Part shown: positions 1 through 64,000 of the stretch, one piece after another
Numbering within the stretch: position 1 is the first letter of the stretch
Layout of the letters: the number at the start of each line of letters is the position of its first letter
DNA from: Prorocentrum cordatum
Taxonomy: Eukaryota
NCBI GenBank assembly: GCA_963575745.1
Contig: CAUYUJ010000281.1
Span: forward strand, 372,001 to 436,000
DNA: 64,000 nucleotides
Reading direction: 5' to 3'
Translations under genes and position numbers: made by a program
The notes under the pieces: generated by a model
The model's database searches: none
Told to the model about the DNA's origin: nothing
Seen by the model: only the letters and a program-made list of their open reading frames with translations

Positions 1-60
1 TAGTAGTAGTAGTAGTAGTAGTAGCAGTAATAATCGTAACAGTAGTGGTAGTAGTGGTAA

Positions 61-121
<61 letters not shown>

Positions 122-447
122 TTTAGTAGTAGTAGTAGCCACAGTAACAATCGTAATAGTAGTAGTAGTAGTAGTAGTAGTAGCAGCAGTAGTAGTCGAA
201 CTAAACATGGTTGTAGTTATAAGATTCGTAGTAGTACTACTCTTACTAGTACTAGTTGCAGCGGTAGTGGTAATAGTAGTAGCACTCGTATGATACTCAG
301 CAGTCGTAATCGCAGAATTGATAGAAGTAGCAGTAGTAGTTCTCGTAGCAGCATTGGTAGAGGCAATGGTAATCATAGTAATCGAACAAAGTAGTAGTCG
401 TCGTAGTGGTAGTAGTACGAGTAGTAGCAAGAGTCGTAATAACAGTC

Positions 448-501
<54 letters not shown>

Positions 502-508
502 AAAGTAA

Positions 509-550
<42 letters not shown>

Positions 551-751
551 CCGTAATATTAGTAGTAGAAGTGGTGGTGATTGTAGTCGTAGTGGTCGTG
601 GTAGTCGTGGTAGTAATCGTAAAAATAATGCAACTAGCTTCGTAGTAGTAAGAATAGTAATAGTAGTCGGAATAGTAGTACTAGTGATACTAGTAGTGGT
701 GGTTGTCGCAGTTCTGGTCGTATTCGTAGCAGTAGTAGTAGTAGTAGTAGC

Positions 752-798
<47 letters not shown>

Positions 799-1312
799 TA
801 GTAGTCGTACTAGTAGTAATAATAGTAGTAGGCATACAAATAAAACTATCAGCCGTAGTAGCACCCGTAATGGTAGTAGTAATTCGTAGTCGTAGGAGTA
901 CTACTACTAGTTGTAGTAGCAGTAGTAGTCGTCGTAGTCGTTGTCGTGGTAGCAGTAGTAGTAGTACTAGTAGTCGTAGCCGTAGTAGTAGTAATAGGCA
1001 ACGTAGTAGCACTGGCAATGAAAGGAATAGCGATGGCAGTAGTAATGATAATAGGAGTCGTGGGACAACTACGCAGAGTAGTAGTCGTAGTAGAAGTAAT
1101 AGTAGTCGTAGTACTAATAATCGTAAACGTAATAGTCGTAGTCGTAGTCGTAAACGTGATAGTACTAGACGTGGTTATAGTAGTCGTCGTCGTAATAATA
1201 CTAATAGCAGTAGTTGTTGTTGTTGTCGTAACACTAATGGTGCTGGTGGTCGTAGTAATCGTAATACTCGTAGTGGTCGTAGTAGTCGTGGTAGTGGTCG
1301 TCGTAGTAGTAA
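1..1312. repeat. Degenerate (TAG)n/(GTA)n microsatellite
   Basis: Directly visible tagtagtag tract with substitutions; source of the poly-V/S/T ORFs. Confidence 0.97.
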
Positions 1313-1328
1313 TAGGGTTGGAAGTCAC

Positions 1329-1433
1329 CTCCGTGCGGGGGCTACACATCACCCCCGGGGTATTGCGTTTCCAATCGGGCATGTCAAGGTGGTATTCGGC
1401 GAGTACTACGAGGGAGCGTAATTCTACCGCCAC
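1329..1433 (-). CDS. Candidate exon of unknown host gene (VAVELRSLVVLAEYHLDMPDWKRNTPGVMCSPRTE)
   Basis: Unique 105-nt island between repeats; minus-strand cag|GTG acceptor and GAG|gtgac donor, phase 0 both ends, no stop. Confidence 0.5.
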
Positions 1434-1479
1434 CTGCGGCGTTCCTCATCTTGCCCCCGGGAGCCCCTTCTAAATTCTT

Positions 1480-2030
1480 GTGGGGCCCTGAAAGATCAGG
1501 CGGGATCCTCATGGTTCCGGAGGAGCCTCCTGAGGAATATTGAAGAGTCGCGGGGAAGCTCAAGCCTAAGGAACCCAAAGACTCCTGAACAATCTGAGGG
1601 TCCCTGAGGGATCTGGGGGAAACCACAAGAATTATGAACGATTGGAGAGACATTGAAGGATCCGGAAGAATTCTGAACAATTTGAATCACGCGGGGGTCC
1701 GAGGGAATCCAAAGGAACGTTCCGGAATCGTGAGGGATCCTCAAGAATCCTGCGGAAGCTGAAGGAATCTGGAAGAATCCTGAGGAAGCCAGCAGAATCC
1801 TGCGGGATCTTAAAGGAACCTTGGTGTCCTGGGAAATCCGGAGGAATCTGCAGAGCACTGATACTGAAGACACCTACAGGAACTTTGACAATCCTGGAAA
1901 ACCCGTACGAATCATGGAGAGATGCCTGGGGCGCACTTGGAGGGATCCCCGAGAAGCTTCTGAGAGAGCCTGTCTGAGAGAGCCTCTGACAGATAGCCTC
2001 TGGGAGGGACAACGAGAAAGAGCCTCTGAT
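1480..2030. repeat. Degenerate ~10-bp tandem repeats (ggaatcctga-like, then ctctgagagag-like)
   Basis: Recurrent gaatcctg/ggatcc motifs; ctctgagagag motif recurs at 2640-2760. Confidence 0.7.
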
Positions 2031-2227
2031 AATCACATGACAAATCGCAGCTTGGGCCCCACCGCCAGCCCAAACTGCGAGCATAAATCGGGCGTAGCCC
2101 CACATATTTCGAATGCCCACACTTCGTCCTAGTACTACTCGCACTCCCCCCCGTCCTACTGATCGTCGTCGTCGTCGTCGTCCTACTCATCCTCCTCGTC
2201 TTCCTCCTGCTCCAGCTCGGTGTCCGA

Positions 2228-2540
2228 TCGGTTGCGCCATAAATTGTGCCCTCGGCGGCTGAGAATCAAACCGTCTCCTATCGGTTGCGCCATAGGTTAC
2301 GACCTCGGCGGCTGAGAATAAAACCGTCTCATATCGGATGCGCCATCACTTACGCCCTCGGCGGCCGAGAGTAAAACAGACTCCTGTCGGTTGCGCCATA
2401 GATTGTGCCCTCGGCGGCCGAAAAATCGTCTCCTGTCGGTTGCGCCCATTAGGTTGCGTCCTTGGCGGCGGAGAAAGAAGCCGTGTCCCATCGGTTGCGC
2501 CATATGTTGCGCCCTTGGCGGCCGAGAATAAAGCCGTCGC
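2228..2540. repeat. ~53-bp minisatellite, 6 copies
   Basis: tcggttgcgccata...gccctcggcggc-gagaataaaaccgtctcc units starting near 2228, 2281, 2334, 2387, 2436, 2491. Confidence 0.9.
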
Positions 2541-2849
2541 GTAACGGCTGCGACCAGTCTGTTCAACTCAGGTCAACTCAGCTCAGTTCAGTTTAGCCAG
2601 TTCACCGTGCGAGAAACAAATTCGGGCTGCGCCCGAAAAGAACCTCTGAGAGAGAGCGTCTGTGAGAAAGCCTCTGAAAGAGAAACAGAAGCCAGAGAGA
2701 GAGACAGAGAGAAACATACAAAAAACCTCGGAAGACCTCTGAAAACATCTGAGAGCCTCTGCCCGCTAGCGCGGCGCGAAGCCCTGCCAGCCCGCTGCTA
2801 AGCCCTGCTGGCCCTGGGCCTCCACCTGGGACCGCAGGTAGACTTCCAT

Positions 2850-3685
2850 ATGGGGCCACGAAGCGCTGTACTGAGTGTGGCGAACGCATGCGGACACCCC
2901 CACTGGAGCCTTCCGTGGAGCTTCCTATAAGGCCACGGAACGCTGTGCTGGGCGTGGCGGACGCATGTGGCCAACTCCCACTGGGGCCTTCGGTGGAGCT
3001 CCTATGGGGCCACGAAGCGCTGTACTGGGTGTGGCGGGCGCATGTGGCTACCCCCGCTGGGGCCTTCGGTGGAGCTCCCTGTAAGGCAACGAAACGCTGT
3101 AGTGGGAGTGACGGACGCATGCGGGCACCCCCGCTGGGCTTTCGGTAGAACTCCCTCTGGGGACACGAAGCACTGTACTGGGTGTGGTGGACGCATGTGG
3201 CCACCCCCACATGGTGCCTTAGGTGGAGCTCCCAATAAGGCCACGAAACGTGTGAGGGGTGTGCCGACATGGGTGTGGTGGACGCATATGGCCACCCCCG
3301 CTGGGGCCTTCGGTGGAGCTCCCCATGGGGCCAAGAAACGGTGTACTGGGTGTGGCGGACGCATGTGGCCACCCCCACTGGGCGTTCGGTGGAACTGACT
3401 ATGGGGCCACGAAGCGCTGTACTGGGTTTGGCGGACGCATGCGGCCAACCCCATTGGGGCCTTAGGTGAAGCTCCCAACAAGGCCACGAAACGTGTGAGG
3501 GGTGTGCCGTGGGTGTGGTGGACGCATGTGGCCACCTCCACTGGGGCCTTACGTGGAGCTCCCCATGGGGCCACGAAGCGCTGTACTGGGTGTGGCGGGC
3601 GCATGTGGCCACCCCCACATGGGGCCGCAGGTGGGGCCACGAAGCGCCTTTCGGGTTGTGGCGATCGCATGCGGGCACTCCCACT
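2850..3685. repeat. ~78-bp minisatellite, ~11 copies
   Basis: ggggccacgaagcgctgtactgggtgtggcggacgcatgtggccacccccactggggccttcggtggagct unit repeated head-to-tail; whole unit conserved, no unique spacers. Confidence 0.9.
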
Positions 3686-3800
3686 GATGATGGTGAAGTC
3701 GATAACGATGACGATGGCGTTGATGATGATGATGATGGTGTGATGATGATGGTGATGATGATGATGCTGATGAGGATGCTGCTGCTGATGATGATGATGC

Positions 3801-3835
<35 letters not shown>

Positions 3836-3882
3836 CTGCAGATGGTGGTGGTGATGATGATGCTGCTGATCATGATGATGGG
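3686..3882. repeat. (GAT)n microsatellite
   Basis: Directly visible. Confidence 0.95.
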
Positions 3883-4388
3883 TGGAGGGAGGAGGGGCAG
3901 GAGGGAGGAAGGAAGAAAACGCGGGGACCGTCTCTTCAAAACGAGGACCCAACACCACAGGATGGTTGGGAAAATTAAGCGTGGAGGAGGTGGTGGAGGA
4001 GGAAAAGCGGAGCGAGGCGAGCGCCACCGGCAGGGGCGGCCTGGCAAAGAAGAGAGGGCATGGGGACAGGGGGCGGTAGGGAGGGTGGGCAGGAGGGCGG
4101 CCAGCTGACGACGCGCAGCAACGCGCAGTGCTCGGAGTGATGGTTGTCGTGAAGGCGGTCGTGGTAAAAGGGTCATGGTGGTCGTGAGAATGGTCGCCGC
4201 AGGAGGTCGGCGTCCGTGGTAGCGAGTCAGGGTGGTGGTCGCGGTGGTGGCCGTCCCTGCCGGCCGTGGCGGTCATGGCCGTGGTCGCGGCATAGCCGGC
4301 CGACAGGCTCGGACCGCCCGTCGACCTCCAGGCAGACGCCGTCGCTCCGCGCGGAGCTCACTGCTTCGTCCGACGGTCGCCCCCCGAC

Positions 4389-4613
4389 CTGGAAGACAAT
4401 CGGAGCGGGGTCGAGACTCGCTCGCGGGGGGGTAAAGGCCTCGTTGTCGTCTAGCATCTGCGCGGCAGCGAGATCGTCCTTCTGGCATTGGGCCAGCTGC
4501 ATGGGGCTCAGGTGGAGTATACGCATGTCACTGGCAAGTCTACGAAGATGGATTGGCGAGCGATGGGGTCGTGTGTCTGAGTATCCGACTCCGCCTCCTG
4601 CAGCACCGCCGTG
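4389..4613 (-). CDS. Candidate exon of unknown host gene (HGGAAGG...LRRLASDMRILHLSPMQLAQCQKDDLAAAQMLDDNEAFTPPRASLDPAPIVFQ)
   Basis: ttcag|CAC acceptor, CAG|gtcggg donor, 225 nt open, phase 0/0, compatible with the neighbouring candidate exons; acceptor position uncertain. Confidence 0.4.
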
Positions 4614-4758
4614 CTGAAATCACGGCAGCTCCTCCTCAGCGCTGCAGCATGGCCCGCGACACCCTTGCACACTGCATCGCGCCGGTCGCGCAGCTGGGCG
4701 TGCTGGTCGGTGCGAGAACTGCCGACCCCGCACGCATTGGCATGAGGGGCTCCCCATA

Positions 4759-5430
4759 CAGTCGGGGCGTTGACCTAAGGAACGATAAATAAGGAACGAG
4801 GCCCCTTCTTCCCATAAGTTAAACTCCGAGTTCCCATGGAAAACCTGGGGAAAACCCAAGGAGCGCTGCAAAACAACTAAGGAACACGGAGCCCCTCCCA
4901 AAACGAACAGGGTTCCTTCTTCAGGGGCTCACCATACAGTCGGGGCGTTGACCTCGGAACGAAAAATCAGGAACGAGGCCCCTTTTGCCCATGAGTTAAA
5001 CTCCGAGTTCCCCTGGGAAAACCCGGGGAAAACCCCAGGAGCGCTGCAAAACAACTCAGGCACACGGAGCCCCTCCCAAAACGAACAGGGTTCCTTCTTC
5101 CGGGCCCCGACCGTAACTCGCCCCGCCGCCTGCCCCCAGCCCCTTCTTCCCATAAGTTGAACTCCGATTTCCCATGGAAAACCGGGGGAAAACCCCAGGA
5201 GCGCTGCAAAACAACTAAGGCACACGGAGCCCCTCCCCTAGGGGGCCAGATGCGAACCCTACCCCTGCCCCCCACGATTTCTGAGGGGGAGGGTGGGGTT
5301 CACTTTGCTCGGGAGCTCCCGAACGAAGTGAACCCCACCCTCCCCCTTAGAAGTCGGGGGGGTAGGGGTAGGGTTCGCATCTGGCCCCCTGCCCCCAACC
5401 AAAAAGGTTCCTTCTTCCGGGCCCCGACCG
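4759..5430 (+). mobile_element. MITE family A, three tandem/partial copies (4759-4928, 4937-5113, 5142-5430)
   Basis: TIR CAGTCGGGGC...GCCCCGAC(T/C)G; copy 4937-5113 flanked by TA on both sides, consistent with Tc1/mariner-type MITE. Confidence 0.85.
5239..5391. mobile_element. 153-bp fold-back element inserted in MITE A copy
   Basis: Near-perfect palindrome centred on gggagctccc (5311-5320); interrupts the cccctcccc|aac site of family A. Confidence 0.85.
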
Positions 5431-5699
5431 AAACTTGCCCCACCGCCCTGCCCCCAAGCCCCGACGCCATGCTCTTGCCATCACGCACGCCGAGCCCCGC
5501 AGGTCTCGACCCCTGTCCAGGACCGACTTGTTTCATCCGGGCACGTTCTCCTCCTCCTCCTCCTCCTCCTCCCTCCTCCTCCTCCTCCTCCTCCTCCTCC
5601 GTGGCCGACACAAATAGAACAACCGTGCGTCGCCATGTTTTCGCGACCCGGTGGGGCCCGGGTCCCTCCCTTCCCTCCCTCTCCTGCCAGGCGCCCGAC

Positions 5700-5789
5700 C
5701 GTGCACGAGGACATGTCGACGTTGAAGAGCTTCTGCTGCACTTCTGCGCCGATGCCGAGCCGCAGCTGCAGCAGCTCCGCAACGGAGTC
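5700..5789 (-). CDS. Candidate exon of unknown host gene (DSVAELLQLRLGIGAEVQQKLFNVDMSSCT)
   Basis: taag|GAC acceptor, ACG|gtcggg donor, 90 nt phase 0/0, GC3-rich codons, unique island between (CCT)/(GAG) tracts. Confidence 0.55.
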
Positions 5790-5852
5790 CTTACGGGCAG
5801 GGGGGAGGTGGAGGAGGGGTAGGGCAAGGAGGGGGAGAAGGCATGGGGGGGG

Positions 5853-6262
5853 GAGGAGGAGGAGGAGGAGGAGAAGGAGGAGGAGGAGGAGGAGGAGGAG
5901 GAGGAGGAGGAGGAGGAGGAGGAGGAGGAGGAGGAGGAGGAGGAGGAGGAGGAGGAGGAGGAGGAGGAGGAGGAGGAGGAGGAGGAGGAGAGGAGGAGGA
6001 GGAGGAGGAGCAGGAGGAGGAGGAGGAGGAGGAGGAGGAGGAGGAGGAGGGAGGAGGAGGAGGAGGAGGAGGAGGAGGGGCCCTCGGCGGTTGGAACGGA
6101 TCGCCGTGGGGGGTGAACAGAAACCTCCTCTGACGGAGGCACCCCCGCATCTTTCTTGGGCTGTCCTCATTGCGCCCTTCCTGCGCAGACAAGCAGAAGG
6201 CAAGAGGAGGAGGAGGAGGAGGAGGAGGAGGAGGAGGAGGAGGAGGAGGAGGAGGCGGAGGA
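5853..6262. repeat. (GAG)n microsatellites
   Basis: Directly visible at 5853-6078 and 6204-6262. Confidence 0.95.
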
Positions 6263-6589
6263 TCAGGACGGAGCAGGTGCTCCGCAATCTCCTCTGCTCC
6301 CAAAAGGCCTCTGGAGCCTCCGGTGGAACTCCGGGATGCCCCGGAGGTCCAGAGGGCCGCCCGAGACCCCTGGCGGGGGCAGAGGGGGACTGAGGAGGCG
6401 TGGGGGCGGAGGGGGTGGGATGCGAAAAGGGTCCGCAGCCTCCCTGCCCCAGGCGCAGCAGGGGGGAACGCGAACATCTGGAGAGCCCAGCCAGCGCACT
6501 GGGTTGCCACGAGAACCCAGCGGACGGGGCGGTCAGAAGGCGGCCACGGGCGGAATACGCCGAACCCACCCGACTACTGTATCCGCCAC

Positions 6590-7418
6590 AGTGCCCCCTG
6601 GCACGTGGGGGCGTGCTGGAATGCTAAGTGGTGTCTGGTAGGGCTTCTGTGATTGTCTGAGGGCCACTCCCCATTCTAAAGGCCACCCCCCTTTCCCGTC
6701 CGCACCATTTGGCACGCTCTGAGCCTCCCCCCCCTCCCGAGGCAACATTACAAAATGCGACAGTTTTGCGCTCCCGAGGCCAGATACTTCCAAGACGGCC
6801 CAACATCGCTTCAAGACGGGCCACGTCGGCCTTAAGGCGGCCTAAAATGGCTTCAAGACAGCCCACAAGGCCTTCGAGGCGTCCCAAGGGAGCCCAAAGA
6901 GCGGGCCCCGAGAGTCAAGCATCATTGATTGCCCGTACGTTGTTCAACGTGTTCGAGACGTTCTCTCAGCGACCTACAAGACTGCCCATAATGCCTCCAA
7001 AAGATTGCCTCAAGCCGGCCATGAGGTCCCCAAGAGGGCCCAAAGAGGGAGAAGAGAGCTCCAGGACAGCCCAAAGGGCGCCGAAGACGGCCCAAGGGGG
7101 CTCCAAGACGGCCATGAGAACGGCCCAAGAGTGGAACACGAACCGAATATTAGAGCCAAGATGCCCCCATGAGCCCCCAAGAAGCCCCAAGAGGCCCACC
7201 AGAGGACCCCAAACGGCCCCCGACAGACCCCCAAAAGGCCCCAAGGTTGCGCGAATGAGGTCCATGAGGGCTCCTCAAGACATAACAAAAGGTATCACAT
7301 GTGACGGTTTCCTCCTCCTTATTATCCTCGTCACCCTCCTATTCCTCCTATTCCTCCTCCTGCATCTCATCATCGCCATCAGCATCAGCATCAGCATCAG
7401 CATCAGCATCAGCATCAG

Positions 7419-7453
<35 letters not shown>

Positions 7454-7510
7454 ACACCATCACCATCACTATCACAATAATCATCATCATCATCATCATC
7501 ATCCTCATCC

Positions 7511-7553
<43 letters not shown>

Positions 7554-10500
7554 TATCATCAACATCACCGAGGCCACTTCCCTCATCATTATCAACATCA
7601 TCAACATACTCGGCATTAACAGCATCAGCATCATAGACAGCATCAGCATCAGCACCATCGTCATCAGCATCATGTCCATCACCATGATCATCCACCATGA
7701 TCATCACCCTGATCATCATTCTCAGCATCATCATTACCATCACCGCCATCGTCGCAAGCATAATCACTACCATCATCATCATCAGCATCAGCATCGTCAT
7801 AGTCATCAGCATCATCATCACAATCGTCATAGGCAGCGTCATCGTCTTCGTCATCATGAACGTCATCGTTATCAACAGCAACCTCATCCTCATTAAGGTC
7901 CTCGTCCTCATCCCCAACATCACCACCAGGGTCATAAACATCATCACCACCATCATCCTCATCAACATCGCCATCATCGTAGAACACCGGGAAAGCTGGG
8001 CTGGCACGCTGGCGGGACTAAGGATCTTGGTATTTGTTTCTTCTCGGCATTCCGACGCCTCAAGACGGCCCAAGAGGCCCCCAAGATCGCCCCAAGATCG
8101 CCCGAGAGGGCTCCAAGAGGGCCCCATGACGGCCGAAGAGGCCCCCAAGATGCCCCCAAGAGGGCCCGACGACGGCCCAAGAGGCCTCCAAGACACCCAA
8201 GATGGCCTCCAAGACGGCTAAGATGGCCCCAAGATGCCTCCAAGACGGCCGAACCTGAACCCAAGACGGCCTCAGATGGCCTCCAGATGGTCCAAGACGG
8301 CCCAAGAGGCCCTAAGTGGCCTCCAAGACGGCCCAAGAGACCTCCAAGAGGTCTTCCAGGAGGGCACGAAGAGGCCAACAGCATTGATTGTCCTTAGGTT
8401 TTTAAACAGTTGTTCGTATTTGCTCCTTTTCGGCTTTCCGACGACCCAAGACGGCCCAAGAGGCCAACAAGATCCCCCATGAGGCCCCCAAGACGGCCCC
8501 ATGACGTCCCAAGAGGCCCTCAAGACGGCCCCAAGAGGGCCCAGGAGGCCTCCAAGACAGCCAACATGGCCTCCAAGACGGCTAAGATGGCCCCAGGATG
8601 CCTCCAAGACGGCCCGAGATGCACCCGAGACTGCCTAAGATGGCCTCAAGATGGCCCAAGACGGCCCAAGAGGCCCCTAAGTGTCCTCCAAGACGGCCCC
8701 AAAGCAAAAGGCGTCCAGGAGGTCTTCCAGGAGGGCACGAAGAGGCCAGCATCATTGATTGTCCGAAGGTTTTTGACAGATTTTGGCATTTGCTTCTTCT
8801 TGGCATTCCGACGCCTCAAGACGGCACAAGAGGCCCCCAAGATCGCCCAAGAGGCCTCCAAGAGGGCCCTATGACGGCCCAGAAGGCCCCAAAGACGGCC
8901 CCAAGAGGGTCCCAAAACGGCCCAGAAGGCCCCCAAGACGGCCCCAAGAGGGTCCCAAAACGGCCCTAGAGGCCTCCAAGACGCCCAAGATGGTCTCTAA
9001 GAACGCCTGATGTGCCCCAAAATAGCCCCAAGACGACCCAGACAGGCCCACAAGACGGCTTCCGACGGCGTCAGACAAGCCAGGAACGCCCGAAGACGGC
9101 CCAAGAGGCTCCCAAGAAGCCCCCAAAGGCCCCCCAAAACCCTCCAAGAGGACCCAGGAGCTCCCAGGAGGCCCCAAGAGTGCCCCAAGAGGCGCCCAAG
9201 AGGCCTCATCCTCCTCATCCTTCTCCCCCTCCTCCTCCTCCTTCTCATCTTTTTTCCTCATCCTCCCCCTCCTCCTCTTCTTGCTCCCCCACGCGTTCCC
9301 CGAAGTCTGTTCAAACCGACTCGGGGAACAACTGGCCCGTTAGCTTGGCCAAGCTCTGGCCCAGCTGTCGGCCACAGAAGCGCTTCCAAAGGGGCAGGGG
9401 GTGGCGGTGATTCGCCGTAGGCGTCTTCGATCTGCCGCCCCCTGTTGGCTTGCCAGAAGTGTGCCCGGCGTGGTAGATCCTCTCGGTCTGGGTTTTGGTT
9501 CTTTTCCAAAAGAACTCCCCCTGGGCCTCCAGCGCGACCCGCCGGGGTCCCGGGAAGGTGCTCAATCCGGAAAAAATCCTCCAAGATGGCTCGAGATGGC
9601 GCCAAGATGGCCACGTTGGCCCAAGATGGCCTCCAGGATGGCCTCCAAGTTCGCCCAAGATGGTCCAAGACGGACTCATGACGGCCCAAGAGAGTCCAAG
9701 ACGGCCCAAGACGGCCCAAGAGGCCCCCCCCAGAGGCCTCCTAGACGGCCCAAGAGGCCTCCAAGAGGTCCTCCAGGAGAGCCCGAAGAGGCCACAATCA
9801 TTGATGTTCCTTAGGTGTTCAACCGGTTTTTCGTATTTGCTCCTTTCCGGCTTTCCGACGACCCAAGACGGCCCGAGAGGCCCCCAAGACCGCCCCCAGA
9901 GCGCCAAAGAGGCCTCCAAGATGGCCTGAGGACTGCCCAAGAAGCCCCCAAGACGGCCCCAAGAGACCCCCGAGACGGCCCAGGAGGCCTTTAAGACTCC
10001 TAAGATGGCCTCTAAGACGGAGCACTCCAAGAGGGCCCCAAGTCGGCGTAGAGAGGCCCCCCAAACGGCTTCCGACGGCGTCAGACGGGCCAGGAGCCCA
10101 CTAAGACGGCCGAAATTGGCTCGAAGCTGGCCCAACACGGCCCCAGAGGCCTCCAAGGGGGCCTCCAGGAGGGCCAGAGGAGGCCAAACACATTGATGTT
10201 CCTGAGGTTTTTGCAGGATTGTGGTATTTGTTTTTTGTCGGCCTTCCGACGGCCCGAGACGGCCCAAGAGCCCCCAAAGATAGCCCAAGAGGTCTCCAGG
10301 ATGGCCCCAGCACGGCCCAAGAGACCCCCACGACGGCCCCAAGAGGCCCCCAAGACGGCCCAAGAGGCCTCCAAGACGCTCAAGATGGCCTCCAAGACGG
10401 CCCTGGAGCACCCCAAGAAAGCCCCAAGTCGGCCCAGAAAGGCCCCTAAGACGGCTTCCGACGGCGTCAGACAGGCCAGGAGCCCACCAAGACGGCCAAA

Positions 10501-10825
10501 AAGGCCCCCGAGAAGCCCCCAAAGGTCCAAGAGGCTCCCAGGAAGCTCCCAGGAGGCCCCAAGAGCGTCCCCAGAGGCTCCCAAGATGCCCCCTCCTCCT
10601 CCTCCTCCTCCTCCTCCTCCTCCTCCTCCTCCTCCTCCTCCACCTCGTCCTCCTCCTCTTGATCTTCCCCGCCATCCTCCCCCACATGTTCCCCGAAGGG
10701 TTTCCACAACGGTTGGGGGAACATGTGGCCCGATACCGTGGCAGGGCTTTGGCCACAACGCTCGGCCACATGGGCGATTCTAGAAGGCGGGGGGCGGCGG
10801 TGATTCGCCGTAGGCGTCTTCGACT
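6590..10825 (+). repeat. Composite repeat built of degenerate ~11-bp ccaagacggc/ccaagaggc units, two adjacent copies with a shared terminal motif
   Basis: Dense ccaaga(c/g/t)ggc units with recurring cattgat...ggtttt...gtattt spacers; both copies end in ggcggtgattcgccgtaggcgtcttcga (~9403-9430, ~10796-10823); internal (CAT)n at 7370-7980. Confidence 0.75.
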
Positions 10826-12442
10826 ACTCTGCTTAGTCATAGTAAGCGCCCCGTGGTGCAAACACTGGTTGTGGAATCTCCACTTACATGCCTGATAAGG
10901 GGACTACATGTCTTCCCAGAATGTGGCTGGCCGGGGACAACACCTTTTCTTCGAATGCCCATGCTCATTCTTCGCGTGTCCCCAGTCACCCTGCTTTCAC
11001 AACACAACTGCCGAACCTCCTGTGCTGATGCAAGCGTGCGCATTCGGCTCCTCCAGCTCGGAGTCAGCGTTCATCCGCATGGAAATAACACTCTGGCTGA
11101 AATTGTTTAGCGTTCCCTGCCGCCCACGCAATACTACTCAAAGCATATGCGCATGGCGCTAGGACAGGGATAAGGAGACGCATTCCACCTCCACGAGCAG
11201 AGCATTACACTGGCAAGACATGTTAGCAACCACAATACGTTCCCAAACAATCACCGACGTGGAACGCGGCTGCGACAAGTCGCAACATGACCGACAGGAA
11301 CAAGCATCAGACACTTAAACGGCACATGCGGATAAAGCATACCTCATCCACAACTTCTGCCGCAGACAGCCCTTCCAACGTCGCATCATGAGAACGGCAA
11401 CTCCCTGCTCAATAGTTCCAATCCGCGCACTGCACACATCTAGCCCATATTATGCACAGGCCCTCCAAATATTCGGCCAAACCCTACTGAACAATGACTG
11501 CTGCAAAGTCCACCACGGACGTTCTCGAAGAGAGCAGGATCCTCTTCATCCTTTCCTCCTCTTCCTCCTCCTCCTCCTCCTCCTCCTGCTCCTCCTCTTC
11601 CTCCTCCTCCTCCTCCTCCTCCTCCTCCTCCTCCTCCTCCTCCCCCTCCTGCTCCTCCCCCTCCTGCTCCTCCCCTCTCCTCCTCGCCCATGCCGCTGTT
11701 CCTCCTTCGCCCCCACCTGTGACACACGTCGGATCGCCCTCGGGCCAACTCACCCGAATCGGTATTCCGCTTGCACCGGTGCCCCCCTCGCACGGGTGCA
11801 GCCCTTGCATGTTGCGGCGTGGAAAAATGCAAATGCTGTCTGGAACGGTGCATGCAATCTTCTGAGGACCCCCCCGCCTCCGGGACACGGACACACCTTG
11901 CTGCATGCATCTCCTCTCCTCCCAGAGTCTCTGCCCCGAAAGCAAAAACGGACATGCGCGCTCCCCAAATTCCAAAACGACCGAGGCAAGCCATTGCCAA
12001 GATGGTCTAAAATGTCTCGGGGACGGGCCAAGACGACCAGAAAGACCGCTTCAGATGGCTTCCAGACGGCCCAGAAGTGTGATCAGAAGAACCCAGTAGG
12101 GCCCAGAGGAGACAACATCATGATTTTCCCTAGGGTGTCTTTCAACTGGTTTTGCCACTTTCACCTTTTCATGCTCCATTCAACGATTGACGGCCTGGAG
12201 GCCTCCAGGAGGGCCCCAAGACGGGCAGCAAGAGGGCCCCGCATGGCTCTTCAGCCCCCCACGACGGCCTCAAAAGGGCCCAGGACGGCACCGAAGCGGC
12301 CCCGAGGGAGCCCCGGGCCGGGGCAGCGCCGCCCCCGCGTCGTGGAGACGGTGGCCCTCGTTGTGACCTACGGGTGCCGCCCGGACTGCGGGAGTACTGT
12401 CGGTTCTTGTAGGGCGACTGCCTCCTCCCCCCCCCGCGTGTC

Positions 12443-12635
12443 TCGGGAGCGGCCAAGAGGGGGGTGTTCAAGAGGGGGGGGTGCAAATCATGGCTGGCGG
12501 CACGTGCGCGGCCCAGCGGGGGGGCCAGCGACGTAATGAAATAAGAAGAGGCGCCATGACATCTGGGAAATATCATGGCCCCCGCCATGATATCCACCCC
12601 CACCTAGTCATCACCCCCCTCTTTTCCGCCCCCGA
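12443..12635. mobile_element. TIR MITE with TCGGG...CCCGA ends and 5-bp TSD
   Basis: TIR tcgggagcggccaagagggggg / ccccctcttttccgcccccga; gtgtc at 12438-12442 and 12636-12640. Confidence 0.8.
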
Positions 12636-12689
12636 GTGTCATGGGGAGGGCGTCCTGTTTCGGCTGTCTTTGCTGTGTTGCCGAACAGG

Positions 12690-13552
12690 GCTCCGGTCCG
12701 GAGTCTCAGTGTTGGGATTGAGGTGAGCGCTGCGGCAACCGTCGCCGTGTTTGCAGGTTTGCTTCGGGTCTGCGTTGAAGGTGCATGCTGGTAGGTGGGG
12801 GTACGTGCAACGATCTCTCCTGGGACAGGATCCAGTCTTGGCGAAAACGAAGCAGAAATTCTGCCGAGGTTTGTCTTTCGTCGTTGGTCCGGTAGAGCGA
12901 CCAATAGAGGATCGCCTGTCGTCGTAGTCACTGGTAGATGACCGTGGAGTTGGTCGAGTAGTCGGGCGACTGCTGGAGCCTGTGTGGAGCATCTGGCACC
13001 TTTCCCAATTCTTGCCCCTCCCAGATTTGAGCGCTGCACATATCACAGAATCGTGTCTGCTCGGTTGGTTATTGAGGTTGTGCTGGTTGCGCTCAAGTCG
13101 GTGGAGTTCGAGGTTGCCCAGAACTCGTTGACGAAGCCAGCCGTACGTTCGTTTCGGGTCGTTGGGAGTCATTTTGTTGTAGTGGGTCGTTCTTTTCGGG
13201 TCGTTGACTCCAGTGTTCTCGTGTCGGGTGGTTTGCGGCATTCCAATCGTAGATTGTCCCAGTCCACTTGTAGGTCGTCGTCCCGCATGCGTAGTAGTTG
13301 CAGACGCTCGAAGTCGTGCAGGGTGTCGTCGACTGCAGTGACTTTGGAGGACTGTAGTATCGCCCAATAGATTTGTCTGCCCTTGAGCATGCGAAAGGCT
13401 TTGCGCTCCTGAGCCGTGAGGTTCTTGATGCGGTAGCGTAGCTCAGAATTCAGAACAACAGTGAGTCCGGCTGCGAGTTTGCAGTCGATACTCTCGAAGT
13501 CGCCGCTGTCCTGAAGGTCCTCGTAGGTCGTTGCGGGTTGTTCTGCGACCAC
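12690..13552 (-). pseudogene. Retrotransposon Gag-like relic with two CCCH zinc fingers
   Basis: DCKLAAGL...MLKGRQIYWAI...DDLQVDWDNL helical region, then frameshifted CFVFAKTGSCPRRDRCTYPH (C-x8-C-x5-C-x3-H) and CTFNADPKQTCKHGDGCRSAH; Gag assignment is from remembered resemblance only. Confidence 0.55.
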
Positions 13553-13559
13553 AAATTGT

Positions 13560-13875
13560 CGTCGCCGTCCGTCTCCGGTCGCTGAAACGGACCTTGGGCT
13601 TGGGGCGGAAAAACTCTACCTTGTTGCCACATCCTGCACACTTGAGATGACGCCTCTGCAGGATCTTATTCCACTCGCATGTGTTGCACTCGCTGCAACG
13701 GCTCCACATAGCCGCCATCGCTGAAACTGCCTCTGTGTTGGTCGATGGCCTTTCAAATCCGATTGTGTGAAAGACCAGAGTCCCTCAAGCGCTGCGTGGA
13801 AGCCCAGAGGCGAGCTCTGGAGGTGGGAGGGCGCCCGCTGGGGCACCACCACCGCTCGAGCCCAACTTGCTCGAG
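13560..13875 (-). pseudogene. 5' fragment of a retroelement ORF1 (N-terminal CxxC...CxxC) headed by degenerate SL-like sequence
   Basis: MAAMWSRCSECNTC...KCAGCG at 13718; SL-like CTCGAGCAAGTTGGGCTCGAG at 13875-13855 (14/21 to DinoSL). Confidence 0.4.
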
Positions 13876-14589
13876 ATGGGGAGGGGGGGCAGGGGAGAGG
13901 GAAGAGGGAGGGAGGGAGGGGGGGGAAAAGGGGAGAAGGGAGGGGAGGGGAGGGAGGGGGGAGGAGGAGAGGGGGAGGGACAGGAGGGGAGGAGGGAGCA
14001 AGGAGGAGGGAGGGGGGGGGGGAAGGGACGGGGACAGGAGGAGAGGGTTGGAGGGGGGGTCGCGCGGGCGCTTTGTCCGCGCCAGCGGCACGCGCGTGGA
14101 TTCGGTGTGCGCCAGGCGTGCTCCCTGGGCAGGAGCGGCGCGCGGCGGCCGCCTCCCAGGAAGGGGGGGGAGGACACGGGGGGAGGAGGGCCCAGAGCAA
14201 ACCCAAGGGGGCGCGGGGGGAAGGGGAGAGAGAGGGGAGGAGGACCAGAGCAGACCCAGAAGGCGGAGGGAGCGGGGGCGGGCGGGAGAGGGGGAGGGAC
14301 CAGAGGGCACTCGAGGAACACCAGCGCTGCCGCAACGCACCCCCCCCGTCCCAGCTCCCCCTCGTCGTGTGCCCCCGCGAGCAGTCCATTTTCCCTGCGG
14401 GCGTTCGAGAGGCGAGCGCCTTCTGCAACTCATGCGAGAACCCCGCGCTGCCCGTTTTGTTACAGAAAAAAAAGCTCTGCCCTGCACCCCGTCAGACATA
14501 AGACATGCATGGAAGCAAGATCATACATTCAAGCGAGCGCCCAGCGAGAACCCCAATCCCGTGTTGACGGTTCGCCGGCGAGGTGCCGT

Positions 14590-14780
14590 GTGGATGCGCG
14601 TGGCCCTCCACTCCGCTGGACCTCCCAAGAGCCCACGTCAGTGGCGACGGTTGCGCAATTCGCAGCCACCCAGGGAGCAGCGAGGTCCCGTCTGGATGCG
14701 CGTGGCCCTCCACTACGCTGGACCTCCCAGGAGCCCACGAAAGTGGCGACTGTTGCGCAGTTCGCAGCCTCCCTGGGGGG
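14590..14780. repeat. ~103-bp tandem duplication
   Basis: tggatgcgcgtggccctccact(c/a)cgctggacctccca...ttgcgca-ttcgcagcc occurs twice. Confidence 0.85.
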
Positions 14781-15320
14781 CCGCCTCCGTCCAGGCAGGA
14801 GGAGAAGAGAGGAGGAGGCAGGAGGCAGGAGGAAAAAGGAAGGAGGAAGGAGGAAGAGGGGGTGGGGAAGAAGCGCGGGCAATACCCTGTGCAAAACGGG
14901 ACCCCAGGACAGGAGGTCTGGGACGAATCGAGAGCGCGCCTGGCAATACCCCCAGCCCCGATGTCAGAAGAACCTGCCCTTCAGAGGTGTAGCTGCTGAA
15001 CGCGCGTCCCCGTACTGCCAGAACTTGACGTGAGCTTGCATCTTCGGCGGGCTGCTCGCACCGCCGCGTCCGATCGCACCGCCTTGCCATGATGCTGTGC
15101 TGCACCGTGGCCTCCCCATCGCGCCGATGTCTGCGTCGAACTCATGGCGAACTCGTCGAGCCCGCGTCGACTACGTGTCGGATCCGCGCCGAAGCCCACT
15201 GCAGCCCACGTCGAATGCGCAGCGAGCCCACGGCGGATACCAGACATGGCCGCCTTTGCCAGGACGGGCAGGGCCCCCCCGCATACGCACTCTGAGATGG
15301 GCCCAAAGGCATCCAGCACA

Positions 15321-15497
15321 CAGTCCGGGCCTTGAAGAAGGAACCCTTTTCGTTGGGGAGGGGCTCCGCGTTCCTTACGTGTTTCACAATTTGCCTTGGG
15401 TTTTCCTTATGTTTTCGATCGGAAATCGAAGTTTAACTTATGGGAGAAAAGGGGCCTCGTTCCTTATTTAGGGTTCCTTAGGTCAACGCCCCGACTG
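15321..15497 (-). mobile_element. MITE family A copy (reverse orientation)
   Basis: Reverse complement of the 4937-5113 unit; ends cagtccgggc...gccccgactg|ta. Confidence 0.85.
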
Positions 15498-16647
15498 TAC
15501 CACAGAGGTTTCAACCCGATACGCATCAGGAGGACCCCCAAGAGAGCATCCCTGACCTGCGCATGGTTCCGAGTGGCCTTCGCCTTCTCGCCCCTGTTCA
15601 TGCTTCGGGCGGGCCCCGAGACTGGCCAGGGGCGGCCCAACAAGCAGGAGACGGCCCCGGGGGGCCCTCGAGACGACCAAGAGGGCCCCGAAGCGGGGGT
15701 GGCCCAAGAGTGGCCCAAGAGAGGCCCGAGAGGCGGAACTCGCAGAAGGCCCCCAGGAAGCCCCCCGAGGGCCCTCCGCGGAGGCATGGAGAGGCTCCAA
15801 GGTGCCGCCCCCATGGGCGAACAGGAGGCCCTGAAGGAGCCGCGCAACAAACGCAGAGGAAGATTGCACGGATCAACAAGACTTGCGAACAGGCAACACT
15901 ACGGGATGCGGCACAGAGAACATACGAAGCCAGAAGCCGCACAGATCCTCTTCCTGGGGTCGGCGGAAAGGCGTAATCCTCTTGAGTCATGTCGAAGGGG
16001 GTCGCAAGCGAGAAGCGAACACGCGCGGCTCTGAGTCGAGAGCCGTGTTTCAAGCACGGCTCGCCCCACATCGTTGACGCGGCTTTGAGCTCATCAGACC
16101 ACTGCTCGCGGCGCCACGGCCCGAGGTCATTCTGAAAGCGACCCGCCCTCCGCCCTCCAAGCTGTTGGAGCTGCCCTACCTCGGGATCAAAGCCAGTCGA
16201 GAAACACGAGGCGGAATGCCTGGCACGCCCAACCAGACCGTCGTGTAGGGCGACGGTGATGAGTTGAATCGTTGATGACAGGGAAGAGGAATGAAGGAGG
16301 AAGAGGGGGAATCATCAGGGGGAAGCGCAGGGGGGGAAGGAGGGCGGGAAGGAGGATAGGGAGGATGAAGATTTAGAGAGTCGGATGAACGGTCTGGAGC
16401 AGAAGGGATGATAACAGAGCAGCGAGGGAAGAAAGAGCGGGATGAGGGATGAGCAACAAGGAAACAAGAAGGAGCAACACACGCGCTGGTTGAATTGCGC
16501 TCAAGGGAGCGCCTTCAGCGCCCCCGGAGCATGGCGGCGTTATCCGGCTGGCACTCTGGGAGTGGAGGTCAGGACGAGGAAACGCACCCCTCCCTCCTCC
16601 GCTCTCCTGCCGAGTACTGCACGCGGCGATCGAGGATGGATGCAGGT

Positions 16648-16808
16648 AGAGGGGAACTGGAACACACAGATAAATACACACAAATAAAAATATCCCCCAT
16701 ATTTTCCCATATTTTCTGGGTTTTGGTCTTCCCCACCACTTCCCATATTTTTGCATATTTTCCTGGGAGTCGACGATTAATTGTGTCTGTGTGTTTCTTT
16801 CCCTCCTG
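16648..16808. mobile_element. AT-rich TIR element (putative MITE)
   Basis: gaggggaactggaacacacaga pairs with tctgtgtgtttctttccctc; internal cccatatttt repeats; no clean TSD. Confidence 0.5.
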
Positions 16809-16913
16809 AGCAGTGGGCGTAGCCTCCAAGGCCTCTGAGGGACTCTGGAGACGTCCAGGGTCAGGACCTGGCGCCGTTCTGAAAACTGCCATCCGTCGCT
16901 CCTGTACCCAATC

Positions 16914-17160
16914 CTTTGTGGGCCCCGGAAACGGCAGGGCCGTGTTTTCACCGTTTCCCAAAAAAGTGCCCCTTGAACATGGAAACGGCAAAAAAACGGC
17001 GACCGGAAACGGCAAAAAACGGCTCCAGGATTGGAACCGGAGCCGGAACCGGTCAAACAACGGCAACGGAACCGGTAAAAAAACGGCGTCGGAACCGGCG
17101 AAAAAACGGCAGAACGGAACCGGTTAAAAAACGGCCCTGTCGTTTCCAGGGCCCACTAAG
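16914..17160. mobile_element. MITE family C (CTTAGTGGGCCC TIR) with 14-bp flanking direct repeat
   Basis: ~33-bp TIR; tcctgtacccaatc at 16900-16913 and 17161-17174; internal aaacggc/ggaacc repeats. Confidence 0.85.
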
Positions 17161-17851
17161 TCCTGTACCCAATCCACCTCACTCCAACACCTCCCGCTCC
17201 TCCTGCTGGCCCTCCTCATTGCCCTCCTCCTCCGCCTCCGCCGGAGCAGGCCGAGGGCCACCGACACACCCCAGGCCTCCCGCGCACGCCCACGGCGATC
17301 TCTGGGGCTCTCGCCCCCCGTCATCCGCACCTGCGCGGATCTTGCCCCGTGGGCTCTTTTCCGCCGGTCCCAATTCCGTTGGCTTGTTTTTTGTTTCATA
17401 TGCATAGAAGGATGGAAACGACAAAAACACTCATACGTTCAAGAAGAGAAAGGAGACCCTGCAGAAGTGGAGGAGAGCCCAGAATCGAATCGACTCGTCG
17501 GATCGGCGATCGGATCGGTGGAAATCGGCAGCCAAGTCGAGAGAAGTCGCGAATCGGCAGAAATCGGCAGGCTGGTCGGCCTCCACTGAGGAATCGGCGT
17601 CCGAATCGGAATCCAAAGCCGAACCGAGTCGGCATCGGAGGCCATCGAAATCGAGTCGAACCGAAAACCAGCCCTGTCCGTGCACGCGCTGCCTGGGGGA
17701 CACTGCGAGCCTGGCCGCTCCGCTGGCCGGGCAGGGGAGCGGGGCCCGCCCAAGAAGCCTCAGGACGACGGCACTGCGCGGTCCAGGGCGCGCGCCCCGC
17801 GTGGCAAGCCGGCAATTCGGCCTCGGCCCTCTGGGGAAGCCTCGGCCTCGC

Positions 17852-18026
17852 GTTAGGTCGGGCGTGTCCCCGTACAGGCGGATTGGGACGGAGCATAAAA
17901 CAAAAGTTCTACGATGTTCAAGCATAGTTCAAACAACGACCCGAAACATCGCCCCGAGACTACGTGTATGTTTTTTTTTTTCCATCTTGAAATGCTCCTC
18001 CGGTAGAGGGGCATGTCCGACTTGAG
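17852..18026. mobile_element. MITE family B free-standing copy
   Basis: ttaggtcgggcgtgtccccgtacaggcgga...tcctccggtagaggggcatgtccgacttgag; same TIR as the elements in the M43 genes. Confidence 0.8.
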
Positions 18027-18211
18027 ACAAGGGGGCGGGGAAGGACCAAGACGACGACGCGAGGCGAGGCGAGGCGCACAGAGGCGCCCCTCTGCGAGAA
18101 AGAACATTTGGGGCAGCGCCTCGGCGCTGCGCGGGGCGGCCGTGGCCGCAAGGCTCAGGTGTGGAACACGTCGGCGACGCCGCACGTGCTTGCGCGCTCC
18201 GGGGGAGAAGA

Positions 18212-19330
18212 GTCGGGTCGGGCGCGTCCTCCGACAGTCGAGGCGTTGGCCTAAGGAACCCTGAATATGGAACGAGGGGCCCCTTTTTCCCCTAAGTTCA
18301 ACCTCGATGTCCTATGGGATCCTATGGGAAACCTCAGGAACACCCGAGGCAAACTCTGAAACAACCAAGGAACACCGAGCCCCTCCCCAACGAAAAGGGT
18401 TCCTTCTTCAGGGCCCCGACTGTACAGGCGGAGTCTGGAAGACAAATGAGTACTTGTCAAACAATATCCAAACAGAGTCAAAAGAGCACGACGAATCGTT
18501 ACCAAACTATGCTTACATCATTCTTGTATCATCCTCCTGTACAGTCGAGGCGTTGACCTAAGGAACCCTGAATAAGGAGCGAGGCCCCTTTTTCCCATAA
18601 GTGCAACCGCGATGTCCTAAGGGATCCTATGGAGAACCTCAGGAAAACCCGAGGCAAACTCTCAACCAATCAAGGAACACCGAGCCCCTCCCAACGAAAA
18701 GGGTTCCTTCTTCAGGGCCCCGACTGTACAGGCGGAGACTGGAAGACAAATGAGTACTTGTCAAACAATATTCAAGCATAGTCAAAAGAGCACGACGGAT
18801 CGTCACCGAACTATGCTTGCATCATTCTTGTATCATCCTCCTGTAAGGGGCGTGTCGGCATGTCCTTAGTGGGCCCTGGGAACGGCAAGGTCACCGTTTC
18901 CGTAGAGATGTCTCTTGAATCTGGAAGCGGTACGAAAAAGGCAACGGCAAACAAAAACAGCTCCGGAATCAGGCTTGGAACCAGAACCTAAGAAACAAAC
19001 ACGGCGACGGAAGCGGCAAGCGAATGGCCAAACGGCACCCGCAACAAAAAAACGGCATAACGGAACCAATATTAAAACAACGGCCCTGTCGTTTCCATCC
19101 GGGGCCCACGAAGGTCGGGCCGGCCGAAAGGGGGGGATAGCCCAGGAGGGGGATGAGAATCAGCTCACGTAGCTGACTTTCTCGGCGCCTCCCGGCGCCG
19201 GAGGCGGCCATGTATCGAGGAATGGGCCCCTCGGCGGGGCCGAAACCAGCTGCATGCAGCAGATTTCGCAACACCCCCCTTCCCAATCCCCGCCATGTCG
19301 TCCGGCCCGAGAAGGACATGCCCGACTGAA
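18212..19330. mobile_element. Nested MITE stack: family B host containing A (18235-18422), A (18542-18726), C (18865-19113) and a TCGGG element (19115-19310)
   Basis: B termini gtcgggcgcgtcctcc / gacatgcccgact; A copy 18542-18726 flanked by TA/TA; gaagg TSD at 19110-19114 and 19311-19315. Confidence 0.75.
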
Positions 19331-19666
19331 AACTTTCACGGGCGAAGAACGGTGTGACATAGACTTCCTCGCTGCCGGGGGCGCCTGTCCCAGGGCGGCT
19401 GGACAGCTTATACCCCTACGAAGGCACCGTAGGGGCACAAACTTTCCAGCCGCCCAGGGGCAGGCGCCCCCCCGTTAATTCCATCTTCTGCCGTTCTTCG
19501 CCCGACTGAAAACTGGCGGCGGGGGCTGCGGCCAGCCACCGACGCGCGCTGGCGGCGGGGAGAGCGGCGAGGCCGCCGGCGCGCGTCGGGGGGGGGGCCG
19601 CGCCTTGCCGCTCTCACTCCGCCGCGGCGGCGGGGCAGCGCTCGGCCTCCGCACGACGGCGCCCCG

Positions 19667-19700
<34 letters not shown>

Positions 19701-20149
19701 CGGACGCCGAGGGCCACGGCGGCGGCGGCGGCGGTCCAGGAGGGCCCCCAGAGGCCCAAATTGATTGTCCTTGGGCTTTTGAAGGATTTGGGGGTGTGCT
19801 TCTTCTCGGCACTCCGACGGCGCAGGCCGGCCCAGGAGGCCCCCGAGATCGACGCTGACGGCCACGGCCTCGACGGCGACGGCGGCGGCGGCGACGACGC
19901 GTCGGCCTCCCAGGCTGCCCCTGCCGGGGCGGCGCCGGAGGCGGCGGAGGCGGCGGCGAGGGGCGCTGCCCAGGCGCGCCTGGGGCGCGCGGGCGGCCGC
20001 GCCGACGACGACGGCGGCGGCGGCTCGCTGGCGCGCCAGCTGCCTGTGCTTCGACGAGGAGGGCCATAGGAGGGCAGGGAGGCGCCGCGAGCTGCTCCCG
20101 TGGGTCCTGCTCGGTTCCCGAAGTGTTTTGGGGGCGAGAAAAAATGTTT

Positions 20150-20680
20150 AGAGCTGTTCCGTGCTGTTGCGCCTCTTCGGGGGTCCTCGTCGCGACGGCT
20201 CGATTCGCCTCGAAGTTCCTATCGGAGGGAACTCCTGGAAAGCTCTGGAGGTAGACTGTGGCTCAGATCCCAAGGCTCCAAGCTTTGCGAGACAACCGAC
20301 GCCGTCGGCTTACTTGGGCTTGGGGCGATCATCGGGCCCCTGGGCCATGAAACAGGCAGCGCAGATAGAGAAACTGGCACCAGGGCCCATGGGCTGAGGC
20401 CTCGAGCCACATGGGCTCATGCCGTGCAGCAGCGCCAAGACGTCGAAGGTGCGGGTCCTGGTCCCTCCGTCGCTCTGCTTCTGCTGCCGCAGCTGCCCCG
20501 GCTGCTGCTGCTCCACGTTCCTCTCGACGCGCCACCGGGCCCCGTGGAGGAGGCCCCTGGGATCCCCCAGGGGGCTACGGAGGTCTCGGCGGCCTCAGAA
20601 GGCCCCAGGGGGCAGCGGGGAGGTCTAGTGAAAACGCCCCGGGAGGCCACATAACGTCTTCGCATGACAAGCTACACCCG
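20150..20680 (+). repeat. Dispersed ~520-bp repeat (family D), second copy at 38620-39150
   Basis: Colinear similarity (cttcgggggtcct-gtcgcgacggctcgattcg ... cgccaagacgtcgaaggtg ... gtggaggaggcccc-gggatcc); both copies followed by (GAG)n. Confidence 0.85.
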
Positions 20681-20684
20681 GCAG

Positions 20685-21011
20685 GAGGGAGGAGGGAGGA
20701 GGAAGGAGGGAGGAGGAGGGAGGAGGAGGAAGGAGGAAGAGGAGGAGGAGGAGGAGGAGGAGGAGGAGAAGGAGAAGAAAGGAGGAGGAGGAGGAGGACG
20801 AGGAGGAGGAGGAGAAGGAGGAGGAGGAGGAAGAGGAGAGGAGGAGGAGGAGGAGGAAGAGGAGGAGGAGGAGGAGGAAGGAGGAGGAGGAGAGGAAGAG
20901 GAGGAGGAGGAGGAGGAAGGAGGAGGAGGAGGAGGAGAGGAGGAGGAGAGGAAGACAGGGGGAGGAGGACAGGGGGAGGAGGACAGGGGGAGGAGGACGA
21001 CGAGGAGGAAG
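20685..21011. repeat. (GAG)n microsatellite
   Basis: Directly visible. Confidence 0.95.
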
Positions 21012-21290
21012 TGGTGGTGGTGGTGGTGGTGGTGGCTGGCCACGCAGGCAAGTTAGAAGATGCCCTCGCCGGAGGCCTCCGAGACATTGTCGGGGCCCCC
21101 ACCGCCACCCCGACTGGCCGAGTTCCTCGACTCGGTCCAAGTCGGCGGCACGCAGCCCAAAGGCCGACGGGGCAGACGCCCGCGTCGGCAGCAAGAAATA
21201 CCATCCCGCGGCAGCCCCACCCATGGCGGGGCCCGGGCCTGCGGAGGGCAGCAGCAGCGAGCTCTTGATCTCGAGCTCCGCCCTCTCCTC

Positions 21291-21456
21291 TAGAGGAAAG
21301 AGAACTATGCACATACACTGATTCTGGCCAGGCCCATCCTGAGCCCAGGATCGGTGCATACGCCCTCTACCTTGGCCAGGAAGGTATATGCACCGATCCT
21401 GGGTCAAGGAGGGGCCTTGCCAGGATCGGTGCATGTGCATAGTTCTCTTCGCCCGA
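21291..21456. mobile_element. Fold-back MITE with 5-bp TSD inside the L1 tail
   Basis: aagagaactatgcacat / atgtgcatagttctctt long arms; tcctc at 21286-21290 and 21457-21461. Confidence 0.85.
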
Positions 21457-22736
21457 TCCTCAGCACCCAGAGACACTGGCTGGCTGAGCACGAGGGCCTG
21501 TGAAGCGCGCCGATCGTGGGGGTGCTTCCCCCCGCTTGATGCGCCTCAGATAAGACCTGACCTTCGGGCCCGCTGGCCTCCGCTCACACCGCGACAGCAG
21601 CAGACCGCCAGGCTTCCCCGAGGTGTAGCCTCCACACCTGGAACAAACAACCTTGCCCGAATCCGTGGACGGCCCCTCGAAGTGGCACTTGAGCAGGCCA
21701 TGCCAGCGGAAGTTAAAGGCATTCAGGGCGTCGTCGGCCCACAGGTCACCGTCTCCGTCCAGCCCGCCCACCTCCACGACGACATCCGACGACGGCCCCC
21801 CCCTCCATCACTGTCAGGGGGGGGGGCGGCAGCTCCGAGGGAGCGTGCTCCTCGGCGGCAACGCCTACCGCATCGCCCCTGCCGCCCTGCTGGGCTAGCC
21901 AGACCTCGAGCCTGCCCGCCCACCTCCCCTGCTCTTGACAAAAGGGCCTTGGACCCTCTGATCAAGCAGGCGTGCTCTTCCGCGACACCACGCACTGCGG
22001 CCCCTGCTTCGGCACGGCGGCCCGCGGACTGGTGGGCACGAAGTTCCCACCAGGTCGTCTTGCCAGACTCCACGTCGGCACTGCCCGCGTGGGCCAGCGT
22101 TTTGAAAGCTCCAAAATCTTCACTGGAAAACGCAGCCCCAAATGGCACACGCGTCCCAAAATCCTCCCCCATCCCCCTTCTCCTCCTCCTCCTCCTCCTC
22201 CTGCTCCTCCTCCTCCTCCTCCTCCTCCTCCTCCTCCTCTTGGGGCCCACGCCTCGGTCCCCGTGTCTAGGCCCCCGCAGAGAGCATGGAGCGTCGACTG
22301 ACATTCAAGATAAACAATTGGAACGGCCCCCTCCCAACATGCGACAGCATGTGGATCGCGAGCTCTTCTCCGTAATTGGCAGTCTGGCGGGGGCCGAACG
22401 ACGAGGGCACGGGGCCATGCGCTGCGTGCAACACATTGCCGAGCCTGTCAACATGCGCCAGCGCCCAGCCCGCCCGACTGACTTTTGCGATCGACGGCCA
22501 CATGGCCGAACCGTCGCGGAAGATGCATCCCGTCAGGAGACCACGCGCAGGCCTGTTCACCCACTTGACAGCTTCATCGGACAATCGCGGAGCGTAAACA
22601 CCAGGGGGCGAGGGAGAACACACCTAGCGAACCGCCCCCCCGCCTCGACCCCTTGCTCGAGGGCTCTGGCCGCGCGCTCCCTCAGCCACGGCGAGACTCC
22701 ATCCCTCCCGAGGCCTTCGTGCGCCAAGCGTTCATG

Positions 22737-22914
22737 CAGTCGGGGGCTTGACCTGAGGAGCCCAAAATAAGGAACGAGGCCCCTATTTTTTCCATGAGTC
22801 AAACTCAGATTTCCTATCGAAAACATAAGGAAAACCTGAGGCAAGCTGCGAAACAATCAAGGAACACCGAGCCCCTCCCCAACGAAAAGAGTTCCTTCTC
22901 CAGGGCCCCGACTG
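22737..22914 (+). mobile_element. MITE family A copy inside L1
   Basis: cagtcggggg...gccccgactg with family A interior. Confidence 0.85.
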
Positions 22915-25900
22915 CACTGCCCATGCCAGAGCGTGCCACAAAAAGCCTGACACAACCGACGCGCAGGCGACGCGCACAGCCCTTGTCCGCGCGCGCTTGC
23001 TGGCGGCCAGTGCGCGTTGCAAAGCGGGGCCCTGAGGGCGCGCTGGCGGCGGCTGGACCAATCCTTTTTCCTGCCGCGGCGGAGCTGGCGCAGCCCCCAC
23101 CAGAAAACAACAGAAAAAACATCACGGTGGCCTCTGGGGCCCTCGCTCCCGAGGAGCCCCGAACTGTCCGAAGCGAAGCGGTCCGGCGCCCTGATGGCCC
23201 CGCCCTGCAACGGCTCTCTAAGTTTCGACGGCGAGGGCTGGCGCGGGGTCCACGCGCGCCCGGAATCGCTCATCAGGCGAGCGCTGGACAGAAATCGCCA
23301 GCCGATCCTAGACACGGCGGGGTAAGCAACTTCCGCTGGCGACGAGGCGACCCGGCGCAGGTGACGGAAACGCCCCAGTTTGCCGAGAGCCGCACCCATG
23401 GTCGCACCTGACGCCGCCGAGGAGGGGAAGCTATCCCACACGGTCGAGGCCCACTGATACACCACGTGCCCCGTATCGGCAGCCAGCGGGTCTGCCAACG
23501 CTCCAAGCCTGCACGAGCGGAGCCTGGACCCAAGACTGGATCCTTTCGGGGGCTCCCCATATGCTACGGACAGCAGAAATACGCAGGCCATGCAAGGCCG
23601 ACGGGGGGGGGCCCAGTAACAGTGCCTCCCCAGAGCGCCGCCGCAGTAGCCCCAACCCTTTGGATGCGGCTTGCATCCGCACCCGCGCTCTGCAAGATCT
23701 GCAACCGCTGGCCCCTAGATTTGGCAGCAACGAACCTACCCCTGGCAATGCCGACTGGGCGACTAGACCCCGAAGACGCTTTCGTGCCAAGATTCCGAGC
23801 CGAACTCACCCTGGACGAGGACGGGATCCTCCATTGATCCCTGAAATACCTGGACACCTCCTGGCTACAAATATACTTGGTCTTGCTCACTTCAACTGGA
23901 AGACTGGGCCGATCAAAATCCGTCAGCAGCGACTCAACCTCTTCACCGGGGACCTGGGCCACCTGCTCCTTCCCTGAACATACGCGCAGCGCAATATCGC
24001 CCACGACATTCCGAACCATCAGCTGCGGCCCCCCCAAAAAGCAGCTTCGCAAGACGCGTCGCCGGGCCGCTCCACCGCAACCTGCTGCGACAGACCGGGT
24101 CGCGCGCACCGCCCGTGACACAGCACCGCCATAGAGAAGCACGCAGGGACATGCATATATTGCGCACAGGCAGCGCAACAGCCAAATCGGGAAGTTGAAC
24201 CTCGGCGCCGCCTCAAACAGGTGCTCGTGACCTATGTGCTCGTAGAACATGGAAGACACCAACAGGGCGGAGGCCGACTCGAACCACGCCCCCACGCAGC
24301 GGTCTTGCTGACCCCCCCAAATGACCTCCATGTGGTCGCGCCCCCAACGCTTGAACAAGGACTGCATCGCCCTGGACCAACTCTTGGTAACTGATAACAT
24401 TTTTTTTTTAAAAAAAAAAATTAGAAAAAATTCAGATGGGACGCGCGCCTCCATGTGCCTTGTCGATAGAAGAAGACACTCGTCATGAAGGAGCAAGTTA
24501 TGTGGTGACTCTTCAGACCTGCGCAGGATGTCGATCAAACAGGTGGCGTACTCATCGCGAAGCTCTAGTACCCAACGATGATGAAACCCATCCCACCCCG
24601 ATCCGCACTTCCTGCTATACCTCTTGCATAACTTCCTCAGAATATCAGGCGATATAGCTGGCAACGCAGCCTCTTCACGAGGCACAGACCAGGTCGCTGG
24701 ATGTCGGGCCCCTCAGCCCGCAACATGCAATATCAACGTCGAGACCTCTTGCTGGTAGCCTAGCGCTTCCCGCCAGCAAACTGGCCCCCCTGCCGCATCT
24801 GGCAAGGACGCGGGGCTCGCCAACGAACTTTTTGAGCAAGCATGCGCCGCCATCCCTCCGCCTTCAGTCGACTCCACTGCCTACGACCCCCACTCCGCCA
24901 ATCTGGACTTGGCACCCTGTCTTCCCCCCTGATCCACCTCCCAACGCAACTTGGACAACACCTCCAGCCCCTCCTCGGCCTTCCCATCCACGACATCGTT
25001 GGCGAGGAGAACTAGGTATGGCTTCGCGGGGCCGCTGTCGTCGAAGTCCAGGGCACCCATCATGCGCGGCAGCTTACCCCTCCACCCGAGCAAGAAATTT
25101 CTGCCTTGACGGCCAACTGCTCTTGCAGCAGACTGCCTGCACCTAGTGGCGAGACTCGGAAACGCCATCCAGGTTGTAGTTGCGCTGGAAAACCTCCGCC
25201 TTTGGCCCTGATCCCAGAGTGTTCGGGACTTGTTGCATCCTTGGCCCTCGAGCCCTGCCGGCGTAGTTCTGAACTTCTCTGCCGTGCAACCCGCGGAACT
25301 GGACCAGGCGGCCCTCCGCAGCCCCGAACCACTGCTTGCGCATTTGTTTGGCGTAAATTCACCAGCTCCCGACATGTCCCCAGTGCACTGCCAGGCAACA
25401 CTCTTTGGCTCGGGATGCGGACCAACGGGGCCATGCTCGAACGGGCGCAACTTAACCCGGCGAGGGATCACGGCGAGGTGGGAGAAACCTCCCAGCTGCA
25501 TGTAGACAGGCCTGCGCGGGCCAAGCGGGGCCTTCGAGCACACCTCGACGCCCTTGGCCCGAGGCGCCAGACATTCCGCCACGAGGAAATAATCCAAGAC
25601 ACGTCCCAATCCAGAAAAGCAAATAGGGTCCAGAACCCCAGTTCCCGCTTCGGCTTCACCTTCTTCGCGGGCTTCGGGCCCCCTCGGGCCCCAGTGCATG
25701 CGGGCTCCCTGGGGGCCGCGATATCGCCCTTGACGATCTCAAACCACCCCGCCGCCATCAACGCGAACGGCTGGACATTGAAACCGCCCTGGACAATCCA
25801 AGGCAGCTGCTGGCTGAGTGGGAGCTATTCCAGGTTATCCAAGAGCGCCGCGTTCTCCCCCGACAGCCCAGTTCCAATGGCGAAGTACACCGTGACCGCG

Positions 25901-28339
25901 AGGAGGCCCTGCGGGAACCCGTCGTTGACCACGCGCACGCTCGCTCTGTTGGCTGGCAGGTCGAGGCGCTTCTCGGGCGAACGGCTTGGAGGCTAAGCTG
26001 CACTGGACTCCGATGGCCAAGCCACCTGAGTTCTCAACGCTACCGCTGCCAGCGCTTGCCGCCAGTCCATGAGACAGCTGCCAGCCATTCCTTGCCCCCC
26101 GCCCTAATGCCGCGGACGCGTTGGCGGCTGTCTTGACGCGTGTCTTCTGAATCATGATCACATCTGGCATGCTCGTCAGCCCGCCTCCAGTGGGGAATTC
26201 GCCCATGCGCCATGCCGAGACAATCTCGGCCGTCCTCCAGGCGTTGGCGTTGATGACCAGGCAGCTCAAGCTCGTGGCTTTGAACCCATCGATTGGCTCC
26301 GACCACGGTGGCGGGCCCTCGACCTGGACCACGCGCGCGCGCGGCTTCGGCCTCTACGACCGCGATGTCGTCGCCTGCCTTGGCGGCCTCCTCGAACGAG
26401 ACGCTGCGCCCCTGCGCCCGCGGCGTCGAAGGAGACGAGGGCGTCGCTGAAGCTCCGGGCCTCCTCGACCCCGACGGCGCAATCGACGGCGGCGGCTTCC
26501 CCGATCCACGAGCGGCAATCGACGAATAGGGCCGCCCTGGACTTCTCGCGCCGCGAGCCTCCGCAGACCGCGTCGAGCCGAGGACGCAGCGGCCGCACTT
26601 GCCGTCGTCGAGGCTGGCGACGGCATCGGGGGGGGGGGGGCTGCGACTCTGCAGGGCTGAATCCTGCTCCACCTCCCCCAGCGGGCGCTGGACTGGCCGT
26701 GCCCCCCCCCGGGCGGGGGCCACTGGACAGGGTCCAGCACCCCGCTGCCGGCCCCGCCGCCTCCTCCAGCGCCGCCTGCCAGCCGCCGCAGCAGCGCTGC
26801 ATCAGCGCCTTGCTGGTCCACCTCCATGGAGCGGTCGCGCGGTTGCCCGTGGCTCGGGGGCGGGGCTGACGGGCGCTCCCAGAGCTGCCCCCTACCGCGC
26901 CAAGGCCAATGAGCCGCCCCTTCCAATCGTCGGCCCACGCTGCACCTTCACCTGCAGCGGCGCGCTCTCCCAGCCGAGCGCCGACGGCGGCGCCGCGGCC
27001 CACGGCGGGGCCGACGGCGGCGCGCGGGCCCGGGGGCACCGCCGATGGCGCCCCAGCAAGCACTTCAGCAGCAGCCGCATCAGCAGCTGCCCCCCGCGTC
27101 GAGGCGGGCGCCCCGCTGGCTGTCAACCTCTTGGGCGCGCCTGGGGGCAAGCGCCAGCAAGCAGCTTGGCGACTGAGCCCAGCCCCGCGCGCTGTTTACC
27201 ACTTGGGTGCACCAGGGGGCTGGGACTTGCGATCTAGGGCCACTGACCTCCTGCGCCGAGACGGCGCGGGGTTGTGGCGAGAACCGCTTTGGGATCAGCG
27301 GGTCGCGCGAAGTTATGCCGATCTCCCGCGCGGATCGGCCCGCAGCCCCCACGCCTCCACCAGGCTGCCTGACAGGGCCTGTCCCACGAGCCGCCACGCG
27401 GCGCAGCGCGGGCGGGCCTGGGCAGCATGCCCGGGGCCTCGAAGCCGAGCTCAAGCTGGCCCCACCCCGCGTCCACGACGTTGTGGCCCCCAGAAGCGGC
27501 GCAGCACGTTGTCCGCCGATCCGACATCAAAGGTGCCGCTTCCTCTTGATCTCAAGCACAGCCGCTGCCTGCGCCTAACGGCTGCTTCCTGCGCCTCTGG
27601 GGCGCAGCCTTGAGCTCGGCTGCGCGGAGCGCCTCGGCCGCAGCCTTGAACTCGGCAGTGCGCTCCTCGAAGTTCTCGGCGCTGGGGCGCCTCCTCGAAG
27701 TTCTCGCCGCGTCGATGATCTCGCCGTCTTCCCTTGCACGGATGTCGGCGGGCGCCCCGCTGGCAGCTGCCACGGCGCTAGGATGAGCACCAGCAGCGCC
27801 GCCGCCAGCAAGCAGCGGCTCCTGCGCAATCTCCGCAACGCCCCTGAGGTCGAGGGCGGTCTGCTGGAGTTTCGCACGCACCTGCGTGGCGGCCTTGGCC
27901 CCCGCATTCGCGCGCAGGCTGGGGTCCAGCGCGGCCGTCGCGACCTTCACCGCGTCATTGATGTCCGCGCGCGTGCGTATATGACCTCTCCAGCTGGGTC
28001 CTTCTTGGTGTCCTGTATGGCCGCGAGGAGCTCAGCCTCCCCCTTTGACGAGCTGCTCGCGGCGCCCCTGGATCTTCTGTGGCTGGAGGTCCTGCTTCTC
28101 AGACTTCACCCGTAAGCTCTCGACCCTCGCCGTGACGACCGAGGGCGGGCCCCAGCTTGCTCGCGCTGCTGGCCCGACGAGGAGGAAGAGGGGGAGGGCG
28201 AGGGGGGGGGGGGCAAGCTAGGTGCGCTCGCGTCATATCTGACGTCCTACCCCTCCCTCCCATCCCTTACCATGGCACTGATTTTCTCTATCCGCGGACG
28301 CGTGTCGTAGCGGACCTGTGGCTCCGCGCGCGCGTGCGC

Positions 28340-28397
28340 AGTGGGTGGTGGTGCACGTGCGTGCGTGCGTGCGTGCGTGTGTGCGTGGTTGTGGTGG

Positions 28398-28428
<31 letters not shown>

Positions 28429-28540
28429 GCTCGTGCTGGTGGTGGTGCTGGTGATGGTGGTGGTTGTGATGGTGGTGGTGGTGGTGGTGGTGGTGGTGGT
28501 GGTGGCGGCGGTGGTGGTGGTGGTGCGGCGCGGTGGTGGC
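28340..28540. repeat. (GTG)n and (CGTG)n microsatellites
   Basis: Directly visible. Confidence 0.9.
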
Positions 28541-28899
28541 GGGCGGATGTGCGCGCGAGAAAGAGGCCCGCGCTGGGGCGAGAACGCCATCCTGAACGAC
28601 GGAGGCCAAACACCGATCCGAAAATGAGGCCCACGCTACAGCGGGAACACGATTCGGAACGATTCGGGAGCAGAAATGAGGCCGGCGCCTCAGCGAGAGC
28701 ATCATTTTGAAGAAAAAAAAGACGCAGTATACGCGGGGGGCGTTCGGCCCGAAAAGGACGCCGGCGCCTCAGCGAGAGTCGTTTCCCGGGATTTCCCGGG
28801 AATCCTGCGTGTAAAAAACAGCGCGCGGAGGGTGCGCGGCCATCGCCCGGGCGCCATCAGGGGAAGAGGGAGAATATTTTCATATTGAGTAATTGTCGA

Positions 28900-31800
28900 G
28901 GAGGAGGCTCGCCAACTCGATGAATCCGAGCGCGCCGAGACAATCCAAGGGAACGAAAGGACGGGTGGAGGAGGCGAGCGAGAGCGGCTCGACGAGAAAA
29001 ACAGAGATGAAACGCAAGCGAATCACCGAGATAAAACGCCATGCGCATTATCAAAGACGAAACCAGAAGTCAGCGTCGTCAGGCGCGAGGAACGGACGGG
29101 GGCCCCGCCCACTTCCCGGGAAGGGGGCCTTTGCCCTGCTCGAGGTCCTTGAGGTACGTGGTGCCCTTGCTGGATGCAATGCCCCGGCGCAGCCCCCGCG
29201 GCCCAGAGTGCGGGGCCGACGGCTGGGCTCTGGCGCCGCGGCGACTGCAAAGCGCCAGGGTATTCCCGGCCAAGAAAACGACGCGCCCTCAAACAGAACT
29301 GGGCCCCGCAGGGCCTTGAGCAGGGAGGGGGCAGTCAGGAGGGAATGCATCGCGGGCAACGCAAGCACGCGATGCTCTCCCAGGACGTCCAGGAGCACAG
29401 GGGCCAGCAGAGGCGCCTTCCCGCGCGGGCCCTCAAGGGCCTGGGGCCCCCGACGACCACCCTTCTCCTTGCGGCCAGCGGTGGGGGCGGACGAGGGCGA
29501 TGGGCGGGGGGGGGGGGGGGGGGCTGGCGTCGGCCGCGCATGCGCCGCGGCCTGACCACCAGACGACTTCGGCACCTTGGCCTGCCTGCTAGCCCCTCGC
29601 CCCTCTTACCCTCGTCCGTCTGAAACCGCACTCTCTCAAAAGCCAGAGACCGCTCATGGACCCCTAGCTCCGAAAGCGGCGGCCCCCCGGACTCCTCCGA
29701 GACACCCGCGGCCTCAGAGGGGGGGGGGGGGGGGGGGGGGCTCGAGGGGGCCCCCGACGCGCGCGCCTCCAGAGGATCCAGCTCAACAGGGCGGCTCCGA
29801 AGACCCCTCCCCGCAGGGAGACGCCGAGCTCTCGGGGCCCGCCGCGCTGTGCAACGTTCCCTCAAGGCCCCAGAGGGCCGCCACCTCGGCAACGCGACGC
29901 TCTCGGAGCCCGAGGGCCCTCGCGCCTCGGGCGGTCGAGGCGAAAGCCTTACAGCGCTCGCATGCAAACCTCCCCCCCGTCCTCCTCACGCGATGAGGGT
30001 GCCCCACTGGGGCCCGCGGCGGTCGCAGCGGCGGCGCCGCCTGGTCACCTGCGACGGACGCCCGCGGCGCTGCCCCCGCGCCGCGAGTGCCGCAGGCGCG
30101 CCGCAGCTCGGCGCTGCGCCTCCGCGGGGGGCACGGCGCGGTCCACGGGCGCGTCGCTCTGGAACTGCATCTTCGACGCGTTTCCGATCCAAACAGCCGC
30201 CTGCCGCGTCTTGAGCAGCGCAAGGGAGCCGCGCTCGACCGCTGACTACGGGGCGCCGCGAGGCCCTCGTCCTCGCATGGCAGCCTGGCCCGCCAAGTCG
30301 CTGCAGCGCTTCTCCCAATAGTCGCCCTTGCGATGCCCCTTGACGTACTTGAAGACGATGGGTGCTTCATCCCCTGCACAACTGGCGCCCGCGCGGTCGT
30401 CGCAACGGCGGGGCAACTGCCGCCATGGGCCCGCGTTGTCTCGTCGAGCGCCAGCGCGCCAACTACGGCCCTTGCGCAGCCCGTCGATCAGCGGCTGGCA
30501 GCTGGCATGCATCCGCAGCGGTGCCACCCCAACTGTCAACACCTGAAGAATCGCGCGCAGCTCTGCCCTGCCAGGTGTCTGGCGCGGGCCAGGCAGTGGT
30601 CCAAAAGAAGCTCCGCAGCGCCGAGAATCACCAACCACCACAAATCCCCATCTAGATCTAGAAGCCGCGTCCCAGTGAAGAAGCTTCGCACAAGACCCGT
30701 CAGTGAATACATCACCAGCGGCAACACATTGGCCACCGAGCGACCTCCCTCGAGCAGCCTTGTCGCAGTGCCACCGTCAAGAGCCATCGCGGGGTGGCAA
30801 TGCTGACATGCCGGAGTTCGGGAATAAGGCCCTCGAGTAGAAGAGATCCCCAGGTATGGTGGGCCTGGCCATATCCAATACTTCAGAATCGACAGCGCGC
30901 CCTCGAAATTCCGCCAGCGACGGGCAGCGCCAGCGCCGATGGTGCGATGCGCCAAACAACGCCACCACGCAAAAGACAACGAGGGGAGGTGGCATAAGCA
31001 TACTGAAATAACAACTGCTGCGAGAAATGACACCCCATAGCTGCAGAGCGAGCCGCCGCAGTGGCCGCGGGGTCCAAACGCCATAGCTTCGCCTTCTGCC
31101 CAGCCTGCAGTATGCCCTGAAAAAGGCGCCAGCCAGCATCCTGCGGGATCTTTTTGACTGGGTCCTGGTATCTCAGGCGTGACATCTCGACGTTTAGACC
31201 GCAGTAGCCGCCCCAGTGCCTCGCAGCCCCCCAGGGAAAGCCAGCGCGCGACCGAGGGCGAGGCGACGCGCAGGTCCAAGAGCTCACCAGACCTGGCACG
31301 GACCGCAAATGTAAACGAGCAAGCACGCTCCAATGCTGCTGCAACGACTCGATGCCGCGCTCGCCGCGCCTTCTGCATGCCCAGATGAGTGACCTCGCCA
31401 GCGTGCGCCACCGCAGCCCAGATGTGAATGGGCCCGACCGCGGAGACATAAGCGGGCTGAGACCCAAGCGACCGTGCCAATCGAGGAGCGATCCAGTGCG
31501 ATGCCCCGGCGGGTATGGCATCTCATCCCATCTTGATTTGCCTGGTCATACGCTGGATAGCATGTGGCGCGGCTCCCAAAATGCACAACCCATATGCGAT
31601 GGCAGGTCCAATGGCAGCCCTCGTCACCTTCCGATCTTTAGCACCCGAATCCAGAAGTCGCTGGAAATGTCGGACACGCTGAGACATGGCCTTCACCCCG
31701 CGGCGCGAGACTTTAGTGCGCGCAGTTTTGCCCGCGCCAACCTCGAGACCCAGGACCTCGAGCCAGGAAAGGGCGCGGGACCCGAACTTCCGAAGCCTCC

Positions 31801-34676
31801 GAGAGATGCGGGGGGCGGTGCGGTCGTGATACGCCGCCGCTATAGCCTTGGACTTGGCCACTGGAAGTCCCGAAGTCCTGCAGGAAGCCATGTAGTAGAC
31901 CAAGGGTGTCAGCCGCCTGCCCTTCCAAAACAGTCAGCGGGGCAATGACCTGCGAGGTGAGATCGTCGGCGAATGCATCTAGCGTGTGCGACGTACCAAC
32001 GCAGGTGCAGGCGACGGTGCCAGCTTGGACTTGGCACTCAACCAATGCAGAAATCATCAGATGCTGAACGCGCGCCGTCGCGAATTTACAACCAGGTAAA
32101 ACACCTTGCTCAACAACCACCGAGCATGACGTAGCCTGCAACCGCACCCATCTGCCCGGCGCCCTATACATGGCCAAGGCACACGCCAGCAACTGACGCG
32201 GAAAGCCATGCTTACGAGCTGCCTCGACCAAGAAGGACCACGCACTGCGTTTGAAGCACTTCTCGATATCCGCGATGGCGGCGACCACCCCAAGCCCGTC
32301 GGCAAGACCAGCCTCAGCACGCAGTAAGGCACGAGAGGCAACATCCAAGGTTAATTTGCCAGCCGCCAATGCGAAGCAAGGCCGGTCATGCTCAAGAAGC
32401 CATTCACGAAGCTGTTGGCCCCGAACCTGAGACCAGGCACGGTAGGCAGCGACCAGCTATGCAATGGGGCGCCATCCCCCCTTCGGCTTCGCCAGCGATA
32501 CAATGTGCACTCTCATCATCTACGTAGGCCTCCGCTCCCAGCGCTCTGCGAGCCACATGATGTAGATGAGGAGGGACAGCACTTCGTCGCTCACGATACT
32601 CAGCGACCGCGGTGCCAGCCTGTCTGCTCCCTGCCCTGTGGTCCAGCGGAAGCTCTCCGCCGCCCTGCGCGCTGTAGCAACGCGAGAGACAGGAAGTGCG
32701 GCCTTCGGAAGTTGCTGGGTGGCCTGAAAGACCTCCGCGGTGCCGTCGAAGTCCGCCATATTGCCGAGTCTCGCACGCATGGCATCCGTGGCCTGCACCC
32801 TCGACCTGAGACAAGGTAGAGCAGTCCGAGACAGGCGAGGCCCGCCAAATCCGAGACCAACCAGCCATCTGGTCATCGGCCACAAGCTGCGCCGCCGTCG
32901 CGTGGATCCCGCGGCGCTGGGCCTGGAAACGCGGTAACCCAAGGGGCTTCGTGAAAGAGAACAGCGGCTTGATGCGGCCCGCCCCGCAGCCTTGCGCCCA
33001 GTCCGAGAAGGCCTTGCGGCGCTGGTGCATGGCCTCCCCCTCCTGCACGTCGGCGAAGCACCCGAGCCAGGCGACCGCTACATGCGCAATTTCTCGGACC
33101 GCGGTCCGCGCATCACCTAGGCCCACCGCTGGGCAGGAATCCATGTGGTAAACCTCAGGAGCAGGGAGAACGCCGAGAAGAAAAGCACGAGGAGCACCAT
33201 GGCCGCGGGGAGCTCGACGGCAGCGCCCCCCCACAGGCGGCGGCGCTCCACGCCGCCTTCGCCCAGCACCCGGGCGGGGGGCTGGCAGGATCGCGGAAGG
33301 CGCCGTCAGGCGCCGCACTGCGATCTCGGACAGCGCTGCGAGCTGGCAGCGGCTCGAAGGTTTCCCGCGTTCCTGCGCCGGCGTCACCGGCCTCCCTTCC
33401 GAGGAAGGGGCAAGGCAAAGCTCCGCGCTCAAGGTCGTCGGTGGCAAGCTGAGCAGAGCGCCCGTCGTCGTGGTAGTAGACCTGGCCATGCTCCCGCTTG
33501 CGCATCTTCAGCGGCGGCGGGAGCAGATCCGCTCCCACGCTGTAGCCCGTGCGCGCCACCTCGTCCGCCTCCGACTTGATGTCGCCCATGGGGTGGGGCA
33601 GCGCAACGGCCTTCACGACGTAGTCCCCACCACGAGATACGCCACCGCCATTGCACCCAAGGTGCGGCTCCGAGACGCGTGCGCTGCGATAGCAGTCCCA
33701 CACTCGACTAACCACTACGCCACGCTCGTCACCTCCCCTGGCAAGGTCGGCTCCCACACTACGCCCAGCAGCAAGTAGGCCACGTACCTCCCCTGCAGGA
33801 CCTTCAAGGGTCAGCTCCGAGACGTGGGCACTGTGATGGCAGTCCCCATTACGACTAACCACTACTCCACGCCCTTCACGTCCCCTTGCAAAATCGGCAC
33901 GCCCACCACGTCCAGCAGCAAGTCGGCCACGCACCTCCCCTGCAGGACCTTCAAGGGTCAGCTCCGAGACGTGGGCACTGTGATGGCAGTCCCCATCACG
34001 ACCCACCACTACGCCGCACTCGTCCCTTCCCCTTGGCAAGGCCAGCGCCCCCACCACGTCCAGCAGCGAGAGTAGGCCACGTACCTCGACCGCAGGCCCT
34101 GCAGCGCGCGGGCCGACGCCAGGCACGCGCGGCGACGGAAGCAGATCAGAACTCGAGCCGTGGTCCGTGCACCCGGCCTCGTCCACCTCCGACAGGATGT
34201 TGCCCATGGAGCGGTCCCCTTGCTGTGCCTGCCTTGGGGGGGGGCTCAGAGAGCTGCTCCCCCACCCCCTCTGGCCAACGCGCCGCCCTTCGCGGTGGTC
34301 AGATCCCGCCCACGCTGCCCCACCAGCAGCGGCACGCTCTCCACGTCGCACACCAGCAGCGACCCCCTGGCGAGGGCCCTCGGCGCACGACGGGCCCACG
34401 GGCATCACGACCTCTGCATCATCCGTCGCCTCCTGATCGCTGCCGCGCTTGGGCCCACGTGGCGACGCCGAGCCTTGTAGCCGCGATGGCGCACCAGGAC
34501 TTTGCGAACTGACGCCCGTGACGGCAGAGCCTGGTAGCCGCATTGGCACACCAGGACTTTGAGAACTGACGCCATAGCACTCCTCGGCATCTTGAGCGTC
34601 ATCACCTGCCAACCCAAACTCCATCTGAGCTGCATGCCAGGACACAGATCGAGCTTCATCTGCATCCAGGAGCGCA
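28900..34676 (-). mobile_element. Decayed non-LTR retrotransposon L2 (RT + RNase H + Cys-rich tail); 3' boundary approximate
   Basis: RT: DIEKCF, QGVLPGC, FADDL (31713-32369); RNase H: GPLPGPRQTPGRAEL...KYVKGH (30246-30641); CERC (~29950); 34200-34350 resembles L1 26820-26990; 5' end abuts (GAG)n. Confidence 0.8.
33650..34090 (-). repeat. 147-bp (49-codon) tandem repeat x3, frame-preserving
   Basis: gctccgagacg at 33667, 33814, 33961; translates as repeated GVVVSRNGDCHHSAHVSELTLEGPAGEVRG. Confidence 0.85.
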
Positions 34677-35280
34677 GGAGGAGGAAGAGCAGGAGGAGGA
34701 GAAGAGGGGAGGAGGAGGAGGAGGAAGAGGAGGAGGAGGAGGAGGAGGAGGAGGAGGAGGAGGAGAGGAGGAGGGGGAGGAGGAGGAGGAGGATGAGGAG
34801 GAGGAGGAGGAGGAGGAGCAGGAGGAGGAGCAGGAGAGGAGGAGGAGGAGGAGGAGGAGGAGGAGGAGAGGAGAGGATGAGGAGGAGGAGGAGGAGGAGG
34901 AGAAGAGGAGGAGGAAGAAGAGGAGGAGGAGGAGGAGGAGGAGGAGAGGGGCAGGAGGGAGGAGGAAGAGGAGGAGGAGTGAGGAAGAGGAGGGGGAAGA
35001 GGAGGAGGAGGAAGAGGAGGAGGAGCAGGAGGAGGAGAGAGGAGGAGAAGGAGGAGGAGAGAGGAGGAGAGAGGAGGAGAGAGGAGGAGAGAGGAGGAGA
35101 GAGAGAGAGGGGAGAGGAGGAGGAGGAGGAGAGAGGAGGAGGAGGAGGAGGAGGAGGAGAGGAGAAGGAGGAGGAAGAGGAGGTGGAGGAGGAGGAGGAG
35201 GAGGAGGAGAAGGAGGAGGAAGAGGAGGAGGAGGAGGAAGGAGAGAAAGGGACAGGACGGGAGGGGGGAGGAAGGGGATA
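34677..35280. repeat. (GAG)n microsatellite
   Basis: Directly visible. Confidence 0.95.
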
Positions 35281-36305
35281 AGGGGCAGGACGCTCGCACG
35301 CACACACGCCCAAGTGCGGCCACTCTGTGAACGCTGGGGTGGCGCTGGTTGCACCAAGCGTTCGAGTTGAAACAGCTAAAATCGTGCACAGTGCAACGCG
35401 AGCTTGATGCTTGATGGAAGGAAGGGGGAGGAGGGGGGGGGAGCGGTAGGAGGGCAGGAAGGAGGTGGAGGGTGGAGGGGCGGAAGGGGGAAAGAAGGAA
35501 GAGAATAGGGAAGGAGGAGGGGGAGGAGGAGGAGGAGGAGAAGGAAGAGGAGTAGGAGGAGGAGGAGGAGGAGGAGGAGAAGGAGGAGGAGGAGGAGGAG
35601 GAGGAGAAGAAGAAAGAGGAGGATGAGGAAGAGAAAGGCGACGAGAGGAAGGGATAGAGGGGGGAGGGAGGGGGTGGGGAGAGGGGGAGGAGGCGGGGGG
35701 CGGGGGGCGGAGGAGGGCGGATGGCATGAGAGGCGGGCTGGAGATGGAGGTGGAGGGGGAGAGGGAGGGAGGGAGGCTGGAGCGGGAGGCGTCTACCGCA
35801 GGGCTCCGGGCGCTGGGCCCGCCCGGAAAAACGTGGCGCGCAGCGCGCGCTCCGACCCCGCGCACGAACCTGCCGCAGGGACGCCGCCCGAACGGCCGAG
35901 AGGCGCTGTCGCTCGGCAGCCCGGCTGGCAGCGCTCCCTGGCCCTCCCGAAGACGGGGCATGCCGAGGCCGCGGCGACGCCGACGACATGCAGACCGATT
36001 GGACGGCGCGCTCCAGGGTACGGCGCGAGGGGGCGGCCGCCTTCGGAGACAAACGTTTTTTGTGTTTCTTCTTTTTTGTGCTTGTGAAAACACATCAAAA
36101 GCATTCAGAACCATATGTGTATATATATATATATAACAAAAAACAGGCAAGTGGCGTATTGGAAGCCGTGCTGGCTTCTCAGAAGCCTTCGTGGAAGCCG
36201 TGCTGGCTTCTCCTGAGAGGACCCGTTCCTTCGAGGAAGCCCCGCCGCCTTCTTGAGAGGCCGCCGCCCTCGCGCCCCCCCACCCTGTGCGCGCCGCTAA
36301 TGCTC

Positions 36306-37922
36306 TCACCACTTCTTTGACGTCTGGAAGAGGCCAGTCCGGTGGTTCTCCAGCACGCACCACGCGCGCCGCTTCTGTCCCTCCGTGAAGCCCACCATGC
36401 ACGCGTCCGGCGAATAGTCCATGAAGTTGTGGACCGGGTCGGCGCCACTGCCGCAGGAGCTGTCGCGGACGCACTGGTAATGCGGCATCATCTCCTTCTC
36501 CGTGTCATCGACGTAGTCGCCGTCTCTCGAGCAGCCGCCCTCGAAGGTGTGGTACAAGCCAAATCCGTGCCCCGCCTCATGCACCACTGTGTCCCCCTCG
36601 TCGTACATCATGTCCCCCTGGTGCCGTGAGGCATGGCCACGGAACCCCACGGACGACACCACGACCATGTGCTCTGGGTCGTCATCCGTCAGATCTTGCG
36701 GGAACGTGGTCTGACCCAAGATGCCAGACTTGTCGTTCGTGATGATGACGACAGTGAAATAACCCCCTGCGTTCTGGTTGTACTTGTGCAACAGGTGCGA
36801 CTGCGTAAACCCTTCGCGCGCACACGCGCTGTCGGTCACGATGGTGATGTTCATGAGCTTGAAGCTGATCTGCATGTCAACGGAGGGCGGGTGCTTGCTG
36901 TCGAAGTCGAAGTGTAGCCATGGCGACCTGCCAGCAAAGGCCTCGTTGGCCCACCTGTTCTGCTCCCTCACGTGCTCCTCGGTTATGGAATCGTCTTCAT
37001 TCGATTTCTTGCACACTACGTACCTGGTCGGGATCTCCAGCCTGTGAGCCTTGGGAACCTCGGGCAAGTCATGGCCGCACTTGGTCCCCCCAGTGGCACC
37101 CTCCCTGGAACTCCTGCCAGTGTGCGGCTTCGCGTGCGTGATGTGGTAGGACCACTTGTCCGGCAGCCCGACGTGACCGTGGGTCTCGTCTTAGGTCGGG
37201 CATGTCCTCCTACAGGCGGATTTTGAGAAGAAGCACACAATGGTCAAACGATAAACAGAGATAGGCAGCAGAGCACGACGAATCGTCACCAGACTGTTTT
37301 TGTTTACTATTCTGGGATATTCCTCCTGTTGAGGGGCATGCCCGACTTAAGTCTCGTAGATTTCGACGCCAGCCGTGCCGCCGAGGCTGGTCACGTGGAA
37401 GCAGCCCCTGGAGCCTCGCAGGGAGCCGGGGCCGCAGGAAGGCGGGAACCTCAAGCCAGACAGCGATGTCTCGTTGCAGCCAGGGTAATACGAATTGGCG
37501 ATCATCTCGCCAAAAAGCGGCGGGAACGGGTGCTCCACGTGCTGGTAGAACGACGCCCAGACCTTGTCGCTGGGGAGGTACAGGCACCCACCCTGGCGCA
37601 GCGCGGGGGCATGAGGGTGCGACATGACAAACTGCAGGATGTGCCTCGAGTGGCGCATGGTCTGAGATCCGCTCAGCAGCTGCCCCACCCCGCGGTAAAT
37701 CTGCCTGTGCTGCTCGAGTTCGTCAGCGTCCTGGAGGTCGCCGTGCCTCTCGTACACGGCTCTCTGCTCAGGACGACCATGTTCAGCCTGATTCGTTGGC
37801 TCAACGCTGGTGTCAACCTCGGCCTGCTGGTGCGTCGGGTCCAACTCCCTCATGGACAGCGCGTCGGTCAGACGGGTCCGCAGCCAGAGCAGCGCTAGCA
37901 CCCTCAAAGCAGAAGCCGCCAT
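36306..37922 (-). CDS. Secreted M43 (pappalysin/ulilysin-like) zinc metalloprotease, copy 1; join 37922-37352 + 37189-36306, ~484 aa
   Basis: Signal-peptide-like [17 protein letters not shown] putative cysteine switch; [13 protein letters not shown] metzincin motif; NFMDY Met-turn; segments in frame after removing 37190-37351. Confidence 0.88.
37190..37351. mobile_element. MITE family B interrupting M43 copy 1 (putative introner intron)
   Basis: ~30-bp TIR cttaggtcgggcatgtcctcctacagg / cctgttgaggggcatgcccgacttaag; tctcgt at 37184-37189 and 37352-37357. Confidence 0.85.
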
Positions 37923-38006
37923 CGGCCTGCAGGTCTAAATGTACTCAGTGTTGCGGTGCTTAGAGATATCCTGGCGCCTCCGAGATCGTCTCGAACATCT
38001 GGGTGA

Positions 38007-38027
38007 TTTGAACGCTCAGGCTACAGT
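38007..38027 (-). other. Possible degenerate spliced-leader relic upstream of M43 copy 1 (also 50339-50359)
   Basis: Minus strand ACTGTAGCCTGAGCGTTCAAA vs DCCGTAGCCATTTTGGCTCAAG; ~85 nt before ATG, after a pyrimidine tract; weak match. Confidence 0.3.
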
Positions 38028-38619
38028 TGAAATGGGGAGGAGGATGGGGGGGAGGAGACGCTGATTACATAAACTGACATGGAACTTCGAAGTCGCCTTT
38101 ATACCGACCTCCCCTTACCGAAACTGGTTCACACTGCCCCCACTGCCCCTTCCGCCCCATCCTCAACCTTCTCATCATCCCCGTCTTAATTTCGAAGCCC
38201 CCGAAGGTTCCGCGTGGCACACCACCCACATCTGTCGAACTAGTCAACACGCACCATCCCGTCAAGCAGAATTTACATGAGGCGGCGGACAAAGATAATA
38301 GGACGGCTGACATGGCCGCCAGCTCCACCCCGCCTGGCCATTCTCTGAGACAAGCACGCGCGTGTTCATAGATGTGCCGATGTCGAATTACTGAGATCGG
38401 ACTTTGTTTGCAGCAGCGCAGGCACTGGCTGTGTAGCGCGCAATGCTGTGCTGCCCTGCTTTAGCAAATCGCTCGAAATAACTGGGCCGGCTCAACATGT
38501 AGCGCTGTGGCCCCGAGCGCTTCGTCGGTGGAATGGCGGACTTTGACAGTGGGCACTACACGCCAAACCCATCGAGGGCAGAGAGAGGAGAAAGGGGAGC
38601 AGGAGAAAGAATGCTCAGA

Positions 38620-39150
38620 TCTGTTTCGTCCTTTACGCCACTTCGGGGGTCCTTGTCGCGACGGCTCGATTCGTTCCGAAATTCTTATCAGAGGGAGTTC
38701 CTGGAACGGTCCGGAGGTCGACTGCGATTCGAATCCTAATGCTCACAGCGTCGCGAAAAAATCGAGTCGGTCGGCTTGCTTGGTTTGGGCCGGCGCTCGG
38801 GCCCCCGGGCCATGGAACTGGCGGCGCGGATAAAGAAGCTGGCCCCAGAGCCCCTGGGCTGAGGCCCAGAGCTCCAGGAGCGCACCCCATAAAAAAAACG
38901 CCAAGACGTCGAAGGTGTGGGTTCTCCTCCTTCCGTCGCACTGCTTCTGCTGCTGCAGCTTCTCTGCTACTGCAGCTGCTGCTGATCCACGTTCCTCCTC
39001 GCCGCGCCACCCCCCTTGTGGAGGAGGCCCCCGGGATCCAGATGTCTCGGCGCCCTAAGAGGGCCCCAGAAGGCAGCGGAATAGGCATAGAAAACGCCCC
39101 AGAAACCACAAAACTGCTTCCAACGATAAGCGACCGCCAGCTGGAGGGAC
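38620..39150 (+). repeat. Dispersed repeat family D, second copy
   Basis: Colinear with 20150-20680. Confidence 0.85.
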
Positions 39151-41261
39151 GGAGGAGGAGGAGGAGGAGAAAGGACGAGGAGGAGAAGGAGAAGGAGGAG
39201 GAGGCGAGTGGAGGAGAGAAAATGAGGAGGAGGAGGAGGAGGCATGACCCGATCTGAGTTTTGATCCCTGCCCCGCGCCTCGACCACCGCAGACGAGAGG
39301 TCGTGCCACGTCGCTCCGGAGCGCACCGAGCGCCCGCCATGCGACCCTGCAGCACGCTGAGCAGTGAACGTGGCGTGCAGAGCACCAATGGCGAGAGCAA
39401 CGCTGAAAAGGCTCTTCTGCTCAGTACCAACGACATGAATTATGACAAGCGAAGCGATGGGATCGTCGTCCCATCCTTGGGGAAGAAACGGGAGGCACCC
39501 ACGAACACAGGGGATATACCTAGGGCAGGAAATAGAATGTGCAATCTCATAGCCGCCTACCGCGAAGCAGCCATACCAGCACCCAAGACGGCCCTGACGG
39601 AACCTACGAGAGGTAGCCCAGGCATTGCACAAGGGCTTGAGCACCGAACTGACAACACAAGACCCAAACTTTTGTCGAACCAGACAAATCTAGATCTGCA
39701 AAGATCACAAAGTCGGGGAGGTGTGGGGCATCCGTCAATTCAGACAGGCACTGAGCATGCGTGCGGAGGAAAGGGAGAGGAGAGATATCCACCAGTACCT
39801 TTGTTATTGTGCTTTGAAGACCGTCGCAAATATTGGTGGGGATCGTCGGGACATCGACGAGAGACTCAAAGTTGCGCAGCATGTGGACATAGGAGGAGGT
39901 GCGGCAAGTAGGCGAAGGCATAAATAACAACTCGCATTTGATGGTGCCTAAACGCCCCCAGAAACTCACGAGTGCGCGCAAACTCGTCTGAACGGAGAGC
40001 GGCGCGGAACAGGGCAGCACGGAACAGGCTTGACACGAGATGCCACAGTTCTCTAAATCGTAAAGCAGACCACTAGGTAACGAATGTCTGGGCGCCACTG
40101 GGAGCTGCTGGAGAGCTTGATTTCACCCCCCAGACATGTCTGATGATTGGATAGGACTGAGCAGTATGTTGGGAAACAGGTTGGCGATAGATATCGCGCA
40201 TGTGTAAGTTCCTGCAAGGCCTACACAGACACCCTTAACATCCCTGGCACGTTTCGTCGGCATCCTACAAAGGCAAACCCAGGAAATATGTTCACTATCC
40301 AGGCCCACGGTCACTCCACGGTATCTACCAGAGCGCCCAAGATAACGAGCTTTCGCCCGAAACTGATTCGCCCTGCAGTCCGGCGAAACAACTGCTCCAC
40401 CTGGTCGTGTGGCAGCGCGAACTGGCACCTGGCAGGGCGCAGGAAAAGGCCAAGGGTCCTCCCTAGCTGAAGAAGCGGCTTACCATCTTCTTGTTGGCGG
40501 CACCCAGATCGAACGCAGCAATCCCAAGATCATCAGCGCGCACATAGGTGAGAACGGATATCGCTCAGAGCATCGCGAAGACGTCGGAATCATGGATCGA
40601 AAACAAGGGCGAAGAGGAGGCCAGCGGGAGGGCTATCTGGTTTAACCCCGCGTTCCACATTGCATTTGCCAAAGCTGCTGCCTCCGAAGCGCAGGCGCAT
40701 GCACATCTTATCGCACGCGTTGCGGGTGATCGGGCAACACGAGAAAGAATGCGCATGTCATCAAATACATACAGAATCCAGCCACGAGCCAAGCAAGGGA
40801 AAGCTTGTCAGAGATCATCAAATGCCACGCCGGGGCAGGGGCAGCTTCTTAAGCTATACACTGGGTGCATCTGCTACCCAGAGCCAAGACACTATCCACA
40901 AGGGAAGGACCACCGCCATAGAGGCGCTGTTCACTATCCACCGCGCGGCGGGCGACCTGGTTAAGTGGCTGTGCCAGGGCGCCGCAAATTAGCTTGCACT
41001 CGCAATTGCCGAAAGCGAGCGGGCAAACATTCTCTGCTGATCTCGTCGGATCCGCCTCCAGCGCGCCCTTCGGCAAGATCGCAGGGAAGGCGTCGTTGAA
41101 CTCATCGTGAATTTTCCCCCGTCCCAATGCTATGACAATAACGCCGATGAAGAAGATTTCGATCAGCAGTTCCTCCGCGCCTCCACCCCGAGCGAGGGGC
41201 GCCGTCCAGGCCAGGACTCGAGTCCCTGGCTTTATCATTCATCAAACTGGCCGACTAAATC

Positions 41262-41465
41262 TTGGAGGCCTGGAAATGGGCACCAACACCAACACAGGGG
41301 GCTGCCTCCACGGGGGGAAGATGATCCTAGATTTCGGTGGTGGTGGCAATATTTCGGTCACCTTGGAAGCCAGAATATTACCACCATCACCGAGATCGGG
41401 CTCGTCATCCCTCGGTGGAGGCACGCCGCCGATCTTGGCGTTGGTGTCAACCTCTAGGCCTCCGA
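41262..41465. mobile_element. 204-bp fold-back MITE with 6-bp TSD inside L4
   Basis: Arms ggaggcct...caccaacaccaa / ttggcgttggtg...aggcctcc; taaatc at 41256-41261 and 41466-41471. Confidence 0.85.
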
Positions 41466-41662
41466 TAAATCTCCACTCGTTACCCACAGTGCGTCCTGCG
41501 GAGCTGCTTGGATCCGCTGCCCGCGCTCTTGCGCGCCTCCTTGCGGGGGCGAAAAGGTCGACGGGCATTCGCCCGGCGGTTCTGCAGGAGGCCGGCGCGC
41601 GCGCGGGGTCGGGCGCGGGCCGCCTCCGGGGGCCGCCAATTCCCGGGGGCGCCACCTGCCTA

Positions 41663-41849
41663 CCCAGACCCCTTCGAGTAATGAAAAAATCATGACGGGA
41701 GGTTTTTCCTAATTTTCGGCCTCCGGGGGCCCTCGCCGGGCCTCGGGAGCGTAAAAAAACGACTCAGGATGCAAAGCCGGTCATGGGGAAAGGGTCGGGA
41801 CCTCTGGGGGTCGACGTAATGACAAAAATCATTACGTCGGGGGTCTGGG
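41663..41849. mobile_element. TA-flanked MITE inside L4
   Basis: ta|cccagacccc..gtaatga ... tcattac..ggggtctggg|ta. Confidence 0.8.
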
Positions 41850-44221
41850 TATAACGAGGGGCCAACGCAAGAGACTACCACGAATGCTTTGCTAGCCGGG
41901 CAGGCCACGCCTAAGAAGAAGCGGCCCCACCGCCAGCGAGCTCCACTCGCTCTTCTTCCAGTTCTGCTCGGCCTAGGGCAGCTTGCCGGGGTCGGTCAGG
42001 TAGTGCTCGTCTGGGGCAAAATCCAGAGGCTCCGGGAACCGTCGAACAGCGGTTCTCCCGCGGCCCAGGTCGTTGTTCCTTCTGGCCCGACCATGGGCCA
42101 TGCACCGGGAGATGCGATGCCCGATCGATTTGGAACTGCCCGCGCAGGACGCGATCTGAATCTCCAGGGAAGCAATGCGCATGATCGGTTTCGCCTGTGC
42201 CATCACCAGAAGAGCATCTTCAGAAATACTAAATTGCTTAATCGTCCTCTCTGCTTCCACCGCGAGCTCAGGCTGGCGACATGCCCAGCGTGGGATCGAG
42301 GAGCGCGTGTTCGGGCGCTGAACGGCAAGACTAGCACAAACGCGAGCACGAACGATTACTTACCGAATCTCTACTGGCTGCCATTCAACTCCAGCGGCAG
42401 GCGCGAAGCATGCAAGCACAGAGGGAAGCATCGACGTACATACATCCGACCATTGCGCGACGCACTCAATACTGCCCCATTTGTATGTTTACTATGTGGG
42501 CGGTGCACATGTGCAAGTTCGGTATAGCAGGAGACATATCTGCCAAATTAACTTGCTAGCGATCCACTGGGAGTCTTATCCAAAGACGGGTCCACGCGCT
42601 GCTTAGACAGGCCCAGTGCACAAACATTCCCGTCGCCACCTACACAGACAGAAATATGCTGCGGGACCAGCGATCTCGCGACACAAGAACGAGAACGTTT
42701 CTTCCCAATGCTCGAGTCTTTGGGGCCATTGAGACAATGGCAAGGTACATTGAGCTCCAGAGCGGTGCGCTCGCCGGCTGCAGTATTCACCGAATCGACG
42801 GGTTCAAAATGCGAGTGGAGACGGTCGTGGACGCAAATCATCAAATATTTGATCATCACAGAACGCGCCGTAACATGTGCGGGAGGGGGGAAGCGAGCGA
42901 GAGTGTCTGAATCACCGACGTGTCCGTGGGGTTCTAGAAATAAGAGGCAGTCGAATTTGCCAGCTACCCCAAGGAATGGGCCCCACTCGGCGCGCCAAGC
43001 AGTGCAGCGGCATTCCAGATGCAGATGGACAAGTGACTAGGAAGCACCCGAGTAACAGCAGGAGGGGGAACAGAGAGGGCACCAGGCGGCGAGCGCAGCA
43101 AAGATAATGGAAGAGCGGCACAGTCCTCATTCACTTCAGGAAGCCATCGGACCAGATTGAGCATCTCCAGGATGGGCTTCATCCTCTCGCATGTGAGTCC
43201 CAGTTCAAGGCGCTCGGCATGGGGGCCCCAATTCGAGGCACGTTCATCAGCAACGACACTGACGAGGCCACACGCAGCAGACTCCGATGTCACCGAAACT
43301 GGGTTGCAGAACGCAGAGCAGCCAAGTTTGCACTTCTGAATTTCCCGGTCCTGGCGCGACTTGGGCAGCTTCGTTAGAGGTAGCTGCGAACTTCACGAGG
43401 TAGGTCGCCTCGGCAGTGCAACTGAATTACAACACCGCCCCCGGGACCCGCCCAAGTAACTGCGTTCATGCCAAACCGCGAACTGAACGCCTTAGCCTGC
43501 TCTTCGGACTGCCATGCCGCGCCGGACCTCTGAGACGAACGATGAAAAAGGAGGGGCAGCATCTTTTTGTGGAATCTGCGATGGCAGCTTCGCTGCAATA
43601 TCTTGCCGCGCCTGCTTCAGAGTGATATCCATAAACCTTTTCTGAGAATGCGCCGATCCACCGACGACCGGAATTTTGAGCGCCTGCAGTCAGTAACATT
43701 GGAAGACGACCACTCAGCATGCACCGAAAAAGCTGCGGGTAGCGAAGACAAGCGAAACATTCAACGCGACGGCGCTTCGATCCTTGAGACCACGAAGAGG
43801 AGGCGCCACAGTCAGAAACAGCAGCGTTCGCGGAAACGTCGACTTTCAAAGTGTTGACTGCCTGCGTACATTCGTCATGCTTGCCGTTCAGCTTATTGTC
43901 GAGCTCAAGCATCTGGGCCTGGATGCCTTCGACCTGGGGCTTGAGAGCCATGCGTTCCTTCCCCGAGTTGTCCGTATTCCCAATGGCCGGCGTCGTCGTC
44001 GCGCGGTCGCGACCATGCTTCTCGTGCTTCCCCTCCAGCATTTTCACGGTGGCCTCCAAGTCAGCCGTGGAAGTTCGAAAAAAGCGGAAGGGGTCCATGG
44101 GCTTCAGTGGCAACGTGCTTGCGTGCGACACTGATCGAGAATCGGGGCTCCAGGATCTGCCTGGGGCGGCCTCTGCCATCCCCGAGCGGCGCGGCAACGC
44201 GCCACCTCGAGAAGTCGATCG

Positions 44222-44258
44222 CTCGAGCCAAACTGGCTTGAGCCGAACTGGCTGCGGA
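44222..44258 (-). other. Spliced-leader-like 22-mer plus tandem 15-nt relic
   Basis: TCCGCAGCCAGTTCGGCTCAAG (19/22 to DCCGTAGCCATTTTGGCTCAAG) followed by CCAGTTTGGCTCGAG (13/15 to CCATTTTGGCTCAAG). Confidence 0.85.
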
Positions 44259-44699
44259 GGAGGAGGGGGAGGGGGCGCGCGCCTTCCCCGAGTGGCGCGA
44301 CGCAGCTCGCCGAGATCGCCCGGGGCTCCGAGGGGCGGCGCTCGGGCCCGCTCTGGGCCGGGCCGGCGCGCGCCCCACTCGCCGCCCGCGCCGCCCGCGG
44401 AGCTGAGGTACGAAGCCGATGTGGCATCGCAGCAGCAATTCGGCCCTTGACTTTCGTCCTCGGTTCGGCTTAGTGAAGCGATGAATTTCGGGGCCCTTGC
44501 GCGGGGAAAAACATCGCTTCACTAATCTGAGGCCCCTGGGGCCTCAGTGGGCCCCGGGGCCCAAAATCAGCGAAGTGATGGCTATCGACCCTCGGATGAG
44601 ACAGACCAGACTTGTAGGGGGGCGTTCGCATCAGAACTTCCCGCGGCGAGAGGGCGACCGCAGGGCCCTCGCGCAGGCGCCGGCGAGCGCAGGGGCGCG

Positions 44700-47530
44700 G
44701 GCCCCGCAGCTGCTCGCCTCGTCTGCGCCGCGCCTGGGAGTTGACGAGCTGGCCCTCGCAAGTCCGCTAAGATGTCGGTGGCCCTGCCGCTCGAGAAGGC
44801 GCCGCAATCGCCGCGAAACAAGACTGCCAGCGAGCAGAAACACGCATCGGCTCAACGGCAGCTGCAAGGGGGCCGCCCTCGGGGCGGGCGACAAACGGAT
44901 ATCCATCGAGGGCGCCCGTCGGCAGGGCATCCTGACGAAAGCCCCCTGGCCCTTGAAGGTGCGGAACTGCCTTCCGCAGCCCCAGTTCTGACGCAGGCGC
45001 GCCTCTGTTCCCGGAGGAGGGGCGAGGGGGTGCCCGGGAAGGCCCAGCCCGAGCCCGCGGCATCTCCCGCGACCCCACCATTTGGCGCCGCCGCCCAGTG
45101 GCGCCTGCAAGTACACCAGCGCGCGAGGTCCTGCTGACCCCGAAATTGCACGCATTGCAAGCGTCATCTGAAAGCTCCTGCCAAATTTTCTCTAGCCCGG
45201 GGGGGGGATCTACCGCGGCCCCAACTTTGGCCCGCGGTCGCCCGTGCGACTGCGGGCCAACCAGTGGAAGGGAAATCCACCCGGGGTAGTCGCCTCGGCC
45301 GCAATAACCCACTCCGCTATCAAGGTGGCAGAGACCGACGAGCCCACGCCCTGCCAACTGGGAGACGAGCCGCCACTTGTGGAACATATCCTCATCGGCC
45401 AAGTCGAGATTGACTCCGAAGTATGGCCGCCGAGGCGGCTGCGACGGGCGCCCCGCGGGCAACTCCGCGGGGAAAGGCTCGGGGCGGGCCAGTCGCCAGC
45501 CGCGCTGGACGCGGATGCGCGAGTCAGCGCGACCTGCACGGGCGACCGCGGGGAGGCCGAGGTGTCCAGGACCGTGGCCTTCCCACATGCAGCAGCTATC
45601 GACGTGTCGACGACGAAGAAATCGACTGTCCTGCCGCCGCCAAGCCCCGCGCACGTAACTTGCTCTGGTGCTGGGGGTACTCCAGCAACGTCCTCGAGCC
45701 AGCCCGCGCCTTCCAGCGAGCCCACGACGTTGCGGAAGTCAACTTGCAAAACCCACGGCAGCCCGCAACGCGCGATAAAACCTCCGATCGTTTCAAGTAT
45801 AAACGAAAACCTGATTGTCCATCCTTCGTTCGTCTACAGATAGGCAGACGCCATGATGGGCCCGCCCGGCTGTCCGGCTGGGGCCCGCCCAGCTGCGATC
45901 CTTCCTGGCGGCCCCAGCTGCGATCCTTCCTAGCGACTCCTGCCTTCCAGGACCGTAACTCCCATGGTGCGCGGCACGAGCAGACCTGCTCCCGCGCTTC
46001 GAACTCCGCCAGCGCCTTCGGCGGAGGGTGCGGAGTCGGCGATGAAGCTACGCTGGCAGCGTGCTGCCTCCACTTGCTGACGCCAGAACGGGAGAGGCGC
46101 AGCTCCTGCAAAAAGAAAATGCGGTAGGCTGCCAGGTCGTTAGCCTCGTCAGTGTAGTCGACGGCAGACGACCAGGCGTTAGCATTCAAACCAATCAGCT
46201 GCAGCCCCGGTTTCTGGTGGAGCTTCTGGCCACAGCGGCCCCTGGCGGCGCCGCGCGCATGGCGGCGCGGCGGGCTAGGAGCCCGCAGGGGGGCCGCCTC
46301 CGCCGCCGCCAGCTGTCGCGGCGGCCCGCTGCCGAGCTGCCTGAGCCACGGCTGCAGCATCGCCAGAAGCAGCAGCGCCGCCCGCGCCAGCGCCCGCAGG
46401 CGCTTCCCAGGCCGATCCTGGGGCCAGCGCAGCGAGGGGTGGTCCTCCGCCCGCGCGCGGCGCGGCAGCTTAGTTGCCGGCTGTCGCGGCCTTGGGGGAG
46501 CCGGACGCCGCGGCGCCGCCGCCCTCTGCGCGGCGGTGCTTCGCCGCAAGGTGCGTGCGCATCGCCGCCAGCTCCGCGCGCCGTGCCCTGATCGCCTCGG
46601 CGCTGGTGCTGAAGACCTCCTTGACCCTGCCCTTGATCTCCTGAGCGAAGGCCGCCTTGAACTCGTCCCGTTGCTGCTTCTCGGAATCATCCAGGTCGTA
46701 CTTGATCTGGTCGAGGTCGTCGCGCAGCAAATTACTGAGGTTGATAGCTGTCGCTGCAGGCGCTGGCGCAGGCGCCTCCTGAGCCTCGGCCCCGCGCCCA
46801 CGGCTGATGGGAGCGAGGGTGTCGCCGACGTCCGCCTTCGCCGTGGCAAGCGCCTCGGCGGCAGCAGCGGTGTTTGCACGACGCAGCTCAAACCAAACGA
46901 CCGCCTTGTGCTTCGACGTGGTCGCCTGCTCGAGCGACTGGTTGGCGCGCTGCTCCACCGCCACCAGACGCTGGTCCTTGGCATGCGAACTCTCATGCTG
47001 CTCCTTGGGCGCTGGTTCAGCCGCTTCCTGAAGCCCTGCAACGCGTCGAGCTGGTCGGGTGCGACACGGCTCTCGAGGACGAGGAACGTTGAGGCCAGCG
47101 CGGGCGGGTCCCCAGGCGGAAGCAGGTCCCCACCCGAGCCTTTCCCGCGGCCCTACTTGGTCCTCGTCCCCGCGCCCATGTCGTCGTAAGAACTCTAGGC
47201 CCCGCGCGGCGTGTGCCGGGGCGCAGGCGGGAGCTCCAGCGGCGCCGCGCACCTGTAGCACGCCTCGCAGCCCTTTCCACTTGTACTTGTAAGTCCTGGC
47301 GTGGCACTTGTTTTGCCCATGCGGCTGCTTGCCCATGGGTCGGCGCGGCACGGCGCAGGCTCCCCCAGGAGCCTGCGGAAAGCTGTGCCGAGGTGGGGCG
47401 GACCACCACGGCACTCACCCTGGGGCGGACCAGGGGAAGCGTTGAAGGCAGTGCTCGGTAGAGCAATCCCTGCAAGCTCGGAGGCTGAATGCCCGGCAAG
47501 CACATCACCTTGATCCAGACTTGCTACGGA
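44700..47530 (-). mobile_element. Decayed non-LTR retrotransposon L3, 5' part only (SL-like head, ORF1, APE); 3' boundary approximate
   Basis: ORF1 MGKQPH...CEACYRC (frameshift) + coiled coil; APE: IGLNANAW, FFLQELRL (~46100-46200), VDFRN, TVDFFVV, SPRSPV (45500-45750); no RT seen. Confidence 0.8.
47509..47530 (-). other. Spliced-leader-like 22-mer at 5' end of L3
   Basis: TCCGTAGCAAGTCTGGATCAAG, 18/22 to DinoSL; directly abuts (GAG)n. Confidence 0.75.
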
Positions 47531-47880
47531 GGAGGAGGAAGAAGAAGAGGAGGAGGAGGAGGAGGAGGAGAGAGGAGGATGAGGAGAGAGGAGGACGGAG
47601 GAGGAGGAGGAGGAGAGGAGGAGGAGGAGGAGGAGGAGGAGGAGGAGGAGGAGCGGAGAAGGAGGAGGAGGAGGACGAGGTGGAGGAGGAGGAGGAGGAG
47701 GAGGAGCGAACGTCGCCTAGGAGGAGGAGGGGGAGGGAGGAGGAGGAGGAGGAGGAGGAGGAGGAGGAGGAGGAGGAGGAGGAGGAGGAGGAGGAGAAAG
47801 GAGGAGGAGGAGGAGGAGGAGGAGAAGGAGGAGAAGGAGGAGGAGGAGAGGAGGAGGAGCAAGGAGGAGGGGAAGAAGGG
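47531..47880. repeat. (GAG)n microsatellite
   Basis: Directly visible. Confidence 0.95.
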
Positions 47881-48654
47881 ACACGACGCTCGCACGCGCG
47901 CCCAGGCGCGGCCCCTCTGTGGACTCTGTGGTGGCGCCGGCGGCACCAAACGTTCGGGTTGAAACAGCAGAAACCGTGCACAGTGCAGCGCGCACTTGAT
48001 GGGAGGAGGGGGAGGAAATGGAGGGTGGAGGGGGCGGGGGGGGGAAAGGAGGAGGAGGGGGAAGAGGAGGAGGACGAGGAGGAGGAGGAGGAGGAGAAGG
48101 AGGAGGAGGAGGGTTGGGAGAGGGGGACGAGGCAAGGGCGGGGGGCGGAGGAGGACTGATGGCATGAGAGGCGGGCTGGAAATGGAGGTGGAAAGGGAGA
48201 GGGAGGGAGGGAGGCTGGAGCGGGAAGCGACTACCGCGGGGCTTCGGGCGCTGGGTCCGCCCGCCAAAATGGGGCGCATCGCACGCTCCGACCTCGCGCA
48301 CGAACCTGCCGCAAGGGTGCAGCCCGAACGGCCGAGGCGCTGTCGCTCCGCAGCCCAGCCGCAGCGCTCCCAGGCCATCCCGAAGACGGGGGATGCCGAT
48401 GCCGCGGCGACGACGGCATGCAGACCGTTTGACGGCGCGCTCAAGGGTGTGGCGTGAGGGGGCAGCCGCTTTCGGAGGCGTAGGGGGGTCTCTAAGCAAG
48501 CAGGTGGCTTACTGGAAGCCCTGCCGTCTTCTCAGAAACAGTCTTGGAAGCCTCTGGGCCCTTCTGAGAGGACCCGTTCCTTCTAAGAGGCCCCGCCGCC
48601 TTCTTGAAAGGCCGCCGCCCTCACGCCACCCCCTTGTGCGCGCCGCGAATGCTC

Positions 48655-50254
48655 TCACCACGTCTTCGACTTCTGGAAGAGGCCGGCCTGGCTGGTCTCC
48701 AGCACGCACCACGCGCGCCGCTTCTGCCCCTCCGTGAAGCCCACCATGCACATGTCCGGCGAGTAGTCCATGAAGTTGTGGACCGGGTCGGCGCCACTGC
48801 CGCAGGAGCTGTCGCGGACGCACTGGTAATGCGGCATCATCTCCTTCTCCGTGTCGTCGATGTAGTCGCCGTCTCTCGAGCAGCCGCCCTCGAAGGTGTG
48901 GTACAAGCCAAATCCATGCCCAGCCTCATGCACCACTGTGTCCCCCTCATCGTACATCATGTCCCCCTGGTGCCGTGAAGCATGGCCACGGAACCCCACG
49001 GACGACACCACGACCATGATCTGGCCATGCGGGAACATGGTCTGGCCCAAGAAGCCAGACTGGTCGTCCGTGATAATGACGACAGTAAAATCATCCCCCG
49101 CGTTCTGGTTGTACTTCTGCACCATCCGCGACTGCGTGAACCCCTCGCGCGCACACGCGCTGTCGGTCACGATGGTGATGTTCATGAGCTTGAAGCTGAT
49201 CTGCATGTCCACGGAGGGCGGGTGCTTGCTGTCAAAGTCCATGTGTTGCCATGGCGACCTGCCGGCAAAGGCCTCGTTGGCCCACCTGTTCTGCTCCCTC
49301 ACGTGCTCCTCGGTGATAGAGTCGTCTTCGTTCGATTTCTTGCACACTACGTACCTGGTCGGGATCTCCAGCCTGTGAGCCTTGGGCACCTCGGGCAGGT
49401 CACGGCCGCACTCGGCCCCCCTTATGGCACCCTCCCTGGAACTCCCGCCGATGTGCGGCTTCGCGTGCGTGATGTGGTAGGACCACTTGTCCGGCAGCCC
49501 GACGGCACCGTGGGTCCCGTCTTAGGTCGGGCATGTCCTGCTACAGGCGGATTGCGAGAAGAAATACAAAACAAGTCAGACAATAGTCAAACCAATGCAT
49601 AAAAAAAACGGCACATCGTCACCAGACTTGTGTTTCTACTGTGCTTGAGTACTCCTCCTGTTGAGGGACATGCCCGACTTAAGTCTCGTAGATTTCGACG
49701 CCAGCCGTGCCGCCGAGGCTGGTCACGTGGAAGCAGCCCCTGGAGCCTCGCAGGGAGCCGGGGCCGCAGGAAGGCGGGAGCCTCAAGCCAGATAGCGATG
49801 TCTCGTTGCAGCCAGGGTAATACGAATTGGCGATCATCTCGCCAAAAAGCGGCGGGAACGGGTGCTCCACGTGCTGGTAGAACGACGCCCAGACCTTGTC
49901 GCTGGGGAGGTACAGGCACCCACCCTGGCGCAGCGCGGGGGCATGAGGGTGCGACATGACAAACTGCAGGATGTGCCTCGAGTGGCGCATGGTCTGAGAC
50001 CCGCTCAGCAGCTGCCCCACCCCGCGGTAAATCTGCCTGTGCTGCTCGAGTTCGTCAGCGTCCTGGAGGTCGCTGTGCCTCTCGTACACGGCTCTCTGCT
50101 CAGGACGACCATGTTCAGCCTGATTCGTTGCCTCAACGCTGGTGTCAACCTCGGCCTGCTGGTGCGTCGGGTCCAGCTCCCTCATGGACAGCGCGTCGGT
50201 CAGACCGGCCCGCAGCCAGAGCAGCGCCAGCACCCTCAAAGCAGAAATCGCCAT
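48655..50254 (-). CDS. Secreted M43 zinc metalloprotease, copy 2; join 50254-49684 + 49520-48655, ~478 aa
   Basis: Paralog of copy 1 with the same [13 protein letters not shown] and NFMDY motifs, 6-aa in-frame deletion; in frame after removing 49521-49683. Confidence 0.88.
49521..49683. mobile_element. MITE family B interrupting M43 copy 2 (putative introner intron)
   Basis: Same TIRs and position as 37190-37351, diverged interior; flanks tcccgt / tctcgt. Confidence 0.85.
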
Positions 50255-50769
50255 CGGCCTGCAGGCCTACATGTACTGAGTGTTGCGGTGCTTAGAGATA
50301 GCCTGGCGCCTCCGAGATCGTCTCGAACATCTGGGTGATTTGAACGCTCAGGCTACAGTTGAGATGGGGAGGAGGATTGGGGGGGGAGGAGACGCTTGTG
50401 AGAGAATTCAATATGGCATAGCACTTCGAAATCGCCGTTGTACCGACCACCCCTTCCCCAAACTGGTTCACACTGCCCCCACTGCCCTTTCCGCCTCATC
50501 CTGACTCTTCTCATCATCCCTGTGTCCTCACATCGAGACCCCCAAAGGTTCCGCATGGCACGCCACCCACATGTATGGTACGACCGCAGTCAACACGCAT
50601 CATCCCCGACAGGCAGAACTTACACGAGGCGGCTGACATGGCCACTGGCACTAGCCCGCCCAGCCATTCTCTGAGACAGACACGCGCATACTCATCAGAG
50701 TGAGGGGGCTGAGCCGAACGGTCATTCACTGTCCCTGGGAGCGTGGGTGAAGTGGAATTCCACGATGCG

Positions 50770-50799
50770 GATTATTGTTACTGTTGTTGTTGCTGTTGC

Positions 50800-50849
<50 letters not shown>

Positions 50850-51008
50850 TTGTTGTTTCTGATGTCTTTTTGTTGTTTGTTGTTTGTTGTGTGTTGTGTG
50901 TTGTTTGTTTGTTGTTTGTTGTTTGTTGTTTGCTGTTTGCTGTGTGTTGTTTGTTGTTTGTTGTTTGTTGGTTGGTGTTTGTTGTTTGTTGTTTGTTGTT
51001 GTCGTCGT
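50770..51008. repeat. (GTT)n/(GTTT)n microsatellite
   Basis: Directly visible. Confidence 0.95.
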
Positions 51009-51009
51009 C

Positions 51010-51670
51010 TAACCCGCGACCCGCCTCGCGACCCACCCGCGACCCACCCCACGACCCACCCGCGACCCACCCGCGACCCACCCCGCGACCCACCTGCGAC
51101 CCACCCCGCGACCCACCCGCGATCCACCCGCGACCCACCCGCGACCCACCCCGCGACCCGCCTGCGACCCACCCCGAGACCCACACCGCGACCCACCCGC
51201 GACCCAACGGCGACCACCCGCGACCCAACCCGCGACCCACCCGCGACCACCCCGCGACCCACCCAAAATTTTCGGCGCCTGCGGCAGGCTTCTTGTTGCA
51301 TTCGTTCCAGGTGAAGAACCTGCGACCACCGCGACCCAAACCGCGCCCGCGACCCAACCGCACCGCGACCCACCCGCGACCCACCCGCGACCCCCCGCGA
51401 CCCACCGCGACCCACCCGCGACCCACCCGCGACCCACCCCGCGACCCGCCCAAAATGTTCGGCGCCTGCGGCGGGCTGCTCTTCCATTCGTTCCAAGCGG
51501 AGATCCTGCGATCCACCCACGACCCAAACCGCGTTCAGTGTACAAATCAAATTTTTCGGCGCCTGCGGCGGGCTGTTTTTGAATTCCTTCCAGGTGGAGG
51601 TGGAGAGCCCGCGACCCACTCGCGACCCAAACTACGTTCACTGAACAAGCCCGCGACCCACCCACCCGGC
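51010..51670. repeat. ~11-bp cgcgacccacc minisatellite with interspersed ggcgcctgcggc motifs
   Basis: Directly visible; ggcgcctgcggc at ~51274, ~51461, ~51558. Confidence 0.9.
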
Positions 51671-51732
51671 GCGCGCGCGCTCAGCGGAGGGGAGGAAGAG
51701 CAGGGCGAGGAGCAGGAGGAGGAAGACGACGA

Positions 51733-51768
<36 letters not shown>

Positions 51769-52603
51769 AGAGGAGGTCGACGACGAGGGCGAGGAGGAAA
51801 AGGAGGGTGGGACGGAGGGGGACGACGAGAAAGGAGGGAGGAGGAGGGGGAGGAGGAGGAGGAGGACGACGACGACGGAAAGGAGGAGGGGGAAGGATCG
51901 GGAGTGGGGAAGAAGAGGAGGAGGAGGAGGAAGATAAGGAGGAGGAGGAGGTGGAGGAGGAGGAGGAGGCGGGCGACGACGACACGACGACGACGACGAC
52001 GACGATGAGGACGATGACGCGGACGAGAAAGAGGAGGAGGAGGAGCAGGAGGAGGAGGAGGAGGGCGCCATCGACAGGGAAGGTGAGGGTCATGAGGTCC
52101 GCAGGCTCGACGCCCGCGTCGCCCGCTCCCGCCCCCTCAGTCTTATCCGCAATTGCGGGGTGCTGCGTACAGGTGTCGATGGCGGGGAACTGAGATCGGA
52201 CAGTTTTTGCAGCAGCGCAGGCACTAACTGTGTAGCGCGCGATGCCGGCCTGCCCTCTCTGGCAGAGCGCTCGAAATAACGGGGCTGGCTCAAAATGTAC
52301 CGCTGTGGCACCGAGCGCTTCGTCGGTGGACAAGCGGGCTCAGGCAACGGGCACTACACGCCAAACCCATCGCGAGCAGAGCTGACGATGCCACGGGTAG
52401 AGAAAGATGCGTCGATCAAACAAAGGGAACTCACGGGGAAGAGAACAGAAGATGAGATCAGACATCGTATTGAAAGCCTCTCAGTGGCCCGCACGTGCCC
52501 TCCCGCCGAATCGGGGAGCCTCATTCTGTCGCTCCCCGTCTCTATGTACCTGCACTGCCAGAATCCTGCTGGCCCGCACTCGCTGGGAGCGCGAGCCACG
52601 CGC

Positions 52604-58696
<6,093 letters not shown>

Positions 58697-58796
58697 NNNN
58701 NNNNNNNNNNNNNNNNNNNNNNNNNNNNNNNNNNNNNNNNNNNNNNNNNNNNNNNNNNNNNNNNNNNNNNNNNNNNNNNNNNNNNNNNNNNNNNNN
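58697..58796. other. Assembly gap (100 N)
   Basis: Run of n. Confidence 1.
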
Positions 58797-58899
58797 TCTC
58801 AAGACACCCTCCTCTCTCAGGGTCTCCAGAGGCACAAGAAGCCCCCGGAGCCGCCCCGAACAAGCCTCGGTCCACCGCGCCCAAAAAGAACCCCCTGGT

Positions 58900-59257
58900 T
58901 GTGGTTTCTGGGAGGCCCGACAAGCTGTCTGAATCCCGCCCAGCAGCTGCCAGGGGCTTCAGGACAGCCCCAAGAGGCCACGCTCTCCCAACTGAGGCTG
59001 GATATAGTGGCAAATCAGGGCCCTCCGGGAGGCCCTGCCGGGCCCTCCTGAGGCCTCCGTGGGGCTTTCTCGGGGGCCCTCGCCCTCTCGGAGCCTCCAG
59101 GGAGGCCCGACAAGCTGTCCGAATCCCACCCAGCAGCTGCCAGGGGCTTCAGGACAGCCCCAAGAGGCCACGCTCTCACAACTGAGGCTGGACATCGTGG
59201 CAAATTGGGGACCTCTGGGAAGCCCTGCCGGGCTTCCTGAGGCCTCCTTGGGGCTTT
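58900..59257. repeat. ~185-bp satellite, continued at 62003-62430
   Basis: cgacaagctgtccgaatccc...ggacagccccaagag-ccacgctctcccaactga unit, two copies on each side of the LINE insert. Confidence 0.85.
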
Positions 59258-62002
59258 TTTGGGTAGTAGTTCACAATGCCCCAGAACCACTGAAAGCACT
59301 TTTACAGGCAGAGTTTCAAGCGTCCAAGAGAAGTTGGCTGCACGAGATTCTCGATGACATGGCGTGGCTGAGGACGGCGCATTTTGAGTTTGCTGGCTGG
59401 CCTCTGCCAAACCTAAAGCCTTTTCCTTGGGTTGAGGAGGTGTCGAGGTCCCCCACCGCGTGGAAGAGAACGCTCAAGGAGGCTCTAAGCGCTGCAGCAG
59501 ATCGTTTAAAAAGGGACGTCAAGGCTAGAGCATGGGAGAGACGTGTGCTGGCAGATCTGATGTTGGCAAGTCTACCGCCGCGCAGGGATCTTCCTGTAAT
59601 TTGCCCGTCCGAGGATCAATTGCGATGTCATGTTTGCCCAACCGTGCTCATGACGGTGCGATTGCTGGATGAACACATACGCACGAATAACTATTCATAC
59701 ACAGACTTGGCCAGAGCTAGAGTCTCTACGGACTGGTGCGCGGCATGCCTTAAATGTTGTTCGTCGCGCAGTCTTTTACTAAGGCATGTCGCGTTGTGGA
59801 GACCATCTTGACTTGTCTACTATCTTCGTCACATCAACGCCATGTCAATCTCAGAACGAGAGGCCATGACGGCCCTAGAGCGTCGGCAAAATCAGGGGTT
59901 GACTCGGCAAGGGAGATCGCATTCCTACTCCGCTTTCCCGTCCCGTACCCTTCCTGGACCCCTCCTTGAGAATGCGGTGGCAGTTCGTGCCAATTACCAC
60001 CCAGCCGAGGCCTCCACGTTCATCGATGAAATAGTACAGGCTTTAACAGGTTGGAGCCTCCTCCTCCTCCTCCTCCTCCTCCTCCTCCTTGTTGGGGAAG
60101 AAGCCCCAAACGAACATGACCCTCTGCCTTTGGAGATTGGGTGGCCCTTTGTGACCGCAGAGTTTACGAGGCCCCTTGCCGTGTCGGTCCCCCGGAGGCT
60201 CATCAGAAGACACGCCTTGATTGCCAACCTTTGTTGTGTGGCATGCGCAGGGTGCAGCATGCGGTCGAAATCTCCCTGCAGCGTCGCACGCCGTCGTTCG
60301 AGCTTACAGTTTTGTCAATCGATATCCTGCTTGAGCAAGTCAGAGGGGATCTCACACGCTTGGGGTCTGTGCAGACTTGGATCAGGCATATCAAGGCTGG
60401 CCGCATTGTTGCGATGGGAGGATGACCTCCTTGCGAGACTTTTTCTGTTGCTAGGTGGAGGGAAGGAGGTCCCCCGCCGCTCCGCTCGTGGCAGGCACCG
60501 TGGGGAATCACAGGCATGCGTTCGGCACATCGTCTTCAGGCTTCGGTTGCCAATGATTTGTTGCAGGCGCATGTGGAGGTGCTGTGCCCAATTGCAATTG
60601 CACAGGGAGTCGGGTGGCTTGAGCATCCAGCCCCACCAGTGTGGGAACACAGATGCGTTCCTAGTTGGCACTTTCTTACAGTCAAGGCCCTCTTGGCAAT
60701 GGAATCTTCTAGTTTTACTGTTTTTGATCAGTGCGACTTGGGGCAAGATGGGAGGGCCCCTGCGGGGCTTCTTGGATTGAGGCTCCCATCGCTTGCGTCG
60801 AAGCTTAGGGACACCCCTGGAGGAGGGCTTTGCTCTCACGGTAAGGGGGGACAGCCCCCCTGGTCAGGATGGGACCCAGAGCTCAAGCGATGGAGAAGCG
60901 CCCCCAAGAGAGTTGATCCTCCTAGGCTCTGCTCTTTTATCGCGTCTGCCATGCTCGACTCGCTCCTTCATTCCCTTCTTGGCCAGTCGGCATTGTTCGA
61001 TGTATCGGAGAAAGAGAAAATAGACTGTGCAGAATTGCGGTCGTTTTTTTCAGTGTGCTGTTAATGATGTTCGTGATGAGTCAGTGTTGCGCTCAGGCGG
61101 TGCTCGAAGTAAGCAGCAGCAGCAGCAGAGTAGCAGCAACGCACCGGCACTGGCACGCATTTCCAGAGTTCTCGAGTCGGATGAGGTTCGAGTCCCGACG
61201 GAGTTTGAGGAACTCGAAGGTATGCATTCTGTTGCTCTCGCCTCAGCACATTTCTCTAGGGCCTTCCTTGAAGGCCAATCAGTTGCACCACCTCCCCCGC
61301 CGCCTGAGCCTCCCTCTCTTCCCCCAGAGATCCCGGCCCAAATTTCGGCCAACAGGTCGCAGGCGCTGGCTAGAAGGCGGGCCAGAGAGAGAGAGCTGCT
61401 CGTAGTATTCCTGTGTCTGGATGGGCTTTTAGCAGACAATCCAATGAGATCCAGACTCCTGTCGCTTCAACCCTGGTGCAGGGTGATCTCCACAGATGGT
61501 TTGTTGCAGCGTTGAGCAACTCATAGCCTTGAGGGGGTTTATATATGTTATGCTAGGGGGGTGGAGGTATCTATTCTTGTGATCTTGTCTATATGAACAG
61601 TATCATGAGCTGTGATCTCGTTCGAAGAGCTTCGAGATTAGGATCCTTCATCCGTTCCTTTCTTTTCTGCTCTCTTGTCCTCTCCCCCCCCATGCCGCCC
61701 GCCCGCCGACGCTGGCGGACTTCGGCACGTTCAACGTGCTGACGCTCCCCGTCAGCCGCGGCTTCGAGGAGGTGGGTGGGTAATTGAAGATTGCGAGGAG
61801 TGGGGGGCGGGGTGCGGGACTACTTCATATATGAGCGTTCTCGTCTCTCAAACCTTTGTTTCTCTTCCTTTATCTCGGGGTTCATGTCCCTGGGGTAAAA
61901 TGAGCCCGCAAAGCGGGCGCCCTGGGCTGTGTCACTCATTAGTTGCGCACCCCCCCAGCTGACGAGGTCGTGCACCTTGCTTCCGAAGAGAGTCGAACCG
62001 AG
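59258..62002 (+). mobile_element. 5'-truncated LINE-like insert with C2H2-like fingers and a cytosine-5 DNA methyltransferase-like domain
   Basis: CHVC...H, CAAC...RH fingers (59620-59800), then MTase motifs; ccttggggcttt at 59246-59257 and 62003-62014; no RT within the fragment, so LINE identity is inferred. Confidence 0.65.
60217..61064 (+). pseudogene. C5 DNA methyltransferase-like domain (frameshift ~60235, TGA at 60423-60425)
   Basis: Ordered motifs: IANL-CG (I), LSIDI (II), GDL (III), GG*PPCETFS (IV), LEHP (VI), DQCDLG (VIII), PPRLCSFIA (X). Confidence 0.75.
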
Positions 62003-62544
62003 CCTTGGGGCTTTCTCGGGGGCCCTCGTACTCTCGGAGCCTCCAGGGAGGTCCGACAAGCTGTCCGAATCCCGCCCAGCAGTTGCCAAGAGTCCCAGGA
62101 CAGCCCCAAGAGACCACGCTCTCCCAACTGATGGCTGGAGATCGTTGCAAATAGGGCCCTCTGGGAGGCCCTGCCGGGGCCTCCTGGGGCCTCCGTGGGG
62201 CTTTCTCGGGGGCCCTCGCCCTCTCGGAGCCTCCAGGGACGTCCGACAAGCTGTCCGGATCCCGCCCAGCAGCTGCCAAGGCCAAGGGTCCCAGGACAGC
62301 CCCAAGAGACCACGCTCTCCCAACTGAGGCTGGATAACGTGGCAAATCGGGGCCAACCGGGAAGCCCTACCGGGCCTCCTGAGGTCTCCTTGGGGCTTCC
62401 TCGGGGGAACCTCGCCCTCTCAGGGCCTCAGCAGGAGCTCCCTGACGTTCGCTGCATACCGTTTGGCCCTTAGAGATGGATGCCCGACCAAGGCCATCCA
62501 ACAGGGGACCTTCCACCCCTTCAGGAAGCGGATCGTCTAAGAGT

Positions 62545-63445
<901 letters not shown>

Positions 63446-64000
63446 CCCCGTGGTGGCCAGACCGGGCGGGTGCATCCTGGAAGCCCGTGCTGCGCCCGTC
63501 TCGCAAGGGTGGGCGCCCCCACCCTGCCCGCGGCAAGGCCGAGAGGCCTGCACACTCACGTGCCCAGCGCATCGCTGGTCCTGAATGTTCCTCTGGTCGG
63601 CCCTCGCCCCTCCGCCTCCTCCTCCAGCTCCTCCTTTTTTCCTCTTTTTGCCGTGGTTCCCGATGAGCCTCCTCATGACCGCGCCCAATGCTTCGTTCGT
63701 GCCTCCTCCATCCCCGCGCCATCGAGTGGGTACCCGCTGATTCCCCTGTCAGCTGAAGGGTGGCTCCTCACACTCCCTTCTACCGCCCTATCCAATCCTT
63801 TGCCTCCTCCAGCGGTCGTCGCCGCTGGAGGTGCCTGGAGGCACCGTGGCCGCGGCTGTCCAGCCCCCGAAGCTGCCCCGACATGCCGCAGCAGCTTTAT
63901 TTTGATTCGCTCCGTGCCTCCCCCGGCCTGCCCAGATGGTAGCGTGTTCAGGTCCTGTGGAGAGGCCCCATGCCGCTGGGCGGGCCTGCGGGGGGTTAGC

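What the first reader, a model, noticed from the sequence alone, without database searches (positions are those of the whole stretch)
37184..37357. Palindrome-ended TIR element acting as a probable intron in both M43 protease genes
Seen: family B (CTTAG...CTAAG, ~30-bp TIRs, in-frame TAA) sits at the same codon in both paralogs (162 and 163 bp). Coding sequence is near-identical up to the TIR while the interior is strongly diverged. Removing exactly TIR-to-TIR restores both ORFs (YENETHG / YENGTHG, both N-x-T sequons). Free copies at 17852 and 18212 show mobility, and the TIR offers an AG acceptor in either orientation. Exact removal needs a CT donor; alternatives are phase-1 G|GC donors shortly upstream. 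Known: introner transposons and GC/GA donors occur in dinoflagellates. Inference: an introner, possibly with stem-guided non-canonical splicing.
Basis: partly seen in the sequence, partly recalled or inferred. Interest (0 to 1): 0.8.

Follow-up and report, generated by a model that had tools for sequence, protein, structure and literature searches.

The report
Hairpin transposon spliced from protease genes
A small hairpin-ended mobile element sits inside two neighbouring protease genes of a Prorocentrum-type red-tide alga and is missing from their messenger RNA together with one copy of its insertion-site duplication, at ends that break the usual splice-site rules, so the public gene models for both genes are wrong.

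Summary
A 162/163-bp element with 31-nt terminal inverted repeats interrupts the same codon of two tandem M43 peptidase genes on the minus strand.

RNA contigs from four of four runs lack the element. Three skip 169 nt in paralog B, which is the element plus one duplication copy. That spacing matches all 54 homologs that carry the neighbouring motif.

A mismatch in B's second duplication copy limits the cut to GA..GG, AC..GG, CT..GA or TT..AC. No GT/GC/GA-AG pair fits. A second hairpin-ended segment of 221 nt in B's 3'UTR is also skipped at non-canonical ends. The downstream catalytic exon shows purifying selection, dN/dS 0.34.

The public models truncate or split both genes.

Best reading: a MITE-type introner removed at non-canonical ends, as in Amoebophrya but here in a core dinoflagellate. 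The main rival is that element-free gene copies supply the transcripts. No DNA run or genome was available to test that.

The parts
37358..37922 (-). Paralog A, exon 1 (ATG at 37922-37920) up to the 5' duplication copy. It encodes a likely signal-peptide-like N-terminus and an N-terminal region with no Pfam match.
   Evidence: ORF list, translation, Pfam scan with no family for this part. It is identical to the public 191-aa model P0121.
37352..37357 (-). A, target-site duplication, sense-5' copy (sense ACGAGA; 7 nt if 37351 is counted).
   Evidence: Exact direct repeat GTCTCGT at 37351-37357 and 37183-37189.
37190..37351 (-). A, 162-bp MITE-like element with no ORF. The inverted-repeat arms are 37190-37220 and 37321-37351. 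An in-frame TAA lies 2 nt inside its sense-5' end.
   Evidence: 31 nt, 81% complementary. RNA fold of the sense strand gives -61.6 kcal/mol, z -2.66. Sequence.
37184..37189 (-). A, target-site duplication, sense-3' copy.
36306..37183 (-). A, exon 2 with the M43 catalytic domain ([11 protein letters not shown]) and the stop codon at 36308-36306.
   Evidence: Pfam PF05572, E 6e-12, 46.2 bits against a cut-off of 23. ORF. The 168-nt-removal model gives 482 aa.
49690..50254 (-). Paralog B, exon 1.
   Evidence: RNA contigs with 0 other letters cover 49683/49685-49900 (X1, X2), 49956-50175 (X1) and 50146-50331 (X1, X2, X15).
49684..49689 (-). B, target-site duplication, sense-5' copy (ACGAGA). This is the copy kept in the RNA.
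   Evidence: In the 169-nt joint, 3 letters fit either side and the fourth letter comes from this copy.
49521..49683 (-). B, 163-bp element with inverted-repeat arms 49521-49551 and 49653-49683.
   Evidence: 31 nt, 84%. Fold -73.0 kcal/mol, z -3.46. Depth is zero at 49536-49677 in X1, X2 and X6, and 28.6 / 87 in X15.
49515..49520 (-). B, target-site duplication, sense-3' copy with one mismatch (sense ACGGGA). At least its first four bases are removed with the element.
48655..49514 (-). B, exon 2 with the M43 domain and the stop codon at 48657-48655.
   Evidence: the 169-nt-removal model gives 476 aa. RNA contigs with 0 other letters cover 48758/48760-48915, 48889-49018, 48989-49174 and 49369-49481.
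48429..48649 (-). B, second hairpin-ended segment. It lies in the 3'UTR, starts 6 nt after the stop codon, and is skipped in RNA contigs. Sense ends are TT..AA or AT..CA; X2 shows a 225-nt variant.
   Evidence: Joints in 4 of 4 runs. The shorter sides are only 24-29 letters, because the laid stretch began at 48400. Fold -135.8 kcal/mol, z -6.85, with 0 of 200 shuffles as stable. Sequence.
36002..36297 (-). A, homolog of the 3'UTR hairpin segment. It has the same terminal arms and an extra AT-rich insert in the middle. No RNA was laid on it.
   Evidence: blastn-short of the B segment against the window. Sequences.
17853..18023 (.). Third copy of the element family, outside the M43 genes, with no recognisable target-site duplication.
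18212..19328 (.). Possible longer relative of the family. It has a degenerate left end, a 14-nt exact right-end core and an internal tandem repeat.
   Evidence: (18227-18541 vs 18532-18845, 91.8%). Weak.

Best explanation
A non-autonomous DNA transposon with terminal inverted repeats (a MITE) inserted into the Tyr-Glu-Thr codons of an ancestral M43 metallopeptidase gene. It has 31-nt inverted repeats and a 6-7-bp target-site duplication, sense ACGAGA(C). The host is a Prorocentrum cordatum-type dinoflagellate. The insertion came before the gene was duplicated in tandem.

In the pre-mRNA the two inverted repeats can pair into a long stem that brings the two duplication copies side by side. The element is then removed together with exactly one duplication copy: 168 nt in A (inferred) and 169 nt in B (seen in RNA contigs). 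This recreates the pre-insertion reading frame (...IYETHG...), so the catalytic domain downstream is still made.

The element therefore acts as an introner-type intron, but its ends are not GT/GC/GA..AG. In B the only placements that fit the RNA are GA..GG, AC..GG, CT..GA or TT..AC. A GA donor two bases upstream of the inverted repeat, with an AG-independent 3' cut, is the option closest to known dinoflagellate splicing.

Shown: the anatomy, the absence of the element from RNA contigs, the joint sequence, and constraint on the downstream exon. Inferred: that the contigs come from these element-bearing loci, that the stem guides the removal, and which machinery does it.
For: 1. Anatomy: inverted repeats and an exact 7-nt flanking direct repeat, and a third family copy in the window. 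One further transcribed copy shows up as loose ends at 49650/49683 in X15.
2. RNA: on window 48400-50500, all 4 of 4 runs show contigs that join across the element. X2, X6 and X15 skip 169 nt (depths 33.6, 59.3, 90.3) and X1 skips 168 nt (depth 125.9). Depth inside the element is 0 in 3 of 4 runs, which argues against a retained element.
3. Product: the 169-nt joint gives a 476-aa open frame reading YETHGAVG.
4. Origin of the contigs: table 3 lists no other letters between 49331 and 49779. Pieces with 0 other letters cover most of B's exons in X1 and X2.
5. Paralog A: MMETSP transcript proteins P0002 and P0124 are 67/67 identical to the 168-nt-removal model within 30 residues either side of the junction, and 126/127 within 60.
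6. Homologs: 54 of the 120 listed carry LPDxW. Of these, 49 have [YF]ET-x-G-x-x-G directly before it and 5 have substitutions at the same spacing. None of the 120 has the two-residue insert.
7. Selection since the duplication: exon 2 has dN/dS 0.34, with 27.5 synonymous and 37.5 non-synonymous changes (binomial p 5e-5 to 1.6e-4). Both downstream frames are intact.
8. The inverted repeats (2/62 differences) are better conserved than the non-coding flanks (72/533; Fisher p 0.015).
9. In the 90% cluster of P0001, the only genome-derived (NCBI) members are three truncated models from this contig. No full-length genomic twin is on record there.
10. A second hairpin-ended segment in B's 3'UTR is also skipped at non-canonical ends in 4 of 4 runs.
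Against: - The RNA evidence is assembled contigs, not reads. Contigs cannot give splice ratios and can be chimeric between paralogs.
- No clear DNA run and no genome were available, so element-free copies identical to A or B are not excluded.
- X6's joint contig carries two A-type letters upstream (49780, 49793) with B-type sequence downstream. More paralogs, strain variants or contig chimeras therefore exist.
- X1 shows only a 168-nt skip, which would shift B's frame (228 aa). Removal is imprecise, or X1's copy differs.
- None of the 129 proteins fetched reads THGAVG. B-type spliced RNA rests alone.
- Exon 1 shows no significant constraint (dN/dS 0.56, 11 changes, p 0.27).
- The exon similarity may partly reflect gene conversion rather than selection.
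- The target-site duplication rests on one insertion event, and the free copy has none.
- The two inverted-repeat substitutions between A and B are not compensatory (my own reading of the sequences). The sense strand also pairs no better than the antisense strand.
Confidence: 0.7

Rival explanations
1. The joined transcripts come from other M43 gene copies that never had, or have lost, the element. Dinoflagellate genes occur in many near-identical copies. On this reading A and B are interrupted pseudogenes or make only the 191-aa N-terminal fragment.
For: The transcript-derived proteins are mosaics of A-type, B-type and third-type segments. X6's joint contig mixes A-type and B-type letters. 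No DNA run or genome could be examined. The joined product equals the empty site exactly, as an uninterrupted copy would. Exon 1 is 98% identical between A and B, suggesting gene conversion among copies.
Against: Both copies in the only genomic DNA seen carry the element. Contigs match B's exons and 5'UTR with 0 other letters over long stretches. B's diverged element interior (49536-49606) is covered in polyA run X15 while neighbouring non-transcribed bins are at 0, so B itself is transcribed. The genome-derived members of the 90% protein cluster are only the three truncated models from this contig. Exon 2 has evolved under constraint since a duplication that post-dates the insertion.
Confidence: 0.15
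2. The element stays in the mature mRNA, and the joints are made in vitro. Reverse transcriptase would jump across the stable hairpin between the short direct repeats (template switching).
For: The features fit that known artefact (recalled, not from a call here): non-canonical ends, direct repeats at the joint, and a stable stem bringing them together. The joint differs between runs (169 vs 168 nt; 221 vs 225 nt in the UTR), as a library-dependent artefact might.
Against: The roughly 100-nt loop would still be sequenced from a retained element, yet depth is 0 across 49536-49677 in 3 of 4 runs where exon depth is 28-125. The UTR joint has only 1 letter of shared sequence. The catalytic exon downstream of the in-frame stop is intact and under constraint in both copies.
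Confidence: 0.05
3. The element is an ordinary dinoflagellate GA..AG intron, as in the public model. The donor follows ...TACGA and the acceptor is the AG at the end of the inverted repeat (165 nt in B). The product is a frameshifted 229-aa protein.
For: The public protein P0122 is letter for letter the translation of this model. GA donors and AG acceptors are the accepted dinoflagellate rule (passages of PMC10666404; preprint 10.1101/2020.10.14.339549).
Against: No 165-nt joint appears in any of the 4 runs. The model destroys the catalytic domain. The genome paper's pipeline was restricted to GT/GC/GA donors, so a forced fit is likely (inference).
Confidence: 0.03
4. One reading: exact repeat-to-repeat (CT..AG) excision, or a G|GC donor just upstream, giving YENETHG / YENGTHG.
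For: Arithmetically the frames stay open, at 484 and 478 aa. The inverted repeat ends in AG.
Against: No 162/163-nt joint in 4 of 4 runs. 0 of 120 homologs have the insert. Transcript proteins read YETHG.
Confidence: 0.02

Closest known systems
Introner elements / non-canonical introns of Amoebophrya A25 and A120 (Farhat et al. 2021, PMC7789003; passages read)
   Same: These are introns with inverted repeats at both ends that can form a hairpin joining the exon borders, and short direct repeats overlapping the borders. They have no transposase, look like MITEs, and their splice dinucleotides are not GT-AG. The exact border is ambiguous within the direct repeat.
   Different: Those repeats are shorter: inverted 8-20 nt and direct 3-5 nt, against 31 nt and 6-7 nt here. 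The host there is a parasitic basal dinoflagellate in which U1 snRNA was not found. Here it is a photosynthetic core dinoflagellate whose published gene models assume G[TCA]-AG. Only one insertion event could be examined here, against thousands there.
Introners of Polarella glacialis and Symbiodinium (Roy et al., preprint 10.1101/2020.10.14.339549; parts 1-2 read)
   Same: DNA-transposon-derived introns with inverted repeats and target-site duplications. The usual intron there equals one duplication copy plus the element. One Polarella class is described with ends TAAG or TAGG, as here (CTTAAG / CTTAGG).
   Different: There the 5' site is a G[ACT] at the start of the duplication and the 3' site is the AG at the element's end. 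Here the duplication starts with AC. In B, the RNA keeps the 5' copy's fourth base, so the cut is not at the element's AG.
Introner-element census in Prorocentrum cordatum (Dougan et al. 2023, PMC10666404; passages and supplementary note read)
   Same: Same organism by protein names. Introner elements are defined there as introns with inverted repeats (8-20 nt) and direct repeats (3-5 nt) near both ends, and are reported in 2.4% of annotated introns.
   Different: That census looked only inside annotated introns, and the gene models were built with tools modified for GC and GA donor sites. The two genes here are mis-modelled in the public annotation, so this element would not have been counted.
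Nonconventional introns of euglenids (abstracts seen for PMC6221363 and PMC3935182; abstract and introduction of PMC12501133)
   Same: Variable non-canonical borders, a secondary structure that brings the intron ends together, an unknown removal machinery, and a proposed MITE link. The cuts lie a few bases outside the paired motif.
   Different: The Euglena signature (three bases, then a CAG-type motif, paired with a CTG-type motif five to six bases before a purine-starting exon) is not present at any allowed cut here. The lineage is unrelated.
Identically repeated intron boundaries of dinoflagellates (Mendez et al. 2015, PMC5032977; abstract and sections 11 and 15 read)
   Same: A 2-9-bp repeat at both intron ends is kept once in the mRNA, so the exact splice point is ambiguous.
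   Different: That repeat contains AG|G and allows a G-starting donor and an AG acceptor. The repeat here has no AGG.

Membership tests
MITE (non-autonomous TIR DNA transposon) | Terminal inverted repeats | tested here: met
   31-nt arms, 81% (A) and 84% (B) complementary. The third copy has related arms.
MITE (non-autonomous TIR DNA transposon) | Target-site duplication flanking the repeats | tested here: met
   Exact 7-nt direct repeat in A and 6 of 7 in B. This is one insertion event only; the free copy shows none.
MITE (non-autonomous TIR DNA transposon) | Small size, no coding capacity, several dispersed copies | tested here: inconclusive
   The element is 162-171 bp with no ORF. There are 3 copies in 64 kb (2 share one insertion), plus one further transcribed copy seen as loose ends in X15. 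The genome-wide copy number could not be counted. The metagenome scan gave only chance hits.
Introner (transposon family that creates introns) | The element is absent from mature mRNA and the reading frame is restored | tested here: met
   Joints in 4 of 4 runs. The 169-nt skip gives a 476-aa frame. Transcript proteins read YETHG. Caveat: the evidence is contigs, and the locus of origin is inferred.
Introner (transposon family that creates introns) | Many related copies serve as introns in different genes | not testable with these tools
   No genome is held for this window.
Introner of the Polarella/Symbiodinium/Aureococcus type | Spliceosomal G[TCA]..AG ends, with one site from the element and the other from the duplication | tested here: not met
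   The allowed ends in B are GA..GG, AC..GG, CT..GA or TT..AC.
Introner element as defined by Farhat et al. and Dougan et al. | Inverted repeats and short direct repeats within 30 bases of both intron ends | tested here: met
   Both repeats are longer than the search patterns those papers used.
Euglenid nonconventional intron | Signature of three bases plus a CAG-type motif at the 5' end, paired with a CTG-type motif five to six bases before a purine-starting exon | tested here: not met
   Checked by eye against the sense sequence. No CAG/CTG pair lies at those distances for any allowed cut. Only the general geometry is alike: a stem, with cuts a few bases outside it.
Peptidase family M43 (host gene) | Pfam PF05572 match above the curated cut-off, and the zinc motif HExxHxxGxxH | tested here: met
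   E 6e-12, 46.2 bits against 23. [11 protein letters not shown] is present in both copies.

The most novel reading that the evidence does not exclude
Core dinoflagellates may have an AG-independent, stem-guided way of removing hairpin-ended insertions from pre-mRNA. It would excise a MITE plus one copy of its target-site duplication and so erase the insertion exactly. It would act on many genes and UTRs, but would be invisible in annotations that allow only G[TCA]-AG introns. On this reading, the two segments in this gene (coding and 3'UTR) and the other strong hairpins in the window are samples of a large hidden class. That class would be mechanistically closer to euglenid nonconventional introns than to ordinary splicing.
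Probability: 0.25. Interest if true: 0.8.

Novelty: new member of a known kind. Interest (0 to 1): 0.6.

Why it matters
Gene annotation: if the reading holds, gene models in a 4.75-Gb bloom-forming dinoflagellate genome are systematically wrong wherever such elements sit. Here one gene is split in two and its neighbour truncated.

Intron biology: it would extend hairpin-ended, non-canonical introners from the parasite Amoebophrya to a free-living photosynthetic dinoflagellate. That bears on how transposon insertions become tolerated introns, and on whether the removal needs the normal splice-site signals.

A natural test case: B's mutated duplication copy marks which copy is kept, so the cut positions can be tested directly. 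My searches of the held library for Prorocentrum with 'non-canonical introns', 'introner' and 'non-canonical splice' found no paper describing non-AG removal in this genus. Papers outside that library were not searched.

Tried and rejected
- Own-genome search for more copies: no genome is held.
Only 2 had a second core within 1500 nt, and both were unrelated sequence on inspection. These are chance hits and were not used.
- Earlier findings of this scan: nothing by place, by sequence or by words.
- Rfam on the whole window: 0 matches at gathering score.
- Parts without RNA cover outside the joints (48471-48612, 50388-50500) are used only as a rough check against DNA contamination.
- Compensatory change in the stem: the two inverted-repeat differences between A and B are one gain and one loss of a pair. 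I read this from the sequences myself, so there is no covariation support.
- Transposon superfamily from the duplication length and repeat length: not assignable from one event.
- A degenerate spliced-leader relic upstream of the M43 genes: the motif search with up to 3 mismatches did not find one there.
- I did not fold or search the protein structure, or run a complex prediction. Neither bears on the question.
Full report
**What is there**

The finding lies in a gene on the minus strand. Two ORFs in the same frame are separated by 162 bp: 37934..37347 and 37190..36306. The downstream ORF carries an M43 zinc-peptidase domain (PF05572, E 6e-12, 46.2 bits against a cut-off of 23) and the motif [11 protein letters not shown]. 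The upstream ORF matches no Pfam family.

A second copy of the whole gene lies 12.3 kb away: 36141-38291 against 48494-50638, 90.1% identical over 2169 columns. The window is G+C-rich, about 0.56-0.72 in most 2-kb windows. Its closest named proteins are from Prorocentrum cordatum. Two proteins the look-up marks as the window's own, and a third identical to a model of paralog B, lie on one 662,615-nt record of that species.

**The element**

In both copies the interruption is bounded by 31-nt inverted repeats: 81% complementary in A and 84% in B. It is 162 bp in A (37190-37351) and 163 bp in B (49521-49683). An in-frame TAA lies just inside, so the upstream frame ends ...VEIYET*.

In sense this is ACGAGAC. 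In B, the copy on the sense-3' side has one change, to ACGGGAC. This is the signature of a target-site duplication made by a cut-and-paste transposon.

A third copy lies at 17853-18023. Its arms are 84-87% and its interior 52-57% identical to A and B, and it has no recognisable duplication. A 1.1-kb stretch at about 18212-19328 shares only degenerate ends.

Identity between A and B varies by segment:

| Segment | Identity |
|---|---|
| 5' flank | 87.3% |
| Exon 1 | 98.1% |
| Each inverted-repeat arm | 96.8% |
| Element interior | 65.7% |
| Exon 2 | 92.5% |
| 3'UTR | 84.8% |

The interior is more diverged than the non-coding flanks (p 3e-6). The inverted repeats are less diverged than the flanks (p 0.015).

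**What the RNA shows**

Of these, 20 hold the stretch or a part of it and 6 are on record as RNA. None is clearly DNA. I laid contigs of X1, X2, X6 (kind not recorded, but transcript-like in cover) and X15 (polyA RNA) on window 48400-50500, which is paralog B.

- All four runs have contigs that join across the element.
- X2, X6 and X15 join 49513 to 49683, a skip of 169 nt. Three letters fit either side.
- X1 joins 49516 to 49685, a skip of 168 nt.
- Depth inside the element (49536-49677) is 0 in X1, X2 and X6, where neighbouring exon bins stand at 28-125.
- X15 has 28.6 and 87 there. Part of this is another family copy: loose ends at 49650 and 49683 run into unrelated sequence.

Translating the alternatives from the window:

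| Model | Product |
|---|---|
| B, 169-nt skip | open 476-aa frame, ...IYETHGAVG... |
| A, 168-nt skip | open 482-aa frame, ...IYETHGHVG... |
| B, 168-nt skip (as in X1) | frameshift, 228 aa |

**Independent support for YETHG**

MMETSP transcript proteins P0002 and P0124 are 67/67 identical to the A model within 30 residues either side of the junction, and 126/127 within 60.

Among the 120 best homologs listed (1014 proteins with E <= 0.001 among 1272 candidates), 54 carry the nearby LPDxW motif. Of those, 49 have [YF]ET-x-G-x-x-G directly before it. The other 5 have substitutions at the same spacing. None of the 120 has a two-residue insertion.

The mRNA therefore equals the uninterrupted, pre-insertion sequence: the element plus exactly one duplication copy is gone.

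**Where the cuts can be**

Because the duplication is repeated, A's cut could lie at any of eight registers. B's mismatch narrows this. The joined RNA reads GAG, taking its A from the sense-5' copy, so at least the first four bases of the 3' copy leave with the element.

The placements that fit are, in sense, GA..GG, AC..GG, CT..GA or TT..AC. None has an AG acceptor, and only the first has a known dinoflagellate donor (GA). In that register the exon after the cut starts with GA. This matches the G[ACT] that Roy et al. report just downstream of dinoflagellate 3' sites. With the same donor, X1's variant would be a 3' cut one base earlier in B's run of G. That is an inference, not shown.

**A second case in the same gene**

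Six bases after B's stop codon, a 221-nt segment (48429-48649) is also skipped in X1, X6 and X15. X2 shows a 225-nt variant. The shorter sides are only 24-29 letters, because my stretch began at 48400. The contigs run over that end.

Its sense ends are TT..AA or AT..CA. It folds into a long hairpin of -135.8 kcal/mol, z -6.85, and none of 200 shuffles was as stable. Paralog A has the same terminal arms at about 36002-36297.

Two hairpin-ended, non-canonically bounded segments in one transcript make a common removal route more likely than two accidents.

**Is the removal real and in vivo?**

The insertion is shared by A and B: same site, same orientation, same duplication. It therefore predates the gene duplication, and all A-B divergence happened with the element in place.

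Exon 2, which holds the catalytic domain behind the in-frame stop, has dN/dS 0.34, with 27.5 synonymous and 37.5 non-synonymous changes (binomial p 5e-5 to 1.6e-4). Both frames are intact. Exon 1 has too few changes to tell (11; ratio 0.56; p 0.27).

A retained element with reverse-transcriptase skipping does not fit the zero depth over the weakly structured loop in three runs.

The stronger rival is that element-free copies supply the transcripts.

- For the rival: the transcript proteins are mosaics of several paralogs. X6's joint contig mixes A-type letters at 49780 and 49793 with B-type sequence downstream. No DNA control was possible.
- Against the rival: both genomic copies seen carry the element. 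B's diverged interior is present in polyA RNA of X15, while flanking untranscribed bins are empty. The only genome-derived members of the 90% protein cluster are three truncated models from this very record.

**The public models**

- P0121 (191 aa) is A's upstream ORF ending at the element's stop.
- P0123 (189 aa) starts at an internal Met of A's exon 2.
- P0122 (229 aa) is identical to a GA..AG model of B that removes 165 nt and shifts the frame.

The genome paper states that its mapping and prediction tools were modified to accept GC and GA donors. A forced canonical fit is the likely cause (inference).

**Comparison with what is known**

- In Amoebophrya, Farhat et al. describe introner elements with 8-20-nt inverted repeats, 3-5-nt direct repeats over the borders, hairpins joining the exon ends, and non-GT-AG borders.
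- The P. cordatum paper counts introner elements in 2.4% of annotated introns.
- Roy et al. describe Polarella and Symbiodinium introners in which one duplication copy plus the element is spliced out at G[ACT]..AG. One class has ends TAAG/TAGG, like this family.
- Mendez et al. describe repeated intron boundaries kept once in the mRNA, built around AG|G.
- Euglenid nonconventional introns share the stem and the cuts a few bases outside it. Their defined sequence signature is not present here.

This element is a new member of the transposon-derived, hairpin-ended intron kind. What is not in the papers I could search is removal at non-AG ends in Prorocentrum or another core dinoflagellate.

**What remains unexplained**

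- Why the interior is far more diverged (Jukes-Cantor 0.46) than the flanks (0.15) or exon synonymous sites (0.03-0.17). Possible causes are gene conversion limited to exons and inverted repeats, or replacement of the interior from other family copies. Neither was tested.
- Why X1 shows only the frameshifting 168-nt joint.
- Which machinery makes the cuts.

**Verdict**

It is an introner-like intron with non-canonical ends, but the ends and the product are not those proposed. Confidence in RNA-level removal from these loci is about 0.7.

Noticed in passing
window 48429-48649 (B) and about 36002-36297 (A), minus strand: A second hairpin-ended segment, in the 3'UTR right after the stop codon, is skipped in RNA contigs of 4 of 4 runs at non-canonical ends. 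It folds at -135.8 kcal/mol, z -6.85.
   Followed up: partly
window 36306-37922 and 48655-50254, minus strand: The public protein models for these genes are a 191-aa and a 189-aa fragment (A) and a frameshifted 229-aa product (B). The last is identical to a GA..AG model that no RNA contig supports.
   Followed up: yes
window 37221-37320 vs 49552-49652: The element interior is 65.7% identical between the paralogs, against 85-87% for the non-coding flanks and 97% for the inverted repeats. It is faster than neutral-looking flanks, and this is unexplained.
   Followed up: partly
window 44237-44257, minus strand: A 21-nt match to the dinoflagellate spliced-leader motif with 3 mismatches (0 expected in 100 shuffles). 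It lies inside a long minus-strand ORF (43469-44518). It may be a relic of a recycled cDNA.
   Followed up: no
window 21298-21449, 12428-12650, 5240-5390, 5269-5362, 19377-19471, 54139-54323: Several other long, near-perfect inverted repeats with short loops (arms 34-75 nt). The window is rich in hairpin-forming elements, and whether any is removed from RNA is unknown.
   Followed up: no
window 34668-35290, 47528-47880, 55250-55652, 62544-63077; also 53090-53700 and 5540-6080: Purine/pyrimidine-rich low-complexity arrays are repeated across the window in both orientations at about 80-86% identity. They create very long spurious Ser/Pro/Leu ORFs.
   Followed up: no
window 18227-18845: A tandem duplication of about 305 nt (91.8% identical) lies inside the possible long relative of the element family.
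   Followed up: no
window 49650-49683 (run X15 loose ends): A polyA-RNA contig carries one inverted-repeat end of this family between unrelated sequence on both sides. This is another family copy elsewhere in the genome that is transcribed.
   Followed up: no
window 58697-58796: A run of 100 N (an assembly gap).
   Followed up: no

What the first reader, a model, noticed from the sequence alone, without database searches (positions are those of the whole stretch)
44222..47530. LINE retrotransposons whose 5' ends are spliced-leader sequences
Seen: two different LINEs begin exactly with a DinoSL-like 22-mer. L4 has TCCGCAGCCAGTTCGGCTCAAG plus a tandem 15-nt relic (44258-44222); L3 has TCCGTAGCAAGTCTGGATCAAG (47530-47509). 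Each abuts the flanking GAG repeat and lies shortly upstream of ORF1. Known: dinoflagellate mRNAs get DCCGTAGCCATTTTGGCTCAAG by trans-splicing, and tandem relics record repeated retroposition. Inference: these elements may lack an internal promoter and regenerate their 5' end each cycle through host trans-splicing, with the integrated SL's AG as the next acceptor.
Basis: partly seen in the sequence, partly recalled or inferred. Interest (0 to 1): 0.82.

Follow-up and report, generated by a model that had tools for sequence, protein, structure and literature searches.

The report
Retrotransposons headed by spliced-leader sequence
Two decayed mobile-element copies in a dinoflagellate genome start exactly with the host's 22-base mRNA leader, so they were copied from leader-spliced RNA and pasted into a simple CTC repeat; this extends a known dinoflagellate habit to the jumping genes themselves.

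Summary
Shuffles give about 0.02 such hits per window.

L3 is a decayed non-LTR retrotransposon. Its ORF1 matches a small dinoflagellate protein family (E 4.8e-20), whose longer gene models carry an endonuclease-like domain that also matches L3 weakly. L4's LINE identity rests only on motifs I read by eye.

L3 and L4 sit inside a (CTC)n microsatellite belonging to a tandemly duplicated host unit. The sister unit's (CTC)n is also split, by a 13.6-kb block that contains RT-like and RNase H ORFs.

An unrelated metagenome contig (L071) shows the same anatomy: (CAT)n, a perfect SL, two relics, then a homologous ORF1.

Best reading: the element RNA was SL trans-spliced, reverse-transcribed in full and inserted at a microsatellite. 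The relics show that SL-headed copies were themselves transcribed, spliced and copied again.

"No internal promoter" and "5' end regenerated every cycle" are plausible but untested. No RNA run and no whole genome were available. I rate this a variant of the known SL-relic retroposition, of moderate interest.

The parts
47509..47530 (-). L3 5' terminus: DinoSL-like 22-mer, 18/22
47337..47508 (-). L3 5' UTR, 172 nt
46473..47336 (-). L3 ORF1, 288 codons: decayed CxxC..CxxC finger plus coiled coil
   Evidence: HMMER hits P0001 4.8e-20 and P0002 9.5e-11; alignment
45540..46210 (-). L3 endonuclease (EEP-like) remnant with frameshifts. No RT follows it.
   Evidence: Motifs read by eye; tblastn with P0005, E 1e-3; phmmer E 2.4e-4. 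Pfam found nothing.
44276..44600 (-). L3 3' end, moderately repeated in the genome
   Evidence: Depth about 57 against a baseline of 3-5 in run X1. One X6 contig continues into (TCC)n in place of L4's SL.
44259..44275 (-). 17-nt C/T stretch between L3 and L4, read as a remnant of the (CTC)n target
44237..44258 (-). L4 5' terminus: DinoSL-like 22-mer, 19/22
44222..44236 (-). 15-nt SL relic (SL positions 8-22, 13/15)
43469..44098 (-). L4 ORF1, 210 codons, intact, no homologue found
40300..40900 (-). RT-like motif remnants in L4 (GVKxxxP..LLFAL and YVRADD) in two frames
   Evidence: By eye only; no Pfam or Atlas support
41262..41849 (.). Very high-copy ~590-bp repeat nested in L4
   Evidence: Depth in the thousands against 3-5
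47531..47883 (-). (CTC)n array upstream of L3; part of the duplicated host unit
39142..39244 (-). Rest of the (CTC)n array, downstream of L4's 3' end
38603..39140 (-). Host segment that normally follows the (CTC)n; 74% identical to 20136-20798
13855..13876 (-). Possible third, more decayed SL-like 22-mer (15/22), at the edge of a C/T-rich array and about 125 nt upstream of an ORF with an N-terminal CxxC..CxxC finger
   Evidence: post hoc; 0.019 expected in the positions examined

Best explanation
L3 (about 47530-44276) and L4 (about 44258-39246) are old, decayed retroposed copies on the minus strand. L3 is a non-LTR (LINE) retrotransposon and L4 probably is one. Their RNA templates had received the 22-nt dinoflagellate spliced leader by trans-splicing. 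Reverse transcription reached the very 5' end, so the leader became the first 22 bases of the DNA copy. Both went into one (CTC)n microsatellite downstream of a host M43-peptidase gene, in the same orientation as the host genes. L4's SL plus 15-nt relic shows that its lineage passed through an SL-headed DNA copy that was transcribed from upstream, spliced at the AG of SL positions 6-7, and copied again. Shown: the SL termini, the relic, the L3 homology, and the microsatellite on both sides. Inferred: trans-splicing as the source of the SL, read-through transcription from upstream, and a microsatellite-directed insertion machinery.
For: The SL-like 22-mers and the relic are at the stated places and exceed chance. 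L3 ORF1 matches P0001 at 4.8e-20 and three further proteins. Longer relatives of P0002 are named 'unnamed protein product [Prorocentrum cordatum]'. One of them, P0005, continues into an EEP-like domain (motifs by eye; Atlas score 0.93 to Exo_endo_phos clusters, a lead only). That domain matches L3 at 45797-45597 (E 1e-3; E 2.4e-4). Self-comparison shows two tandem host units (34905-38583 and 47529-52381), each made of an M43 gene followed by (CTC)n. The ~550-bp segment that follows the repeat lies at 39140-38603 and again at 20690-20136. So L3+L4 split one (CTC)n, and a 13.6-kb block containing RT-like and RNase H ORFs splits the other. Independent case L071: (CAT)n, a perfect 22-nt SL, the relic CCACATTGGCTCAAG, a second decayed relic, then an ORF1 homologous to P0002 (blastp 4e-10; tblastn 6.9e-6), then an EN-like start. 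L042 is an SL-headed 3446-nt retrocopy with (AC)n on both sides. A microsatellite lies directly upstream of the SL in 7 of 78 GC-rich metagenome contexts, against 0 of 127 control windows. All 4 window ORFs with a Pfam score above the curated cut-off (M43 twice, Cu_amine_oxid, RNase_H) are on the minus strand.
Against: L4 has no homologue, Pfam hit or Atlas hit, so it could be a retrocopy of an unknown host gene. L3 has no RT, so it is internally deleted or composite. Pfam gives no EEP or RVT hit for L3 or L4, and no EEP or RVT hit for P0005. Among 202 ORFs downstream of exact SLs in metagenome loci, none hit RVT. This is weak evidence, because Pfam also misses the window's own RT-like ORF. 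Only 1 of 129 loci (L071) is a LINE of this family. Other genomic copies of L3 and L4 could not be collected.
Confidence: 0.72

Rival explanations
1. The SL-headed copies are by-products and not the propagating lineage. Master elements have their own promoter and no SL. Their mRNAs, like all nuclear mRNAs, get an SL, and occasional full-length copies of spliced mRNA are dead on arrival.
For: L3 and L4 are both decayed (stops and frameshifts). Only 0-2 relics are seen. Papers describe the same SL tagging for ordinary retrogenes (PMC5585692 passages; PMC12014239 passages).
Against: L4's relic and L071's two relics require that SL-headed DNA copies were transcribed, spliced and copied again. Three separate elements show the SL exactly at the 5' boundary.
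Confidence: 0.2
2. Template switching: at the end of reverse transcription the enzyme jumped from the element RNA onto free SL RNA. The result would be a chimera like U6-L1 pseudogenes (recalled from memory).
For: In L3 the SL is followed by GT, as an unspliced SL RNA would be.
Against: L4 and L071 carry 15-nt relics starting at SL position 8 directly after the SL, not SL-intron sequence. Rfam found no RNA family there, though it may hold no dinoflagellate SL RNA model.
Confidence: 0.05
3. SL-gene-specific insertion, as in SLACS/CZAR/CRE of trypanosomatids or NeSL-1 of nematodes (names recalled from memory): the element sits inside an SL RNA gene.
For: SL sequence lies next to a LINE.
Against: The upstream flank is (CTC)n, and the same repeat resumes after L4. 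The whole 22-mer is on the 5' side only. The endonuclease looks EEP-like, not restriction-like.
Confidence: 0.02
4. Chance resemblance to the SL.
For: None.
Confidence: 0.01

Closest known systems
DinoSL-relic retrogenes of dinoflagellates (Slamovits & Keeling 2008, as cited in PMC3229502; Song et al. 2017, PMC5585692)
   Same: DNA-encoded SL at the 5' end of a retroposed unit. Truncated 15-nt relics start at SL position 8, and older relics are more decayed. Song et al. report the GO term 'RNA-dependent DNA replication' enriched among SL-relic genes (passage).
   Different: Here the tagged unit is the retroelement itself, and the insertion site is a microsatellite. In the passages I read, no paper says that LINE 5' ends are SLs.
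Symbiodiniaceae LINEs (SymbioLINE; de Mendoza et al. 2018, PMC5890265)
   Same: Two-ORF LINE architecture in a dinoflagellate (passages).
   Different: Their ORF1 encodes a DNMT. The term 'spliced leader' occurs 0 times in that paper.
L1Tc/ingi of trypanosomes (PMC1874656; title and abstract start seen in the search listing only)
   Same: A LINE in an organism in which mRNAs are SL trans-spliced.
   Different: L1Tc has an internal promoter (Pr77) that generates unspliced transcripts. That is the opposite solution for the 5' end.
Microsatellite-specific non-LTR retrotransposons (recalled from memory; not checked in a paper here)
   Same: The same simple repeat lies on both sides of the insertion, and elements stack head to tail.
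   Different: Family-level target specificity could not be tested here.

Membership tests
DinoSL-relic retroposed sequence | DNA-encoded DinoSL-like 22-mer at the 5' boundary of the unit | tested here: met
DinoSL-relic retroposed sequence | Truncated relic starting at SL position 8, directly after the SL | tested here: met
   Met in L4 (44236-44222, 13/15). Absent in L3. Two relics in L071.
DinoSL-relic retroposed sequence | Transcripts carry a fresh SL joined at the AG of the integrated SL | not testable with these tools
   No RNA run was listed
APE-type non-LTR retrotransposon (LINE) | ORF1 belongs to a family found next to LINE ORF2 domains | tested here: met
   L3. L4: not met.
APE-type non-LTR retrotransposon (LINE) | EEP (APE-like) endonuclease domain | tested here: inconclusive
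   L3 matches the P0005 domain at E 1e-3 and 2.4e-4. The Atlas lead is 0.93. Pfam gives no hit. The AF2 model is unusable, pLDDT 38.
APE-type non-LTR retrotransposon (LINE) | Reverse transcriptase domain | tested here: not met
   L3 has none. L4 has motifs by eye only, with no Pfam or Atlas support.
APE-type non-LTR retrotransposon (LINE) | Target-site duplication | not testable with these tools
   The flanks are a simple repeat, so a duplication cannot be told apart
SL-gene-specific LINEs (SLACS/CZAR/NeSL type) | Insertion inside an SL RNA gene, with SL gene halves on both sides | tested here: not met
   The flanks are (CTC)n
Microsatellite-targeting LINEs | The same microsatellite on both sides of the insertion | tested here: met
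   Met for the L3+L4 block and for the sister unit. Not tested across the family.

The most novel reading that the evidence does not exclude
Dinoflagellate LINEs of this type carry no promoter of their own. They insert co-directionally at microsatellites inside one-way gene arrays and are transcribed by read-through. Their 5' end is defined by SL trans-splicing, and the SL is copied back into DNA at each round. The same microsatellite-directed machinery would be what makes the abundant SL-tagged retrogenes. Reviews leave that agent open or assign it to Ty1/copia (PMC6050394 passage).
Probability: 0.3. Interest if true: 0.7.

Novelty: new variant of a known kind. Interest (0 to 1): 0.5.

Why it matters
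Every LINE has to solve how a copy made from RNA keeps a working 5' end. Mammalian L1 and trypanosome L1Tc do it with internal promoters. If dinoflagellate LINEs instead borrow host read-through transcription and the spliced leader, that would be a different solution. Combined with the microsatellite junctions, it would also point to LINEs as the agent behind the genes reported to carry SL relics (22-23% of genes in two Symbiodinium genomes, PMC6050394 passage). That agent has not been identified. The idea can be tested directly with existing genomes and SL-primed long reads.

Tried and rejected
No whole genome is held for this window.

No RNA holder was listed. Read laying gave contigs only, and its loose-end table was cut, so the 5' junctions of other L3 and L4 copies could not be read.

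Searches that found nothing:
- L4 ORF1.
- The window's RT-like ORF at 31716-32456 (no Pfam hit).
- Relatives of the ORF1 family: metagenome contigs, 550 pattern matches, none confirmed; viral contigs, none; genome contigs, one short and probably spurious match, L130.
- PDB sequence searches with P0005 and P0008: 0 hits.
- P0008 against P0005: not significant.
- Rfam on 43000-48000: nothing relevant.
- Two look-ups of earlier findings returned nothing.

The single-sequence AlphaFold model of the P0005 endonuclease part had pLDDT 38, so I ran no fold search on it.

The Atlas gave no usable hit for the L4 RT-like fragment.

My recollection that the rotifer element Hebe carries an SL was wrong: the term occurs 0 times in PMC2861651.

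The tandem repeat at 8021-10823 contains SL-like words but is a 10-11-nt minisatellite.

The ~590-bp high-copy repeat inside L4 was read but not classified.

Full report
**Observation.** On the minus strand, 47530-47509 reads TCCGTAGCAAGTCTGGATCAAG. 44258-44237 reads TCCGCAGCCAGTTCGGCTCAAG and is followed at once by CCAGTTTGGCTCGAG at 44236-44222. Against the DinoSL these score 18/22, 19/22 and 13/15. No other place in the window matches with up to 5 mismatches, apart from the overlap with the relic. Chance is excluded:
- 0 of 100 dinucleotide shuffles gave a match with up to 3 mismatches.
- 100 mononucleotide shuffles gave a mean of 0.02 matches with up to 4 mismatches.
- The binomial expectation is 0.005.

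**What the elements are: L3.**
- After L3's SL come 172 nt, then an intact 288-codon ORF (ATG 47336).
- Its N-terminus is a decayed CxxC..CxxC finger and the rest is coiled coil.
- HMMER against 1.84 billion representatives found 4 relatives: P0001 4.8e-20 (43% identity), P0002 9.5e-11, P0003 4.8e-4 and P0004 9.8e-4.
- A search for longer relatives of P0002 gave 3 proteins, named by their source 'unnamed protein product [Prorocentrum cordatum]'.
- One of them, P0005, runs from this ORF1 into a domain with endonuclease motifs read by eye (LFFSNITQWG, MVALVETH, ILADWNMTP, LDFALV). It also has a sub-threshold zf-RVT match (E 0.0056).
- The ESM Atlas places residues 375-650 of P0005 next to Exo_endo_phos clusters (0.93, a lead only).
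- That part matches L3 at 45797-45597 (tblastn E 1e-3; phmmer E 2.4e-4 against the local ORF set).
- L3 has stops and frameshifts and no RT.
- Pfam recognises nothing in L3 or L4.
- Pfam also misses an RT-like ORF elsewhere in the window (31716-32456, with motifs KPKGGWRPIA, DIEKCF and FADD). Pfam negatives for these divergent elements therefore carry little weight.

**What the elements are: L4.**
- L4 has an intact 210-codon ORF (ATG 44098), 123 nt after the relic.
- That ORF has no detectable homologue.
- Its RT-like motifs near 40650 and 40560 were read by eye only. Neither Pfam nor the Atlas supports them.
- L4 is therefore a retroposed unit that is probably, but not demonstrably, a LINE.

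**Context.**
- Self-comparison shows two tandem host units on the minus strand, 52381-47531 and 38583-34680.
- Each holds an M43 peptidase gene (Pfam 6e-12 and 3.4e-11) followed by a long (CTC)n array.
- A ~550-bp segment follows the repeat twice: at 39140-38603 and at 20690-20136 (74% identity).
- So L3+L4 (47530 to about 39246) lie inside the (CTC)n of one unit. The repeat resumes at 39244-39142.
- A 13.6-kb block (34680-21030) lies inside the (CTC)n of the other unit. It contains the RT-like ORF and an RNase H (5.3e-7).
- A 17-nt C/T stretch separates L3 from L4.
- In run X6, one contig matching L3's 3' end continues into (TCC)n where the window has L4's SL (a single contig, so a weak hint).
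- (GAG)n-type arrays cover only about 3% of the window. Two SL termini directly next to them is therefore not accidental.
- All four window ORFs with a Pfam score above the curated cut-off are on the minus strand, as are L3 and L4.

**Independent cases.** An exact-match scan of metagenome contigs for the 21-mer plus a non-G base returned 129 loci with 148 SL copies.
- L071 shows (CAT)n, a perfect 22-nt SL, the relic CCACATTGGCTCAAG and a second, more decayed relic. Then comes an ORF whose C-terminal part is homologous to P0002 (blastp 4e-10; tblastn 6.9e-6). An endonuclease-like start follows (TFFAGNPSMWG, IVGYVETH).
- Upstream of L071's SL, on the same strand, a 917-codon ORF has RT-like motifs by eye. 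It has no statistical support.
- L042 is an SL-headed 3446-nt retrocopy of a repeat protein with (AC)n on both sides.
- Of the 126 distinct SL contexts with enough upstream sequence, 78 are GC-rich. A microsatellite fills the 24 nt directly upstream of the SL in 7 of these 78, against 0 of 127 control windows.
- Against generality: none of 202 ORFs of at least 110 aa downstream of these SLs hit RVT. Only L071 matched the ORF1 or endonuclease queries. Most loci hold only 1-2 kb downstream of the SL.

**Mechanism.**
- Shown: the SL forms the exact 5' terminus of the units. L4 and L071 have relics that start at SL position 8.
- Established knowledge, from passages read in PMC3229502 and PMC7245778: such relics arise when an integrated SL-headed copy is transcribed and a new SL is spliced at the AG of positions 6-7.
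- Inferred: the element RNA is trans-spliced like a host mRNA, copied to its 5' end and inserted at a microsatellite. The next round needs transcription that starts upstream, most simply read-through in the one-way gene array.
- Not shown: the absence of an internal promoter.
- The low relic numbers (0, 1 and 2) argue either for few rounds or for use of other acceptors, such as the SL's terminal AG.

**Rivals.**
- Insertion into an SL gene is contradicted by the flanks.
- Template switching onto SL RNA is contradicted by the relics in L4 and L071. It stays open only for L3, where GT follows the SL.
- The main live rival is that SL-headed copies are by-products of promoter-bearing masters.

**Literature.**
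- Song et al. 2017 report 'RNA-dependent DNA replication' enriched among SL-relic genes (passage). RT genes with SL relics have thus been seen, but were read as a sign of activity.
- Reviews leave the agent of retroposition open or favour Ty1/copia (PMC6050394 passage; PMC3942190 passages).
- I found no statement that LINE 5' ends are SLs. This rests on four searches and on passages read in PMC12014239, PMC11453091, PMC5890265, PMC8045281, PMC10235124 and PMC10666404.
- L1Tc of trypanosomes is described in its title as generating unspliced transcripts from an internal promoter (listing).

**Verdict.** The sequence observation is right. L3 is a LINE and L4 is a probable one. The SL origin by trans-splicing and repeated cycling is well supported. 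The promoter-less life cycle is a reasonable but untested extension.

Noticed in passing
L002, L013, L014, L032, L038-L040, L046, L051/L052, L078, L105-L107 and others; viral loci from L131 on: Exact 22-nt DinoSL copies sit just upstream of many genes on long contigs that look viral. There are 42 distinct AT-rich contexts, in 90% of which A is the first SL base, usually preceded by T (83%), behind a T-rich motif, and an ATG mostly follows within about 100 nt. A scan of IMG/VR found 119 stretches, mostly on contigs labelled GVMAG, with many copies per contig. An NCLDV major capsid gene lies downstream of an SL on L046, and DNA polymerase X, RecQ and UvrD-like helicases lie on others. This suggests that giant viruses encode the host leader at the 5' end of their genes. 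The listing of one paper search showed no title on this.
   Followed up: partly
L004, L015, L036, L042, L060, L069, L071, L073, L096, L101, L121: SL-headed retrocopies often start directly behind a microsatellite: 7 of 78 GC-rich contexts against 0 of 127 controls. L042 has (AC)n on both sides of a 3446-nt retrocopy.
   Followed up: partly
window 13855-13876 (-): A third, more decayed SL-like 22-mer (15/22) lies at the edge of a C/T-rich array. It shares the AGCAAGT variant with L3's SL. About 125 nt downstream is an ORF beginning MAAMWSRCSECN.., with a CxxC..CxxC finger like the L3 ORF1 family.
   Followed up: partly
window 41262-41849: A ~590-bp repeat nested in L4 has contig depth in the thousands against 3-5 for its surroundings, in all four runs, with diverging flanks. 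It is a very high-copy interspersed repeat.
   Followed up: no
window 33500-30249 (-): An RT-like ORF (31716-32456) and an RNase H (30249-30776, Pfam 5.3e-7) belong to another retroelement inside the sister (CTC)n. Neither Pfam nor the protein search recognises the RT. A weakly similar ORF lies at 23567-24712 (E 0.005).
   Followed up: partly
window 34905-38583 and 47529-52381: Tandem duplication of a host unit with an M43 peptidase gene, 77-89% identical. Unit 2 has about 1.5 kb extra at 50695-52173. An 'SDHAPL' motif, as found at EEP C-termini, lies upstream of each M43 domain (37665 and 49997; by eye).
   Followed up: no
L071 2635-5385 (+): A 917-codon ORF with RT-like motifs (NAF, FADD, NKSK) and C2H2 fingers lies upstream of the (CAT)n and the SL-headed element, on the same strand. 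This would be a head-to-tail pair of elements joined by a microsatellite, like L3 and L4.
   Followed up: partly
window 8021-10823: A long 10-11-nt minisatellite (CCCAAGAGGCC)n, with SL-like words that arise by chance.
   Followed up: yes
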